Shown here: in pieces, positions 1-58,173 of the stretch
How positions within the stretch are numbered: the first letter of the stretch is position 1
How the letters are laid out: each line of letters begins with the position of its first letter
DNA from: a virus
Taxonomy: Duplodnaviria; Caudoviricetes
Length of the DNA stretch: 58,173 bases
IMG/VR virus record: IMGVR_UViG_3300025141_000105
Span: 1-58,173 of that record
Reading direction: 5' to 3' (one strand)
Made by a program: the position numbers and the translations under genes
Notes under the pieces: generated by a model
The model's database searches: none
What the model saw: only the letters and a program-made list of their open reading frames with translations
Told to the model about the DNA's origin: nothing

Positions 1-129
1 GGAATATGGGATCTAATAGCTGAAAAAGAATTAGAACAAATGGAAGTTTCTAACGATCAATGGGAAATAAGTGAAATACACCAAACGAGAACAGGGGCTC
101 TTTCCCCTGATGCAGGGCCACGAAATTAA
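1..129 (+). CDS. Partial hypothetical protein (5' truncated by window)
   Basis: Frame 1 is open from base 1 (GIWDLIAEKELEQMEV...GPRN) to TAA at 127-129; next gene starts at 136. Confidence 0.6.
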   Translation, partial: GIWDLIAEKELEQMEVSNDQWEISEIHQTRTGALSPDAGPRN

Positions 130-135
130 TTAATT

Positions 136-360
136 ATGAGTGAATTAGGAAAAAACCTTTCAAATCTTATCAGAGATGAACTTGCTGAAAGTCAAGTAAA
201 TAAAGAAAATCAATCAGCTGAGTACCGAATAGGTAAAATGGAGGCTTATATGAAAATATTATCAGTAATAACTGAAGATATTAAAAATAATGTAAAACCT
301 GAAAATACTATAGAACTAGATGAACAGCTAGAAAAAATTAATTCAATATTTAAAAAATAA
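136..360 (+). CDS. Hypothetical protein
   Basis: 74-aa ORF tightly packed in the + strand operon. Confidence 0.7.
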   Translation: MSELGKNLSNLIRDELAESQVNKENQSAEYRIGKMEAYMKILSVITEDIKNNVKPENTIELDEQLEKINSIFKK

Positions 361-363
361 AAA

Positions 364-882
364 ATGGGACAATATTATAAACCAATATCAATAGACAAAA
401 TGACTTTTCTATATTCACACGACTATGGGAATGGATTGAAACTTATGGAGCATAGCTACATAGGAAATAATTTAGTAAACACAGTAGAATCTTTACTTGC
501 ACCTAACGGTGAATGGTACAAAAATCATCTTGTATGGGCAGGAGATTATGCTGATGAAGAAAGTGATGGTACAGACAATCTGTATACACAAGTTGGTGAT
601 GATTCAATAGAGCCAAAAGATATGGAAAGAGTAGAAAGCGGTAGATATATAGTAAATCATACTAAAAAAGAATTTGTAGACAAGAATATAGTCCCTAAAG
701 ATGGGGAAGGATGGAAAATTCATCCACTACCATTATTAACTTGTGAAGGAAATGGCAGAGGAGGTGGAGATTATCGCAGAGACAATTCTCATATAGGAGA
801 TTGGGCAAGAGATCAAATCTCAATAGAAAAGGAAAAGCCTGAAGATTTTGAAGAAATTATTCCTCACTTTATAATAGATTAA
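364..882 (+). CDS. Conserved phage hypothetical protein (MGQYY...GLKLMEHS family)
   Basis: N-terminal MGQYY, KLMEH and HPLPLLT..GNGRGGGDY motifs recalled from a widespread uncharacterised family. Confidence 0.7.
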   Translation: MGQYYKPISIDKMTFLYSHDYGNGLKLMEHSYIGNNLVNTVESLLAPNGEWYKNHLVWAGDYADEESDGTDNLYTQVGDDSIEPKDMERVESGRYIVNHTKKEFVDKNIVPKDGEGWKIHPLPLLTCEGNGRGGGDYRRDNSHIGDWARDQISIEKEKPEDFEEIIPHFIID

Positions 883-884
883 AT

Positions 885-1742
885 ATGAAAACAACAGAAC
901 AAATTTTAGAACAAAATGGACTTAACTGGAATGTAGTTAAAGAGCCATTAATGTATGCAGGTGAATGTACGCCTGAAGCTAATAATGGATTGCACCATAC
1001 TCCATTTTACGGTATAGTTAGAGAGGATACAGGTGAAGTATTTACCACAGTATCAGAAGGTTACGAGCCTACACAAAATCATACAATCATAGAAACTATG
1101 CAAGAAATTGCAGGTGAGAATAATTTAGAGATTGTAAAGGCTATACCATTAAATGGTGGTAGAAAAGTTGTAATTCAAATGAAGCACGAGTCTAATAGAA
1201 TTACAATAGGTGATGAACAAACAGAACAATATGTATATGCAATTAACGGACATGATGGAAGTTCATCATTAAAGTTTGGCTTTATGAATAAAGTTATATT
1301 CTGTCAAAATCAATTTGCATGGTTATCAGGTAATGCATTTTCTGGATATAGACATACAAAATCTATACAAGAAAAGGTAGAACAATTACCTAAAATAATT
1401 AACTTTACAGATCAATATGATAAAGTTTCTGATTTACAAATGTTTAGCAATGAATCTGCTACATCATCTTTAATAAATGATTTAGTAGATTATCTAGCTA
1501 ATACAGATAAACTACCAATATCTACTAGAAGAGCAAATATGGTGCGTGATCTTAATGCGTGTATATATATAGAAACTAATAGAATATCTCACACTAAATG
1601 GGGTGTATTTAATGGTGTAACTAAGTATACTACACATGAAAAGTCATCTCCTAATAGAGATTATGGACAGCAAGAATCTATATTAATAGGATCTTGTAGT
1701 AAGATGAACGAAAAGGCTTTTAACTTTTTAAAAGCATACTAA
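885..1742 (+). CDS. DUF932/DUF945-family protein
   Basis: GLNWNV.KEPL, VSEGYEPTQN, NGHDGSSSL, FCQNQ, RHTKS and T.WGVFNGVT.YTTH motifs. Confidence 0.8.
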   Translation: MKTTEQILEQNGLNWNVVKEPLMYAGECTPEANNGLHHTPFYGIVREDTGEVFTTVSEGYEPTQNHTIIETMQEIAGENNLEIVKAIPLNGGRKVVIQMKHESNRITIGDEQTEQYVYAINGHDGSSSLKFGFMNKVIFCQNQFAWLSGNAFSGYRHTKSIQEKVEQLPKIINFTDQYDKVSDLQMFSNESATSSLINDLVDYLANTDKLPISTRRANMVRDLNACIYIETNRISHTKWGVFNGVTKYTTHEKSSPNRDYGQQESILIGSCSKMNEKAFNFLKAY

Positions 1743-1750
1743 CAGAAACG

Positions 1751-1772
1751 AGGGGGCTAATGCCCCCTTTTT
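1751..1772 (+). terminator. Rho-independent terminator-like hairpin
   Basis: AGGGGGC-TAAT-GCCCCCT followed by a T run, just after the DUF932 stop. Confidence 0.7.
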
Positions 1773-1801
1773 CTACTTATTAATAAATAAAAAATAATAA
1801 T

Positions 1802-2065
1802 ATGAAAGAATATAAAATTGATGGCAAGTCAGTAGAACAATATTGGACAGACAAAATTGCTAAACATCTAGTCGGTAGAAAAATAACAAAAGTAGAATAC
1901 ATTCCTACAGAAGAAATGGAAGAGAATATGTGGTATAAAAGGCCAATAGCTATTCGTTTAGATAATGGACATTGGATAGTTCCAATGATGGATGATGAAG
2001 GAAATGATGGTGGAGCTATGTCTACTACATTTAAAGATTTATCAACAATACCAGTAATATCATGA
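1802..2065 (+). CDS. Conserved phage hypothetical protein (DDEGNDGG motif)
   Basis: 87-aa ORF with A-rich leader; L.GRKI.KVEY and P.MDDEGNDGGA. Confidence 0.7.
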   Translation: MKEYKIDGKSVEQYWTDKIAKHLVGRKITKVEYIPTEEMEENMWYKRPIAIRLDNGHWIVPMMDDEGNDGGAMSTTFKDLSTIPVIS

Positions 2066-2283
2066 AAACTAAAGTATTAGTTTATAAAACAATTCAGACA
2101 ATAGAAGAAGAGTTATATTACAAAGTATCTGAAAAAACTTATAACAAATTAAAAAATGCTAAAACAGATGAAGAAAAATGGAAAATTTGGACTGAATTTG
2201 ATATTTGGGATAGCGAAATTGTTGGAGAGCATACTGAAAATTGGACTGAAGAAAAAGTGGATTATGGAACACATCACAAATAA
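2062..2283 (+). CDS. Hypothetical protein
   Basis: ATGA overlap with the upstream stop. Confidence 0.65.
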   Translation: MKTKVLVYKTIQTIEEELYYKVSEKTYNKLKNAKTDEEKWKIWTEFDIWDSEIVGEHTENWTEEKVDYGTHHK

Positions 2284-2295
2284 AAAATTAAATTT

Positions 2296-2502
2296 ATGAA
2301 TAAAGAACAAATAAATAAAGAATTTTTTGAAGATCTATATGAAATTCAAAAGAATCAAATTAACACTAGTACTATAGACGATGCTAGAAAAGTTATTTTA
2401 AAGCTCATACTTTATATGGATACATCTGGTAAAGGTATGAATCTAGATAAAGATGAAGCTATCTTAGAGGCTCTTAAATGGCTTAAAAACCATAGATCAT
2501 GA
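2296..2502 (+). CDS. Hypothetical protein
   Basis: 68-aa ORF in operon; ATGA overlap with the next gene. Confidence 0.65.
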   Translation: MNKEQINKEFFEDLYEIQKNQINTSTIDDARKVILKLILYMDTSGKGMNLDKDEAILEALKWLKNHRS

Positions 2503-2750
2503 GTGAAGTAAGTACTTGCTGCGGATGCAGCTATGAAGACAGCACTATAGCAGATTGTTGTAGTGTTGAAATGATACAAAACAGTGATATATGTCCTGCT
2601 TGTAAAGAACATACAGAAGCTACAGGCTATATATGTAATGAATGTGGAAATTGGTTTGAACATACAGAAGATAAAAGAGATCATGATGCTAGAATGGAAG
2701 AAAATTATTATGAAGAAAAAGCAGACGCTAGACGAAAATATAGAGAATAA
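2499..2750 (+). CDS. Cys-rich putative zinc-binding protein
   Basis: STCCGC, DCCS, CPACKEH and CNECG motifs. Confidence 0.65.
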   Translation: MSEVSTCCGCSYEDSTIADCCSVEMIQNSDICPACKEHTEATGYICNECGNWFEHTEDKRDHDARMEENYYEEKADARRKYRE

Positions 2751-2753
2751 TTT

Positions 2754-2761
2754 TATATTTG
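2754..2761 (+). promoter_or_regulatory. Bacteroidota-type -7 promoter element (TATATTTG) upstream of dnaB
   Basis: Matches the TAnnTTTG consensus in an intergenic gap. Confidence 0.6.
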
Positions 2762-2780
2762 TTAGCTAAAATAAAAAATT

Positions 2781-4070
2781 ATGGATAATCATGAAATAGA
2801 ACAAACATTACTGGGTAAACTTATTGTTAAGCCAGAATTAATAGATAAATATAGTATATTATTACATGAAGATTTGTTTGAATATGATTTCAATAAATCT
2901 ACATATCATGCTATTATAAACTTACATAGTAAAAATAAAACTATAGACATACTAACAGTATCTAAACTAATCAAAGGAGAAAATGTTGTATTAGGTTTAT
3001 CGCATATGACAGATAAAGCTTTTGATTTTATGGAAATAATGACATGTATAGGAGTGCTTACAGAAGAATTTCAGAAACGCACACTTACTGGTATAGTCCA
3101 TGATGTTCACAATCAATTAAGCAACAGAGATGAATTAGAGCTTATAGTTGGTAATTTAACTACAGAAATGTCAAAGCTACAAATAGGTAATCCTGAAGTC
3201 TTGGGAGATATATCATCTCAAATCAAAGATTTTCTAGACGATATAGAAGTAAGAATGAATAGTGATGGTTTATTAGGAATTGCCTCTGGATTTCAAGCTA
3301 TAGATAGGTTTACTGGTGGTTGGCAAGAAACAGATTTAATTATTGTAGGTGGAGCATCGTCAATGGGTAAGACTAGTTTTGCGCTTGCCTTAGCTTATAA
3401 CGCTGCTCTGTACACTAACACTCCTACTGTTGTGTTTTCTTACGAAATGAGTGCATTACAATTACTTAGAAGGCTTGCGTCTATGGATTCAGGTATTAGT
3501 AATAGATATATTACCAATGGAACGCTAAATAATGATGAGCTTAAGAAAATACATAAATCAATTTATGCTATACAAGAAACTCCATTACATATTGACGAAG
3601 GTAATATAACATCATTAAATTATTTGGTACATAGAATTAAAGAATATGTAAAAAATAAAGATGTTAAACTTGTCATGATAGATTACTTGCAATTAGTTAG
3701 CTATAAAAGTAAATCTGGAACTAGAGAACAAGAAGTAAGTCAAGTTGCTAGAACTCTTAAGAATCTAGCTAAAGAGTTAAATATCACCGTAATAGCGTTA
3801 AGTCAATTAAATAGAGGTGTTGGTATGAGAAACAACAGCAAACCAACATTATCTGATCTTAGAGAATCAGGTGAGATAGAGCAAGCTGCTGATGTAGTAA
3901 TGCTTATATATCGTCCTGAGTATTATGGTATAGAATTTAACGATAATGGAGAGAAGAGTCAAGGAACCGCTAATATTATATTTGCTAAAGGTAGAAATAT
4001 AGGTGTCGGAGAGGTGACTCTAACTTTTAAAAGTGAAATAACTAAATTTACAGATTATGAAAAAATATAA
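2781..4070 (+). CDS. dnaB: Replicative DNA helicase DnaB
   Basis: Walker A GGASSMGKTS, FSYEMS, Walker B MIDYLQL, LSQLNR, LSDLRESGEIEQAAD; N-terminal DnaB domain. Confidence 0.95.
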   Translation: MDNHEIEQTLLGKLIVKPELIDKYSILLHEDLFEYDFNKSTYHAIINLHSKNKTIDILTVSKLIKGENVVLGLSHMTDKAFDFMEIMTCIGVLTEEFQKRTLTGIVHDVHNQLSNRDELELIVGNLTTEMSKLQIGNPEVLGDISSQIKDFLDDIEVRMNSDGLLGIASGFQAIDRFTGGWQETDLIIVGGASSMGKTSFALALAYNAALYTNTPTVVFSYEMSALQLLRRLASMDSGISNRYITNGTLNNDELKKIHKSIYAIQETPLHIDEGNITSLNYLVHRIKEYVKNKDVKLVMIDYLQLVSYKSKSGTREQEVSQVARTLKNLAKELNITVIALSQLNRGVGMRNNSKPTLSDLRESGEIEQAADVVMLIYRPEYYGIEFNDNGEKSQGTANIIFAKGRNIGVGEVTLTFKSEITKFTDYEKI

Positions 4071-4218
4071 CTTTATAGGTAAATACCCAATGATAGCTGT
4101 AACAATAATTGCGGCAGTATTATTTATTATTGGTCCTATGTTATTTTCATTAATTGTAGCAGGTATTATTGTACTTCCAATGTATTTAGCTGTTCAATTG
4201 TTTGGAGATAAAGATTAA
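4057..4218 (+). CDS. Small two-TM membrane protein (not in ORF track)
   Basis: Hand translation MKKYNFIGKYPMIAVTIIAAVLFIIGPMLFSLIVAGIIVLPMYLAVQLFGDKD*, 53 aa; fills the gap after dnaB. Confidence 0.7.
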   Translation: MKKYNFIGKYPMIAVTIIAAVLFIIGPMLFSLIVAGIIVLPMYLAVQLFGDKD

Positions 4219-4223
4219 ATACT

Positions 4224-4231
4224 TATATTTG
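4224..4231 (+). promoter_or_regulatory. Bacteroidota-type -7 promoter element (TATATTTG)
   Basis: TAnnTTTG located 7 nt before ATG 4239. Confidence 0.6.
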
Positions 4232-4238
4232 CCAACAC

Positions 4239-4478
4239 ATGATTGGTAAAAATAAAGATAAAACTACAATACGAGCAATAGTGTCAGAGATAGCCCACGA
4301 CCTAGGTATTGATAAAAAACTTGTCAGACAGGTCTTACTATTAACATTTAAAGAAATAGCAGTAACTTTAATATTAAGAGGTAAGCCTGTGATGATAAGA
4401 AGATTTGTAAAATTTGTAGTAGCTGCATCTGCAGCAAACAAAATAAGAAAAGATAAATTAGAAAAAGAAAGAAAATGA
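4239..4478 (+). CDS. HU/IHF-like DNA-binding protein
   Basis: IVSEIAHDLGIDKKLVRQVL...L..GKPVMIRRFVKF resembles the HU helix-helix-strand fold; basic. Confidence 0.65.
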   Translation: MIGKNKDKTTIRAIVSEIAHDLGIDKKLVRQVLLLTFKEIAVTLILRGKPVMIRRFVKFVVAASAANKIRKDKLEKERK

Positions 4479-4969
4479 ATTTAAAAGATTTAAGTAAAGA
4501 ACTACCATATAAGTGGCGTGTACAGTCCACTAAGTTTGGAAAAACAACCTGTGTAGCATATATAGACGCTAGAGACTGTCAGGACTTATTAGATGAAGTA
4601 TGTGGCCCAGAAAACTGGCAAAGTATATTTTACGAAGAGAATGGATTATTGTTCTGTAAAGTAGGCATTTGCTGTAATGGAGTAAAAGCTGGTAAAGGTG
4701 GAGATTCATACTATCAATGGGTATGGAAATCAGACACAGGATCAGAGTCTAAAGTAGAGAAAGATAAAGGCCATGTATCAGATGCATTTAAACGTGCATG
4801 TGTATCATGGGGTATAGGTAGATTCTTATATAGATTAAAGATACAAACCTTAACTACAAAACAATGGAAGGGTAAAGACTATCCATATGCCCCAGAGAAA
4901 GATAAGATTATCTTTGATGGAGATACATTAACTAAGTATATTAACTGGAAAATTAAAAACAATAAATAA
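4475..4969 (+). CDS. Rad52/22-family (Sak-like) single-strand annealing protein
   Basis: YIDARDCQDLLDEVCGPENWQ, WKSDTG, KG..SDAFKRACV.WGIGRFLY. Confidence 0.88.
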   Translation: MNLKDLSKELPYKWRVQSTKFGKTTCVAYIDARDCQDLLDEVCGPENWQSIFYEENGLLFCKVGICCNGVKAGKGGDSYYQWVWKSDTGSESKVEKDKGHVSDAFKRACVSWGIGRFLYRLKIQTLTTKQWKGKDYPYAPEKDKIIFDGDTLTKYINWKIKNNK

Positions 4970-4970
4970 T

Positions 4971-5033
4971 ATGGATGAATTATCAGCAAGATATTATAAG
5001 ATAATATTAAAATTAATCAAAAATAATAAATAA
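4971..5033 (+). CDS. Possible 20-aa micro-ORF
   Basis: MDELSARYYKIILKLIKNNK*; starts 2 nt after the upstream stop, and its TAA overlaps the next ATG (TAATG). Confidence 0.35.
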   Translation: MDELSARYYKIILKLIKNNK

Positions 5034-5239
5034 TGAAATTAACTTTAGAACTAGGAGATCAAATAGTTACCGTAGAAAATGACGGATTAACAACATATAA
5101 TTATTATGATATGTGTAGAACATTAGCACATGCATTTCAATGGCCAAAAGATTCTATAGAACAACTATTTCCTTGGGAATATGATCCGAAAGACAGAATA
5201 GAAAAACCAGTTAATAATTTAACAAACAATATTAATTAA
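5033..5239 (+). CDS. Hypothetical protein
   Basis: 68-aa ORF in operon. Confidence 0.65.
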   Translation: MKLTLELGDQIVTVENDGLTTYNYYDMCRTLAHAFQWPKDSIEQLFPWEYDPKDRIEKPVNNLTNNIN

Positions 5240-5250
5240 TAAATAAAACA

Positions 5251-5832
5251 ATGAGTGCATTACCGTTTAATTTAAACGCAACAACAACAAAAAGAGCTGT
5301 AGGTGAAAAAGTAGAATACATTACACCTGGAGCGCACGAATGTAAAATCACAGGATTAACTACATCGGAACAATTAGAAGACTACAAAGGGTCTCCATTT
5401 ATACAATATGCCGTAACAAGTAACGGTAAAGTTGGTAGATGTAGATTTTGGGTGGTAAAAGAAACTGATAAACAATCAACACAAGAATGGAAGACTAAGC
5501 AAATTAAAGATTTTCTTATTAATGCTGGTGTAAAAGATTTTAGTGATGACAGCAGGGCTATGAATGCTGCTATAGGTAATAGTTTAATGATTACATTTAT
5601 ATCAGAAGAATATATTGGTAAAAATAGAGACAATGAAGAGCCTGTTATAAGAACTGCTACTAAGTATAGATGGTCAGCTAAATCAGGAGGTAAATGTACA
5701 TATAACAATGACATGAACCAGACTCTAACTGATGAACAAATGTCTGAGTTTAGTATGAAGCATTCTGAATGGTCAAAAGCAAATAACTCTATGAGTGCTA
5801 GTGCAGCTGATGATGAAGATATGCCGTTCTAA
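5251..5832 (+). CDS. Putative single-stranded DNA-binding protein
   Basis: Acidic C-terminal tail DDEDMPF typical of SSBs; PG.HECKI start; located near Sak. Confidence 0.65.
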   Translation: MSALPFNLNATTTKRAVGEKVEYITPGAHECKITGLTTSEQLEDYKGSPFIQYAVTSNGKVGRCRFWVVKETDKQSTQEWKTKQIKDFLINAGVKDFSDDSRAMNAAIGNSLMITFISEEYIGKNRDNEEPVIRTATKYRWSAKSGGKCTYNNDMNQTLTDEQMSEFSMKHSEWSKANNSMSASAADDEDMPF

Positions 5833-5838
5833 AGATAT

Positions 5839-5980
5839 ATAAATGAGAGAGATAACAGATCCCTAGGATCAGGTAAGCGTTCCGAAACTCGGTAGTAGAC
5901 AAGATCTCAACCGAAAATCGGATGAAACTTTTAAGACTTAAATGCGCCAAATTCCAAAAAGGTGAAACTCTCAAATTTAT
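5839..5980 (+). ncRNA. Candidate structured ncRNA / ssDNA element
   Basis: Nested pairings: TGAGAG(5844-49)/CTCTCA(5968-73); GATCC-cta-GGATC; GGT-aa-GCGT/ATGC-GCC; CCGA-aac-TCGG; CCGA-aaa-TCGG. GC-rich relative to its flanks. Confidence 0.5.
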
Positions 5981-5983
5981 TAT

Positions 5984-5991
5984 TATCTTTG
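5984..5991 (+). promoter_or_regulatory. Bacteroidota-type -7 promoter element (TATCTTTG), near-leaderless
   Basis: TATCTTTG-CAAT-ATG(5996). Confidence 0.65.
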
Positions 5992-5995
5992 CAAT

Positions 5996-6361
5996 ATGGC
6001 AGAGATATTTATAGCAGGAAATGTCCCATCTAGTAAGAACGGAAAACGATGGACAGGAAAGTATTTAATCCACTCTAAAACAGTGATGAATTACATAAAA
6101 AACACAAAAGAGGATTGGGTTAATAATAAAAACAAATTTGAAGAACTAGTGAAAGGCAAGGAGATACCATACAAAATAGAATTTACATTTATAAGAAATA
6201 GTAGAAGAAAATTTGATTATATAAATCCTTGTCAAACAGTTCAAGATTTAATGGTAAAATATGATTATATTCAAGATGACAATTGTGATTGTATTATCCC
6301 TAGTTTTGGGGAGTACAAGTACGACAAAGAAAATTCAGGAGTAAAAATAAAAGTATTATGA
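5996..6361 (+). CDS. RusA-like Holliday junction resolvase
   Basis: GNVPSSKN start; RRKFDYIN..Q...DL......I.DDN acidic catalytic pattern. Confidence 0.75.
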   Translation: MAEIFIAGNVPSSKNGKRWTGKYLIHSKTVMNYIKNTKEDWVNNKNKFEELVKGKEIPYKIEFTFIRNSRRKFDYINPCQTVQDLMVKYDYIQDDNCDCIIPSFGEYKYDKENSGVKIKVL

Positions 6362-6801
6362 TAAACAACAAACCTTTAATAGATTTCTTTGAAGATTATT
6401 GTAAAAGAGTTGATATAACTAAAGAGCAATTATTTTCTAAATCTAGAAAAAGAGACTTAGTAGAAAAGAGAATGGTATTATCTTACACATTGAGAAAGTC
6501 ATTAGGAATGACTTATCAACAAATAGGAAAATCCTTAGATAAAAACCATGCCTCTATTATACACTCAATTAAAAACATAGAAAATTTTCTAGTGGTTTAT
6601 CCACATATTAGAGAACTATATAATATATCGGATGAAGTGTTGTTAGAACACAAAGAAAATTTAATAGAGTTTTATAACTCTCCTATTAAAACACAAATAG
6701 AAAGAGAAAAAAAATTAGTTGAAATATTATTAGATAACAATAGTATATTAAAATCAAAAATTAAACATTTAAAAAAAGAATTATATGGCAAAGAAAACTA
6801 A
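6358..6801 (+). CDS. DnaA C-terminal-like HTH DNA-binding protein
   Basis: SKSRKRDLVEKRM...GMTYQQIGKSLDKNHASIIHSI matches the DnaA domain IV pattern; coiled-coil tail. Confidence 0.8.
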   Translation: MINNKPLIDFFEDYCKRVDITKEQLFSKSRKRDLVEKRMVLSYTLRKSLGMTYQQIGKSLDKNHASIIHSIKNIENFLVVYPHIRELYNISDEVLLEHKENLIEFYNSPIKTQIEREKKLVEILLDNNSILKSKIKHLKKELYGKEN

Positions 6802-7120
6802 AAAAATAGAAATCAATATCATGGGATCAAAATACAAGGTAGATGAAGATGTAAATAAAACATTACAGGCCTTATCAGAAGCATTACATTCTCATGAAGT
6901 TGCATTATTAACCTGGACACATAAAGACTATAATGGAGCAGAGGTCAATGATTTAAATGGATTTAGAGATGCATTAAATGAGTATTGTTTGAACATACCA
7001 GAAGCTAAAAATATTTTGAAAAGAATGGTAGAGCTAGATGATCAAGCAAATAAAGATGTAGAAGAAAATAAAAAGGGTGAGAAGAAAAGCAAGTCTAAGG
7101 AAGAACAGGGAGCAAATTAG
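6785..7120 (+). CDS. Hypothetical protein
   Basis: 111-aa ORF overlapping the upstream stop. Confidence 0.7.
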   Translation: MAKKTKKIEINIMGSKYKVDEDVNKTLQALSEALHSHEVALLTWTHKDYNGAEVNDLNGFRDALNEYCLNIPEAKNILKRMVELDDQANKDVEENKKGEKKSKSKEEQGAN

Positions 7121-7167
7121 TAGTAACTACTTTGTAGAACTTTCTTAGTTTGTTTTTAATTACATAG

Positions 7168-7192
7168 AGGCCCTCTTTCGGGAGGGCTTTTA
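7168..7192 (+). terminator. Rho-independent terminator-like hairpin
   Basis: AGGCCCTCT-TTCG-GGAGGGCTT followed by TT. Confidence 0.7.
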
Positions 7193-7209
7193 TGTATTAT
7201 AACAAAAGA

Positions 7210-8019
7210 ATGAAATTAATAAAAGATCACAACTTAACACATCACAACTACTACCAGGATAATGAATATGTATCTAACAGTATGTTGAGCAACCTTACTG
7301 GTAAATCACCAGAATATTTTAGATTTGCGGTAGACAATCCACAACCATCTACACCAGCAATGAAATTTGGATCTGCATTACATATGAATGTATTGCAACC
7401 AGAAGAGTTTAATAAGCACTACGCTGTATCCCCTAAGTTTGACAAAAGAACTAAGCAAGGTAAAGCAGATTACGCAGAATTTGTTAAAAAGAATACATTT
7501 AAAACTGTAATATCAGAACAAGACTATCACTTGATAGAACAAATGACAGAAAAGTTAATGAGAGATGATGACGCTAAGCTTATGCTAACTAATGGTCTTA
7601 AAGAGCAAATTATAGTATGGGAAAATGAAGAGCATGATGTAAAATGTAGAGGTATGCTTGATGTTTACAATAAGGACGCTAATATTATAGTAGATCTTAA
7701 AACTACACAAGATAGCTCTTATTACGGCTTTGCAAGCTCTGTAAGGAAGTTTAAGTACTATAAGCAGGCTGCATTCTATATGGACGCTGTAAGGGCTCAC
7801 GAGTTCTATATTGTAGCTATAGAGAAGAGTCCTCCATTTAGTATAAATATTATACAGATAGGCGATGACCTTTTAGATAAGGGAAGAGAGCTATATAATA
7901 GAGATTTAGAAATCTATAAATATTGTATGGATAATGATTATTGGCCTGGCCAAGGATTTGATTATCTTGACAAGAAATCAGAAAGAAGTATACATATAAT
8001 GAATGAAAACATATTATAA
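7210..8019 (+). CDS. PD-(D/E)XK exonuclease, RecE/exonuclease VIII-like (DUF3799)
   Basis: SNSML, TPAMKFGSALH...L.PEEF, CRGMLD, IVDLKTT, Y..QAAFY. Start moved to the second Met because ATG 7192 abuts the terminator tail. Confidence 0.88.
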   Translation: MKLIKDHNLTHHNYYQDNEYVSNSMLSNLTGKSPEYFRFAVDNPQPSTPAMKFGSALHMNVLQPEEFNKHYAVSPKFDKRTKQGKADYAEFVKKNTFKTVISEQDYHLIEQMTEKLMRDDDAKLMLTNGLKEQIIVWENEEHDVKCRGMLDVYNKDANIIVDLKTTQDSSYYGFASSVRKFKYYKQAAFYMDAVRAHEFYIVAIEKSPPFSINIIQIGDDLLDKGRELYNRDLEIYKYCMDNDYWPGQGFDYLDKKSERSIHIMNENIL

Positions 8020-8699
8020 TGAATCCACAATTCAAACAAAAGTTTATAAAATATTTATTTAAACTTATTCCAGCTAACATAAGGAAAGAGTTTGGGGATT
8101 TTGAAATGACAGAATACAATACAGGATATATCAGGATGCATGGAGGTAACGTGCATTCTGTATATCTTATTTGTAGACCTTCTAAGTATTCTGAACTACA
8201 AGGAGAAATATTTGTTAAGTATAAGCACAAAGAAAAAGACTTTATCTATGATAAGATATACTACAGACCTGATGGCTGTAATGAATATAGGTATAACAAA
8301 AACTTTGATATAGATGCTATATATCTTACAGGATACTCTATATTACCTGCTTTAGATTCTATAACTAAAAAACATTTCTTTGATACTTTAAAAGAATGGG
8401 AGCAAGCAGACAATATTCTAAAAGAAACTAATGAATATGTATCTGCATATCAAGTTATTAAAAATAAAGAGAAAGTAAGAATAGCTTATATAATATGTTC
8501 TGATAAAATTACATCAGTAAATGATGAAACACAGAAAATAGTAGATAGTATCACAGAGAATTTTACTATTAAAAATTGTATATACGGCTGTAAAGGAACT
8601 TTAGAAAAAGATAAAGTTATTAAGTCAGACCCTATATACTTAATAGTATATGATAAAAATGCAGAGAACATTGCAAAACAATTAAAAGATAAAAAATGA
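8019..8699 (+). CDS. Hypothetical protein
   Basis: 226-aa ORF with TAATG coupling. Confidence 0.7.
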   Translation: MNPQFKQKFIKYLFKLIPANIRKEFGDFEMTEYNTGYIRMHGGNVHSVYLICRPSKYSELQGEIFVKYKHKEKDFIYDKIYYRPDGCNEYRYNKNFDIDAIYLTGYSILPALDSITKKHFFDTLKEWEQADNILKETNEYVSAYQVIKNKEKVRIAYIICSDKITSVNDETQKIVDSITENFTIKNCIYGCKGTLEKDKVIKSDPIYLIVYDKNAENIAKQLKDKK

Positions 8700-9088
8700 A
8701 AAATTCAGTAGTATTTGAAGGGGGTATTGATAAAGTTAGTACCTTAGCAGATGGTAGTTTAAGAGTTTATTTAGGAACTCCTGAACTAACTAACGAAACA
8801 ATGGTAAACTTATTTGGTTTAATTAAGAAGCCTGGTTACGTATTAATATCAACAAACTCTATAAATCAGGATCAAATAGATGCAGTTGAGAAAGCAACTA
8901 CTAACACAGAGTTTAGCGAAAAAACTCCTAGCCAGAGAATGAGAGGGGTAATGTATAAACTATGGGAGAAAACACAACCTAAAACCATGAATGGTGATAC
9001 AGGGCAAATGGAATATATAGATTTTGATTTATTCTACAAAAGACAAATGAATAAAATAATTGATCACTTTAAAACTAAATTAGACTAA
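8696..9088 (+). CDS. Conserved phage protein (KTPSQRxR motif)
   Basis: TLADGSLRV...TPEL; KTPSQRMRGVMYKLW; F..FY...M.KII. Confidence 0.7.
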   Translation: MKNSVVFEGGIDKVSTLADGSLRVYLGTPELTNETMVNLFGLIKKPGYVLISTNSINQDQIDAVEKATTNTEFSEKTPSQRMRGVMYKLWEKTQPKTMNGDTGQMEYIDFDLFYKRQMNKIIDHFKTKLD

Positions 9089-9369
9089 TGACAAAACATA
9101 ATGAACATTATTGGGAGATAGGTAGAAATGGATATATTACAGATACCACTGGAGATAAAAGAATACCTTCATATTATATAGGTAGGTATCATAAATATGA
9201 GGCGCGTAAAGTTGTGGAAGATTTTGATCTTTCCTATAATATTGGTACCTGTGTCACATATTGCCTCCGCAGTAGGAGGAAGCATTCTGATGGGGGAATT
9301 GAAGATATTAAAAAAGCTATAGCTCATTTAGAATTTGAGCTTGAAAGATTAGAAAAATGCAATTCATAA
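9088..9369 (+). CDS. DUF3310 (SaV-like / T7 gp1.7-related) protein
   Basis: PSYY, YNIGT.VTY.LR..RK....EDIKKA..HL. Confidence 0.8.
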   Translation: MTKHNEHYWEIGRNGYITDTTGDKRIPSYYIGRYHKYEARKVVEDFDLSYNIGTCVTYCLRSRRKHSDGGIEDIKKAIAHLEFELERLEKCNS

Positions 9370-9578
9370 TATTTTCAATTATTATATATATAACTTTTAT
9401 TTTGTTTATACAAACATATAAAGAGATTAAAAAAAATCAAAATAAAGAATTAATTAAAAACATGGAAAAATATGCCAAAAAAGAGAAAATTAAACAGCAA
9501 AAATCCAAAGTATATAGACAAAAGCAAATTAAAAGAGAAAGTGGAAAAAAGAAAAGAACTTGCATGTACCACATCTAA
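9357..9578 (+). CDS. Small membrane-anchored protein
   Basis: N-terminal hydrophobic helix; its 3' half overlaps ORF 9472-9612. Confidence 0.45.
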   Translation: MQFIIFSIIIYITFILFIQTYKEIKKNQNKELIKNMEKYAKKEKIKQQKSKVYRQKQIKRESGKKKRTCMYHI

Positions 9579-9612
9579 TGGGGTAAAAGTATATAAAGTT
9601 TGGTATGAATAG
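9472..9612 (+). CDS. Small basic protein (not in ORF track)
   Basis: Hand translation MPKKRKLNSKNPKYIDKSKLKEKVEKRKELACTTSNGVKVYKVWYE*, 46 aa. Confidence 0.55.
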   Translation: MPKKRKLNSKNPKYIDKSKLKEKVEKRKELACTTSNGVKVYKVWYE

Positions 9613-9709
9613 AGATAGACAAAATAAAGATTCAATGCTATTTTTAATAGTAGGTTATATAGGATTAGTTGCTTTAATAATAGGTTTAGTAATAGGAAGA
9701 TTAATATAA
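9605..9709 (+). CDS. Small single-TM protein (not in ORF track)
   Basis: MNRDRQNKDSMLFLIVGYIGLVALIIGLVIGRLI*, 34 aa. Confidence 0.55.
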   Translation: MNRDRQNKDSMLFLIVGYIGLVALIIGLVIGRLI

Positions 9710-9721
9710 ATAATATTTAAT

Positions 9722-9922
9722 ATGGATGAAATTATAAGTTTAAGTATTATTGCATTTGTTTTAGTGGTTGGTTTTATAATAGGAGCTATATTTGCTGTAA
9801 TTGTAAATGCAAAAGAAAATAAATCCTTGACAAAAGAGATTGATAAGTTTAGAGATTTATATTTTGAAGAAATGGATAAATGGAAAAATAAATATGATGA
9901 TGATGATTATGAAGCATATTAA
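9722..9922 (+). CDS. Single-TM protein with acidic tail
   Basis: N-terminal TM helix, coiled-coil, DDDDYEAY end. Confidence 0.65.
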   Translation: MDEIISLSIIAFVLVVGFIIGAIFAVIVNAKENKSLTKEIDKFRDLYFEEMDKWKNKYDDDDYEAY

Positions 9923-10052
9923 AGAAAAATTAATATATTTACTACATAGAATAGGATTTCATAATTCTAATTGTAGAAGAAGAATATATACTACAGAACA
10001 AGATTGTTTATGTTTAATAACGGGGAATACCCATAAAAAATTTCAATTATGA
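9909..10052 (+). CDS. Small His/Cys-containing hypothetical protein
   Basis: Likely start MKHIKEK at 9909 rather than 9840; HRIGFH..NC...C.C; ATGA coupling to groES. Confidence 0.5.
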   Translation: MKHIKEKLIYLLHRIGFHNSNCRRRIYTTEQDCLCLITGNTHKKFQL

Positions 10053-10309
10053 TAAAAGCAGTAGGGCTAAGAGTAATAATACGTCCAGATAAACCAGAAG
10101 AAGTAACAGATTCAGGAATTATATTAACCGAAGTATTGCCAGACATACCTGATAGAGGAATTGTAGTTTCCACAGGGAATAAAGTTAAGGAGCTTAAAGA
10201 AGGTGACTACGTTATATTTGATCCGATGGGGATAAATCCTATCACACATGATAACGAAGAATATTTTTTATTCTATGAGGCCCAAATATTAGCTAAAATA
10301 AAAGAATAA
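10049..10309 (+). CDS. groES: Co-chaperonin GroES (Cpn10)
   Basis: RVIIRP...EEVTDSGIIL mobile loop, G.VVSTG, LKEGD.VIF, EAQILAKI. Confidence 0.88.
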   Translation: MIKAVGLRVIIRPDKPEEVTDSGIILTEVLPDIPDRGIVVSTGNKVKELKEGDYVIFDPMGINPITHDNEEYFLFYEAQILAKIKE

Positions 10310-10310
10310 T

Positions 10311-10526
10311 ATGGCATTTCTAAAACACTTAAAATCATATGATCATGAAGAAAACACAAGGTGGATTGTAAAATATGATAAAAAAGGATTAGTAAGAGAG
10401 GTTAAGCAAATATATAAACCATCAGAATATTATTCCTTCAATAAACATAAAGGTAAAAATGCAAGACCTTTACATAATAAAAATGTTCTTATTAAGATTC
10501 TAGAAGACGATAAAACTAAACGTTAA
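10311..10526 (+). CDS. Hypothetical protein, last gene of the + arm
   Basis: 71-aa ORF; overlaps the converging gene by 11 bp. Confidence 0.65.
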   Translation: MAFLKHLKSYDHEENTRWIVKYDKKGLVREVKQIYKPSEYYSFNKHKGKNARPLHNKNVLIKILEDDKTKR

Positions 10527-11799
10527 CATTATAGTTTAGTATACCTTGTAAGCCGTTTTGCCTACTATATATAAAAGCTTGAGCTTTCTTTATATTACCG
10601 ATAAAACCTTTACTATCATGCCAATAATCTGTTGCAGACATAGATGAAAGATTTCTAACAGTTATACCGTTAAGCTCTTCTATAGCCTGCAGCTTCATGG
10701 CTTTATTAGTATGGTAATGACCTCTATGAACTTCCACATATACAGTATCACTCCATAAGTTTTTAAATCTTTGAGCTATAATTCCAGGAAGACTTGCTAT
10801 CTTAGGCCCATCACCATGATCAGATATAATAAGGTTGTTACCATAAGGCAATGCCTTCATTAAACAATCATTATTATCTACCTTAACATTTTTATTGTTA
10901 TCATAATAAAGCTCTAGTGTATCGCCTAAATGCATAACTGATTCTCTATCATGATTACCTGGTATTACCATAACATGAACATCAGCTACTTCAGATAGTA
11001 TATCAATAGCTTTAATCATAAGCTTTCTAGCTTGTCTATACATATCTATATGGTAATCTGAATTAAATTGAGGGGTTCCTCTTGTTGTCGCAGGTACAGG
11101 CCAATCTCTGTCTGAATTTAATAAATCGTGCCCTACGATAAAAAGTATCTTATCTATGTAATACCCTTGTGCTCTATATAATAAGTGCTCTATCGCGCTT
11201 AAAAGACGTTCTTCAGCTATATCCATACTATACTTATCTCCTTTTATACCAATCTTACCTAAATGTAAATCAAAAGCTGATATCTCTAATAAATGTAAAT
11301 CATTTCTGTCATCAGGTCTTTTTCTTTTAATTTTTGAAACCTTAGGAGATAAATTACGTAAGTCTTCAATAAGTTGCTGTTTAACTAATTTTATATTAAG
11401 CTCAGGTTCTATTCTTTTTAAGAAGGCTTTAGTCCTAAACATAGTTACTGTTACTGGATTTCTGTCATTATCAAATCCTGTTACTTCATATGTTCCTATA
11501 TCATATTTAGCTACTTCCCAATTATCTAAATCAACTTGACAAGCCGCTAATAAATCCTCTAAAGATTTTACTCTAGTGCAATTCTCAGCAGTTAAAATAG
11601 CATCTGTTTTAGTTTCTTGAAAACTAATAACTTCCTTTTCTTTAGGCTCTGTGTCTGGGTTTTTCTTTCTAAGGTTTCGGGCAACAGTTCTTATTTGCTC
11701 GTAATTAGTGCCAAATTTTTTAGCTGTGTCTGCGTATTTACTACGCATTAAGTGAGGGTTACTTAATAAATATTCCCTAATTTCATCATTTAAAGACAT
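10516..11799 (-). CDS. Calcineurin-like metallophosphoesterase with N-terminal HTH
   Basis: DLHLGK, GHDLLNSD, PGNHD, HGD and GHYH motifs; ADTAKKFGTNYEQIR HTH. Confidence 0.88.
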   Translation of the reverse strand: MSLNDEIREYLLSNPHLMRSKYADTAKKFGTNYEQIRTVARNLRKKNPDTEPKEKEVISFQETKTDAILTAENCTRVKSLEDLLAACQVDLDNWEVAKYDIGTYEVTGFDNDRNPVTVTMFRTKAFLKRIEPELNIKLVKQQLIEDLRNLSPKVSKIKRKRPDDRNDLHLLEISAFDLHLGKIGIKGDKYSMDIAEERLLSAIEHLLYRAQGYYIDKILFIVGHDLLNSDRDWPVPATTRGTPQFNSDYHIDMYRQARKLMIKAIDILSEVADVHVMVIPGNHDRESVMHLGDTLELYYDNNKNVKVDNNDCLMKALPYGNNLIISDHGDGPKIASLPGIIAQRFKNLWSDTVYVEVHRGHYHTNKAMKLQAIEELNGITVRNLSSMSATDYWHDSKGFIGNIKKAQAFIYSRQNGLQGILNYNVNV

Positions 11800-11810
11800 T
11801 TTATATTTTG

Positions 11811-12062
11811 TTAATTATCATTAATACCAAATCCATGTTGGCTTATCAGTGATAAATTTACAGGAACTATCTTACCCTTCTTACGACCTCCTTTTAACTT
11901 ATTAACTGCTTTATTAACAATTTTTTTGTTAGTAAAAATCTCTCCTTTATTATGTCCCTTAACAATAAAGTTATTTAATATATATTTCTTTTTATTACCA
12001 TCAATAAAAATCCATTTTGATAGCCAGATAGGGATATTATATCTTTTAGTAGGATTATCCAA
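11811..12062 (-). CDS. Hypothetical basic protein
   Basis: 83-aa ORF in operon. Confidence 0.6.
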   Translation of the reverse strand: MDNPTKRYNIPIWLSKWIFIDGNKKKYILNNFIVKGHNKGEIFTNKKIVNKAVNKLKGGRKKGKIVPVNLSLISQHGFGINDN

Positions 12063-12645
12063 CTAAGAAAGTAAATGTTACTCCTAAATCATCTGCCACA
12101 CTCGCTACTCCATAAAAGTATATTTTTTTATCTATATTTTCAAAACCTTGACATAATTCGTATAGATTAAGACCTGTATTGCTGTTAATAGTTGACGACA
12201 CTATTCTATATAATCTATCATCATATGTATCGTCTTCTTTTATTCTTAAATTTTCTATTTCTTCTACAGGATATAAACTCCAAAATAAATTTATGTTGCT
12301 TGACGTTCCTGATATGTGTTGGTAATTAATTATTATATTATTTAATTTTTCACCAGAATTTAAAGTAAATAAATTTTGTATTGTACCTGGAGCTGTTAAA
12401 TTGTAGCCTGCAATTTTCCCGCTTAAAATATTAGCAGACATACTGTTAGTAGCAGGAATCTTCGTCCCTATAACATTTGTATTATTACGAGCTTCTTGTG
12501 TAGCTATAGCTTGAAGTTGAGATGTATTTAGATTGATAGAGCTTCCATCCGAGCTTCTCTCAATAAGATCAGCTTTAGGATTTCTTTGAATAATAGGTGT
12601 TGTTCTAGTACTCTTGGCTTTGTATTTATCTTTAATTATTGGCAT
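12055..12645 (-). CDS. Hypothetical protein
   Basis: 196-aa ORF directly after a promoter element. Confidence 0.7.
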   Translation of the reverse strand: MPIIKDKYKAKSTRTTPIIQRNPKADLIERSSDGSSINLNTSQLQAIATQEARNNTNVIGTKIPATNSMSANILSGKIAGYNLTAPGTIQNLFTLNSGEKLNNIIINYQHISGTSSNINLFWSLYPVEEIENLRIKEDDTYDDRLYRIVSSTINSNTGLNLYELCQGFENIDKKIYFYGVASVADDLGVTFTFLVG

Positions 12646-12649
12646 ATTG

Positions 12650-12657
12650 CAAATTTA
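12650..12657 (-). promoter_or_regulatory. Bacteroidota-type -7 promoter element (TAAATTTG), near-leaderless
   Basis: Minus strand TAAATTTG-CAAT-ATG(12645). Confidence 0.65.
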
Positions 12658-12675
12658 ATAAAATTATTTTATTTA

Positions 12676-13827
12676 TTATCCAGCTGAAATTTTAAGAGTA
12701 TTACTATCATTCCATAATTGCCCAGCATTAGATGGATCTGATGTTGGTAGATTAGCCATCATAATAACATCTCCGATTACGGTTAAATCCCCAGCGACAG
12801 TTGTTGTTGAAGCCGCTCCAGCAGCTATGGTAACATTCACTTCTCCATCTGTAGTATTATCAGATCCTTCTATAAGTAAACCAGTAGTTAATCCAGTAGC
12901 AGTTCCATTACTTTCGGCAATTTTAAAACTCATTTTACCAGCTTCATCTGTATCATCAACCTCTAAGGCTTGAACAATAATATTACCATAATTAATAACT
13001 TCTTCCGCATCGTTTTCTCCATAAAAGTCAATAGAACCTACCTTATCACCATTTACAGCACTAGCACCTCTATTTTTGTAAAATTGCAGGGAACCAGCAT
13101 TTGTGTCATTAGCATTATTTCTTATCTGAACAAGTGGCCTACTAGCAGTACTGGAACTAAAAGAATGAGTAGTACCATTTACTAATAAATTACCAGCAAC
13201 AGTTGTTGTTGAAGCAGCTCCGTTAGCAATAGTAACATCTACTTGACCATCTGTAGCATGTTCGCCTTCTAGTATTAATCCAGGAGCTAAACCTGTGTTT
13301 AATCCGTCGCTTTCAGCCACAGATAAAGTTAACTTACCAGCTTCATCAGTATCATCAGCTTCAGATACATGAGCTCTAATTTCTGCGAAATCAATTTGCT
13401 CTTGTGCTGTATTATCACCCGCAAATGTAATTATCCCTATAGTATCACCATCCGCCCCAGCTGCACCCTTATCTTTAGTAAGTTGAAGTTGACTTGCTTT
13501 GTTGTCGGAGTTAGTGTTTTTTATTTCTACAACTGGTTTTTGAGAGGTCGCAGATTCAATAGTAAAATTATCACCATCAAATGTAAGATTAGCTTCAGAT
13601 GTTATTGTGCCATCACCATCATCTGTTAATAGTTGATTATTAGCTCCATCTACACCAACACTATGAAGGTCTGTAACACCAAGCCCACTATCTTTTACTA
13701 TTTTATTATTAGAATCTAGACCAAGATTACCACCACTAGCTATTGTACCAGTAGATACATCTTCTAAATAGACGTCACTACGAAATCTAGATATAAAATC
13801 CCATATATGTTGTCCTATCCATTTCAT
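12676..13827 (-). CDS. Tail fibre-like protein with an internal duplication
   Basis: G/T/D-rich; two ~125-aa repeats (DDTDEAGK...GAASTTTVAG); C-terminal NLPTSDP..AGQLWND fibre motif. Confidence 0.7.
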   Translation of the reverse strand: MKWIGQHIWDFISRFRSDVYLEDVSTGTIASGGNLGLDSNNKIVKDSGLGVTDLHSVGVDGANNQLLTDDGDGTITSEANLTFDGDNFTIESATSQKPVVEIKNTNSDNKASQLQLTKDKGAAGADGDTIGIITFAGDNTAQEQIDFAEIRAHVSEADDTDEAGKLTLSVAESDGLNTGLAPGLILEGEHATDGQVDVTIANGAASTTTVAGNLLVNGTTHSFSSSTASRPLVQIRNNANDTNAGSLQFYKNRGASAVNGDKVGSIDFYGENDAEEVINYGNIIVQALEVDDTDEAGKMSFKIAESNGTATGLTTGLLIEGSDNTTDGEVNVTIAAGAASTTTVAGDLTVIGDVIMMANLPTSDPSNAGQLWNDSNTLKISAG

Positions 13828-13832
13828 AGTAA

Positions 13833-14312
13833 TTAATTAGTTAACCCATCAAAATCTACATACTCAATAGTTACTTCTTGATTTAATTCTAAAGCTTTAG
13901 CAATATCTGGATATATTCTCTTGTACGCATTAACGGACTTTCCAATGAAGCCATCTTTGATGATGATATTGTTTTCCTGCGAATCACCCACAAGTAAACA
14001 TCCAGCAGAATGCTCATCAGTATTACCAGTATGTATAAGGATATATTCAAAATTCGGGACATTAGTAACGTGTAGCATTCCTTTATGAAATCTGCCATAT
14101 TTATTTTTGTATTTATTATGAAAACCACCTTCAGTTCTTAATTCAATTTTATAAGTTCCAGCGGGTACTCTAGTTTCACCTCTAACCTTTAAAGCTCTTT
14201 TTTCATCTTCTAGTGTATAACATAAGAATTTTAAACCAAGGTCTCCATCTAAAAAAAGTAAGCCAGAAGTACTATCCTCCTGGCTACTAAATCTTAATAC
14301 TTTAAGTTTCAT
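13833..14312 (-). CDS. DUF5675 family protein (putative endolysin/peptidase)
   Basis: STSG.L, CYTLED, GETRVPAGTY, VPNFEYILIHTGN...HSAGCLLVG. Confidence 0.82.
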   Translation of the reverse strand: MKLKVLRFSSQEDSTSGLLFLDGDLGLKFLCYTLEDEKRALKVRGETRVPAGTYKIELRTEGGFHNKYKNKYGRFHKGMLHVTNVPNFEYILIHTGNTDEHSAGCLLVGDSQENNIIIKDGFIGKSVNAYKRIYPDIAKALELNQEVTIEYVDFDGLTN

Positions 14313-14324
14313 GTTTTATTTATA

Positions 14325-14738
14325 TTAGTTGTCTAAAGCGTCACAAATAAGGTATTGTAATTTTTGATCAGCTGTAGCTGCAGTAACTCTTAAAGAAGTT
14401 CCTGAAGAATCAGCATTTAAATCTACAGGAGCAAAAAAGAACTCTCCTGGCTTTAAGTGGCTTATTTCAACATTTTGTCCTGAATCAGGCAATACTGTAA
14501 TAGCATAGTCTGTATCTACATGCTTTAAGAAAGTATAAACTCTATCTACATTAATATCAGAACCACACTCTAATTGCGAGTTACCAGTCTGAACTAAATG
14601 CTCTCCTCCATATAATGCATGAGCTGTAGTATTAGTTTCAGCTGTAAAAGAAGGATTGTATGAAAATACAACAACTCCTTTTTCATCTGTTAATGTAAAA
14701 GATCCTGAAGCTGTATATGTTGTGTGCATTGTTGCCAT
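14325..14738 (-). CDS. Putative virion structural protein (paralogue family A)
   Basis: Beta-rich; LKPGEFFF motif shared with 14763-15152. Confidence 0.6.
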   Translation of the reverse strand: MATMHTTYTASGSFTLTDEKGVVVFSYNPSFTAETNTTAHALYGGEHLVQTGNSQLECGSDINVDRVYTFLKHVDTDYAITVLPDSGQNVEISHLKPGEFFFAPVDLNADSSGTSLRVTAATADQKLQYLICDALDN

Positions 14739-14762
14739 ATCTATTTTTTTTAATGTTATTAA

Positions 14763-15152
14763 TTAAGCGTTTGTATCTATTTCTAAAGCAAAGTATTCTA
14801 CGGTTACTGTAGCTGTATCAGCTTTTGCTACTGTTGTAGTAGTAGAGCGTATAACTGTAAAACAAAATTCACCTGGCTCTAATACAGCAATTGGATCAGC
14901 ACCACTAGAAGCCCCATTATAAACAGTTACAAAATTTGTATCATCTAAATTACGAACATAGATTGCTCTACCGTAACCTGCTGCAGCCATAATGGTATTG
15001 TCCCCATCATGAGCGCAATCTAATCTTCCTGTAGCTACTTGATCTACACCTGTTATATTTAAACTAAAACTACCAGAAGCGCTCTGTGAGTATCCAGTAG
15101 TTGATGTTGCTGTAACGTTTGTTGATGCTGAGAATGTATAATTTTGTGGCAT
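14763..15152 (-). CDS. Putative virion structural protein (paralogue family A)
   Basis: YVRNLDDTNFV, LEPGEFCF. Confidence 0.6.
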   Translation of the reverse strand: MPQNYTFSASTNVTATSTTGYSQSASGSFSLNITGVDQVATGRLDCAHDGDNTIMAAAGYGRAIYVRNLDDTNFVTVYNGASSGADPIAVLEPGEFCFTVIRSTTTTVAKADTATVTVEYFALEIDTNA

Positions 15153-15167
15153 GATTTTATATTTTTA

Positions 15168-15175
15168 CAAATTTA
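15168..15175 (-). promoter_or_regulatory. Bacteroidota-type -7 promoter element (TAAATTTG)
   Basis: Intergenic TAnnTTTG upstream of 15152. Confidence 0.6.
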
Positions 15176-15186
15176 ATAAATTATTT

Positions 15187-15444
15187 TTATATTATTGTTA
15201 TTTTTTTTTTAGATTCTTTAATCTTTTTTAGCTCTGCGCATTTTTCATATTCTTCCAATGTGCAAAAATACTCAATTAAATTGTCAAATACCTTATTAGA
15301 CACCTTTTTTTTAGGAGGAAAAGGTAATGAACATCTATTATATTCAAATAAATCATTAAAACTTAACTTATTTGTTATTAGTATATAAGCGTTCTGCATA
15401 GATTCATGATAAAGCTTTTCATCATTATCATTTTCTTTACTCAT
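15187..15444 (-). CDS. Small protein with UVR (UvrB/C)-like motif
   Basis: LIEYF...EEYEKCAELKK. Confidence 0.6.
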   Translation of the reverse strand: MSKENDNDEKLYHESMQNAYILITNKLSFNDLFEYNRCSLPFPPKKKVSNKVFDNLIEYFCTLEEYEKCAELKKIKESKKKITII

Positions 15445-15445
15445 A

Positions 15446-15838
15446 CTATTTTTTTATTTTCTCATAAGATCTGCCTCCAAAATAAGCTCCTATTACTGTT
15501 ACTAATACTAACTGTAATAAGCTTTTCCATTCATCATCTACCACAAATTGAATTGTTCCTGAATCAATAAATATCATTAATACGGCACTTACTACTAGAA
15601 ATATAAGTGTCATTGGTCTTACGTTTTTACTTAACCAAGAATCTGATTTCATGTCTGACTCCCATCTAGCAGTTACTTGGCGTTCCATTTCTATCTCATA
15701 ATTAGATAAAAGTTCTTTTACTTTTAATTCTGCCGCTAACTTCTCTTCTTTTGATGTATGTAAGTTATCTATAACACCACCAACCCCTTTAACAAGCTCC
15801 GTAGCACCGCTTGAAAATATCTTCCCTAGTATATTCAT
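15446..15838 (-). CDS. Holin (3TM holin, GTA-release family)
   Basis: RWESDMKSDSWLSKNVRP followed by two TM helices and AYFGGRS.EK. Confidence 0.85.
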   Translation of the reverse strand: MNILGKIFSSGATELVKGVGGVIDNLHTSKEEKLAAELKVKELLSNYEIEMERQVTARWESDMKSDSWLSKNVRPMTLIFLVVSAVLMIFIDSGTIQFVVDDEWKSLLQLVLVTVIGAYFGGRSYEKIKK

Positions 15839-15842
15839 GGTT

Positions 15843-16067
15843 TTATTTTTTATTATGGTTACAGCCCTCTAGTTTCGCTATTTCTTTTTCAAGCTCCACT
15901 ATACGGTCTTCGTTCTCGTTTATTATTTTAATCTTTTTCTCTAATCTTCTATCTAAGATTTCTATATCTTCTCCTAATTGAGCAATTTGGCTATAAGCCA
16001 TACCCATAGTGAAGATTATACCTATAATCCAAATTATATTTCCTATATTTAAAGTAAGATCTTTCAT
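15843..16067 (-). CDS. TM + coiled-coil protein (lysis cluster, spanin-like?)
   Basis: N-terminal TM helix followed by a coiled coil. Confidence 0.55.
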   Translation of the reverse strand: MKDLTLNIGNIIWIIGIIFTMGMAYSQIAQLGEDIEILDRRLEKKIKIINENEDRIVELEKEIAKLEGCNHNKK

Positions 16068-16068
16068 A

Positions 16069-16275
16069 CTATTGTTTTCTTATATATTCTAAAATTATAT
16101 CTATTTTCTTTTTCATTTCCTCAATATTCGTAGCGGCTTTTTCGTGATGACGAGAGAATTGATTTTTTACTTCATATAAGCTAAATACTAAAAATCTATA
16201 TAGTGCATATAAAGCTCCTAGTAATAATATTAATGGCAGCCCATATCCTTCTATTAGTTTTAATATCTCTTCCAT
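16069..16275 (-). CDS. Small holin-like membrane protein
   Basis: IEGYGLPLILLLGALY TM then coiled coil (BhlA-like layout). Confidence 0.55.
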   Translation of the reverse strand: MEEILKLIEGYGLPLILLLGALYALYRFLVFSLYEVKNQFSRHHEKAATNIEEMKKKIDIILEYIRKQ

Positions 16276-16297
16276 AGTTTAATCTTTATTTTTACTA

Positions 16298-16400
16298 CTA
16301 AGTTTTCTTATTTTCTCTTTTTCCAAAAATTATCACAATGAAAATAATCACAAATAAGCCTACTTAATATTAAAGATATTATTATTGTTATTATTATCAT
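16298..16400 (-). pseudogene. Small TM ORF apparently broken by a 1-nt insertion
   Basis: Removing one A near 16364 gives MIIITIIISLILVGLFVIIFIVIIFGKRENKKT*; as sequenced it reads MIIITIIISLILSRLICDYFHCDNFWKKRK*. Confidence 0.35.
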
Positions 16401-16711
16401 TATTCCCAAAATATTGTTTTAATTATAAAAGCTATAATAGATGCATATATAACCCACAAAGCTTTATTAACTCCAGCCTTCCATTTTTTCATATGATGAA
16501 ATGATTCTAAATCTTTCATCCATCCTTTCATTTTACCATCTCTTTCATCCAAACGATCAGTATTTTTATTAACCCTAACTACTAAACCCTCATCTGGGTC
16601 TAGTAACTTAATCATTAATCTATCCATCTTCTCATTCAACTCTTTAATATCTTCACTCAAAGTTTCTATATCTTTCTTCATTAACGCTATTTCTTGGGCT
16701 GCTGTTGCCAT
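16400..16711 (-). CDS. Coiled-coil protein with C-terminal TM helix
   Basis: Heptad N-terminus; LLDPDEGLVVRVN; ALWVIYASIIAFII. Confidence 0.7.
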   Translation of the reverse strand: MATAAQEIALMKKDIETLSEDIKELNEKMDRLMIKLLDPDEGLVVRVNKNTDRLDERDGKMKGWMKDLESFHHMKKWKAGVNKALWVIYASIIAFIIKTIFWE

Positions 16712-17676
16712 TATTGATAATTAGGATATCCACTCACATCTGTTGTAGGTACATCAGTAGCAAAAGTTGCGCCACTAATAGTTCCATTTGTACCAACGTT
16801 TCCAGTTGATTCTACTAATGTTGTACCACTACCTTCTTCCATCTTCCAATATCCCTGTAAATTGTCTGGTTGAGTTGTTGACATATCGGTAGGTGTATGT
16901 AGATTGTATAATGCTGTAATTTCAGCGTCTGTTAAAGCTTTATCCCAAATAGCTATATCTCCTATATAACCCTCCCAAAAGTTACTATTTGCAGTTGTCA
17001 CTCCTGTTCCGCTGTCATATAATCCTTGCGCTCCTATTATTATATCTATTTTATTTCTATCACTTTCAGTATCCCATTTTAGAGTATAAGCGCCACCAGA
17101 AGGAGCGGATTCTGTTTTTTTACTATCAGAATCTTCTAGCATTGAACCATAATCTGGTGTTCCACTACCACCAGTACTACCAGCTACATCTCTACCTCCA
17201 TCTAGATAAAGATTTTTAACTCTATCACCATCCCAAGTTCCAACTACAAAGTGCCATCCGTCTTCTCTATGTAAAAACCGCTTATCATTACCATCATTTC
17301 TCATCATAGCGAAATCACTTATAGGTTGGTTTGCTGCAAAGCTCCCATCACCGTCAACTAATTTTACATGAAACAGAAAACTCTTATTACTATATCTTAA
17401 TAGCCATCCACCATTACTTGTGGCGCATACTATTACATAATTTCCATTATCATTGTATGAGTCAGACGATCCGTCTATATCAAGTTTACACCAAGCAGCA
17501 ACAGTAAATCCACTAGGGCTTATAGGTTTAATAGTTCCATTTTCAGGATCTTGCCCACTAATACCACCTAAAGCATAATCATCTGTACCGTCAAAAAGAA
17601 GGCCATACTTATTCTCATACCCACCTAATAATGGTGTATATTTGGTTGCGCTATTTCCTATTCCAAGTGAACTCAT
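16711..17676 (-). CDS. LamG/concanavalin-A-like domain virion protein (putative receptor binding)
   Basis: LLFDGTDDY, FTVAAW.K, WHFVVGTWDG...LYLDG, G.IGDIAIWDKALTDAEI..LY, LQGYWKMEEGSG. Confidence 0.85.
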   Translation of the reverse strand: MSSLGIGNSATKYTPLLGGYENKYGLLFDGTDDYALGGISGQDPENGTIKPISPSGFTVAAWCKLDIDGSSDSYNDNGNYVIVCATSNGGWLLRYSNKSFLFHVKLVDGDGSFAANQPISDFAMMRNDGNDKRFLHREDGWHFVVGTWDGDRVKNLYLDGGRDVAGSTGGSGTPDYGSMLEDSDSKKTESAPSGGAYTLKWDTESDRNKIDIIIGAQGLYDSGTGVTTANSNFWEGYIGDIAIWDKALTDAEITALYNLHTPTDMSTTQPDNLQGYWKMEEGSGTTLVESTGNVGTNGTISGATFATDVPTTDVSGYPNYQ

Positions 17677-17680
17677 ATTG

Positions 17681-18001
17681 TTAATTAAAAGGGTTTTTGT
17701 TTTTCCAAGTAATATTATCCACTACTTTATTAAATATATCAATGAAAGAAAGACTATTATCTTCATCTATAAACCAAATACCATTTTTATTATTCAATAT
17801 ACTAGTCATTTCATAATGAGTGTATTCATCTTTTCCATTATAAAAAGACGGTGTCTTTCCTTCAAATTTAATAAAAGTATATTTTGCGTCTTTACTAAAC
17901 CTTAAATTTTTTATAGAATTTTCTATTATTTTATCAAAATCTATATCCTCTACCTCTTTAGTTTCAAGTATAACGTATTTTCTATTTGGGTAAGAAGGCA
18001 T
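17681..18001 (-). CDS. Conserved phage protein adjacent to fibre genes
   Basis: RKYVI...IDF..I.ENS...LRFS.D...TFIKF.G.TP.F...YT..E...IL pattern. Confidence 0.7.
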   Translation of the reverse strand: MPSYPNRKYVILETKEVEDIDFDKIIENSIKNLRFSKDAKYTFIKFEGKTPSFYNGKDEYTHYEMTSILNNKNGIWFIDEDNSLSFIDIFNKVVDNITWKNKNPFN

Positions 18002-18002
18002 T

Positions 18003-18158
18003 TTATCTCCAGTTTTTTAAATTTAAAACATATCGCCAAGTAAGCTTAGGAATTTTTACTTTAAAGTAATGTTTACATTCACAGTTTTTTAATCTTTCAT
18101 GCTTAGATAAAGATTTAATTCTATTACTTCTTTTTGCTAATTTTTGTACGAATCCCAC
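18003..18158 (-). CDS. Small basic protein, GTG start (not in ORF track)
   Basis: (M)GFVQKLAKRSNRIKSLSKHERLKNCECKHYFKVKIPKLTWRYVLNLKNWR*, 51 aa; exactly fills the gap. Confidence 0.55.
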   Translation of the reverse strand: MGFVQKLAKRSNRIKSLSKHERLKNCECKHYFKVKIPKLTWRYVLNLKNWR

Positions 18159-18159
18159 A

Positions 18160-18525
18160 CTAGTATCCTTTAGGAGCGAAATAACAAATGCAAGAACCGC
18201 TGTTAAGCTCTACATGGTCCCATTTCCCATAAATAGTGACACCTGCAGCAATTGAGTGACTACTTGTAACGTCAGTACCATTTGCAGATGCTCCAATACC
18301 ATTTGCTCCATCTAAATCATTTTCAGCTGTAACAGTACTTATTGATCCTATTTCTCCATTTAAATTTTCTAATTTTTCAAATGTAGTAGCAGCCCCCATT
18401 GTTATAGCGCAAACATAAGCTGTTGATGTTGCTCCAGTTAAATCTATAAGATCGCCATCTCCAGTTAAATAGGTAGAGCCAAGTGCTCCTAAACGAAATT
18501 CATTATGATTATTAAATTGTGCCAT
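18160..18525 (-). CDS. Putative virion protein (paralogue family B)
   Basis: G.TIYGKWDHVELNSGSC.CY.AP.GY shared with 18548-18922. Confidence 0.7.
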   Translation of the reverse strand: MAQFNNHNEFRLGALGSTYLTGDGDLIDLTGATSTAYVCAITMGAATTFEKLENLNGEIGSISTVTAENDLDGANGIGASANGTDVTSSHSIAAGVTIYGKWDHVELNSGSCICYFAPKGY

Positions 18526-18547
18526 TTTATTTTTATTTTAATTAATA

Positions 18548-18922
18548 TTAATATCCTACTGGTGCTAAATAACATAAACAAGAACCACTATTAAGCTCTA
18601 CATGATCCCATTTACCATATATTGTAATTCCTTTTGGGAAAGTATGACTTGAAGTTATTGCTAAAGCATCATCATCCCCTAAATTTGTTACTGCTCCAAA
18701 AGCATCATCTATTTGTGTTTCATTAGTATCATCAGTACTTATAGATCCTATAACACCATCTAGTGTTTGAATTTTTTCAAAAGTAACATCTTCCATCATT
18801 GTAATTGCCAATATAAATCTATTAGCAGTAGATCCATCTAAATCTAGTATAGCTCCATCACCATTCAAATATACAGAGCCATAACTACCAAAAGATGCTT
18901 TAAATAAGTCGTTTACATTCAT
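18548..18922 (-). CDS. Putative virion protein (paralogue family B)
   Basis: Tandem paralogue of 18160-18525. Confidence 0.7.
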   Translation of the reverse strand: MNVNDLFKASFGSYGSVYLNGDGAILDLDGSTANRFILAITMMEDVTFEKIQTLDGVIGSISTDDTNETQIDDAFGAVTNLGDDDALAITSSHTFPKGITIYGKWDHVELNSGSCLCYLAPVGY

Positions 18923-18936
18923 TTTTTTAATTTTTA

Positions 18937-18944
18937 CAAATATA
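18937..18944 (-). promoter_or_regulatory. Bacteroidota-type -7 promoter element (TATATTTG)
   Basis: Intergenic TAnnTTTG upstream of 18922. Confidence 0.6.
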
Positions 18945-18950
18945 CAAATT

Positions 18951-21900
18951 TTATCTTATTAATGAACTTGTTTCCTTTTCACCTTTTTCTCCTTTGTAAA
19001 AAATATTAGATATATCTTTTCTAACTTCAGCTAATGGGGCTACATCATGAAAAAGTGTTTTGATAGCCTGAGACTCGCCTTTCTCTCCATAAGCACTAGA
19101 TCTTTTGATTTTATCTCCTCTTATAGCTTCACCTATAGCTTTAGTAGAGTTTCTTAACGTACTATAAGAAGAGGGTTTTAATGTGTAATTTACAAATCTA
19201 TTCATATCTGTAGTAACAAATACATCATGAGAGAATTTCTTCATTGTTCTTAATGTGTTAGAATCAGTTTCATCATCATCTTCCATAAGGGCAATTAAAC
19301 TTAGTAAAGTAATACCTATACCTATTCCATTTAAATGATTAATAATTTCTTGTTTTCTTTGTGGGCTGGACTCATTAAATATATCCATAATATTTTTCTT
19401 TGTCATTTCGCCTGCAAAATACTTTCTAAATAAATTTACTACAAACTCACTAGAGGCTCTATAACTACCTATATTAACATTACCAAATCTATCTATATCT
19501 TCAGCTTTAAACCTATCTCTTAATGTGGTAATAAACCATTTTTTAAATTGCAGTAATGCTCTACCATAAGAATACATAGAAAGCATACTTGCATCTAAAG
19601 CTGTATATCCTTCTCCATGTAATGTAGATATCTTATGATTAATTTGCATTACCCTTTGATCGTCAATAGGATCAAGACCGTTATACTCTCTTTCTGTAAG
19701 TTCTCCTAAGAAAGCAGCTCCTTGTATATAACTCTCTGATCTATCCATAAAGTAATAAGACCATCTTTCTATTTTTCCATATAATCCTTTTCTTTCAGAT
19801 AAATGTATAAACTCATCAAAACTATACTCTACTATTCTGTGTTTTTTCAAAAGATCCCAAGACTTGTCTTTACCATCAATCCAATATCTTTTTTCTCCTA
19901 ATATAAATTGTTTACCACCACGCTTACGTAACTCTTGATATTTACCTGCTAGTATATTACCTACACCAATACCCATATTAAAACCAAGTAATCTTAATGA
20001 TGTTAGCCTAACAAAACTATCTATAATCTTGTCTCCTGTTTTACCAAAGACCCCTTCTTGCTGCTTCTTTTCTAAGAATCCTTCTTTCCACCATTTAGTT
20101 AAATAATCAACAGCTTTTTTATTATCTAAATTTTTATTAAACGATATAATAGAATCTGTAAGAACTGACATTTTATTCATACCACTAAAACCATCTGGAT
20201 TTTTCTGTAAATTCTCTCCATGCATAAATAGCGAGCTTCTTACAAACTCTAACATACCAGAATGTATATCATAACTAATAGTAGCAGCCTTAACACCTCT
20301 TCTTCTTTCATACTCTTGTATTAACTCTGCATCTATATTATTAATAGTATCACCATCGCCCATCATTCTTTTAAGTCTTGAGCCATTATTTATTAATGCA
20401 TCATATTCAGAGTCTGATAATAGTATATTAGAACCATCCATGTGTTTGCCTCTAGACTTCCAGTCTTTAGCTAACTTTCTTAATTTTTCTAATTCGTTTA
20501 TTTTCTTACCAGACTTTAAAGTAATATCTCCAGTTCTTCCTTTATATACATCATATTTCCACTCGTAAAAAGTTTTGTAAACTTTATCACCGTTTTGATC
20601 TGTACCCTTAACTTTAACTCTATTGTAATCACTAGAGTCTATTGTGGCGTTATATAAACCAAATAGTCCACTTCTAGACATTGATTCTATATTACCCATC
20701 TGCATACCTGGGACTATAACATCTTGTACGTTTAAAAGATCATTACCTATTTTTTTATATGCATTATAATAATTACGCTCTTCTTCAGTTAGTTCTTTTT
20801 GATTTATTTCTTCTTCACTTAATAATCTAATATTGCCATTTTCTAATGTAGCTATATTACCATAAATAAATTTATATCTTGCATCAACATCAAATCCTTT
20901 CCTCACTCTTTCTAAAATACTTAAACTTCTCATTTTTGATCTAATAAGTGATTTATTAGAACTCTCTATCATATTCTTGTATTTTGAAAAGGATCTTAAG
21001 TATTTTCTATATTCCTCTTGTACTTCGTTAATTAGATATTGTATCTCAGGTCTTTTAGATGTCATATCATTAGACCCTAACCATTTTTGGAAATTACTAA
21101 TATCTTCTTGTGCTACGCCATCAACTCCAGGAGTATTATATTCGTATCCTTGTCTAGCTCCTTTCTTTCTAAGTTTTTCAGATTGTATTCTAAACGCTCT
21201 TTGTCCTATTTCTTTCTCAATAGTATGAGCAATACCTTTAGTAGCTGAGTTGTCCATCTTTCTAAACTTAACTCCTAGCTCATACAAGTCATTTATTTCA
21301 TACTTAGACAAAGGCTTTCTTTCTAACTTAGCTTCAAACTCTTTAACTAATCTATACTGCTCTCTATATGTGTCGTATCTATTTCTTAGTATAGTAAATG
21401 TATCTGATTCTGGAGATATTTTAGACAAATCAATTCCTTTATCTCTAGCCCAAGTATCCATTTCTAACATTCTAACACCGCTACCTAAATAATCATTATT
21501 ATAAGATGTTTCAGAAGATATTATCTTTTTAGCTTTTCTTGTTGGGTCTACAAAAGAATTATCTAACTTAGAGGCTATGTCTACCTTATCTTCAGTAGAG
21601 TATTTCTGGTTTCCAGATATTATACCACCTAATCCAAGCATGCTTCTTGCGTCTGTATACTCTGTTGCAAGTGAACCTACTAAGTTTGCTTCTCTAGTTT
21701 GATTCTCTTCTATAATAGCAGACATAGACTTATTTATCTTTTCTATATATACATCGTCAAAGAAAGGTATAAAAGATCCAGCAGCACCAGCTCCTCCTGT
21801 AAGTCCAAATCCATTAAACTGCGCCTCTAATGCAAACACAAAATCTTTTTCAGTTTCAGTAAGTTGATTAAAGGATTCTTTTATTTGCTCTATAGCTTTA

Positions 21901-24900
21901 TAAGATGTAAACTCTGTAATCTCAGCTCTATTAATAACTACTTTGTTTCCTTTTTCATTAACCTCTATAATTCTATTTAAAAATTTATTCTCCTTATTAC
22001 GCCCTTGTAATAATTTAAACTCTTCTATTAGTGTAGGGTTGTCTTTTAGTGCATTAGGTTTTAAAAACTCAATTTTATTTTTTAAGTTGTTTATTATAAT
22101 TTGATTTATAATTTTTGGCTTAGTTAATTTATTTTTATTTAACTCTTCAAAAGTAGCATCATTAATAATATCTCTCATATACTGAGTATATCTTATATCA
22201 GTCCTTTGAGCTCTTTCTAATACACTATCAAATAATCCCATAGCGTGTTGCACAATACTATTACGTGAGCTAGCTCCTAATGTGTAAGATATGTTTAATC
22301 CACCAGCTTTAGCTTTTTCATTTATAATGACAGGACCAGCTTGTATTCTTGCTATATCATCTCTTATCTTTCTAAGTTCTAAAGGATTTTTTTCTATAGT
22401 TTGATGTACAGTAAACGCTTTAGAAAAAGGTCTTACTATATCTTGATTGTATTTGTTTAGGCCATATAACATTAGTATAGTGTCTATCTCTGCTTTAGCA
22501 TCTCCTTTAGATAATGCATTTAAATCTATTTCAATACCTTTTGTTATTCTGTCTGCTAACTTTTGCCAATTTTTTTCATTATAAAATCGCTTGTAAGCTT
22601 GTCCAGGCTTATTGCTTTTAGTTGTCAGTCCTTTTATACCTCTTTTTTCTAAGAACATAACTAACTCGTTAAAGTTTATAGTTTGATCTTCTAAAAACAT
22701 TTCTTTAATATCACTATCTTTTGATATATAGTTTTTACTTCTACTTCTTTTAAACTCCATATACTCTTTCACTATAGGAGAATTAAATAATACTGATAAA
22801 TCATTTAAGGAATACCCTAATCTTCTTAAAGTAACATAAGGAAATACACTTTGCATATCTATACCAAGCTTCCCAGCAAATTGATGTTTAGCGTTGTCTA
22901 ATGCTATATTAAGAAGCTGTGCTACACCAAACCAATTACCTACACCACCCTCTAATGTAGAATCATCAAAAAATTTGTCTTCTGTTTTATTATTAATCTT
23001 TATACTAAAAGGTAGTTTTTCTTCTGTGTTAGAAAATATATTAAACGTTCTTTGTAATGCTGCGATTATACCAACTAAGTTCTTTGCTGGTACATTGTCT
23101 TCAAACATTTGTGCATCACCCATAGGTGTAAGCTGTGATTCTTCTTGTTTAGCTTTAGAGCCATAAACACTTTCCGCTTTAGCAATAGCTGCCTTAGCAT
23201 CGTTTTCAAAGTTAATATCAGCTTTAATTTCAGCCTGTCTTTTAGGTTGGCTGATTAACTGTACATATTTATCAAAGAACTCATTAGAAAACTCTCTCCA
23301 TTCTTTACCTTTCTTTTTAACTTCTGCATTTGTCCATTTAAAATTCATGTGAACCGCATCTCCATCTAAATCGGCTCCCCAGTTTTTACTTACATGTGCG
23401 GGTATAGTTATATTAGATGTTGGTGAGTTTCCTATTTGCTCATGAAAATCTTTTACTACAAAAATAGAACTAGTTACCTTACCATGAGAAGGTACTCTTG
23501 TTCCAATAAACAAGTCTCCTTTTTTAACTCCTTGTTTTTGTAGGTATCCAGGAACAATAGCTTCTGAAGCAATTACATTTTCATCACCTTTAAATAAACC
23601 TTTTTTATAAGACTGTAATCCCATACCTAAACTTGCAGATTGATAAGCAATAGATCCTTTAGTGTACATCTTAGTGCCTTTGTGTGTTATACGTCCTGTT
23701 GCTATAGAGTTGTAAACTGCATTAACAAAAGGATATCTAGGGTCAACTTTAGGGAAAACAGAGTCTATTAATACACCAAAAATATCTGCGCTTACAGAAG
23801 ATTTAAATCCATCTCTCTCTTGTAACACCTGCTTTTCTGTAGCTGTATTATCTACAATAAGACCATTTTCTTCACCAGCTTTATTTCTAGAGTAATTATT
23901 TGCCTCCATTACTCTTTGTCTTAATATAAACATTTCCTCTATAATTTTCTGCTCTTCTTTAGTGTCTATATTTGTTGCTAGATTATAGAATAATTGAGAA
24001 GGGAAAAATCTTTCGCTTACTTGTTTATCTAATTCTAATTGTATGCCTAACCCTTCTCCTGATAATGCTTGATAGCCATTATCTCCTTTATATATCTCGT
24101 CTTGACTAGCCATTATTTGATCTATATTTTCAGATGTAGATATATCGTATACATATTTACTTCCTGTTTTACCAGAAGGTCCGTCAAAGAATAATTTAGC
24201 AGCAGATTCAGATGCAGCTATAACAAGATTACCTGGAGTCTTAGACATTTCTTGAACTTGTTCTTGTCTTTTTCTAAGCATATCCCCTATGTTTTTAAGA
24301 TAAGGACTTGTTGATTCTAGCTTAGGTGTTAATGTGTGTACAGCAAACTTTAAGTATGTTGTATTTCCTTTTAGCTTACCTTCTGTTTCTGTATAGTGAT
24401 ATACAAACTTAAATACATTACCTACCTTTTGTACCTCTCCATACTTAGCTCTAATGTATTTAGCTTGCTCAGGAAGAACATATCCCATTGCATCATTCTC
24501 AATAGCAGTACCTTCTTTTTCTTCAGTTCCTATATTATTATTTTCATCAACAAAATAATCTTTAATAATAATAGGTTCTATTTGTGTGTTTCTATCAAAT
24601 ACAATATGACTAGCTATTGACCCAGCAGCTCTTTTAATATAGTCTATTTGGTCTTTAGATTGTCTATGATCATGTACAAACAATTGTTGAGCCATAAACT
24701 TATTGGCAATATAAGATGTTAAAAAAGCATCTAAAGCAGCGTCTAAATTTTTAACCTCTTTTAAATCAGTATTACCTTTAAATAGCTCTGCATTTTTATT
24801 TGCATATTCTTTCCACCTTTCTATAATAGCAGGCATTTCTTTAATCTTGCCATTACTTATAGTGTATGGAAATATAGTGTATTTTAATTCAAGATTTTTT

Positions 24901-27900
24901 CTAAGATTTTTAGCTTTAGCTGGTGATATTTTTTCTTTTTTTATTTGTTCATTTAAAGACTTTAAAGCTTTTTCATAATTAAGATATTTAACCTTTTTCT
25001 TATATACAGGATTTTTTTCTATTTTAGAAAGCAATAACTTTTTCATTTTATCGTTATGAGCTATAATACTCTCTACATAGTACCTTCTACTTTTGTCAGA
25101 AAATACCGCAATAGCTTGATCATATATACCCATAGCTTCGTTACCAGCCATTAACTCATTGTATTTAGATAAGAAACTAAAGAAATCACCTGCTATTAAC
25201 TCACTAGGAGTTACGCTATTTAATTTTGATGCTCTACCCTCATATTTAACACCATCAGCTCTTGTAACTAATGTTCTCATCATTCCTGAGTGTATAGTAA
25301 AGTTAAAAGGATTATTTGTTACCTTACCTTCGCTATTAGCTAATACTCCAGCTTGCTTTTTTCTAAAAGCCATATCAGCATAAATATTATTATCAGGATG
25401 CATAACACTATCTGACTCTATAATAGTTTCATTGTTTATAATAGTTGCTACATTTTTAGCTCTATTATGTAAACCACTCTCTTTATTAAATATACTTATA
25501 CCATCTCCTTCTACATTATCTACCATAGATAAGTAGTTAATAGCCCTAGACGCTACAAGACCTTCTGTAAGTATTACTTTTAACTCACCTTGCTTGCCGT
25601 ATATTAGTCCTTTAGCCTGATACTTTCCTATTTCTACAGCAAACTTACCTTCTTTAGTAATACCCATTAAGGATTGATTGTTTAAATTAGGTTTGCCATT
25701 TTTAAATCTAGTATGACCAAAAAGTATCTGGCTTAATGTTTGCCTTTTATCTTTAAATAATATTCTTGCATTTAATAAAGCATCTTTGTCTATTAAAACT
25801 CCCTTGTTAGTATCGTCTAAAATTTCAGACAAAACTCTTTTGGCGGCAGTGTTTATATCATTCTCATCAAGAACTTCTTTGAATTTATTCTCTTTAGAAT
25901 CGTAAAATAAGTTGTCATATATTTTTGCTATTCTTTTCCCTTTAGCTGTATTTTCTTTGAGATTATTCATAACATCATTTATAACACCAGCCTCTAGAGT
26001 TTTACTCATGGTTTTATAAGTTCTCCATTTTCTAGCACCCATATATCCTATCTCTAACGCTTGTTGAGTTAAAACCTCTATATTAATACCTTCTATTGGA
26101 CCTTTAAGCTCCATTAACTTAGCATTAGTAAGAACTTTGTCTTTACCATAAACACCATCTAATACTCTTAGCATAGCCATAATCTCAGCACTATCAGACT
26201 TTCTTAATGTAGGGATAAAATCAAATGGATCATTCTGTGTACTTTTAGCTATAACATATAAATCATATAACAGCTTTTTTCTATTAATTATATTATCAGG
26301 ATTTTTAAAGTTATAAACTTCTGTAATCTTTTTTATAAAGTTAGATGTAGTTGTTGGTAGTGCAATTATCTTATTAGATTCTTTGTATTGATCTGACTCA
26401 GAAGCCTGATCCATATTTTCTTTTTCATTTAAATCTAATCCTATTTCAGAAAGTTGTTTGTCTAATACTTTATCAGCTAACTTTAAATCTGCAGGTCTAG
26501 TAATCTGAACTATAATAGCCTTTACGTATTCTCTTAACTGTTTAACATCTGTAACTTTTAAATTAGAGTCTTCTGCTATTCTTTTCATAACTCTATTAGT
26601 CATAACAGTAGGAGTTAAATTTCTACCTATAAAATCTCCTATATACATAGATACCGCTGAGTATGTAGCTCTAGATGCAAATGCTTTCTTATTAGCTCTT
26701 TTAATATCACCATAAGCAGAGTTTTGCACTACAGGTATAGTACGTTCTCCAGAATTAAAGTCTAGTAAGATGTGCTTAATAGAAGCCTCTAAGTCTAATG
26801 ACTGTATATTATCTACAGATAAATCTAAAAGTCTTTTAGCTTCTTCATCAGTGGCTAATTTCTTAGTCTTTTTATAAAACTCAATTAAATCTTTCTTTAA
26901 TAATTCTTGAGCTTCTGATCCTTTTACAATTGAATCAACCGTTCCTTTAGAATAAAGCTCTAACGTTCTAGTAAACGTCTCTTCAAGTAGATGTTTTTGT
27001 TGATCTACCCTAACATCTTTTATTCCTTGTAGTTTTAATTGTATTCTTAATTCATTAAAAAACTCTGTACTTTTTGCGCTATCACCTTGCCTTTCTGCTA
27101 ACGCTATATTTTCTGATATATTTGTAAGTATACCTTCTTCTCCTACAGGCTTATTAATTAATATATTTTTATAGATACTACCAAGAGTCATTTTATTACC
27201 GTTGTAATTCATAAGAATTAATTCAGGGTAATTTCTTTTTGTTCTTTGATATTCAGCAGACTTTGGTAAAAGCTTTTTAATTCTTTTCATTAATGGAGTG
27301 TCTTCCATTAAGCCGTAATACACATGTCCTAATTCGTGTATTAAATCAGTTTGTTCTACTTGATTCTCATTAATTAAAACAACAGAACCTATTGCTAAAG
27401 ATGTAGCTTCTTGCCCATAGTCGTCTGCTAGCTTAGATGATATTACATACCCACGTGCACCTGGGAATTGTTTTTGCACAATGCTTCTAGTTAATGCTGC
27501 TGCCCCTAATCCTGAGTGAGTATATACTTCAAGATTACGATTAATTAATATATCCTCTTGTGCAGGGATATTTTTAAAAGACTTATCAAGTAATTTTTTA
27601 AAACTTTCTTTTGTTTGCTTAACAGAACCTATTACCTTATCTATAGTGCGAGTATCTTTCTTTTTAGCTTTTTTAGTAGGGCCTTTTTGCCCTTCAAGAG
27701 TTTTTGATGTTTCTAATGGCGTTCCACTTTTTACATATTTTGCATATGAAGCGAACATTGATTTATAAGCAGTAGCATCCCCGCCAAACAATTTAGCTAT
27801 GTATTCATATAACTTATCTAAAATAGTAGAATCTTCTACTTTTATTTTATTTAAATAACCCATAAAAACAGGGTTCGTTAATGAATATGTAAGAAATTCA

Positions 27901-30900
27901 TGTATATTATCAACCGCTTTAAACCTAGATCTTGAGGATTTTGATTGAGATAAATATATACTATACAGCCCTTCTACTTCATTTATAAATTGAGTTTCTT
28001 CTTTTGATAAATACTTTAATGCTTGCGGAGCCTTTTTCTTTATTTCTAGCAAATTCATTGTTGTTGCATGTATAGTTTCATGCATTATAACTTCAGCAAA
28101 AACAGAATCATAAGACCTTTCTGTCTTTTCTGCAAACTTCTTTATGTTTTCTTTGCTAAATGATATAGTATATATAACACCTCCTTTATTGTCTTGTTTT
28201 TTATTAGTATTTCCTAACACTGTTTGGTCAGCTCCTTTTACATGCCCATCTTTAATAACAAGATCTAAAAATGCCTTTTTATTAAGGCCTAATAAAACCC
28301 TTGCTATATTTCTAAAATATGATTTATCTGACTCTTCAGCAATTCTTTTTAATAAATTACCTATAGTGTCAGACTCTACATCAATAAATTTACTATCTAC
28401 AATACCTTTATCTTTTTTATATTCTTGATATTCTAACTGACCAATAACCTTGTCTCCTACAATAACTTGAATTTTACTTTCGTATAATGGAGCGCCTTTT
28501 TGATGTTGAAAGTATAGCTTACCATTTACTTCAACTACATCAGCCTTACCAGCTACTGGCTCTACTAAATTTAACTTTATGTTTTGTGGTGTTTTTGTTA
28601 GAGCCTCTGCTCCAAAAGGTTTAGATGTAAAAAACTTAATAACTTTTCCTGTAGCTGTTTTTAACATATAGCTAGTAGTACTTGCTTTACCTTCTTTATC
28701 TACTACCTTAGATATACTTGCAGCTTCTAACTGTATCCCTTTCTTTTTAAGAGTTTCTTCTGTTTTACTGTACTCTTCTGTTTTAGGAACTACTTGAGGT
28801 TGGTCTTTTTTTTTTACGTCTTCGTCAGACTCTTGTTTCTTTTCTTCAGCAGCTTCTACTGTTTCTTTCTTAGCCTTTTTAAATTTCTCTATGGCTTCTT
28901 TTACGTCTTTATTGTTAATGATTTTATCTACACCACTACCAATAATTTTTAAAGCAGCCTTCACTCCTATTTTACCAGCCTCTAAAGCTTTAACTAATTT
29001 TTCTTTAGCAGAAGGAGTTATTTCTTCTTTAGTATATTTTTTAACGTCTTCTATAGCTTTTTTAGTTTCTTCTGATGTAACTTTATCTTTAGCTTTACCA
29101 AATAAACTTTTAGCTCCTTCTACAGCTTTACCTCCTAATTCTTTAGCTCCTTCTACAACTTTAGAAATAAGAGAGGGTTCTGCATCTGCTTTCTTTTTAG
29201 CTTCCGCTTCCGCTTTTTTAGACTCTTCTTGAGAGTATATTTTCATTTCATCTTTAGTAAGACCTTGAACTTTATATCTAGCATCTCTTTTACCTGTAGA
29301 TTCCGCTATAGGAGCCTTGTCTACTCTTAAAGTGTATATGTCTTCTATCTCCCTATTTAAAACAGCCATATCTTGGTCTAATGTTTCCATTATAGATAAA
29401 TGATTTTGCTCTAAAATTTCTAGCGCTTTCTTTTGTTTTTTATCATTTTTTATATTTTCAACAATATGTGCTTTATCTGTTTCGTATGCAGCTTTTTGTA
29501 TTGCTTGTTGAGATAAATTTCTAGACTTTCTTGTTTCTCTAAAGAAGGCTTGTTTTGCACCAGCTTCTGTTAACATACTATTAGCAGAATGTTTTAGATA
29601 ATTTTTTTCTGATGCCTCTATAGCTACTATAAATTCGTCAGCTACCTCTCTAGACATTTTTTTATCCTTAACCATATTTTCAGCATACTCATACAAAAAA
29701 GATCCATCACCCTTGTAGTTCCATATGTTTATAGCCATAGTATTATCAGTAACCATAGCTTCGGCTGCATAATACTGTTCAGGTGTTTTAGCCGCATCTA
29801 ATATTTTAGCATTAGTATTAATAGCTTCTTGATGCTCATCAAGAGCAGCGTGTCTTGCAGCAGCTGAATCAAAATAACCTCTAGCGCCACCCATAGCCCC
29901 TCCTAAACCTACAGAAGACCAAAATAAATCTCTAATTTCTGGTCTATAGTTTCCGTAATCATCTTTTACCCAATCAGTCATAGATAAATGATCTTCACCC
30001 TTAGCCTCTTGTATGTTTTTATATTTTATCCATTCTTGATATGTTTCTTGAATCCCTTCTGTTATCCCCTCAACACTTGCATAAGCTCCTGCTGCAGGTA
30101 AATTAGGCAATACTTTTCTTACAGCATAAGAGGTAAGTCCTTTTATGCTAGCTTTAAATGGATTTGATTTTAGAGGGTTTAGTAATAATCTTTTAGCCAT
30201 ATTTTTACCTATACCACCAAATAGTAATCCATATTGAACCATATCAACTGCCATCCATTTAGCATTATCATACATTACACCAGCTGCATGATTAGCCGCC
30301 TCTTCTGGAGTAAATAATTTATTTCCATTAGCATCTACCTCGTGTAACATTTCTGAATATGCTTCTCCAGAAAGATAAGCTCCTTCTGCCATATTCGCAG
30401 CAGCACCCCCTCCAATAAAACCACCAACATTACGCATAAGTTTAGTTTGTCCATATCCTAATCTCCCAGCGTCAGTGGCTAATTTCCCTAACAAACCAGT
30501 TCCTTTTACTGCATTAGCCCCCATTCCTATACCTCCACCCATAGCTCCAACATTAACACCTATCTTACCTGCTTTATTAGCTTTAGAAATACCTTTAGCA
30601 GACCACACTCCAAATCTACCTAATAATGAAGCCCCTGCTTTAGCACCTCCTCCGTAAGGTATAACAAATGACATAGCGTAAGGAACTAATCTAGATATTT
30701 TAGAAGACCAAAATTCTCCTTTAAACATATCTTGAAAAGTAATATCTTTTAAATCTTCAGAAAGAATTAATGCATTTTCATTTTGATATTCTGTACCTAT
30801 CTTTTGAAACCATTCGCCAACAGAAGTAGATGGCTCTACATCTCCTGGTCTAGCCCAAGCATTAATAAAATCTACTGTCTCACCAGTACCGTATAATAAA

Positions 30901-31253
30901 TCACCCCAACCTGCTTTTAATCCTCTTTCTACTCTCTCTCCAGTAGAGCCTATCATTGATGTAGGGTCTACTATTTGTTGATCAGGAGCAGAACCATACT
31001 TTAATTCATCTAACTTACCATACTCATCAGCAGCTAACTGTGAAGCAGCTTGACCTTGAGCCATTCTATCAAAAGTTATATTTTGTTGCCCTGAGCTATC
31101 TAGCCCTTGTATCATTGAGCTTAATGTAGATGGTCCCTCCATAGGAGCATCATATTGTTGATTGATTGCTTCTTCTGGACTAGGTACTCTTACATCGTTT
31201 TTTGCTAAATCACCTAACAACATATTTAATCCTGATCTATAGTCTTCTGCCAT
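18951..31253 (-). CDS. Giant virion-packaged DNA-dependent RNA polymerase polyprotein (crAss-like, double-psi beta-barrel) with zincin domains
   Basis: 4100 aa; catalytic WGADLDGD (23358-23372) preceded by GTRVPSHG; ENDAMGY and LKFA motifs; HETIH (28068-28082) and HELGH (27324-27338); located after tail/cargo genes as in crAss-like phages. Confidence 0.85.
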   Translation of the reverse strand: MAEDYRSGLNMLLGDLAKNDVRVPSPEEAINQQYDAPMEGPSTLSSMIQGLDSSGQQNITFDRMAQGQAASQLAADEYGKLDELKYGSAPDQQIVDPTSMIGSTGERVERGLKAGWGDLLYGTGETVDFINAWARPGDVEPSTSVGEWFQKIGTEYQNENALILSEDLKDITFQDMFKGEFWSSKISRLVPYAMSFVIPYGGGAKAGASLLGRFGVWSAKGISKANKAGKIGVNVGAMGGGIGMGANAVKGTGLLGKLATDAGRLGYGQTKLMRNVGGFIGGGAAANMAEGAYLSGEAYSEMLHEVDANGNKLFTPEEAANHAAGVMYDNAKWMAVDMVQYGLLFGGIGKNMAKRLLLNPLKSNPFKASIKGLTSYAVRKVLPNLPAAGAYASVEGITEGIQETYQEWIKYKNIQEAKGEDHLSMTDWVKDDYGNYRPEIRDLFWSSVGLGGAMGGARGYFDSAAARHAALDEHQEAINTNAKILDAAKTPEQYYAAEAMVTDNTMAINIWNYKGDGSFLYEYAENMVKDKKMSREVADEFIVAIEASEKNYLKHSANSMLTEAGAKQAFFRETRKSRNLSQQAIQKAAYETDKAHIVENIKNDKKQKKALEILEQNHLSIMETLDQDMAVLNREIEDIYTLRVDKAPIAESTGKRDARYKVQGLTKDEMKIYSQEESKKAEAEAKKKADAEPSLISKVVEGAKELGGKAVEGAKSLFGKAKDKVTSEETKKAIEDVKKYTKEEITPSAKEKLVKALEAGKIGVKAALKIIGSGVDKIINNKDVKEAIEKFKKAKKETVEAAEEKKQESDEDVKKKDQPQVVPKTEEYSKTEETLKKKGIQLEAASISKVVDKEGKASTTSYMLKTATGKVIKFFTSKPFGAEALTKTPQNIKLNLVEPVAGKADVVEVNGKLYFQHQKGAPLYESKIQVIVGDKVIGQLEYQEYKKDKGIVDSKFIDVESDTIGNLLKRIAEESDKSYFRNIARVLLGLNKKAFLDLVIKDGHVKGADQTVLGNTNKKQDNKGGVIYTISFSKENIKKFAEKTERSYDSVFAEVIMHETIHATTMNLLEIKKKAPQALKYLSKEETQFINEVEGLYSIYLSQSKSSRSRFKAVDNIHEFLTYSLTNPVFMGYLNKIKVEDSTILDKLYEYIAKLFGGDATAYKSMFASYAKYVKSGTPLETSKTLEGQKGPTKKAKKKDTRTIDKVIGSVKQTKESFKKLLDKSFKNIPAQEDILINRNLEVYTHSGLGAAALTRSIVQKQFPGARGYVISSKLADDYGQEATSLAIGSVVLINENQVEQTDLIHELGHVYYGLMEDTPLMKRIKKLLPKSAEYQRTKRNYPELILMNYNGNKMTLGSIYKNILINKPVGEEGILTNISENIALAERQGDSAKSTEFFNELRIQLKLQGIKDVRVDQQKHLLEETFTRTLELYSKGTVDSIVKGSEAQELLKKDLIEFYKKTKKLATDEEAKRLLDLSVDNIQSLDLEASIKHILLDFNSGERTIPVVQNSAYGDIKRANKKAFASRATYSAVSMYIGDFIGRNLTPTVMTNRVMKRIAEDSNLKVTDVKQLREYVKAIIVQITRPADLKLADKVLDKQLSEIGLDLNEKENMDQASESDQYKESNKIIALPTTTSNFIKKITEVYNFKNPDNIINRKKLLYDLYVIAKSTQNDPFDFIPTLRKSDSAEIMAMLRVLDGVYGKDKVLTNAKLMELKGPIEGINIEVLTQQALEIGYMGARKWRTYKTMSKTLEAGVINDVMNNLKENTAKGKRIAKIYDNLFYDSKENKFKEVLDENDINTAAKRVLSEILDDTNKGVLIDKDALLNARILFKDKRQTLSQILFGHTRFKNGKPNLNNQSLMGITKEGKFAVEIGKYQAKGLIYGKQGELKVILTEGLVASRAINYLSMVDNVEGDGISIFNKESGLHNRAKNVATIINNETIIESDSVMHPDNNIYADMAFRKKQAGVLANSEGKVTNNPFNFTIHSGMMRTLVTRADGVKYEGRASKLNSVTPSELIAGDFFSFLSKYNELMAGNEAMGIYDQAIAVFSDKSRRYYVESIIAHNDKMKKLLLSKIEKNPVYKKKVKYLNYEKALKSLNEQIKKEKISPAKAKNLRKNLELKYTIFPYTISNGKIKEMPAIIERWKEYANKNAELFKGNTDLKEVKNLDAALDAFLTSYIANKFMAQQLFVHDHRQSKDQIDYIKRAAGSIASHIVFDRNTQIEPIIIKDYFVDENNNIGTEEKEGTAIENDAMGYVLPEQAKYIRAKYGEVQKVGNVFKFVYHYTETEGKLKGNTTYLKFAVHTLTPKLESTSPYLKNIGDMLRKRQEQVQEMSKTPGNLVIAASESAAKLFFDGPSGKTGSKYVYDISTSENIDQIMASQDEIYKGDNGYQALSGEGLGIQLELDKQVSERFFPSQLFYNLATNIDTKEEQKIIEEMFILRQRVMEANNYSRNKAGEENGLIVDNTATEKQVLQERDGFKSSVSADIFGVLIDSVFPKVDPRYPFVNAVYNSIATGRITHKGTKMYTKGSIAYQSASLGMGLQSYKKGLFKGDENVIASEAIVPGYLQKQGVKKGDLFIGTRVPSHGKVTSSIFVVKDFHEQIGNSPTSNITIPAHVSKNWGADLDGDAVHMNFKWTNAEVKKKGKEWREFSNEFFDKYVQLISQPKRQAEIKADINFENDAKAAIAKAESVYGSKAKQEESQLTPMGDAQMFEDNVPAKNLVGIIAALQRTFNIFSNTEEKLPFSIKINNKTEDKFFDDSTLEGGVGNWFGVAQLLNIALDNAKHQFAGKLGIDMQSVFPYVTLRRLGYSLNDLSVLFNSPIVKEYMEFKRSRSKNYISKDSDIKEMFLEDQTINFNELVMFLEKRGIKGLTTKSNKPGQAYKRFYNEKNWQKLADRITKGIEIDLNALSKGDAKAEIDTILMLYGLNKYNQDIVRPFSKAFTVHQTIEKNPLELRKIRDDIARIQAGPVIINEKAKAGGLNISYTLGASSRNSIVQHAMGLFDSVLERAQRTDIRYTQYMRDIINDATFEELNKNKLTKPKIINQIIINNLKNKIEFLKPNALKDNPTLIEEFKLLQGRNKENKFLNRIIEVNEKGNKVVINRAEITEFTSYKAIEQIKESFNQLTETEKDFVFALEAQFNGFGLTGGAGAAGSFIPFFDDVYIEKINKSMSAIIEENQTREANLVGSLATEYTDARSMLGLGGIISGNQKYSTEDKVDIASKLDNSFVDPTRKAKKIISSETSYNNDYLGSGVRMLEMDTWARDKGIDLSKISPESDTFTILRNRYDTYREQYRLVKEFEAKLERKPLSKYEINDLYELGVKFRKMDNSATKGIAHTIEKEIGQRAFRIQSEKLRKKGARQGYEYNTPGVDGVAQEDISNFQKWLGSNDMTSKRPEIQYLINEVQEEYRKYLRSFSKYKNMIESSNKSLIRSKMRSLSILERVRKGFDVDARYKFIYGNIATLENGNIRLLSEEEINQKELTEEERNYYNAYKKIGNDLLNVQDVIVPGMQMGNIESMSRSGLFGLYNATIDSSDYNRVKVKGTDQNGDKVYKTFYEWKYDVYKGRTGDITLKSGKKINELEKLRKLAKDWKSRGKHMDGSNILLSDSEYDALINNGSRLKRMMGDGDTINNIDAELIQEYERRRGVKAATISYDIHSGMLEFVRSSLFMHGENLQKNPDGFSGMNKMSVLTDSIISFNKNLDNKKAVDYLTKWWKEGFLEKKQQEGVFGKTGDKIIDSFVRLTSLRLLGFNMGIGVGNILAGKYQELRKRGGKQFILGEKRYWIDGKDKSWDLLKKHRIVEYSFDEFIHLSERKGLYGKIERWSYYFMDRSESYIQGAAFLGELTEREYNGLDPIDDQRVMQINHKISTLHGEGYTALDASMLSMYSYGRALLQFKKWFITTLRDRFKAEDIDRFGNVNIGSYRASSEFVVNLFRKYFAGEMTKKNIMDIFNESSPQRKQEIINHLNGIGIGITLLSLIALMEDDDETDSNTLRTMKKFSHDVFVTTDMNRFVNYTLKPSSYSTLRNSTKAIGEAIRGDKIKRSSAYGEKGESQAIKTLFHDVAPLAEVRKDISNIFYKGEKGEKETSSLIR

Positions 31254-31254
31254 A

Positions 31255-33273
31255 CTAATTTTGGTATTGTGATATTTGTTTGCTTAATTTTCTGCTTTGC
31301 TTGTATCTATTTTCAGGCATTATACCTTGACTATATACATCATAGTTACCCTCTTGTATTGCTTTTAACATATCTAGTACTCCTGGGCTTCCATTAATTA
31401 ATCCTTTCTTAAGAACTTGTGTAGATAAAGCCATATATTCAGAAGAGTTTCTTGCTACTTTATCTCCAATTTGTACTGGATACTCTCTTTCTTGACGCGA
31501 ATCTACGTATAAATCTGACATTAACAAAGGAATAGCTTTCTGAATTTTTGCTGAAGGAACATTAGCCATACCTAATCCTATTGATAAAGATTGGTCATAA
31601 GCGCCTATAAATTCATCTACAGCAGGAGCGGAAGGTAAATTCATTTGTTTTTGTAATATAGCATTGCTAGACGCTCTTCTTTTATTGTTATATGTTTTTT
31701 GAGCTAAACTTTGCTCGTATGTTGCCATTTGAGTTTTAACCCTATTTAAATCTGTAGAATCTATCTTTTCATTTAAAGCTGCTTGAATTGTAGGGTCTCC
31801 CATGTCTACTTTCTTATAATAAGCATCATCATGACTTACCATGTCATCGTCTATAAGCTCTGCAACAACAACATAATCAAAAACAGTATCTTTGTATTGT
31901 TCTCTTAATTTATTCATATCTGCCTCATTAGAAACGTCTGTAAGTAAGAATGCATCACCATCTTTATTCTTACCTTCTAAAGCAATATGATATCCAGTTA
32001 ATCTTAAGTCATCTGTTTCTGATTCTTGCCATGAGCCCGCACCTGTTAACCAAGTAGATGCTATATCGCTGTCTGTAATCTTATGTCCTCTTGAATCATA
32101 CAAACCTTGCATGGCTATATCGTTTACTTGACGTGATTTAGAGTTATACCTAGATGATTTAGCTTCATCTCCATAATCGCCAGCCCAAGATTGTGTTATA
32201 GCATTTTCAAGCATTTGATTATTAGCAAATACTCTACCACTACCAACCATTTGTCTTCCTTTAGCAAAAGGTGCTCTTATGCCTTTGTAGTTTTTCATTT
32301 CGTTATTCTTGTCATAGCCTCCTAATCTATCCCAATCCATAGCAGCTGTTCCGTCAAATAATTCTTTAAATGATATGCCTTGATCTCTGTTTCTAAAATA
32401 ATCACTACCCTTAGCGATACCAGTGCTTCCTACAGCATCTAATGACCTAACCATTTCTGTAGCAAACTCTGTATCAATTTCTTTAACACCATATATACCT
32501 TTATCATTAAAGAATCCAGAACCCTCATCATAGCGTAATTCTTTACCTACCCACGTTCTAATGTCCTCTTGACTTAATGATTGCATAAATGCTTGTGGAT
32601 CATCAGGATTTTGATCATTAATCATGTCCTTTATAATGGCCTGATAATTACTTCCTATAACCTCATCTAAGTCTAATTGGTCTGACATGCTTAATGCTTG
32701 ACTAGCTTGATCTAAATAATCTGATCTTAATCCGTGGAATACAAAGTTATCAGTTTCATTTTTTATAAACTGCTCGTATCTTTCACTTTGGCCTGACGTA
32801 ATAAATTGTTGATTTTTTGGATCTAAAGCTGCTATATGATATTTTTCTAAAGAAGCTTTATTTTGTTTAATTCTATTAGATATTGGATTGTCTTTTAAAT
32901 TAGCTTTATACTCTTCCATTAAATAATCTAAATTACCATTTAGCCTAGCGTTGTCTATAGAGCCATGTTCTCTTAATACATCTTGTATGTTTTTCCATCC
33001 AGATAAGTCTGTGTGCCAATTCGTAAAATCATCTACATCTTTTTGTCTTGCAAATCCATTATCAGTGTATATATCTTTTAATGCTTGGTTTGTAGCTGCT
33101 GATAATTGTTGTTGATATGCTTGGTCTCTATTTAGCTCTTGTAATTGTTGATTTTTAATTTGTTGCTGTTGTTGCATTTGCTGCATTGCCCTAGCATCAC
33201 GATTTGCTTGGATATCTCCAGCTGCCTTCATTGGGCCTGTTAAAGCATCAAAAAATCCATAATCTATTCCCAT
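31255..33273 (-). CDS. Putative internal virion cargo/ejection protein
   Basis: 672 aa with Q-rich helical N-terminus; immediately upstream of the vRNAP. Confidence 0.6.
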   Translation of the reverse strand: MGIDYGFFDALTGPMKAAGDIQANRDARAMQQMQQQQQIKNQQLQELNRDQAYQQQLSAATNQALKDIYTDNGFARQKDVDDFTNWHTDLSGWKNIQDVLREHGSIDNARLNGNLDYLMEEYKANLKDNPISNRIKQNKASLEKYHIAALDPKNQQFITSGQSERYEQFIKNETDNFVFHGLRSDYLDQASQALSMSDQLDLDEVIGSNYQAIIKDMINDQNPDDPQAFMQSLSQEDIRTWVGKELRYDEGSGFFNDKGIYGVKEIDTEFATEMVRSLDAVGSTGIAKGSDYFRNRDQGISFKELFDGTAAMDWDRLGGYDKNNEMKNYKGIRAPFAKGRQMVGSGRVFANNQMLENAITQSWAGDYGDEAKSSRYNSKSRQVNDIAMQGLYDSRGHKITDSDIASTWLTGAGSWQESETDDLRLTGYHIALEGKNKDGDAFLLTDVSNEADMNKLREQYKDTVFDYVVVAELIDDDMVSHDDAYYKKVDMGDPTIQAALNEKIDSTDLNRVKTQMATYEQSLAQKTYNNKRRASSNAILQKQMNLPSAPAVDEFIGAYDQSLSIGLGMANVPSAKIQKAIPLLMSDLYVDSRQEREYPVQIGDKVARNSSEYMALSTQVLKKGLINGSPGVLDMLKAIQEGNYDVYSQGIMPENRYKQSRKLSKQISQYQN

Positions 33274-33275
33274 AA

Positions 33276-35237
33276 TTATTTGTTATCTGTTCCTGTGTTC
33301 CCCTGGTTACTCATTAATCCTTCTATTGTATTGTAAAGATTGCTTGTATTGTTTCTGTTTAAAAGAGAGCTGCCGCTTCCTCCAAATCCAGACATAAGGT
33401 TTGTAAATGCAGCTGATGTAAATGTAGCTGCTGCTTTCTTATTAGCTACCTGTCTTTCCATGTCTTCAGCTCTTTCTTTTTCTGTTTGTTGTATATCAAA
33501 ATTCTCTTTAAACATCATAAGCTTTTCATACTTCTCTTGATTCTTTGATTGTAGTTCAGAATCTTTAGCAGCATAATCTAATAATGCAGACGATCTTTGA
33601 GCGTCTAATATACCAGAAGACGCTAAGAACCTTGCTCTTTGACCTCCAGAACCTCTAACTGCATTCTCTAATCCTTTTTGATAAGCACCATCCATTTCTT
33701 TTTGAATCACCCTAGCTTGATCAGGATGAAATCCTTTCTTAGCAATCTCTCTACTTTGTCTAAGATGCTGCATAAACATAGGTGATAGTTGTGCGCTTGC
33801 ATGAGGCTTTACTTCTTTCATAGCCTCTTTCAATCCTTTCTTACCCATCACGTAAGATATAATACCTCCTGGACCTCCAACGTAATCTAACACTTTACCA
33901 GCACCTTCAAATAATGCTTTACCAGCATTACCTAGTTGATTCATTCTATAGTTAGAATCAATTGTAGAGTCTTCTGTTTCTGTTATAGCATCTTCTTCTT
34001 CTGCTGATGGTTCTACAACATCTTCTGTAGTAGTTTCAACTACTGGAGTTTCTATTATCTGTGTTTGATCAGTATTTTCATCAACAACATTATAAACAAT
34101 ATCCTCTTCCTTATCATCACTTAAAGAGCTTGGTAGTATAGGTGTTGTTTTACTTTCTTCTATATCTATAGTGCCATCAGGTAGCAAAATGTTTTGATTA
34201 TACCCTTGTTGTACTGGGCTAATATCATAATCCCTCCAGTCTTGTTTAGTTAATAATTTTACTCTATTACCACTTTCCTCTTTTTCTTTTCTTGCTTTTG
34301 CTATTTGATTTATTAAATCTTGTGGTGGTTCTTCTTTAGCGTCAATATATCCTTTTAGTTCTTTTTCTAATCTGGATTGTTCTTCTCTTGCATTGTTTTC
34401 TGAATTAACATAATTGTTTAATTCTTTTTTATACAAATCTTCTTTAAGTATGTTTTCTTTCTTTGTAAGATCTTTTATTAATTCATTTTTTCTTTTTGCA
34501 AGGTCATTATATTCTTTTGTTCCCTTACTAAAAGACTTTAAGTTTTTTTCTATAATACTTAATTCTTTAAAAGCATCTTGATTATCTTCTAAGTATTTTA
34601 AGTATTCGTCTCTACCAGATATTCTATCTAAAACATCTTTTCTGTATTTCTTTTTACTTGTCTCTTTAGATTCTCCCTCTACCTTAATCTCTGGCAATAG
34701 ACCAGGCATCTCTTCTTCTTCTTTTTCTCTATAAGGACTTTTACCTTCTTCTGCTAATTCTTGCTCTTCTTTGGTTGGAGCTTTTTCAGTAACAATTATT
34801 TCGTCATTATCCTCGTTAAAGCTAATTATATTTAAATTATCAATTCTTTTTTGTATTGCCTTTGAAGATTGATCCTTAGGATTTTCAAAGTTTTTCATAA
34901 AATCCTCTGTAGCTGCCGCTTTATCTTTATAGCTTTTATTAAGGTAAGCCTGTCCTTCTGGTTCTGATAAAGCAAAATCTATTTGTCCCTTCCAATTTGT
35001 TTTCCAATCAGGCACCGCTTCTAAAAACGCTTTTTTTCTTGTTTTGTATGTATGTTGAAAAAGACCTATGCCTTTATTTTTTACATCTCCCATTTCAACT
35101 GCATCAGAATAAAAAAGTGATTCAGTTTGTATATTGGCAATAATTCCCAAGGCTTTGTTCTTGGTCATATTAGGTTTAGTCATTAAATAATTATAAACCT
35201 CTTTTATTGATACTTTATTTTTTCCTGGTAATGCCAT
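33276..35237 (-). CDS. Virion cargo protein with N-terminal phage tail lysozyme domain
   Basis: YNYL...ALGIIANIQTES.F...GIGLFQHT...R...Q.DF...FENP; start set at MALPGK (TAATG overlap at 35237). Confidence 0.78.
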   Translation of the reverse strand: MALPGKNKVSIKEVYNYLMTKPNMTKNKALGIIANIQTESLFYSDAVEMGDVKNKGIGLFQHTYKTRKKAFLEAVPDWKTNWKGQIDFALSEPEGQAYLNKSYKDKAAATEDFMKNFENPKDQSSKAIQKRIDNLNIISFNEDNDEIIVTEKAPTKEEQELAEEGKSPYREKEEEEMPGLLPEIKVEGESKETSKKKYRKDVLDRISGRDEYLKYLEDNQDAFKELSIIEKNLKSFSKGTKEYNDLAKRKNELIKDLTKKENILKEDLYKKELNNYVNSENNAREEQSRLEKELKGYIDAKEEPPQDLINQIAKARKEKEESGNRVKLLTKQDWRDYDISPVQQGYNQNILLPDGTIDIEESKTTPILPSSLSDDKEEDIVYNVVDENTDQTQIIETPVVETTTEDVVEPSAEEEDAITETEDSTIDSNYRMNQLGNAGKALFEGAGKVLDYVGGPGGIISYVMGKKGLKEAMKEVKPHASAQLSPMFMQHLRQSREIAKKGFHPDQARVIQKEMDGAYQKGLENAVRGSGGQRARFLASSGILDAQRSSALLDYAAKDSELQSKNQEKYEKLMMFKENFDIQQTEKERAEDMERQVANKKAAATFTSAAFTNLMSGFGGSGSSLLNRNNTSNLYNTIEGLMSNQGNTGTDNK

Positions 35238-37288
35238 TATGCCATTCCGTTTGATTCCCACTTCTTCATATTATTGTAGGCTGTCATAGCTATCTCTCTA
35301 TCAGTCATAGTTGGTTTAAATTGATCTGTTGCATGATCATATACACCAGCACCTTTCTTAACTTTAAATTTAAGCTTACCACCTTTAGCGTAGATGTTAC
35401 CTTCTTTATCTACAGGCATTGGATTCCCACCATGTGTTTCAGGTCCAGGCGTTATTAATCTTTGGCTCATTGCTCTTCTAATTGGAGCAGCAGCAGCTCT
35501 ATAGTTTCCAGCTTCTAAAGCTTTTTCTACTTTAGCTTGGTCATTAACAATTAATTCATTGCCTGTAAATTCAGCAACAATATCTTCTGTTTTTCCTCCT
35601 GCATAATATTTATACTTCATTCCTTGTGCAGCGTAATCTGTTTCTTCTAAAACATTTTCAGCTAAAAAATCGCTTTCTTTAAATCCTGTCCAGTCACCTG
35701 AAACAAGATTCTTTTTAGTTTTATTTCCAGGGTTTATGGTTGGGCCTTTAATATTTGACATTACTTGCTCGCCACCTCTTACTGGTAATTGTGAAACAGC
35801 TTGTCTTTTTTGATCATAACCTTTAAAATTTTCAGGCATTGCAAAAGTTGGACCTTCATTACCACCTCCTCCAAATAAACCTTCTATAAAATTTATACCT
35901 TCTTGTGCTAGATACCCTAATGGACTTAAAATTCCTTCTCCTAACGGCATAAGGTAATCAAACCCTAAAGTTTTTACACCATCTAACGTGCCTTCAATTA
36001 CATTTCCAAACATGTCAGTAGCACCTTCCATTATAGGCTCTGCAACATCATGGATTCCTTCCATTACTGGATCAATAACATTACCAGCTGCATCAAAAAC
36101 TGGATCTAAAACAGGAACAACAATATCGCTCACCCCACTTCCTATATCACTTGCAACATCTCCAGCTCCTTGAAGTGCGTCTATACCAGTGCTTACAGCT
36201 GTATCAATACCTCCAGTTACAACATCACCAACACCTCCAACAACATCAGACACAACACCACCAACACCTCCAACAATATCAGATAGAACGTTTAATGGAT
36301 TACCATATCCGTATTCATGTAGTCCTGTATTGGGATTTATAGTTCCGCTACCACCTAAAGATTTTAGCAAAGCAGCTTCTTGTGGGTTTATATGAGCTAG
36401 CATAGTATCACCATTTCTACCAGCTTTAGCTATTTTATTTAATTCTTGTGGAGAAAACTTCATTCCTTCAGCAGCCATATATCTATTGCTGTAGTTTCCT
36501 CCGTATTGATTTGAGTATTGTGATTGTGTGTCCATATGCATTTGTTGATTATATTTTGCTAATTGTTCGTCTCTATAATCTTCTACTATATCTGCTCTTT
36601 CTTCGTATTGTTTAGTTTGCTCATCTCCTATTTCTCTCGCTACTTTTTCATTTGCTCTTCTAGCTTTCTTCTTTCTTCTTTTATTATTCCACCAAGAAAA
36701 TGCCAATGCTGCTAACATAACATAAGGGTTTACACCTCCTGCTCCTAATTTCATAGCAGACCCTCCAGCAAATTTACCTGTAAGAAATTTAGATGCCTGA
36801 TGTGCAGCCATCATATTAGATGCTGTACCTCCCCATTTTTCTTGATCTGTAAAGGTATAAGGATTGTTGTCTGTACCAAATGCACTATATACTGCAGCTG
36901 CAGGGGCTAAGTTAAAGCTTTGCATAGAAGCGTTCATACTTGCTGGATTAGTAGCATTTACTATTCCTGTTCCTACGTCTGCGAGATATGGACTAACCTT
37001 ATCAGCTATTGTATATGCTTGCAACCCCTTAGCTCCTTTCATTAATAATTGATCTTGACCAGATAAACCGCTTGTTAAATCAGAATACATTTGCCTTTCA
37101 TCTTGTATAGGGGCTGCTTGATTAGCTAAGTCTCTATAACTAAAATCTGTATATGCTCTTGATGAATAAGGATTAACTCCTCCAGTTTTAATATTAGTAA
37201 GATTATTTCCTTTATTGGCAAAGTTAGGAGTTATACCAGTTCCTTGTAACTGCTCCATTGCTTTCATTATATTTTGATATCCTGACAT
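35237..37288 (-). CDS. Putative internal virion cargo/ejection protein with AxGG-like motifs
   Basis: TM segment plus basic patch; GRNGDTMLAHINPQEA..LK.LGGSGTINP.TGL domain; G/V/D amphipathic repeats; YAGGK and YAKGGK; GPETHGG. Confidence 0.65.
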   Translation of the reverse strand: MSGYQNIMKAMEQLQGTGITPNFANKGNNLTNIKTGGVNPYSSRAYTDFSYRDLANQAAPIQDERQMYSDLTSGLSGQDQLLMKGAKGLQAYTIADKVSPYLADVGTGIVNATNPASMNASMQSFNLAPAAAVYSAFGTDNNPYTFTDQEKWGGTASNMMAAHQASKFLTGKFAGGSAMKLGAGGVNPYVMLAALAFSWWNNKRRKKKARRANEKVAREIGDEQTKQYEERADIVEDYRDEQLAKYNQQMHMDTQSQYSNQYGGNYSNRYMAAEGMKFSPQELNKIAKAGRNGDTMLAHINPQEAALLKSLGGSGTINPNTGLHEYGYGNPLNVLSDIVGGVGGVVSDVVGGVGDVVTGGIDTAVSTGIDALQGAGDVASDIGSGVSDIVVPVLDPVFDAAGNVIDPVMEGIHDVAEPIMEGATDMFGNVIEGTLDGVKTLGFDYLMPLGEGILSPLGYLAQEGINFIEGLFGGGGNEGPTFAMPENFKGYDQKRQAVSQLPVRGGEQVMSNIKGPTINPGNKTKKNLVSGDWTGFKESDFLAENVLEETDYAAQGMKYKYYAGGKTEDIVAEFTGNELIVNDQAKVEKALEAGNYRAAAAPIRRAMSQRLITPGPETHGGNPMPVDKEGNIYAKGGKLKFKVKKGAGVYDHATDQFKPTMTDREIAMTAYNNMKKWESNGMA

Positions 37289-37296
37289 AGCTTTAT

Positions 37297-40200
37297 TTAT
37301 AGTTGTTTACGGTACTTTGCAAGTATTGCAAAGATATTAAATTTTTCTGTAGTATTTGCAGAGTATTTGATTTTTGACCAAGTGCCTCTAGTTCTACCTT
37401 TACTTTTATCAGTTCTTAATGGTGTTTTTAATACTCCGTCAATATATTTACTAGCTTTTAATCCTATAATCTCTATCCAATCAACTTCGTATGTTCCCGT
37501 ACTAGAATCTAAATCTATCCTTATTTGTTCAATTCTAGCATCATCCCATTCTGCTGAATCACTCATATCCCATTCTAAAATTACAAAATCAAGATCTATT
37601 CCCCCTACAATATCTACCCCATTAGCATCTTGTCCAAAATCACCTGTTCCTGGAGGCTCAGGTATGTGTGCTTTTCTTGCAGAACTTTCAACGTAAGTTA
37701 ATGGTGTTCCTACAAGAGATCTTTTAATATCAGTACCTGTCCAAAAAATATCTCCTTGCCAACTTCCAATCTCAGTTCTTTTAACACGCATTCTAACTTT
37801 GTTATTATACTTTCCAACGAAACCTCTATCATCTGGCCTTAATTGATCTCCTCCACCTTGATTAAATCCATATTTATTATTAGGACTTCTAAACGATGAC
37901 CAAGATCCACTAGATCCGTCTCCTTGATAATCTAATGTTAATGTAGAACCAAAAGAAGATGTCATAATTATATCTCCTATTTGCCATTGACCTGCCGCAG
38001 ATCCACTTACTCTTCTACCATGCATACTACCAGTACCAGATAATGGAGTGGAATTACCAGCAGTTGAATCCCAAACTATTATGCTCCCTGTCCATATTTC
38101 TACTCCTGCTCGTACTTGAATTACATCTATATTTGTATTATGCCAATTTGGATATCCAGCCATAGCAGTAAACAATGCTTCATCACAGAAAAAATACTTC
38201 CCATTATTTGTAGCGGTATGATGAACACTTGTAACCCCAACTGTTAATCCTGTATTTATTATAGATCCTTCAGTAGCCCAAGCGGTTCCATCATAAAAAT
38301 ACCAACCTTCAGAACTGTCATTAAAATCCCATCTTCTATTAATTACAATTTGTTCTTTTTCATCAATAGTAATGGTTTTATCGTGTATAGTTGAATATGC
38401 AGATACATTGTCTATAGAAGTATCTGTAATATATTTTATGTCAGTGAAGGGAATGTTAGCAGGTCTTATAATAATTTCAGCATTATCAAATATCTTTGCA
38501 TCAGAAGCTTCAGAATTAACTACTTTTACTATATATGATTCATGAGCGTAATCTTTAGAGTCATAAGTTTTAACCTTAGCGGTTACATCATCATTTACGT
38601 CGTTGATATTTGCCTGTGTTTCGGTGGTTATATAACCTATTTTTTCTCCAAAGAAATGTGTTTTTTTACCTTTGTCATGCTTATCCCAAATCCATAATCT
38701 TAAAGGATTAACTCTAAAATCTATATAACTACTACTATCATTTGAACCAGCTTGATTATAAGAGCCGTGAGTATTTCTATAACTCCAGTTTTGTATTTCG
38801 TAAGCACTTAATTGATTTTCAGGACATAAAATAAATGCTCCTTGCGCGCCTGTAAGCCATTGTGGAGGAGCTACAGTGTATTTAGAAGTAAATGCATTTA
38901 TACCTTCGTTATATACTAATGTTTCAGAGTGAGATATAGGCTGTCCATCTGTAGTGCTACCCATTGAATGTAAATTTTCTGGATTTGCAAAAACCCTTCT
39001 GGTAGTTCCAGATGCACTATTGTGAAAAGTTACCATTAACTCTTTATTAGTATAATCAAATATTGAATTAATACCTATAAATTTTAATGGATTATCCCCC
39101 TTATAATTTCTTCCAATTTTTTCCTTACTATTTATATCAGTTGTATAAATACCATGCCATACATCTGTATTAGAGGGATGGATTGTGCTTGCGGTTCCAA
39201 AAAGAGCCCCACTTCCACTATCAAGAGTACAAATCTTTTTAGATATCATTTCCCAATGCTTAGTAATATATCTTAAATAGTTTCTTTGACCTAAAGCATC
39301 TCCTAAAGATACTAACTTTTCTGTATCGTATCTAAATAGTCTACCAAAATTAACATCAACAAAATACAATGCTTTTTCACTAGCAGCTACACTAAACCTA
39401 TGCCTAGTTCCATACTTAGTAGATATATAAATATGATTCTCTACAGTCTCTCCTGTCCCAGTAAATAAAGAGGTTCCAGAATCATCACTTAACATAGATA
39501 GTGGATTAACTAATAATTTAGAAAAAGCACTATCTTGTAAAACATATATTTCATTTTTAAAATTAACTATTCTGTTAATCTCACCATACTGACCTTCCAT
39601 ATCATGAAATTGATTTATAGGGAAGATTCTAAATGCATCTGAGTTTTGACCTAATATCTTTGTATTTGAATATGCTATTTCATAAGGTAAATCTAAGTTA
39701 TCACAACTTTCATCTTCATCTACCATTAAAGCAGATTTAATTGTATTCTCTTGTGAGTAAACAGAATTGTACAACCAATCATTACTAAAAGGAGCTGTAT
39801 TCATATCTTTACCAACTACTGTATCTCCATTGTTAAGATTTAATCCACTTCTCATGTCAGTGTTAACATAAGACTCTACAGGAAATACTTTAAACCTAAC
39901 CATAGATTTTTTCATATATGGTGCAGATGTTTTTTGATGAGAATATAAATTTACAAAAGTATCACCACCAAATACTTGTGATAAATGGCCTTGAAATGCT
40001 CCTGGAGTATCGTTAGGAGCAATTGGTACTTCATGAAAATTACCACACGGTATGTATCTAGTTTTTTCAATCGCTCCTTTAGTGTAACCACCATAAGGAG
40101 TTACTTTTCTAACAATAGAACATAAGAATTGATGAGCATGATAACCTTTCCATTTGTCATTACAATTTGTTCCGCTAGAGCCTAAACATGATGAATTTAA

Positions 40201-43200
40201 GTATTTTGTAAGAATAGTCATCCAATGTGTTTTTTCCCACTTTTCTCCAGTCGGCCCAGCAGTGTCTGATCCGCCATTCCAAGAACCATAATCATATATA
40301 AGAGATAAGTCGTAAGGAGCAAACCATCCACTGTGATCCATTTTTTCTTCACCATTACTAGTATGGTTAATATCAAAGTATGTGTCAAGGTCACCAGGAC
40401 CTGTTTTTCTAACTTCGGTAACCTTAGTGTTTAATTCAATTAATATACTTCTTAAACCCATCTGCATTGTTGATACAGTGTCGTATGTATAATCTTTCTT
40501 TTGTTTTGCTTCTGTCCATCCAGAAACTGGAGCGGCATTATTAACTCCTACTGTTTTTGCAAGATGAGCATGTACTCCAGCCCAAACTTTATAATTCCAT
40601 TTACCATCTGAGGTAGTTTTAGTTTTTACATATCCTAATGTATTATTAGAAAAACCATGAACCCTGCCCTTATCAACCCTTCTACTTTTCTTAAAAAATC
40701 CAGAAGGTACGATTTCACCATCACTTAATTCTTTAGCTGCTGATATTGGTAAGTACCAACCTTGTGAAGATGGTCTTGCCCCTTCATTATTACCAATGTA
40801 TTTACCACCTGCATATGCGCCTCCAGTAATTTCCATACCTATACCATAATAAGGATCAAAACAATAGTATTTAGCTATTAAAATTCCGTAATCTTCATTT
40901 ATTTCTCTTCTTGATGCAAAGGCTAATCCATCTTGAGCTGTTTTATCTACATATTTTGGAGTCCACAGAGGAGTGTCTCCATAATTCGCGCTTGAGTATC
41001 CAGAAACATTTGTCCAATACATCCCAGCGGCAACGTGATTTGAACCTGAATGTCCATATCTTAGGTTGTCAGTTAGCTTTAAAACACTATCTATTCTTAG
41101 AACATCTCCTTCTCTATAATTATAAGGTCTAATACCAAAAGCACTATCTGGAGAATCAAGTGTAAAAATACTTCCACTCACCTCAGTTCTAGCATAATTA
41201 TTATAAGCATCACCATAATCGTCTCCTGAAGCGCTCTCCTTTCTAGTCATTTTATCAAAACCTCCAAAATAGGCACTCATTCTATAGTGCGTACCTTTAT
41301 GTCCTCCTGCATCATGAGAAGCGGGATCTGTGTGATTAGGTACTGGATAAGATTTTAATTGCCATTGATTAGTATATTGGGCTTTACGAGATTCCATTTC
41401 TGGCCAATAAAATACCTTGCCTTCTGTATTCCCTCCTGTAGTTGCCTTTCCAGCACTAACACCAGTACCATAATAAGCATAATAACTATTTTCAGCTAAT
41501 CCTAAATAACCATTTAAATATGTATTGTATTCAGGTTGTTCTGTTTGTGTTGGATCAGTTGGTGTCTCTGTATCTTGTCGGTTATAAGCATTTACAAATA
41601 CAGGGTCATCATCAAAAGCACTATTGTCTTCATTTGAAAATTCTGTTGCATCATAACCGTCTTCTAGGTCTAATGTAGCATCTCCATATTGTATTGTTTG
41701 ATTTAATAATCCTTGCTGAACTATACCTCTATCATCTTCTGTTCTTATTGCTCTTACAACTCTAAAGCCAGATATTTTTGCACAAGTTTCACTAGGTATT
41801 CTAAATTCAAAATTAACAAACATATCTAAAAGATAATGATTATCATCTTTATTTTGCATATACATATGCCAGGGATAATTCCAAGTTGTTGTATACATAG
41901 GAGCATTTGTTAATGCTTTTCTTAAATTTGAAGAAGCCGTATTTGCACCTGGAGAAGATGGGGTAAACCCACCATTTAAACCATCATTAGGAAGCATTCC
42001 TTGTTGCTCGCCATTAAACTTTACGTAGGCTGCTAAGTTTTTAGTAGAGTTGGGATGTCTCGCTGAAAACCATTCTACATCAACAGGAGGAACAACATGC
42101 CCATAGACATAAGATAAGCGATGGTCTTGCGCGTATTTACTAGAACCTAACAATTTATATGATAATAATTGACTTGTTGTTTTATAAGGAGAGTAATCAT
42201 TATCGGTTACACGTAATTGTCTTAAGATATCATGCTGTTGAGGTGTTTCTATATCTCCTATCCACAACACATTCCCTGGAGCTCCTGTCAAATCATATAC
42301 TTGCACACCAAACCTATAAGTCTCTCCTCTTTGGTATCCTCTTTTGTTACCAGCAACATGCGGATCTTTTGATCCTCCTAAAGACATAGATGTTTTAAAT
42401 ACAGTGTCTCTTTGTGTAGTAGCACTCACAGTATTACCATCTCCTGGAAAATCTTGAAAATCAGTTCTTAAATCTTCTTGAGCTGCAGTTGCTGATATAT
42501 AAGGTGATGAACTTGTGTTTTTAGTTTGATCTGCAATTCTTTCTTTCAATCCAAAAGTAACTCTACACCCTCCAAGCGCACTAGTGTTGTAATTAAAGCT
42601 CTCACCACCTAAAGTCATTCTATCAGACAAGTATCTATATTCTTGCCTATTTTTTACTATTCCTGAAAGACCTGCACCTCTTGCAGATTGTCTTGCAATC
42701 CACATAGGCCTGCCATACTCTCCATCATACTGTAAATGAGGGTACGATGCTATAGGGTAATAATCTATTCCTATTAATTTCCCATAACCACATGTAAAGC
42801 CATTAGCGTCTGTATCTCCGTCTGATATTTCTGTAGGATTTGCCAAGGTACCTGTGTAGTGTTTAACTTCTGTATCATTAGTAGTAAGCATTGCATCATT
42901 ATAAGTACCATCAAGAATACGCCACCTCATCACTTTAACATTCCATTCTTTTTCAGATATCCAATTTTTCTTTTCTTTTAGATTAGCAGCAAATAAAATA
43001 TTATCTTTAATGGCTATATCTTTACATACATCCCAAGTGTTTGATTCAATTAAAATTTCTTCTAATCCTTGTGTGATTTCTGAGTTCCAATTAGTATGCA
43101 TAAAGCTTGCAGTACTTCCGTTTATTGAGACACTGTCTACTAAAGCAACTCTTGGAGCTTGATTTAATGAGTCGTAAAATAAAGCATACATTTCTATTTG

Positions 43201-44166
43201 GTCAAAGTCTTGATCACAATCATATACCTTTAAAGCAAATCCTTGCGTTCCTAAGTTTCCTCTTGGCCCCCCTCCATAAGTTACAGAACTACTAAAAGAT
43301 TGATCTGAAACATGGTATAAATTACTTAATGGTGAGAATGTTGTCTCTCCTCCATTTTCAGAAATGTATTTAAATGTATATTGATAAACCCCTACTGGTA
43401 ATGAGCCGTGTAGGGTTCTGTCTAGAACTGGTTGTGAAGGAGTCATGATAGGCGTTATATCAAGAGACTCAATAGTTAATTGATGTAATTCAGGTTGTTT
43501 TATATTTAGCGTCTTTAGAGAATTAACATTATCTGTCCAGTATATTCTAGAAATACAATGATTCTCTATCATTGCCTCAACACGAACAGGAATATCTTGC
43601 TTCATTCCTAAGTCTGGATAATTTTCATCGCTTTTTTTATAACAAACCCTTAAATCTGTTACTTTAGTAACTTCAAAATCCTTATTAAAGTCAACTAACA
43701 AAAATATAGTTCTATCTGTATTTTCTAGGAGCATGTTTGCTGGGTCTCCATTACTATATACATTATTTCTATTGTATTCAAATTTACCAACAATGATTAG
43801 TAATATTTGATCTGCATAAGAAACATGGCCCACTATAGAGCATCTATTATCTATTTTTATATTGGTGGCTACGTCTATATTTGGCCCTCTATCATAAAAT
43901 GTTGGATAATTATTATTAATCCCTTGATCTACAGGTATAGATATAGGATAATCTGCCAAATCAACAAATAAACTATTACCTTCTATATTTTCTACTGTAA
44001 ATGTATCTCCCTCTGCATTGGTTAATCTAATGTTTTGTGCATCTGCATAACTTCCTTTTAATTGAAAGTGAGGATCTAAATCACTAACCATTCCATGTGT
44101 AAATCCTTGTGGTTTTGAAAATCCTGCGTTTTCAGAAGTATTTTTAGGTTGTTCTTTTTTTGCCAT
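37297..44166 (-). CDS. Tail stabilization (muzzle) protein, crAss-like / P22 gp10-related
   Basis: F..GM..DLDP...Y.DAQNIR, IYWTDN.N.LK.LN, GY.RGETYRFG, FGGDTFV, YG.IN, VYNE....FTS.Y. Confidence 0.82.
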   Translation of the reverse strand: MAKKEQPKNTSENAGFSKPQGFTHGMVSDLDPHFQLKGSYADAQNIRLTNAEGDTFTVENIEGNSLFVDLADYPISIPVDQGINNNYPTFYDRGPNIDVATNIKIDNRCSIVGHVSYADQILLIIVGKFEYNRNNVYSNGDPANMLLENTDRTIFLLVDFNKDFEVTKVTDLRVCYKKSDENYPDLGMKQDIPVRVEAMIENHCISRIYWTDNVNSLKTLNIKQPELHQLTIESLDITPIMTPSQPVLDRTLHGSLPVGVYQYTFKYISENGGETTFSPLSNLYHVSDQSFSSSVTYGGGPRGNLGTQGFALKVYDCDQDFDQIEMYALFYDSLNQAPRVALVDSVSINGSTASFMHTNWNSEITQGLEEILIESNTWDVCKDIAIKDNILFAANLKEKKNWISEKEWNVKVMRWRILDGTYNDAMLTTNDTEVKHYTGTLANPTEISDGDTDANGFTCGYGKLIGIDYYPIASYPHLQYDGEYGRPMWIARQSARGAGLSGIVKNRQEYRYLSDRMTLGGESFNYNTSALGGCRVTFGLKERIADQTKNTSSSPYISATAAQEDLRTDFQDFPGDGNTVSATTQRDTVFKTSMSLGGSKDPHVAGNKRGYQRGETYRFGVQVYDLTGAPGNVLWIGDIETPQQHDILRQLRVTDNDYSPYKTTSQLLSYKLLGSSKYAQDHRLSYVYGHVVPPVDVEWFSARHPNSTKNLAAYVKFNGEQQGMLPNDGLNGGFTPSSPGANTASSNLRKALTNAPMYTTTWNYPWHMYMQNKDDNHYLLDMFVNFEFRIPSETCAKISGFRVVRAIRTEDDRGIVQQGLLNQTIQYGDATLDLEDGYDATEFSNEDNSAFDDDPVFVNAYNRQDTETPTDPTQTEQPEYNTYLNGYLGLAENSYYAYYGTGVSAGKATTGGNTEGKVFYWPEMESRKAQYTNQWQLKSYPVPNHTDPASHDAGGHKGTHYRMSAYFGGFDKMTRKESASGDDYGDAYNNYARTEVSGSIFTLDSPDSAFGIRPYNYREGDVLRIDSVLKLTDNLRYGHSGSNHVAAGMYWTNVSGYSSANYGDTPLWTPKYVDKTAQDGLAFASRREINEDYGILIAKYYCFDPYYGIGMEITGGAYAGGKYIGNNEGARPSSQGWYLPISAAKELSDGEIVPSGFFKKSRRVDKGRVHGFSNNTLGYVKTKTTSDGKWNYKVWAGVHAHLAKTVGVNNAAPVSGWTEAKQKKDYTYDTVSTMQMGLRSILIELNTKVTEVRKTGPGDLDTYFDINHTSNGEEKMDHSGWFAPYDLSLIYDYGSWNGGSDTAGPTGEKWEKTHWMTILTKYLNSSCLGSSGTNCNDKWKGYHAHQFLCSIVRKVTPYGGYTKGAIEKTRYIPCGNFHEVPIAPNDTPGAFQGHLSQVFGGDTFVNLYSHQKTSAPYMKKSMVRFKVFPVESYVNTDMRSGLNLNNGDTVVGKDMNTAPFSNDWLYNSVYSQENTIKSALMVDEDESCDNLDLPYEIAYSNTKILGQNSDAFRIFPINQFHDMEGQYGEINRIVNFKNEIYVLQDSAFSKLLVNPLSMLSDDSGTSLFTGTGETVENHIYISTKYGTRHRFSVAASEKALYFVDVNFGRLFRYDTEKLVSLGDALGQRNYLRYITKHWEMISKKICTLDSGSGALFGTASTIHPSNTDVWHGIYTTDINSKEKIGRNYKGDNPLKFIGINSIFDYTNKELMVTFHNSASGTTRRVFANPENLHSMGSTTDGQPISHSETLVYNEGINAFTSKYTVAPPQWLTGAQGAFILCPENQLSAYEIQNWSYRNTHGSYNQAGSNDSSSYIDFRVNPLRLWIWDKHDKGKKTHFFGEKIGYITTETQANINDVNDDVTAKVKTYDSKDYAHESYIVKVVNSEASDAKIFDNAEIIIRPANIPFTDIKYITDTSIDNVSAYSTIHDKTITIDEKEQIVINRRWDFNDSSEGWYFYDGTAWATEGSIINTGLTVGVTSVHHTATNNGKYFFCDEALFTAMAGYPNWHNTNIDVIQVRAGVEIWTGSIIVWDSTAGNSTPLSGTGSMHGRRVSGSAAGQWQIGDIIMTSSFGSTLTLDYQGDGSSGSWSSFRSPNNKYGFNQGGGDQLRPDDRGFVGKYNNKVRMRVKRTEIGSWQGDIFWTGTDIKRSLVGTPLTYVESSARKAHIPEPPGTGDFGQDANGVDIVGGIDLDFVILEWDMSDSAEWDDARIEQIRIDLDSSTGTYEVDWIEIIGLKASKYIDGVLKTPLRTDKSKGRTRGTWSKIKYSANTTEKFNIFAILAKYRKQL

Positions 44167-44167
44167 T

Positions 44168-45661
44168 CTATAGGTTTATCAATCCATTACTACTTTTTAT
44201 AGGAAGTAATGTATTCCACATATTTCCTATTTGTTTTAATTCGTCAGAAGTAGGCATGCCATCATCACCTCTTGCTTTACCACACAAGTAGTACCATCTT
44301 TTTTCTAATTCTTTTGTTATGTATTGCGGTAGTTTACCATTATAGAAATCTATTAATTTCATTTGCCACATTATGTATTGAGCAACTGCTGTTTCATGAC
44401 CTTCTTTTATCTTAGGCCAACCTCTTAAATCTACGGGATATGCTAAATAAGAAATTGTAATTTCATCTACAGAGTCATGCTGTATGTTTAGCCTATTACC
44501 ATTTACGTAATATCTAAAAGCCCTTTGTGTAGTTTCATTACTATTTTTACCAATCCTTTCTCTATGAGGCCCACTAGCTCTTCTTAGTTCGTAATGTTTA
44601 TTTTGTGTAGATGACGCGCCTACCCTTACCCCTAAAAGCTTTACATTGTTTTCTGGTAAAGTTAATTGTTGGTTTCTAAAGATATCCTTTCCTTCAGTTA
44701 AACTTAACGCACTAACTTTAGCATTTGCATTATCTGAAGCTAATGTATATTCATTTCCTTTATCACCTATTTCTTTAGCCGTAACAGTCAATGTAGCTGT
44801 TGTCATTTTTTGTACTGAAATATCGCTTAAAGTAGCTGATGTTACATTATCTTGAATAAATAAATCTGGCTGCCCAGTACTTAATGCTGTAAAAGCACTA
44901 TATATTGTTCCGTTATCAAATCTTCTAGCTTCTCCATAGCCCGTACCAATACCTCCAGAAGTAGAAAATCCTACTGCTGAATTGCTATTTCCATTACCAG
45001 TATAATTTGATACTGTTGCTGAAATAACATAAATATCTCCTACAACTAAATCTGCATTTGTAATATTACTTATATGCTGTGTAGATCCAGAAGTGTTTGA
45101 TGCAAAATTTAGTGAAGTGGCAGAGACTATTGTCGCCCCGTTACCATTTGTTAAAGGGTCATTTAAATCTACTAATTCAACTCCATCTGTATTATAGGTT
45201 ATAGAGTAATCTGCAACAGCTAAAGCTTCAGGATAGTTAAATATCGCTGAATTAGTATATGTTCCTGTTTGAAAAGCAACTTTATGAAATCCCGTTAAAG
45301 ATTGCATAAGACCAAATGGACTAGTTGGATTGTCTATTGTGTCTGGCAAGGTAGCCCCTATTTGAATTTCATTAGGAGATTTAGCCTCCCCTAAGTCTGT
45401 AGAGTTTCTAAAATATAATTTTACACCATTTAGTGTAATAGAATCGCCAGATGTTGGATTGGCTGCAAATATTATTGTTCCTGTAGCTTGAGCTCCAGAA
45501 GCATCATATGTAGCTTCTTTTTGAACAAATGTATCTCTACTTCCTATAAGCTTCTCAGCCTCATAAGACCACTCTATCCAATTATTTGTATATCTAGAAA
45601 AATCTTTTAATCCTAAATTTCTAGCTACAGTTGTAAAAACCCTATCTATATGTACATGCAT
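44168..45661 (-). CDS. Tail ring/tubular protein with inserted domains
   Basis: N-terminal IEWSYEA..LIG; C-terminal Y.VNG..LN...ISYLA.PVD..G.P.I...AV..YI; central beta-rich insert. Confidence 0.7.
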   Translation of the reverse strand: MHVHIDRVFTTVARNLGLKDFSRYTNNWIEWSYEAEKLIGSRDTFVQKEATYDASGAQATGTIIFAANPTSGDSITLNGVKLYFRNSTDLGEAKSPNEIQIGATLPDTIDNPTSPFGLMQSLTGFHKVAFQTGTYTNSAIFNYPEALAVADYSITYNTDGVELVDLNDPLTNGNGATIVSATSLNFASNTSGSTQHISNITNADLVVGDIYVISATVSNYTGNGNSNSAVGFSTSGGIGTGYGEARRFDNGTIYSAFTALSTGQPDLFIQDNVTSATLSDISVQKMTTATLTVTAKEIGDKGNEYTLASDNANAKVSALSLTEGKDIFRNQQLTLPENNVKLLGVRVGASSTQNKHYELRRASGPHRERIGKNSNETTQRAFRYYVNGNRLNIQHDSVDEITISYLAYPVDLRGWPKIKEGHETAVAQYIMWQMKLIDFYNGKLPQYITKELEKRWYYLCGKARGDDGMPTSDELKQIGNMWNTLLPIKSSNGLINL

Positions 45662-45672
45662 ATTGTATTATT

Positions 45673-46140
45673 TTAAGTAGTAGCTACCATTATTTCTAAT
45701 TGTTGTTGTGCCACCCCAACAACTTTAATAGTGTCTGCATTTGCAAAAGAACTAAATGTAGCTCCGATCTCTAATTGAGTTCCTGTAAACATCATAGATG
45801 TGTTTGCAGCTAAAGATTGGAAGGCGCCGCTACTATCTCCTATTAAACCTACTTTAAGTACCGCTGAGTCGTCTAAATTTGTTATTCTAATATATTTAAC
45901 ATCACCTCTTTTAAACTGACCTCCCGCGTTTAAGCTATCATCAAAAGTCAAGACCGTAGTTAATGCTGTGCTTTCTAGCTCTACAATTCTTTTAGACGCA
46001 TTTAATATTGATGTATTTATTATATGATTATTAGTTTGTGAAAAAGTAACATCATCAGTTGTACCAGTAGCGTCAGTACTAAGAGCTAATGTTTCTGTTA
46101 TTGTAACAGTTAATGTGGATACATTTATAGTTGTTGCCAT
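45673..46140 (-). CDS. Putative virion structural protein (related to family A)
   Basis: LTVTITE.L, VKYIRITNLDD. Confidence 0.6.
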   Translation of the reverse strand: MATTINVSTLTVTITETLALSTDATGTTDDVTFSQTNNHIINTSILNASKRIVELESTALTTVLTFDDSLNAGGQFKRGDVKYIRITNLDDSAVLKVGLIGDSSGAFQSLAANTSMMFTGTQLEIGATFSSFANADTIKVVGVAQQQLEIMVATT

Positions 46141-46145
46141 TATTA

Positions 46146-46541
46146 TTAATCTTTATAATTTATTATTTTTTTTGACCACCCTAAAGGTAGTATTTTACAG
46201 TTTCTATATTTTGTAGGTCTCACCCAGACTAATTTTTTATAAAAATCATCTAGGATAGGTATTCTATTATAAACTGTTTCTCCTGCTTCTTTTGTGGCCT
46301 CATTATCCACCCTTATATGAAATGCTCTTTTATGAGGTTTTTCATCTAAATAAACATAACCCATTTTATTAGGCAAAGAAACCATTCTATCTCTTGCTAC
46401 AACATCTCTAATTAATATCTCAAAAAATCTTTTTATTATATTGTAATATAAACTATAATCAATAGATTTATAAAGCATGATCTTTACGTTCTTATAAAGC
46501 CCTTTAGAGAACGTGTATTTATCTTTGTACTTGTGGCCCAC
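46146..46541 (-). CDS. IHF-like protein of the crAss-like tail module
   Basis: Y..IIK.F...L...V......LP.KMG pattern; position matches the IHF-like gene of crAss-like tail operons. Confidence 0.55.
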   Translation of the reverse strand: MGHKYKDKYTFSKGLYKNVKIMLYKSIDYSLYYNIIKRFFEILIRDVVARDRMVSLPNKMGYVYLDEKPHKRAFHIRVDNEATKEAGETVYNRIPILDDFYKKLVWVRPTKYRNCKILPLGWSKKIINYKD

Positions 46542-47592
46542 GAACTTTCTGTTTTATGTTGTCATCTAAACCGTCTGTTACTACATCTGGTATTGTTTTT
46601 AATTCTGTTTGCATTTCTACTTGTATAACTCTTTGTATTAAATCACTTACATATTCCATAGGAATAGGGTAGGGAATTGTGGCGTCATCCCATTTCGTTT
46701 CAGTTTCGTACCAGAAACCATACATCATATCAATCTCTGTAGGGTTTTCTAGTATCATAGTTGCACCCCCTCTATACTTCCAAAATACTTTTTTAGCAAC
46801 TGGTGTGCTTAATCCTCCATGATAATTAGGAGATACCTGTAGCTGCCTAAGAGATATATAATTCCCATTAGCATTATTATCTCTATCTATTTTTGCTGTT
46901 TCTTGTATGTAGTAAGGCTTATTATTGTCTGTAAATTTATTAAATTCATCAAAATCACCGTATTCTTTCCTGTGTAATTTTATTCCTTTTTTTGCATAAG
47001 ATCCTAATTGCTCATTAGCATCAGGTGTTCCAGGATCATCAGGAAAATGAACATATCTACTAACAGATACATCTACAATACCTGCGTCATTTTTTAATTG
47101 AAGTGGTCTTGGTGTCCAAAAGGTATGTGTTCCAAAGTTTCTAAAATCACCTCTAACTTGAGAAGAAGATATTTCTTCTCCATAAGCACTTCTTTGTTGA
47201 CTATCAACCCAGCCATTTTCTCCTTGTGTTAAAGATGAATTTAATAACCACTCTCCATTTAATCTATCTCCAGTACTATTTTTAGGCATATTTGATAAAA
47301 ACGCTCCAGTTACTGTTGGAGCTGATAAAGAATCGTCTATATCTTTAGCATCCCATGCGTCATAAAAATCTTTAAGAGTACTAGATGTTGAATTTCTAGC
47401 CGTTATAGCCATCTTCTGATATAATGCTTGATTATTTGTAATACCTTTATCAATATTATCAGCAATAAGTTTAGCCCTATGATAGTGTATCCAATGTTTT
47501 ATTTGCCGTAAGCTAATACTATTTTCTGTGGAAGTACTACCTCCATACGCAAGGTTTTTAATATTATAAGCTATTTCGTTTAATGTAATCAT
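46519..47592 (-). CDS. Tail ring/adaptor protein
   Basis: TLNEIAYNI, SLRQIKHWI...RA.LI, ILENPT, YPIP pattern of crAss-like ring proteins. Confidence 0.7.
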   Translation of the reverse strand: MITLNEIAYNIKNLAYGGSTSTENSISLRQIKHWIHYHRAKLIADNIDKGITNNQALYQKMAITARNSTSSTLKDFYDAWDAKDIDDSLSAPTVTGAFLSNMPKNSTGDRLNGEWLLNSSLTQGENGWVDSQQRSAYGEEISSSQVRGDFRNFGTHTFWTPRPLQLKNDAGIVDVSVSRYVHFPDDPGTPDANEQLGSYAKKGIKLHRKEYGDFDEFNKFTDNNKPYYIQETAKIDRDNNANGNYISLRQLQVSPNYHGGLSTPVAKKVFWKYRGGATMILENPTEIDMMYGFWYETETKWDDATIPYPIPMEYVSDLIQRVIQVEMQTELKTIPDVVTDGLDDNIKQKVRGPQVQR

Positions 47593-47613
47593 TAGGCGTA
47601 GTTTAGGTGTTTA

Positions 47614-47621
47614 CAAAATTA
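47614..47621 (-). promoter_or_regulatory. Bacteroidota-type -7 promoter element (TAATTTTG)
   Basis: TAnnTTTG between a terminator and ATG 47592. Confidence 0.55.
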
Positions 47622-47635
47622 GTTAAATTTTCTTT

Positions 47636-47684
47636 ATAAAACAAAAATAGGCCTTAACTATTTCTAGTCGCAACCTATTCTTGC
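47636..47684 (-). terminator. Terminator-like hairpin
   Basis: Minus strand CAAGAATAGGT-tgc-GACTA-gaaa-TAGTT-aag-GCCTATTTTTG-TTTT. Confidence 0.6.
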
Positions 47685-47717
47685 AGCAGGGAGCAAAAGA
47701 ACTCTCTTTAAATACTT

Positions 47718-48551
47718 TTAATTTGATGGAGGAGTCATTAACCCTACATCAGTTTGTGTCATTCTTTTTACAGCTATTTGTACTATTTGTTTTTGATAAT
47801 GTTCTGCAAAGGTTCTACTCTCTGGAGCTGTTGATTCTTGATATGTGCCTTCAGAAAATGCCTGTTCCACCGTAGGTAATGTTATCACTTGCATGTTTAT
47901 ATATCTAATACTTTTATGCTCGCCCTTAAAATTTATTCTATTTTCTATATACTGCCAATATGGAGCATCTTCTCCAGGTTTATTAAAAGGATCATTAGAG
48001 TAGTCGTCTTCATAAAAACCTCTAGTTGATTTGTTTTTAGAAGAAACAGTAGGACTAAAAATTATATCATCTTCTGTAACGCCTGAATAGGCTAATCCTG
48101 TATTAGGATCTATAACCTCATCTTTGTTATAATAACTTATTCCCACAGCTAAGACATATAAATGTTGTTTTGGTAATACATATTGATTTCCATATAGGAA
48201 ATATCCTCTCTCATCGTTTGTACTAGCAGCATATGTTGTATTAGCTAGATCGTTGGGATCAGCAGGTATTCCTTCATCTGTGTATTTTGAACTTAATGCT
48301 GGATAACTATTACCATAAATATAATTACCAGAAATTATTTCTGCTGCAGTAAGCCAAAAACTTTGCCAATCAATACACCCAGCCAGCGCTCTTCTAGAAT
48401 CTTCATCAGCTGTCATCTTTTGATAATGCATATTAATGAAGTCAGATATAGCTAGATTTAGAAACTTATTCTTTTCCTCTTCTATAAAATAAGGTTGATC
48501 TGCTTTATCTAAAAGTATATCTATGTATTCGTGAGCTTCAACTAAATTCAT
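47718..48551 (-). CDS. Tail ring/adaptor protein
   Basis: LLDK....YF..EE...FLN.A; EH....IV.IAV pattern. Confidence 0.7.
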   Translation of the reverse strand: MNLVEAHEYIDILLDKADQPYFIEEEKNKFLNLAISDFINMHYQKMTADEDSRRALAGCIDWQSFWLTAAEIISGNYIYGNSYPALSSKYTDEGIPADPNDLANTTYAASTNDERGYFLYGNQYVLPKQHLYVLAVGISYYNKDEVIDPNTGLAYSGVTEDDIIFSPTVSSKNKSTRGFYEDDYSNDPFNKPGEDAPYWQYIENRINFKGEHKSIRYINMQVITLPTVEQAFSEGTYQESTAPESRTFAEHYQKQIVQIAVKRMTQTDVGLMTPPSN

Positions 48552-48557
48552 TTAGTA

Positions 48558-49319
48558 TTATTGTTTTTGACCTTTTTTAAACCAACCCTTTTTAGCATCA
48601 ACTGCTTTCTCTAATTTAGAAACTCCTGGGCTAGATACCATATCTTCAGTGGATACTTTTATTTCAGCCTTCTTGTTTACAAAATTACCTCTTACTTGAT
48701 TCTTCATTACAGCATAAACTTCTGGATTATCTTTTAACCATGCTATTGCGTGCTCATCAGAAATACCTAATGTATAGTTACCGTGCTTCCATACGTCATT
48801 TACTTTTTGAATTACTTTCTTTTCTAAAGCTTTCTTTAAAAATATACGATAAGACTTGTCTGCATCTTTATATATTTCTAAGAATTTATCAGGAGCTTGC
48901 CCTGCTATTTGAATAAGTTTTGCTCTTATAATTGCATTATCAAAACCATTTCCAATACCAAATAACTTAGTAAGATCAGATAATTCATTATCTTTAATTG
49001 CTGTTGCCACTTGTACGGCTTCAGCTGATTTTAAAATAGTACTAGCCTGCTTTTCAATTCTTGACTTAGTGTCTATTAAATTATAATGCTTGTCTGCGGT
49101 AATAAAAGGATGATCTAATAAAAAATCATAAATTCTTCTATCATACTCATTATCTATATCTAATGTAGTATGAGCGTCATGCATTTCCCATCCGTCTACT
49201 GGTAGATCGTCTGGATTTAATAATACTGATTTTTTACCATTTCTTTGCGTGTAAGGTCCGAATTTTACATAAGCGAACCTTTTTGGATCTTTTGCTTGTA
49301 CATAAACTAAATGTGCCAT
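48558..49319 (-). CDS. Conserved crAss-like capsid-module protein (gene following MCP)
   Basis: L...A...P.KFL...D....RIF.KKALEK.VI.K...LG.S...AIAWLK. Confidence 0.65.
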   Translation of the reverse strand: MAHLVYVQAKDPKRFAYVKFGPYTQRNGKKSVLLNPDDLPVDGWEMHDAHTTLDIDNEYDRRIYDFLLDHPFITADKHYNLIDTKSRIEKQASTILKSAEAVQVATAIKDNELSDLTKLFGIGNGFDNAIIRAKLIQIAGQAPDKFLEIYKDADKSYRIFLKKALEKKVIQKVNDVWKHGNYTLGISDEHAIAWLKDNPEVYAVMKNQVRGNFVNKKAEIKVSTEDMVSSPGVSKLEKAVDAKKGWFKKGQKQ

Positions 49320-49349
49320 TTTTTATTTGTTTTTAATTAATATTCCCTG

Positions 49350-49541
49350 TTATTTCTCTACATATAAACGTCTTCTGCCTTGTTCATCTGTAGCGATTCT
49401 TTTTTCTTTTATATTTTTACTTTTACCCCACTTTAACCCACTAGCTTTATTTATATAAAAAGCTTTGTTTGTCGTAGGCTTTAAATCTTTTTCTTTTAAC
49501 TCTACAACCTTTCCATCTCTTACTACCAGTCTTGTCTTCAT
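49350..49541 (-). CDS. Small basic hypothetical protein, near-leaderless
   Basis: 63 aa; ATG 4 nt after TATATTTG. Confidence 0.6.
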   Translation of the reverse strand: MKTRLVVRDGKVVELKEKDLKPTTNKAFYINKASGLKWGKSKNIKEKRIATDEQGRRRLYVEK

Positions 49542-49545
49542 CTTG

Positions 49546-49553
49546 CAAATATA
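49546..49553 (-). promoter_or_regulatory. Bacteroidota-type -7 promoter element (TATATTTG), near-leaderless
   Basis: Minus strand TATATTTG-CAAG-ATG(49541). Confidence 0.65.
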
Positions 49554-49554
49554 A

Positions 49555-49588
49555 GGAATTTGGAGGGGATTAAGCCCCTCCGTCTTCC
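49555..49588 (-). terminator. GC-rich hairpin after the decoration gene
   Basis: GGAA-gac-GGAGGGG-cttaat-CCCCTCC-aaa-TTCC; weak U tail. Confidence 0.45.
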
Positions 49589-49600
49589 AATAATTAATTT

Positions 49601-50059
49601 CTATCCAAATACTACGTCAGCAGCAGAACCACATGCTCCTTCAACATACCAATTTGTTCCATCACAAGATAGGCTTACCCAATCTCCAGCAGAATATCCA
49701 CCACTTGTGTCAAAAATAATTTTCGTATCAGAACCTGTAGCTATATCTGCTCCATCATCAACTCCACCTGGTAGTATAAAACCTTTAAAATCTTCATCAG
49801 ATGCAGCTTGAACAATATCTACAGTAGCGGTTGCATCTGCTGCTATAAATTTAAAATTCAATCCTGCTTTTGCAGAAGGTAATGTTACATCAAACGTACC
49901 TCCTGAGCTATCTAAAAAATAAGTAGTACCACTATTATAATCATAAAGTGTCGTGCCTTCTGTTAATGTACTTGTAGGATTAATTTGACCTCTTAGCTTA
50001 GGCAATCTTCCTTGCCCAGCTTCTGAGGATTTTCCTGAAATATCTAAATAATTTGCCAT
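49601..50059 (-). CDS. Putative capsid decoration/head fibre protein
   Basis: SGTTYFLD....VTLP.AKAGLNFKFI...GDWV.L.CDGTNWYV.G; directly after MCP. Confidence 0.65.
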   Translation of the reverse strand: MANYLDISGKSSEAGQGRLPKLRGQINPTSTLTEGTTLYDYNSGTTYFLDSSGGTFDVTLPSAKAGLNFKFIAADATATVDIVQAASDEDFKGFILPGGVDDGADIATGSDTKIIFDTSGGYSAGDWVSLSCDGTNWYVEGACGSAADVVFG

Positions 50060-50085
50060 TTTTTTTATTTTTTTTAGGCGATATT

Positions 50086-50105
50086 GGGAGGCCGAAGCCC
50101 CCCTC
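50086..50105 (-). terminator. Hairpin with cUUCGg loop after the major capsid gene
   Basis: Minus strand GGGGGGC-TTCG-GCCTCCC; no clear U tract, so possibly an attenuator or stabiliser. Confidence 0.5.
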
Positions 50106-50124
50106 TATCAAATTATTAACTTAA

Positions 50125-51612
50125 TTATGATGCAGATAAGATACCGCAAGAAAATGGATTTCTTACAACAATACCTGACTCAGATAATACGTGACATTGG
50201 AATCTATCATCACCATTAGCAGCTAACATACTTTTAGTATCGTAAGGGTTTACCATACCTCCAATATATTTCTTAACTAATGAACGATTAATTCCAGCAG
50301 CACCTTTAGTGATTAATTCTACATTAGAAACACCATTAGTTGTTCCGAAGTCCATGAATACCATCTTCATAGATTCTTTCAATCTATTGTCTCCAAATGA
50401 ATTAGTCCCACCAGCAGCAGAATGTAAATTTGGATCATCAAATACTGGACAGTAAGCAATAGTAATTTTATTACCTAATGCATGGTAAGATGTGAAGTTT
50501 CCACCTAAAGATACATCAGAACCAGCTTTGATGTCTTTCATAGAGCCTCCAGTCATAGCACCAGAAGGAGCAACGATAAGGTCTTTCATAGCTTTATGAA
50601 AAGCAATACGTCCTTCAGTTCCAGTAAATACAACCCACTCATTACCTTCAGCACCTTGAGCATTTAAAGAGATCTTACCAATAAACTCAGTAATGATATC
50701 TTCAGTTAATGTTCCAGCAGAGTAAGAAGCTTGATTAGATGAACTAATTTGAGCTAATACACCATCACCTACAGTATGCTCACCAGATCCACCAGCAATA
50801 GCTGCTCTTGCAGTATTATCAGCATATGCATAAGCAGCAGCATCAATATCTCCAAGAATATCAGTGTTTGTAGCAGCATATGAAGTTGCAGCTGAATTTA
50901 CAGAATTAGTTCCATACCATCTTTGTAATTCTTGTTCATACATGAATAGATCCATCATTTGTTGCTCTTTAGTAAAGTACCAAAGTGATTGACCATTATT
51001 TTCAATCCAAGAAACATCAGTGGCGTCTTTACCAGTGATTGTACATTTTTTTCTATGTATAGTCATCCAGTTTTTATAAGTGTCTGGGTAAGCCCAGTTT
51101 TCACCTACTTCACCTCCTGTTGATCCAGAAGGGAATGCTGTACCAATTCTTCCTATTACATCTCCAGAAGCAACTCCACTAGCAATAGCATCAATCATTT
51201 CAACTGTGTATACACCACTTCCATCATCAGTCAAAATAATACCAGTAGCACCATTTTGAAATAAAAGGATATCATGTACATTAAAATGAGAAGTTGTTAG
51301 CGCAGAACCTCCAGATGTAGCAGAGAATTTTACAGCAGTTTTTGTATCTCCAGCAGAAGCAGTATAACTATTCATATTCTGTAGATACAATTTTTTACTT
51401 AAACGGTTCATTACTTTCCATTCGTAAGAACTGTCTCCTAGAACTTTTTCAGCAGCATGTCTTCTAGTTTTTTCTAAAAGATATGTCATAGAATATCGTG
51501 GGTAAAGCGATATCATAGTTCTAGATATTTCTGGGTGTTGTAACAACGCTGTATTTAATGCATTTGCAGCTGTTGTGTCTTTCCCATACGTACCCGTATA
51601 AATACTTGGCAT
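50125..51612 (-). CDS. Major capsid protein (crAss-like, HK97 fold)
   Basis: 495 aa; YEWKV, NWMTIHRK...ITG, VFTGTEG...F, G..F..Y...GN.IT....P.FDD; portal-scaffold-MCP synteny. Confidence 0.85.
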   Translation of the reverse strand: MPSIYTGTYGKDTTAANALNTALLQHPEISRTMISLYPRYSMTYLLEKTRRHAAEKVLGDSSYEWKVMNRLSKKLYLQNMNSYTASAGDTKTAVKFSATSGGSALTTSHFNVHDILLFQNGATGIILTDDGSGVYTVEMIDAIASGVASGDVIGRIGTAFPSGSTGGEVGENWAYPDTYKNWMTIHRKKCTITGKDATDVSWIENNGQSLWYFTKEQQMMDLFMYEQELQRWYGTNSVNSAATSYAATNTDILGDIDAAAYAYADNTARAAIAGGSGEHTVGDGVLAQISSSNQASYSAGTLTEDIITEFIGKISLNAQGAEGNEWVVFTGTEGRIAFHKAMKDLIVAPSGAMTGGSMKDIKAGSDVSLGGNFTSYHALGNKITIAYCPVFDDPNLHSAAGGTNSFGDNRLKESMKMVFMDFGTTNGVSNVELITKGAAGINRSLVKKYIGGMVNPYDTKSMLAANGDDRFQCHVLSESGIVVRNPFSCGILSAS

Positions 51613-51700
51613 TTTTTAATTTTTTTTTATTAATTAAACATTTTACATATTTGTCCAATTAACTTTCAACTATGAGCAGACTTTGTCTTGCTTTTTAAGT

Positions 51701-52711
51701 TTACTCGCTCATGAACGCTTTTGGATCAAACTTACCTGACTTTATTTTGTAATCAGATTTGCTTTTTCCAGTGTTAAGGTTTGGAGAAACTATACTATCC
51801 ATGATAGTGGCTTTGCCGTCTTCCAATCCTTGAGAACGAAGAATTTTTTCTATTTGCTTACGATATAACATAAACATAGCAACATCAGCAACATTGGCGT
51901 GATCTTCATATATGTCTTTCATCATATCAGTAGTAGCATAACGATATACTTCTTCTTTCTGTTTCTTTGTTACTTTTCCTCCCATAAATTCTCCCATGCC
52001 TTTGATTTGCTTTTTCAAGCCACTCTTAGCATTCTTTATGTCTTCCTGTTGTTTCTTTGCTGCTTGTGTTTGAGATTGTTGAGCTTGTGCAGTTTGTTGA
52101 TCAATAGCATTGCCTATTACTCTTCTAACACTTTTAGCTTTCATCTTCATCATTCCAGAATCCTCTAACTTATCTAAAGAGTCTTCTATATCAGCAGCCT
52201 CTATTCCATCAGCTTTTAATTCCTCAGCAACTAAATCTCTATCACTTAAAGCTAAATAATTTCTTAACTCAGTTATCTGACTATTAGGAGCTGGTTGTTG
52301 TTTTTGTAGTTGTTCGGCATAAGAATTTAATGTTTGTAAAAACTCTTCTTTAGAATTTACATTTAATCCTATCTCTTTACCAACTTGCGACCAACTTAAA
52401 CCCGTCTCATTAGTATCTTCAGTTTCTTCTGTCTTTTCTGAATCCCAATCATCATCTTCATCTTCTTCGGCAGTCTCTTCCTCTTCTTCTGCTTTATCCC
52501 ATCCCCATCCATCTGCTTGTTCTTGTTCTTCTTCTTTTTCAGACTTAACCTCTTCTTCTGTATCTTCAGTTTTGTCTTCAGCTCCTAGCTCTCCATAATT
52601 ATCATTTGTAAAAGCTAGAGGATTAAATTCATCCTTAATCCCTGTTTCTTCTGTAGTGGTTTCTGTTGTTTCAGCTACTTCATCTACTAATTTTGACTCT
52701 TCTTTTGCCAT
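51701..52711 (-). CDS. Putative scaffolding protein
   Basis: Highly acidic N-terminus with helical C-terminus; located between portal and MCP. Confidence 0.7.
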   Translation of the reverse strand: MAKEESKLVDEVAETTETTTEETGIKDEFNPLAFTNDNYGELGAEDKTEDTEEEVKSEKEEEQEQADGWGWDKAEEEEETAEEDEDDDWDSEKTEETEDTNETGLSWSQVGKEIGLNVNSKEEFLQTLNSYAEQLQKQQPAPNSQITELRNYLALSDRDLVAEELKADGIEAADIEDSLDKLEDSGMMKMKAKSVRRVIGNAIDQQTAQAQQSQTQAAKKQQEDIKNAKSGLKKQIKGMGEFMGGKVTKKQKEEVYRYATTDMMKDIYEDHANVADVAMFMLYRKQIEKILRSQGLEDGKATIMDSIVSPNLNTGKSKSDYKIKSGKFDPKAFMSE

Positions 52712-52745
52712 TTTATTTAATTTAAATTAATACTCCCTAAGTTTG

Positions 52746-52753
52746 CAAATATA
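52746..52753 (-). promoter_or_regulatory. Bacteroidota-type -7 promoter element (TATATTTG) for scaffold/MCP
   Basis: Intergenic TAnnTTTG upstream of 52711. Confidence 0.6.
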
Positions 52754-52764
52754 CAAATAATTTA

Positions 52765-55068
52765 TTATAACTTCTCAGTCGCTCTTTTTAAATCACTTGA
52801 TGTTGTGGATGTTCCAGTGTTTTTTACCTTTTCTTCTTTCTGTAAATTAGCTTCGCTTTCTCTATTTTTTCTGTCTATATAGTAGTCAGCCGCTTTCTTA
52901 TCCATATCATTTCTTTCTTTAGTGTCATGTAAATCTCTGTCAACTTCAGCTTGTATTTTAGCAACTTGTAGTCTAGAGTCTGATCCAATTTTAGCAACTT
53001 GTACTTTAGCCTCATTATCCATTTGTTTAAGTTGGGCCTCAGCTTGGAATTTAGCTTGTTCAGCTTCAGCGGCAGCTTGTTGTGCTTGTTGTTGCTGTTG
53101 TATAGCCACTTCTTGTTGTTTCTGCATTTCATTCATAGCTTGCTCTAACACTTTCTCGGCTTCAGTCATTGTATCAGCTCTAAGAACTTTAATAACACCT
53201 AATAAATCAACAGAGCCTGCCTGTAAAGCAGCTTGAGCTAATTGTTGTACAACTTGCTTCATAGCATCGTCTTTACCACTATCGCCTACATATACACCAA
53301 AGTCTTGTAGCGCTACATCTGGCATAACATTTAAAAATTTATAAGCACCATCACCTAATATCATTCCAGCTTTTTTTCCGCCAGCCCAAGCAACTTTCAT
53401 TAGATTGCATAGTCTTTCTAATACTCTTTGCTTTACTTCTGCATGCGAATAGAACCAACTTTCTGTTATAGTTGAAGATTGAACTACACTTCTTTGTACA
53501 TTACCCACGTATTCATACTTCTCCACAGCTCCTTCTCTTTGTCTAGTAACTCCTGATATTTGACCTGCCATATCCTCTAACATTACTTTAAGATTAATTA
53601 ACTGCTGTACAGATTGAGATAAAGTAAAGTCAATTTGCTGAAATTGATTAAAACTACTCATTTGATTACCCTCATCTTTTGAGTTAATAGGTATAATACC
53701 ATCTGTCTTTAAGTGATACAATACTTGCTGTATATCCATACCAACATTAGTAGGTAATTGCGATACATCATATACTACAGCTTTACCACCAGAACGAGCC
53801 ATAGCTAACTCTATTTGATAAACAACAATATTATAAAGCATCTGAACGTTATCTAATAAATCAATAATAGAAGCAGGAGAGCCAGAAGTATTACCTTTTA
53901 CACAACCAACATAAGATAATGGAGTTTTGCCTGGATTATCTATGCTTCTTACCTGATTATCTCTTCTTCTTGCGTTAACTAAAATTTTACCACCTATTTT
54001 TGTCGCCTCCCAAATATCATCCACCCATTTAATTTCTATTCTATCTCCTTTTCTTTTTCTATAAGTGTCTTTTACCATTTTTCTAAATGGTCTACTAGGA
54101 TCATACTTATTATGAGATAGTTTAAATTTAATTGCTCTAAGAGACTTCCATTCTGCAGTTACCACTCTAATTCTAGTTTCTCTTCCGTGTCCAGCATCAA
54201 TCCATTCTAGGCTAGAGTTATAATGATTCATGTCTCCACCAGCATAAAGATTTCTCATCTTGTCTAGCTCTTCTAAGTCTTTAGTAGTTAAACTATCTTT
54301 AAACTCATCATTTATTTCATTAACAGATATCCATCTTTCTTCACCCACCCAACTACAGTCATCTAAGTAGTCTGAATGTGCAGAGCTATCAAAGATTACA
54401 TTTCTAGGATCTACTCTCCTTACGTATGGGTCTCCATTTTGAATACTTACCTTGTGAAACTCTTTTGATGTAACTAATAAATCTCTAAAACCTTCTTTAA
54501 ATACATCTTTTAAATTATACCTATTAGATATGTACTCTAATCCATCTTGAGCTGTTTCTTCTATCATCTCGCGATAGTTATACTTCATATAAGTTTCTAT
54601 ATCTTCTGGTACAGGTATACCCTGACCTTCTTGCTTAACATCAACTTTCATAGTTTCTCTCATTTCTTGGTGAAAGTCATCTAAAAGCTCTCTCATCATT
54701 AGGCTTACTTTATAGTCTTGCTTTCTAATTACAGCAGCTTTGTTAACTGTAGTAACCTTCATGTCAATAGGTCTTCTTAACTCCTCGCCAATTAAAAGAT
54801 CAATCTTAGGTGTTATAATAGGGTAATTAACCAATCTAGCTGGATACGTTAATCCATATTGCTCAGTTATGTATTTATAATCACCTTGATTTAATTCTCC
54901 ATTATAAATCTGATAATTTCTAATATCTCTAGTTCTTGAAGTAGAGTACTCTCCACCATCTGAACCCATATAACTTGTAATTGCATTTAGAACTTGTTCG
55001 CACCATTCGTCATTTTTTTCTTTGTCTGCAATAACCATTGATGGCATTGATGTGTATTTCTGATCCAT
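52765..55068 (-). CDS. Portal protein (crAss-like)
   Basis: K...W, NY.IYNG, NYPII.PKIDLLIGEE..RP, WEATKIG, GV..QREG, Q-rich C-terminal barrel. Confidence 0.88.
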   Translation of the reverse strand: MDQKYTSMPSMVIADKEKNDEWCEQVLNAITSYMGSDGGEYSTSRTRDIRNYQIYNGELNQGDYKYITEQYGLTYPARLVNYPIITPKIDLLIGEELRRPIDMKVTTVNKAAVIRKQDYKVSLMMRELLDDFHQEMRETMKVDVKQEGQGIPVPEDIETYMKYNYREMIEETAQDGLEYISNRYNLKDVFKEGFRDLLVTSKEFHKVSIQNGDPYVRRVDPRNVIFDSSAHSDYLDDCSWVGEERWISVNEINDEFKDSLTTKDLEELDKMRNLYAGGDMNHYNSSLEWIDAGHGRETRIRVVTAEWKSLRAIKFKLSHNKYDPSRPFRKMVKDTYRKRKGDRIEIKWVDDIWEATKIGGKILVNARRRDNQVRSIDNPGKTPLSYVGCVKGNTSGSPASIIDLLDNVQMLYNIVVYQIELAMARSGGKAVVYDVSQLPTNVGMDIQQVLYHLKTDGIIPINSKDEGNQMSSFNQFQQIDFTLSQSVQQLINLKVMLEDMAGQISGVTRQREGAVEKYEYVGNVQRSVVQSSTITESWFYSHAEVKQRVLERLCNLMKVAWAGGKKAGMILGDGAYKFLNVMPDVALQDFGVYVGDSGKDDAMKQVVQQLAQAALQAGSVDLLGVIKVLRADTMTEAEKVLEQAMNEMQKQQEVAIQQQQQAQQAAAEAEQAKFQAEAQLKQMDNEAKVQVAKIGSDSRLQVAKIQAEVDRDLHDTKERNDMDKKAADYYIDRKNRESEANLQKEEKVKNTGTSTTSSDLKRATEKL

Positions 55069-55072
55069 AATT

Positions 55073-56887
55073 TTATTTTATTTCTGTAGGGATTCCATTA
55101 TATCCCATTTTATAATATTTAAATCCTATATCCTTCACCTTTTCTTGTATAGATGCCTTCATTCTATAGTTATCTATATTATGAATTAAACACAAACCAA
55201 AAGCCATAGCTCTATCCGTATTTTGTAATCCATAATTAGCAAGTTCATCTATCAGATCTATGAACCATATATCTTGAGCGCTCTCTCTTAAATAATCATC
55301 TATCAAATCTTCCATAAGAGCTTTAACCTGCTTATTCATATGCACACCATACCTATTTCTAGTTTTTGTACCAGGGTTGTGTGCGGACTCTGGTTTTTCT
55401 TTTAAATACTTTAGCGCATTCATACGCTTAAAGTAATCTAATATACCTATCTTTGTATACTCTACCAACATTTTAGAGTTATAATACACGGCAAGTTTTA
55501 AACAGCCGTCCCAAAAATCCTCCTTCTTAGGGGGTCTATCAGTATACTCAGCAACAACGTAATCGCTTGGCATATCAGTATTTGCAAATCTACGATAAAT
55601 TATCGCACTACCCAAAGAATCTGACGCTCCAGCTTGATCTTGGTCATAACTATCAATACCACCTATGTCTAAATTCTTATATTCTTTCTCTGGATGTGCT
55701 AATATTTTGTATGGGCCAGTAGGATGTGGCCTCCAAGTAACTGTAGGCTCTTCCTCTCCTAATTGCCAATCTAAAAAGCCTTGTTGTATTTGACTTCTAT
55801 TGTCTTTACTTGATAGTATTCTAGATCTTTGTGCGTTTAGTAGTGTAATATCAAATCTTGATGAGTGAGTATTTAAAAATGCTTCTTCTATAGTTAAAGG
55901 GTAATTTTGTATGTGTAAGTTATATGCTTCATTATCTCCAGACTTCTGTATATCTTCTCTATCTGCTATAAGCTTTTCTCTTGCACCCTTCTCATCTTCT
56001 ACACCTGAATCTATATCAAAGAATCCATAGTATGCTTTTGATGCAGGTATAAACATAGGAATTAGATTATAAGCATCATGACTATAATACATATCCATAA
56101 AATCTTTAGACGCTTTAGATATATCTCCCCCAGTTCCTCCGACAATAGGCACTCCAAACTGAATATCTCCATCCATAAAACATGCTTTAGATGACATATA
56201 AGCATTCTTAAGTTTTTTAAATTCCCCTGCTTCTTCAAATATCATAAGTGACACCCTTTCTCCTTTGAATACCTCTGGATTATCCATTGTTCTGCATATG
56301 ATGTTAGATTGATAACCACCTATTTCCCATTTACCATCTTTATTCTTTTGTTTGTATCCAGATCTCATTATACCGTCAGTATCTTTAAGTACAGAGTGTT
56401 TAAAGTTAGGATGTATACCATTAAGACCTTTTCTAGTTTTATCAAAGAACGCATCAGCCGTAACTTGTAGTCCAGCAGCTACACCTACATCATTAAAAGG
56501 ATAGAATGTATATTCATGAGCAACAGCACCTGAATTCATATAAGAAAATCCTTTATCTCTGGCTTTAATAACAATCATCCCCTTACCTTCTTCTTTACAA
56601 AGCTCTATAGTATCAAAGTACTCATGATCCATAGATCTGTACCAAGGATGTATTAAAGTCTTACGATTACCTGATGTTCCATCATTACCTAATATCATAT
56701 AGTAGTTTAAATAGAAATAGTATTTACCAGATATTTTTTTCATACCTTTAGGTTTATAACCATGTAAGCATCTATCAGTTTCCTGAGCCCAATACTCCTG
56801 ATAAGCCACTGAGTCAGGATTTAAATCAGGATGACCACTATTTGGTATAGGACGATATCTTTGTGGATCAAATTTTATCTTACCCAT
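55073..56887 (-). CDS. terL: Terminase large subunit
   Basis: Walker A IKARDKGFSY, Walker B IFEEAG, GGTGG, YP....EAF, nuclease GGIDSYDQD, DRAMA. Confidence 0.92.
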   Translation of the reverse strand: MGKIKFDPQRYRPIPNSGHPDLNPDSVAYQEYWAQETDRCLHGYKPKGMKKISGKYYFYLNYYMILGNDGTSGNRKTLIHPWYRSMDHEYFDTIELCKEEGKGMIVIKARDKGFSYMNSGAVAHEYTFYPFNDVGVAAGLQVTADAFFDKTRKGLNGIHPNFKHSVLKDTDGIMRSGYKQKNKDGKWEIGGYQSNIICRTMDNPEVFKGERVSLMIFEEAGEFKKLKNAYMSSKACFMDGDIQFGVPIVGGTGGDISKASKDFMDMYYSHDAYNLIPMFIPASKAYYGFFDIDSGVEDEKGAREKLIADREDIQKSGDNEAYNLHIQNYPLTIEEAFLNTHSSRFDITLLNAQRSRILSSKDNRSQIQQGFLDWQLGEEEPTVTWRPHPTGPYKILAHPEKEYKNLDIGGIDSYDQDQAGASDSLGSAIIYRRFANTDMPSDYVVAEYTDRPPKKEDFWDGCLKLAVYYNSKMLVEYTKIGILDYFKRMNALKYLKEKPESAHNPGTKTRNRYGVHMNKQVKALMEDLIDDYLRESAQDIWFIDLIDELANYGLQNTDRAMAFGLCLIHNIDNYRMKASIQEKVKDIGFKYYKMGYNGIPTEIK

Positions 56888-57107
56888 ATCTTAATCGCTT
56901 AGTTTTTCCTAATCCAAAAGTTCCTTTAGACTGCTCTCTCTTTTCTATCTTCATATGATATCTTTGTGCTAAATCTACACCGTGTAGTTTCATGGCTAAG
57001 TCGTGATACTCAGCAGCCTTATCCATATCCGCTTTATTATAGAACTTAACATATCTTGCATAAAGATACTTAACATCATGTTTTGTTTCTCTCTTGCTTC
57101 TAGCCAT
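56880..57107 (-). CDS. Hypothetical protein
   Basis: 75-aa ORF coupled to both neighbours. Confidence 0.6.
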   Translation of the reverse strand: MARSKRETKHDVKYLYARYVKFYNKADMDKAAEYHDLAMKLHGVDLAQRYHMKIEKREQSKGTFGLGKTKRLRYG

Positions 57108-57637
57108 TACAATTCTTTTATTTCTTTTCTTCTCTCTAAAAATGACAACCCTTTATCTCCAGCTATCTTTTGTCTTTCTCCTCTTCTGTCTATAGCATCT
57201 AATAAAGATTGTCTAGTCTTAAGTATCTTCTCAACCCCTATCATTAGCTTCTGTAACAATTCAGCATTCTCCTCATCTAAATGCATTCCATCAATAAGAG
57301 CTGTAAACTGATTAATTTTATTGTTAAACGCTATAAGTTGCTCATCTAAAGGATCAAATTGTAGTTCTGTATATTTCTTACAAGCTACCTTTATAGATGG
57401 ATCTTTAGAGCCCTTCCATGTGTAAGTACCATATAAGTCTTTAGAAACTGCCTTAACCCTCTCATTTTCACTGTAATGCCTGTATGGGCTTTCATAGTCG
57501 CAGACTAGGGCAACCCACTTGAGGGCCGTAGGCCCGAATTTTTCCTTCTTAATGAGTGTAAGAAATTCTGGTACGCCAGCAACCCCATCATCATCCTTAA
57601 AAATGTCGCCTTTCCTATTGAGTTTTAATAAATACAT
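57107..57637 (-). CDS. Putative terminase small subunit
   Basis: Helical 176-aa protein (DY.SPY, A..KY..LQ.DP) just upstream of TerL. Confidence 0.5.
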   Translation of the reverse strand: MYLLKLNRKGDIFKDDDGVAGVPEFLTLIKKEKFGPTALKWVALVCDYESPYRHYSENERVKAVSKDLYGTYTWKGSKDPSIKVACKKYTELQFDPLDEQLIAFNNKINQFTALIDGMHLDEENAELLQKLMIGVEKILKTRQSLLDAIDRRGERQKIAGDKGLSFLERRKEIKEL

Positions 57638-57909
57638 TATTTAGTATATTCTAATTGTAATTTAAACATATATCGTATAGGACTAATATACTTAGGAGTT
57701 TTACCATAAATAACACTCTCAATTGTAAAGTTTGGATTATCTTGCATATACCAGTTAGATTTTACAACTCTAAATCCATTATCCTTAGATCTTCCAACAA
57801 TCCACTTCTCATCTTCCATTAAATCGTCTAAATCCATATAATGCTTTTCTAGAAAATAGAAATCATCTATTGTATACACCTTACCATCCTCTCTATTTAG
57901 TTCTCTCAT
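57637..57909 (-). CDS. Hypothetical protein
   Basis: 90-aa ORF with overlapping start/stop coupling. Confidence 0.6.
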   Translation of the reverse strand: MRELNREDGKVYTIDDFYFLEKHYMDLDDLMEDEKWIVGRSKDNGFRVVKSNWYMQDNPNFTIESVIYGKTPKYISPIRYMFKLQLEYTK

Positions 57910-58172
57910 TGATTTATTAATGATGAAGTTTGTTGTCCAAATATGCTTTTTAATATATCAGATTCTTCAGGCAATCTATTAGGATCATTTTGAGCTGACT
58001 GAAAAGGGACTTTATCGTCTTTACCAAACAACTCGGCCTTTCTAACTTTTAATGCATCAATAGAATCCTTTGCAGTTATATTCTTATTAAACAAATCTAT
58101 TTTATCTGTAATGTTTTCTTTATCTCCAGACCAGTGATTCTCAGCCCAAAAGTCTTGTATAGTTTGCTCATT
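57906..58172 (-). CDS. Partial hypothetical protein (5' truncated by window)
   Basis: Frame stays open past 58094 to the window end (NEQTIQDFWAENHWSGDKENITDKIDLFNK...). Confidence 0.6.
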   Translation of the reverse strand, partial: NEQTIQDFWAENHWSGDKENITDKIDLFNKNITAKDSIDALKVRKAELFGKDDKVPFQSAQNDPNRLPEESDILKSIFGQQTSSLINQ

Positions 58173-58173
58173 A

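Follow-up and report, generated by a model that had tools for sequence, protein, structure and literature searches.

We identified a predicted single-chain, two-barrel RNA polymerase, homologous to gp66 of phage phi14:2, in the middle part (aa ~1905–3170) of a 4100-residue protein encoded in a 58,173-nucleotide stretch of viral DNA (the whole stretch analysed, hereafter the window). The assignment is based on a structural model and on profile comparisons. The protein is likely a giant virion cargo protein of an uncultured phage distantly related to the crAss-like phages, and its presumably Mg-dependent polymerase part would be ejected into the host for early transcription. In comparison to the described crAss-like enzymes, it differs in keeping the standard catalytic loop and in having the partners of the polymerase fused to it in a cysteine-free single chain. 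Details of the features are presented in Table 1.

Gene layout and phage context

The uninterrupted ORF P0001 was confirmed to be real. The initial annotation had correctly given it as one 12.3-kb frame (18951–31253), leaving its minus-strand location unsaid. It follows the terminase, portal, capsid and tail genes downstream and is transcribed in the same orientation. The best matches of TerL are those of crAss-like phages (205 records, 28–30% identity, E-values down to 7e-58), and Flavobacterium and Cellulophaga podophages outside the crAss-like group are matched as well, at 22–23%. The major capsid protein is 24–30% identical to crAss-like ones over 42–70% of its length (61 records) and the portal corresponds to phrog_6547 (E 1.3e-118). 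The presence of crAss-type terminase, portal and major capsid protein, as recognized from their sequences, indicates that the phage is distantly related to the crAss-like phages. The giant gene closes the structural block, as do the genes of gp66, gp67 and gp65 in phi14:2, while the phi14:2 genome is about 100 kb and the contigs related to the query are about 65–73 kb.

Three ORFs directly upstream are also free of cysteine and are probably further ejected cargo proteins; the one of 683 residues matches tape-measure PHROGs over aa 333–574 (E 9.6e-8). PHROGs named no other RNA polymerase among the 40 other ORFs scanned. The window represents ~85% of the genome and therefore another polymerase could be encoded elsewhere. 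Searches for repeated promoter-like DNA yielded no convincing family, and no tRNA genes were found.

Table 1. Positions of the features of the giant ORF and its surroundings in the window.
Feature	Position	Strand	Basis
Whole ORF P0001, 4100 aa, cysteine-free fusion protein	18951..31253	-	
Gly-rich N-terminal region (aa 162–461), like phi14:2 gp67 aa 143–402	29871..30770	-	hhalign
Lys/Glu-rich linker-like region (aa 600–948)	28410..29456	-	K+E 26–34%, low conservation and occupancy
In-frame insert of 723 nt (241 codons), predicted gp65-like HExxH (zincin-like) module	27675..28397	-	BLASTP, phmmer
HETIH within the insert	28068-28082	-	
HELGH (aa 1306–1310), family-conserved HExxH	27324..27338	-	42/43 aligned members
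Predicted two-barrel RNA polymerase core (aa 1905–3022)	22188..25541	-	structural alignment to gp66 aa 527–1821
Region aligned to gp66 aa 858–1972 (aa 2172–3170)	21744..24740	-	hhalign, 869 columns
Beta-like barrel motifs DAMGY (D2254), VFKFVY (K2282), YLKFA (K2302)	24342..24494	-	
Beta-prime-like barrel, GTRVPSHG ... WGADLDGDAV (D2628/D2630/D2632 and G2631)	23352..23504	-	
Region aligned to the gp66 bridge helix (aa 2722–2741)	23031..23090	-	hhalign
Region aligned to the gp66 trigger loop (aa 2774–2802), LLNIALDNAK, invariant D2786	22848..22934	-	BLASTP and hhalign
Region like the C-terminal part of gp65, aa 975–1330 (aa 3743–4015)	19209..20027	-	hhalign
Sole strongly hydrophobic segment (aa 3970–3993)	19275-19346	-	hydropathy
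Three upstream ORFs (672, 661 and 683 aa)	31255..37288	-	0 Cys in each

Structure of the polymerase core

The AlphaFold (AF2) model of residues 1880–3079 has a pLDDT of 84 and a pTM of 0.86. When the core model was compared with PDB entries using Foldseek and VIA-align, gp66 was the nearest solved structure (PDB ID: 6VR4; Foldseek E 3.8e-22). VIA-align superposed 920 residues on gp66 with a Z-score of 20.5 and an rmsd of 4.0 Å (model residues 26–1143 to gp66 527–1821), followed by ZmRDR2 (12.8), P74 gp62 (12.6), QDE-1 (11.8) and Rpb1 (~10.2). The top named matches in BFVD are crAss-like phage proteins (best E 1.1e-22), none of the best 50 naming another type of RNA polymerase. The double-psi beta-barrel expected around DLDGD is present in the model as six strands and two helices (model residues 651–759), and the loop itself lies between helix 740–746 and strand 754–759 with pLDDT values of 89–92. 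As in the gp66 family, two double-psi beta-barrels and a connector are predicted within one chain of gp66-like fold.

At the sequence level the two proteins have diverged far, the query core being 13% identical to gp66. Alignment of the family profile to that of the gp66 family by hhalign gave a probability of 99.6% (E 2.1e-24, 869 columns), and the family HMM matched gp66 with a domain E of 1.7e-8 in a 7-sequence database. BLASTP reached gp66 only at E 0.14, the aligned segments being the right ones; the trigger-loop segment was aligned to gp66 aa ~1600–1630 by both BLASTP and hhalign. Nothing above noise was obtained from Pfam and PHROGs with the whole protein and five pieces of it, and sequence searches of the PDB (phmmer of the protein, HMM of the core) gave no polymerase match and did not reach gp66. 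The evidence for homology thus comes from the comparison of profiles and from the predicted structure.

The gp66 preprint places the bridge helix at aa 1529–1559 and the trigger loop at aa 1598–1636, and describes a cleft-blocking domain (aa 196–233) by which the enzyme inhibits itself. Profile comparison of aa 1190–2180 with gp66 aa 1–870, which holds this domain, gave nothing significant, and neither did that of aa 3100–3760 with gp66 aa 1900–2180. An insertion that follows the catalytic loop in gp66 (roughly aa 1369–1465 in the hhalign alignment) is absent from the query.

A virion polymerase of the N4 type was considered for its size and gene layout. The coliphage N4 gp50 (Schitoviridae) is described (PMC13434306) as an ejected protein of ~3500 residues in which a central polymerase domain is flanked by N- and C-terminal parts, and it works alike in outline. 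However, it has a T7-like single-subunit right-hand fold and not a two-barrel one, while the structural matches of our model are all two-barrel enzymes and N4 mini-vRNAP chains are not among the matches listed. This candidate was ruled out.

Catalytic loop and conserved residues

DLDGD occupies residues 2628–2632 (23358–23372), exactly where it had been placed initially, and is the sole D.D.D pentapeptide of the protein. GTRVPSHG corresponds to aa 2584–2591 (23481–23504), DAMGY to aa 2254–2258 (24480–24494) and LKFA to aa 2301–2304 (24342–24353). Conservation was analysed in an alignment of 43 homologues that are 18–77% identical to the query (fragment numbering plus 1879). D2628, D2630, D2632, R2586, P2588, K2282, K2302 (the Lys of LKFA), K2353 and the trigger-loop D2786 (fragment D907) are invariant, and G2631 and D2254 (the first residue of DAMGY) are conserved in at least 90% of the sequences. 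Such conservation indicates that the motifs are not chance occurrences.

The invariant residues have invariant partners in the gp66 family, namely K2282/K1012, K2302/K1027, K2353/K1065, R2586/R1322, D2786/D1612 and the three Asp of DxDxD, where D2628, D2630 and D2632 are aligned to D1361, D1363 and D1365 of gp66; the invariant barrel, bridge-helix and trigger-loop residues are the same in both. DAMGY, VFKFVY and YLKFA align to TDAQAW, PLKGVYF and YLKYS of gp66, which are invariant in its family, and GTRVPSHG ... WGADLDGDAV to IGYRIPNQG ... GSDFDIDKMY. Biochemical work on gp66 describes a DNA-dependent enzyme that requires Mg and all three Asp.

The two families differ at position 4 of the loop. 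Gly is present there in 99 of the 102 homologues (out of 125) with the loop, and among members of at least 3000 aa in 77 of 78, the remaining one having Ala. In the gp66-type proteins (n=120) the same position is Ile in 117 and Val in 3, and never Gly. The loop DHDAD occurs in one family member. We also counted DFDID in 78 of 80 IMG/VR gp66 loci and did not use this count as evidence because it is biased, DFDIDKMY having been among the search patterns. The gp66 preprint states that every crAss-like RNAP has Ile or Val at this position, that Gly is found there in all other two-barrel polymerases, and that Ile/Val forces an inactive loop shape which needs remodelling. Since the canonical Gly of DxDGD is kept in the query, its loop can probably adopt the usual conformation for metal binding and would not need the strained turn that has been suggested for gp66. 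In literature searches of limited coverage we found no description of a DxDGD crAss-like polymerase, and the supplements or image tables of the gp66 paper may list some.

A separate family of giant fused polymerases

The query is a member of an as yet unnamed family known from metagenomes, whose proteins are 3700–4350 aa long. At 50% identity the family forms at least 73 clusters, and some of these come from ocean surveys. A scan with the query protein returned four close loci, and no GenBank phage was matched by tblastn of aa 1900–3000 or megablast of 25 kb, in a set from which records very close to the window may be missing. In the tree, one branch with an SH-aLRT support of 100 splits 43 DxDGD sequences from 40 DxD[IV]D sequences. 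The initial view of a separate Gly-keeping lineage is hence upheld, as the query does not fall within the ordinary crAss-type RNAPs, none of the 120 gp66-type proteins having Gly. We regard the family as a widespread, deeply diverged sister of the gp66-type enzymes. The tree is unrooted and therefore shows no direction of change; the retention of Gly within the same fold suggests that the Ile/Val substitution is derived.

The single chain emphasized in the initial annotation is correct, yet it is the rule in the family, and what is peculiar to this genome is the insert of 241 of the 4100 residues. The N-terminal region, in which Gly makes up 19% of aa 201–400, resembles gp67 (probability 94.9%, E 4.6e-8, family profile against single sequence by hhalign), and the region at the C-terminus, the best-conserved part of the family in the conservation profile, resembles gp65 (probability 94.2%, E 1.1e-7, single sequence by hhalign). 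Both of these matches are modest. The gp67-like, polymerase and gp65-like parts run in the gene order of phi14:2, where they are three separate proteins and not one fused chain. The fusion is not strictly colinear because the HExxH of the family lies upstream of the polymerase and that of gp65 downstream of it in phi14:2.

An HExxH is present at the HELGH site, which is nearly invariant, in 42 of the 43 aligned members. The insert, which carries a second one, is missing in all five closest relatives (70–91% identical) as well as in the remaining 37 aligned members, and its junction is contiguous in L001 DNA. It is 27% identical to gp65 aa 241–370 over 140 aa (BLASTP, E 8e-14; domain E of 2.3e-11 with phmmer against a 7-sequence database). 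Within this alignment (insert aa 1054–1187), HETIH is paired with HEIMH and a downstream HEF is common to both, pointing to a gp65-like zincin module. The insert is no copy of the HExxH module next to it. Its GC content is not unusual, there was no match to a Pfam peptidase, and no relatives of it were found among proteins of 458–2000 aa, which is weak evidence. Cleavage of the chain itself or of the cell wall may be the task of one or two predicted HExxH modules.

Relationship to RNAi polymerases and cellular barrels

The initial annotation had linked DLDGD to plant RDR enzymes and had suggested that the lineage may sit closer to the origin of RNAi polymerases. The former link is not supported because the Leu at loop position 2 varies (L 63, Y 10, N 9, F 9, H 6, K 3 and Q 2 in the 102 homologues) and the conserved DxDGD is the general cellular form. 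As a control for the latter, the gp66 model was put through the same aligner (VIA-align) as the query model. The Z-scores were 12.8/11.4 for the query versus 14.4/10.7 for the control with ZmRDR2, 11.1–11.8 versus 13.4–13.8 with QDE-1 and 10.1–10.6 versus 11.6–12.7 with AtRDR2, and the claim of closer kinship is thus not supported, the control scoring equal or higher. Foldseek E-values are somewhat better for the query (1.8e-6 versus 1.8e-5 to QDE-1; 6.9e-5 versus 8.2e-3 to RDR2). As the Z-scores and Foldseek E-values lean opposite ways, the query and gp66 are about equidistant from the RdRPs.

We therefore regard it as unlikely that, compared with gp66, the Gly-retaining lineage is nearer to the RNAi polymerases of eukaryotes (QDE-1, RDR1/2/6) and their origin. 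The query does have DxDGD and a single-chain two-barrel architecture in common with QDE-1 and RDR2 (PDB IDs: 2J7N, 7Y7x, 7W82/7W84, 7RQS; 450–570 residues aligned), and its identity to RdRPs in the structural alignments is slightly higher than that of the control (10–13% versus 9–11%). However, two-barrel RNAPs in general carry Gly, as in the DFDGD of P23-45 gp96, the Z-scores of 11–13 to RdRPs are far from the 20.5 to gp66, the whole protein gave no match to Pfam RdRP at E up to 1, and the query sits in a phage cargo context. The gain over gp66 is toward the cellular beta-prime/Rpb1 barrel (Z ~10.2 versus ~6.0) and P74 gp62 (12.6 versus 9.0) and not toward RdRPs. With the former, ~110 residues including RxPxxH-like ... 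DxDGD superpose at an rmsd of 2.3–2.4 Å with 19–22% identity; in the models the query is thus closer than gp66 to cellular beta-prime barrels. In contrast to the cellular multisubunit RNAP, it has both barrels in one chain and no other subunits. The origin of eukaryotic RNAi polymerases is brought no closer than gp66 already did.

Cysteine pattern and proposed role

The 4100-residue protein and the three upstream ORFs contain no cysteine, compared with an expectation of 47 based on the other ORFs, and 42 of the 43 family members are cysteine-free. In the gp66 family, a trait seen here and not a published one, Cys is found in the first six residues of 114 and in the last six of 113 of the 120 proteins; the query has none at its ends. 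In phi14:2, Cys occurs only at facing ends (the last residue of gp67, Cys3 and Cys2179 of gp66, Cys3 of gp65), and this placement suggests that gp67, gp66 and gp65 of classical crAss-like phages are disulfide-linked. We did not find this pattern described in literature searches of limited coverage. It is possible, though on balance doubtful, that in all these phages the crAss-type injected transcription module forms a single linear chain, joined by peptide bonds or by cysteine ends.

Extrusion of such cargo in a partly unfolded state is proposed in the PhiCrAss001 paper, and the absence of cysteine fits a protein of this kind. In the likely course of events, the protein would be produced late, along with the structural proteins, and packaged into the capsid. 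Upon infection, it would be pushed partly unfolded through the tail, refold in the cell and transcribe early phage genes from DNA. D2628-L-D2630-G-D2632 in the beta-prime-like barrel would bind the catalytic metal, with K2282, K2302 and K2353 contributed by the beta-like barrel and the bridge-helix-like and trigger-loop-like segments following. The flanks would be counterparts of the polymerase partners, gp67-like at the N-end and like the gp65 C-terminus at the C-end, here held by peptide bonds.

Among known enzymes, P23-45 gp96 of a Thermus phage (DFDGD) is similar in being a two-barrel polymerase with the canonical Gly in a giant virion protein with a metallopeptidase domain. Its match to our model is much weaker than that of gp66 (Foldseek E 1.3e-3), and its polymerase is located at the N-end of the tape measure of a long-tailed phage, whereas that of the query is mid-chain in a phage with crAss-like head genes. 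P23-45 gp64 and P74 gp62 are non-virion phage two-barrel RNAPs with the canonical Gly, and the good score of the latter (Z 12.6) would fit an intracellular polymerase for middle or late genes. We consider such a role very unlikely, as the non-virion two-barrel enzymes in the PDB have ~590 residues while the core of the query is inside a 4100-aa chain, encoded in the structural block, with flanks like gp67 and gp65, which along with gp66 are detected in phi14:2 virions by mass spectrometry according to GenBank notes; the lack of cysteine in 42 of 43 members also fits extrusion. That the polymerase fold is a relic in what is now only an ejection or channel-forming protein or an HExxH peptidase carrier, as the large flanks without polymerase function and the best-conserved C-terminal 400 aa could imply, is hardly credible given that 43 sequences diverged to 18% identity all have the three catalytic Asp, the barrel Lys/Arg and the trigger-loop Asp, and that DxDGD is kept in 77 of 78 long members.

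The family offers, by having Gly in a gp66-type fold, a natural comparison for the hypothesis of loop remodelling at Ile/Val. The fused cysteine-free form beside the split module with end cysteines provides a testable idea of how giant proteins are put in order before they are ejected. Should the fused form with Gly be the ancestral one, Crassvirales would later have split the chain and replaced Gly with Ile/Val, yielding the self-inhibited loop of gp66.

The giant reading frame and its polymerase core

The 4100-residue product of the giant open reading frame (ORF), which is unbroken over 4100 codons on the minus strand, had been proposed in the initial annotation to be a virion RNA polymerase with a DLDGD loop that might sit nearer to the RNAi polymerases. 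The DLDGD, GTRVPSHG, DAMGY and LKFA motifs were found where that annotation had placed them. Searches of the protein against Pfam, PHROGs and the PDB sequences gave no match, and tblastn with its polymerase region (residues 1900-3000) found nothing similar in the GenBank phage collection.

Residues 1880-3079 were modelled with AlphaFold2 from a 33-row alignment (mean pLDDT 84, pTM 0.86, with 89-92 in the loop region). Residues 651-759 of the model fold into six strands and two helices, which is the double-psi barrel composition in the available text of the P23-45 paper, with DLDGD in the loop preceding the last strand; the barrel looked for around DLDGD is therefore present in the model. Foldseek against the PDB placed gp66 (6VR4), the virion RNA polymerase of Cellulophaga phage phi14:2, at the top (E 3.8e-22), above QDE-1 (1.8e-6), RDR2 (6.9e-5) and gp96 of Thermus phage P23-45 (1.3e-3). 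VIA-align superposed model residues 26-1143 on gp66 527-1821 with Z 20.5 (rmsd 4.0 Å, 920 residues, 13% identity), other targets reaching 12.8 (ZmRDR2), 12.6 (Thermus phage P74 gp62), 11.8 (QDE-1) and about 10.2 (Rpb1-type barrels). Among the matches listed from a viral predicted-structure library, the top named ones were crAss-like phage proteins.

As a control, the equivalent 1200 residues of gp66 (620-1819) were folded (pLDDT 84.8); this model matched its own crystal structure with Z 38.5. Its Z-scores to the RNAi polymerases were mostly higher than those of the 4100-aa protein: 13.4-13.8 against 11.1-11.8 for QDE-1, 11.6-12.7 against 10.1-10.6 for AtRDR2, and 14.4 against 12.8 for the best ZmRDR2 entry (10.7 against 11.4 for another). 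The suggestion that the 4100-aa protein sits nearer to these enzymes is therefore not borne out: gp66 is linked to the RNAi polymerases at least as closely, although the Foldseek E-values lean slightly the opposite way, being slightly better for the 4100-aa protein. Towards cellular beta-prime/Rpb1 chains the control scored about 6.0 and the 4100-aa protein about 10.2 (19-22% identity over ~110 residues), and towards P74 gp62 they scored 9.0 and 12.6. As modelled, the catalytic barrel is more canonical than that of gp66.

Homology to gp66 is also evident in sequence. Comparison of a profile of 43 family members with one of 40 gp66-family members aligned residues 2172-3170 to gp66 858-1972 (99.6% probability, E 2.1e-24), pairing NDAMGY with TDAQAW, VFKFVY with PLKGVYF, YLKFA with YLKYS, GTRVPSHG with GYRIPNQG, GADLDGDAVH with GSDFDIDKMY, and LLNIALDNAK with FLNAFVDNAK. 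The last of these gp66 segments falls within the trigger loop, given as 1598-1636 in the accessible part of the gp66 preprint. The gp66 residues in these pairs are invariant across a 31-row gp66-family alignment.

A family that retains glycine in the catalytic loop

A search with residues 2150-2950 returned 56 proteins of 2255-7175 aa, and an exhaustive search gave at least 73 representative clusters. Full-length members are nearly throughout 3700-4350 aa long, lie on contigs that reach about 65-73 kb, some of them from Tara Oceans data, and nearly all are annotated only as 'hypothetical protein'. The catalytic loop is present in 102 of 125 homologues, the remainder being 21 fragments below 1000 aa together with P0116 and P0124. 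Of these 102, 99 have Gly at loop position 4 and one each has Ala, Ile or Val; the Ile and Val proteins, P0119 and P0120, are the most distant matches (E about 1e-5) and have the motif of the crAss type. Among the 78 homologues of at least 3000 aa, 77 have Gly and one Ala. The full-length member P0085 has DHDAD at residue 2480, with Ala replacing Gly. The three loop Asp, R2586, P2588, K2282, K2302, K2353 and D2786 are invariant in the 43-sequence family alignment.

Among gp66 relatives, position 4 is Ile in 117, Val in three and Gly in none of the 120 listed of 638 found, a sample biased towards phi14:2 in which the loop of P0184 was assigned by eye. The accessible text of the gp66 preprint likewise describes Ile or Val, and no Gly, at this position in all crAss-like phages. 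In an unrooted maximum-likelihood tree (83 core sequences, 798 columns, LG+G4, quick search), 43 DxDGD and 40 DxD[IV]D sequences are parted by one branch with SH-aLRT 100. The summed length separating the groups is about 2.5 substitutions per site, and intermediates may be missing since the two samples came from separate searches. The branch and the absence of Gly among the 120 gp66 relatives agree with the suggestion of a separate Gly-keeping lineage that is not nested among ordinary crAss RNA polymerases.

Genomic setting

The IMG/VR record is linear and 58,173 bases long, with an estimated completeness of 85%, and all genes from 10516 rightward to the end are on the minus strand. In transcriptional order, this strand carries the terminase large subunit (phrog_6681, E 2.8e-92), the portal (phrog_6547, E 1.3e-118), the major head protein and smaller structural genes, then a 2289-aa virion protein, ORFs of 683, 661 and 672 aa and finally the 4100-aa ORF. 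The layout parallels that of phi14:2, where terminase, portal and capsid lead to tail genes and then gp67, gp66 and gp65. The best GenBank relatives of the terminase are crAss-like phages (28-30% identity, E down to 7e-58), followed by non-crAss Flavobacterium and Cellulophaga podophages (22-23%); the capsid protein likewise matches crAss-like phages.

Features of the genome and of the giant gene
Feature	Position	Strand	Remarks
Replication/recombination genes	364-10309	+	DnaB-like helicase, Erf-like annealing protein, RusA-like resolvase, exonucleases
383-aa ORF	12676-13827	-	81-nt internal repeat
Repeat copies	12777-12857, 13179-13259	-	79% identity, 402 nt apart
121-aa ORF	18160-18525	-	paralogue of the next (84 nt, 79% identity)
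124-aa ORF	18548-18922	-	
4100-aa ORF	18951-31253	-	polymerase
DLDGD loop	23358-23372	-	aa 2628-2632
31-aa insertion	24876-24968	-	aa 2096-2126
723-nt insert	27675-28397	-	241 codons, in frame, HETIH
Cys-free genes (4100, 672, 661, 683 aa)	18951-37288	-	0 Cys in 6116 residues
683-aa ORF	35237-37288	-	aa 333-574 match tape-measure PHROGs, E 9.6e-8
2289-aa virion protein gene	37297-44166	-	17 Cys

The two small paralogous ORFs that immediately follow the giant gene had no match in PHROGs. The repeat in the 383-aa ORF looks like a repeated domain of a probable fibre or tail protein. The tape-measure match of the 683-aa ORF contrasts with the crAss-like (podophage-type) head genes of the same phage, and the product of this ORF may be an ejection or channel protein that includes segments of tape-measure type.

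Fused modules and the distribution of cysteine

Outside the core, residues 162-461 resemble gp67 143-402 (94.9% probability, E 4.6e-8) and residues 3743-4015 resemble gp65 975-1330 (94.2%, E 1.1e-7), so that the chain follows the phi14:2 gene order as gp67-like, polymerase and gp65-C-like parts; fusion of these three proteins in some phages is mentioned in the accessible text of the gp66 preprint. The fusion is not strictly colinear with phi14:2, since the family has its own conserved HExxH upstream of the polymerase (HELGH, residue 1306; 42 of 43 members). Residues 1054-1187 match the HExxH region of gp65 (241-370; BLASTP E 8e-14, 27% identity) and lie in the 723-nt insert, which none of the other aligned members has, the five nearest relatives (70-91% identical) included. 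The junction is clean in the DNA of locus L001, and insert-less relatives are 87-91% identical in the flanking DNA. This second zincin-like module was therefore acquired by this genome. The 31-aa insertion, relative to the five closest homologues, immediately precedes the polymerase core, where conservation is poor. Among gp66-type polymerases (P0181, P0196, P0201, P0224, P0229, P0231, P0233 and P0237), several of 2760-3400 aa have precomputed Pfam helicase domains (PF13604, PF05970, PF13245 and others), and others have PF25176 or PF08719; extra enzymatic modules are thus often fused to crAss-type virion polymerases.

At the cysteine content of the remaining ORFs (0.77%), 47 Cys would be expected in the four Cys-free genes. 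The 2289-aa gene with its 17 Cys is the next upstream, and at this switch ejected cargo probably gives way to fixed tail structure. Cysteine is lacking from 42 of 43 family members. In phi14:2, gp67 has a single Cys at its last residue, gp66 two (residues 3 and 2179 of 2180) and gp65 one (residue 3). Within the gp66 family, Cys occurs in the first six residues of 114 and the last six of 113 of 120 proteins; crude ORF calls at 80 IMG/VR loci show 37 of 46 upstream ORFs ending and 46 of 57 downstream ORFs starting with Cys. The presence of Cys only at facing chain ends suggests that crAss-type modules form a disulfide-linked chain of ejected proteins. Where peptide bonds replace such links, total absence of Cys in the fused family would be expected. 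The PhiCrAss001 atlas, in its accessible part, reports disulfides among tail and capsid proteins; neither the end-cysteine pattern nor a Cys-free fused family is mentioned there or in the accessible text of the gp66 preprint.

Gly-bearing virion two-barrel polymerases are not new as such, P23-45 gp96 (DFDGD) being one example already known outside the crAss-like phages. The 4100-aa protein is a real, strongly constrained crAss-type two-barrel RNA polymerase inside a fused cargo protein, and its homologues are a large undescribed sister family retaining the canonical DxDGD loop. Judging from homology and context, it would be injected to act as the transcriptase of early genes.
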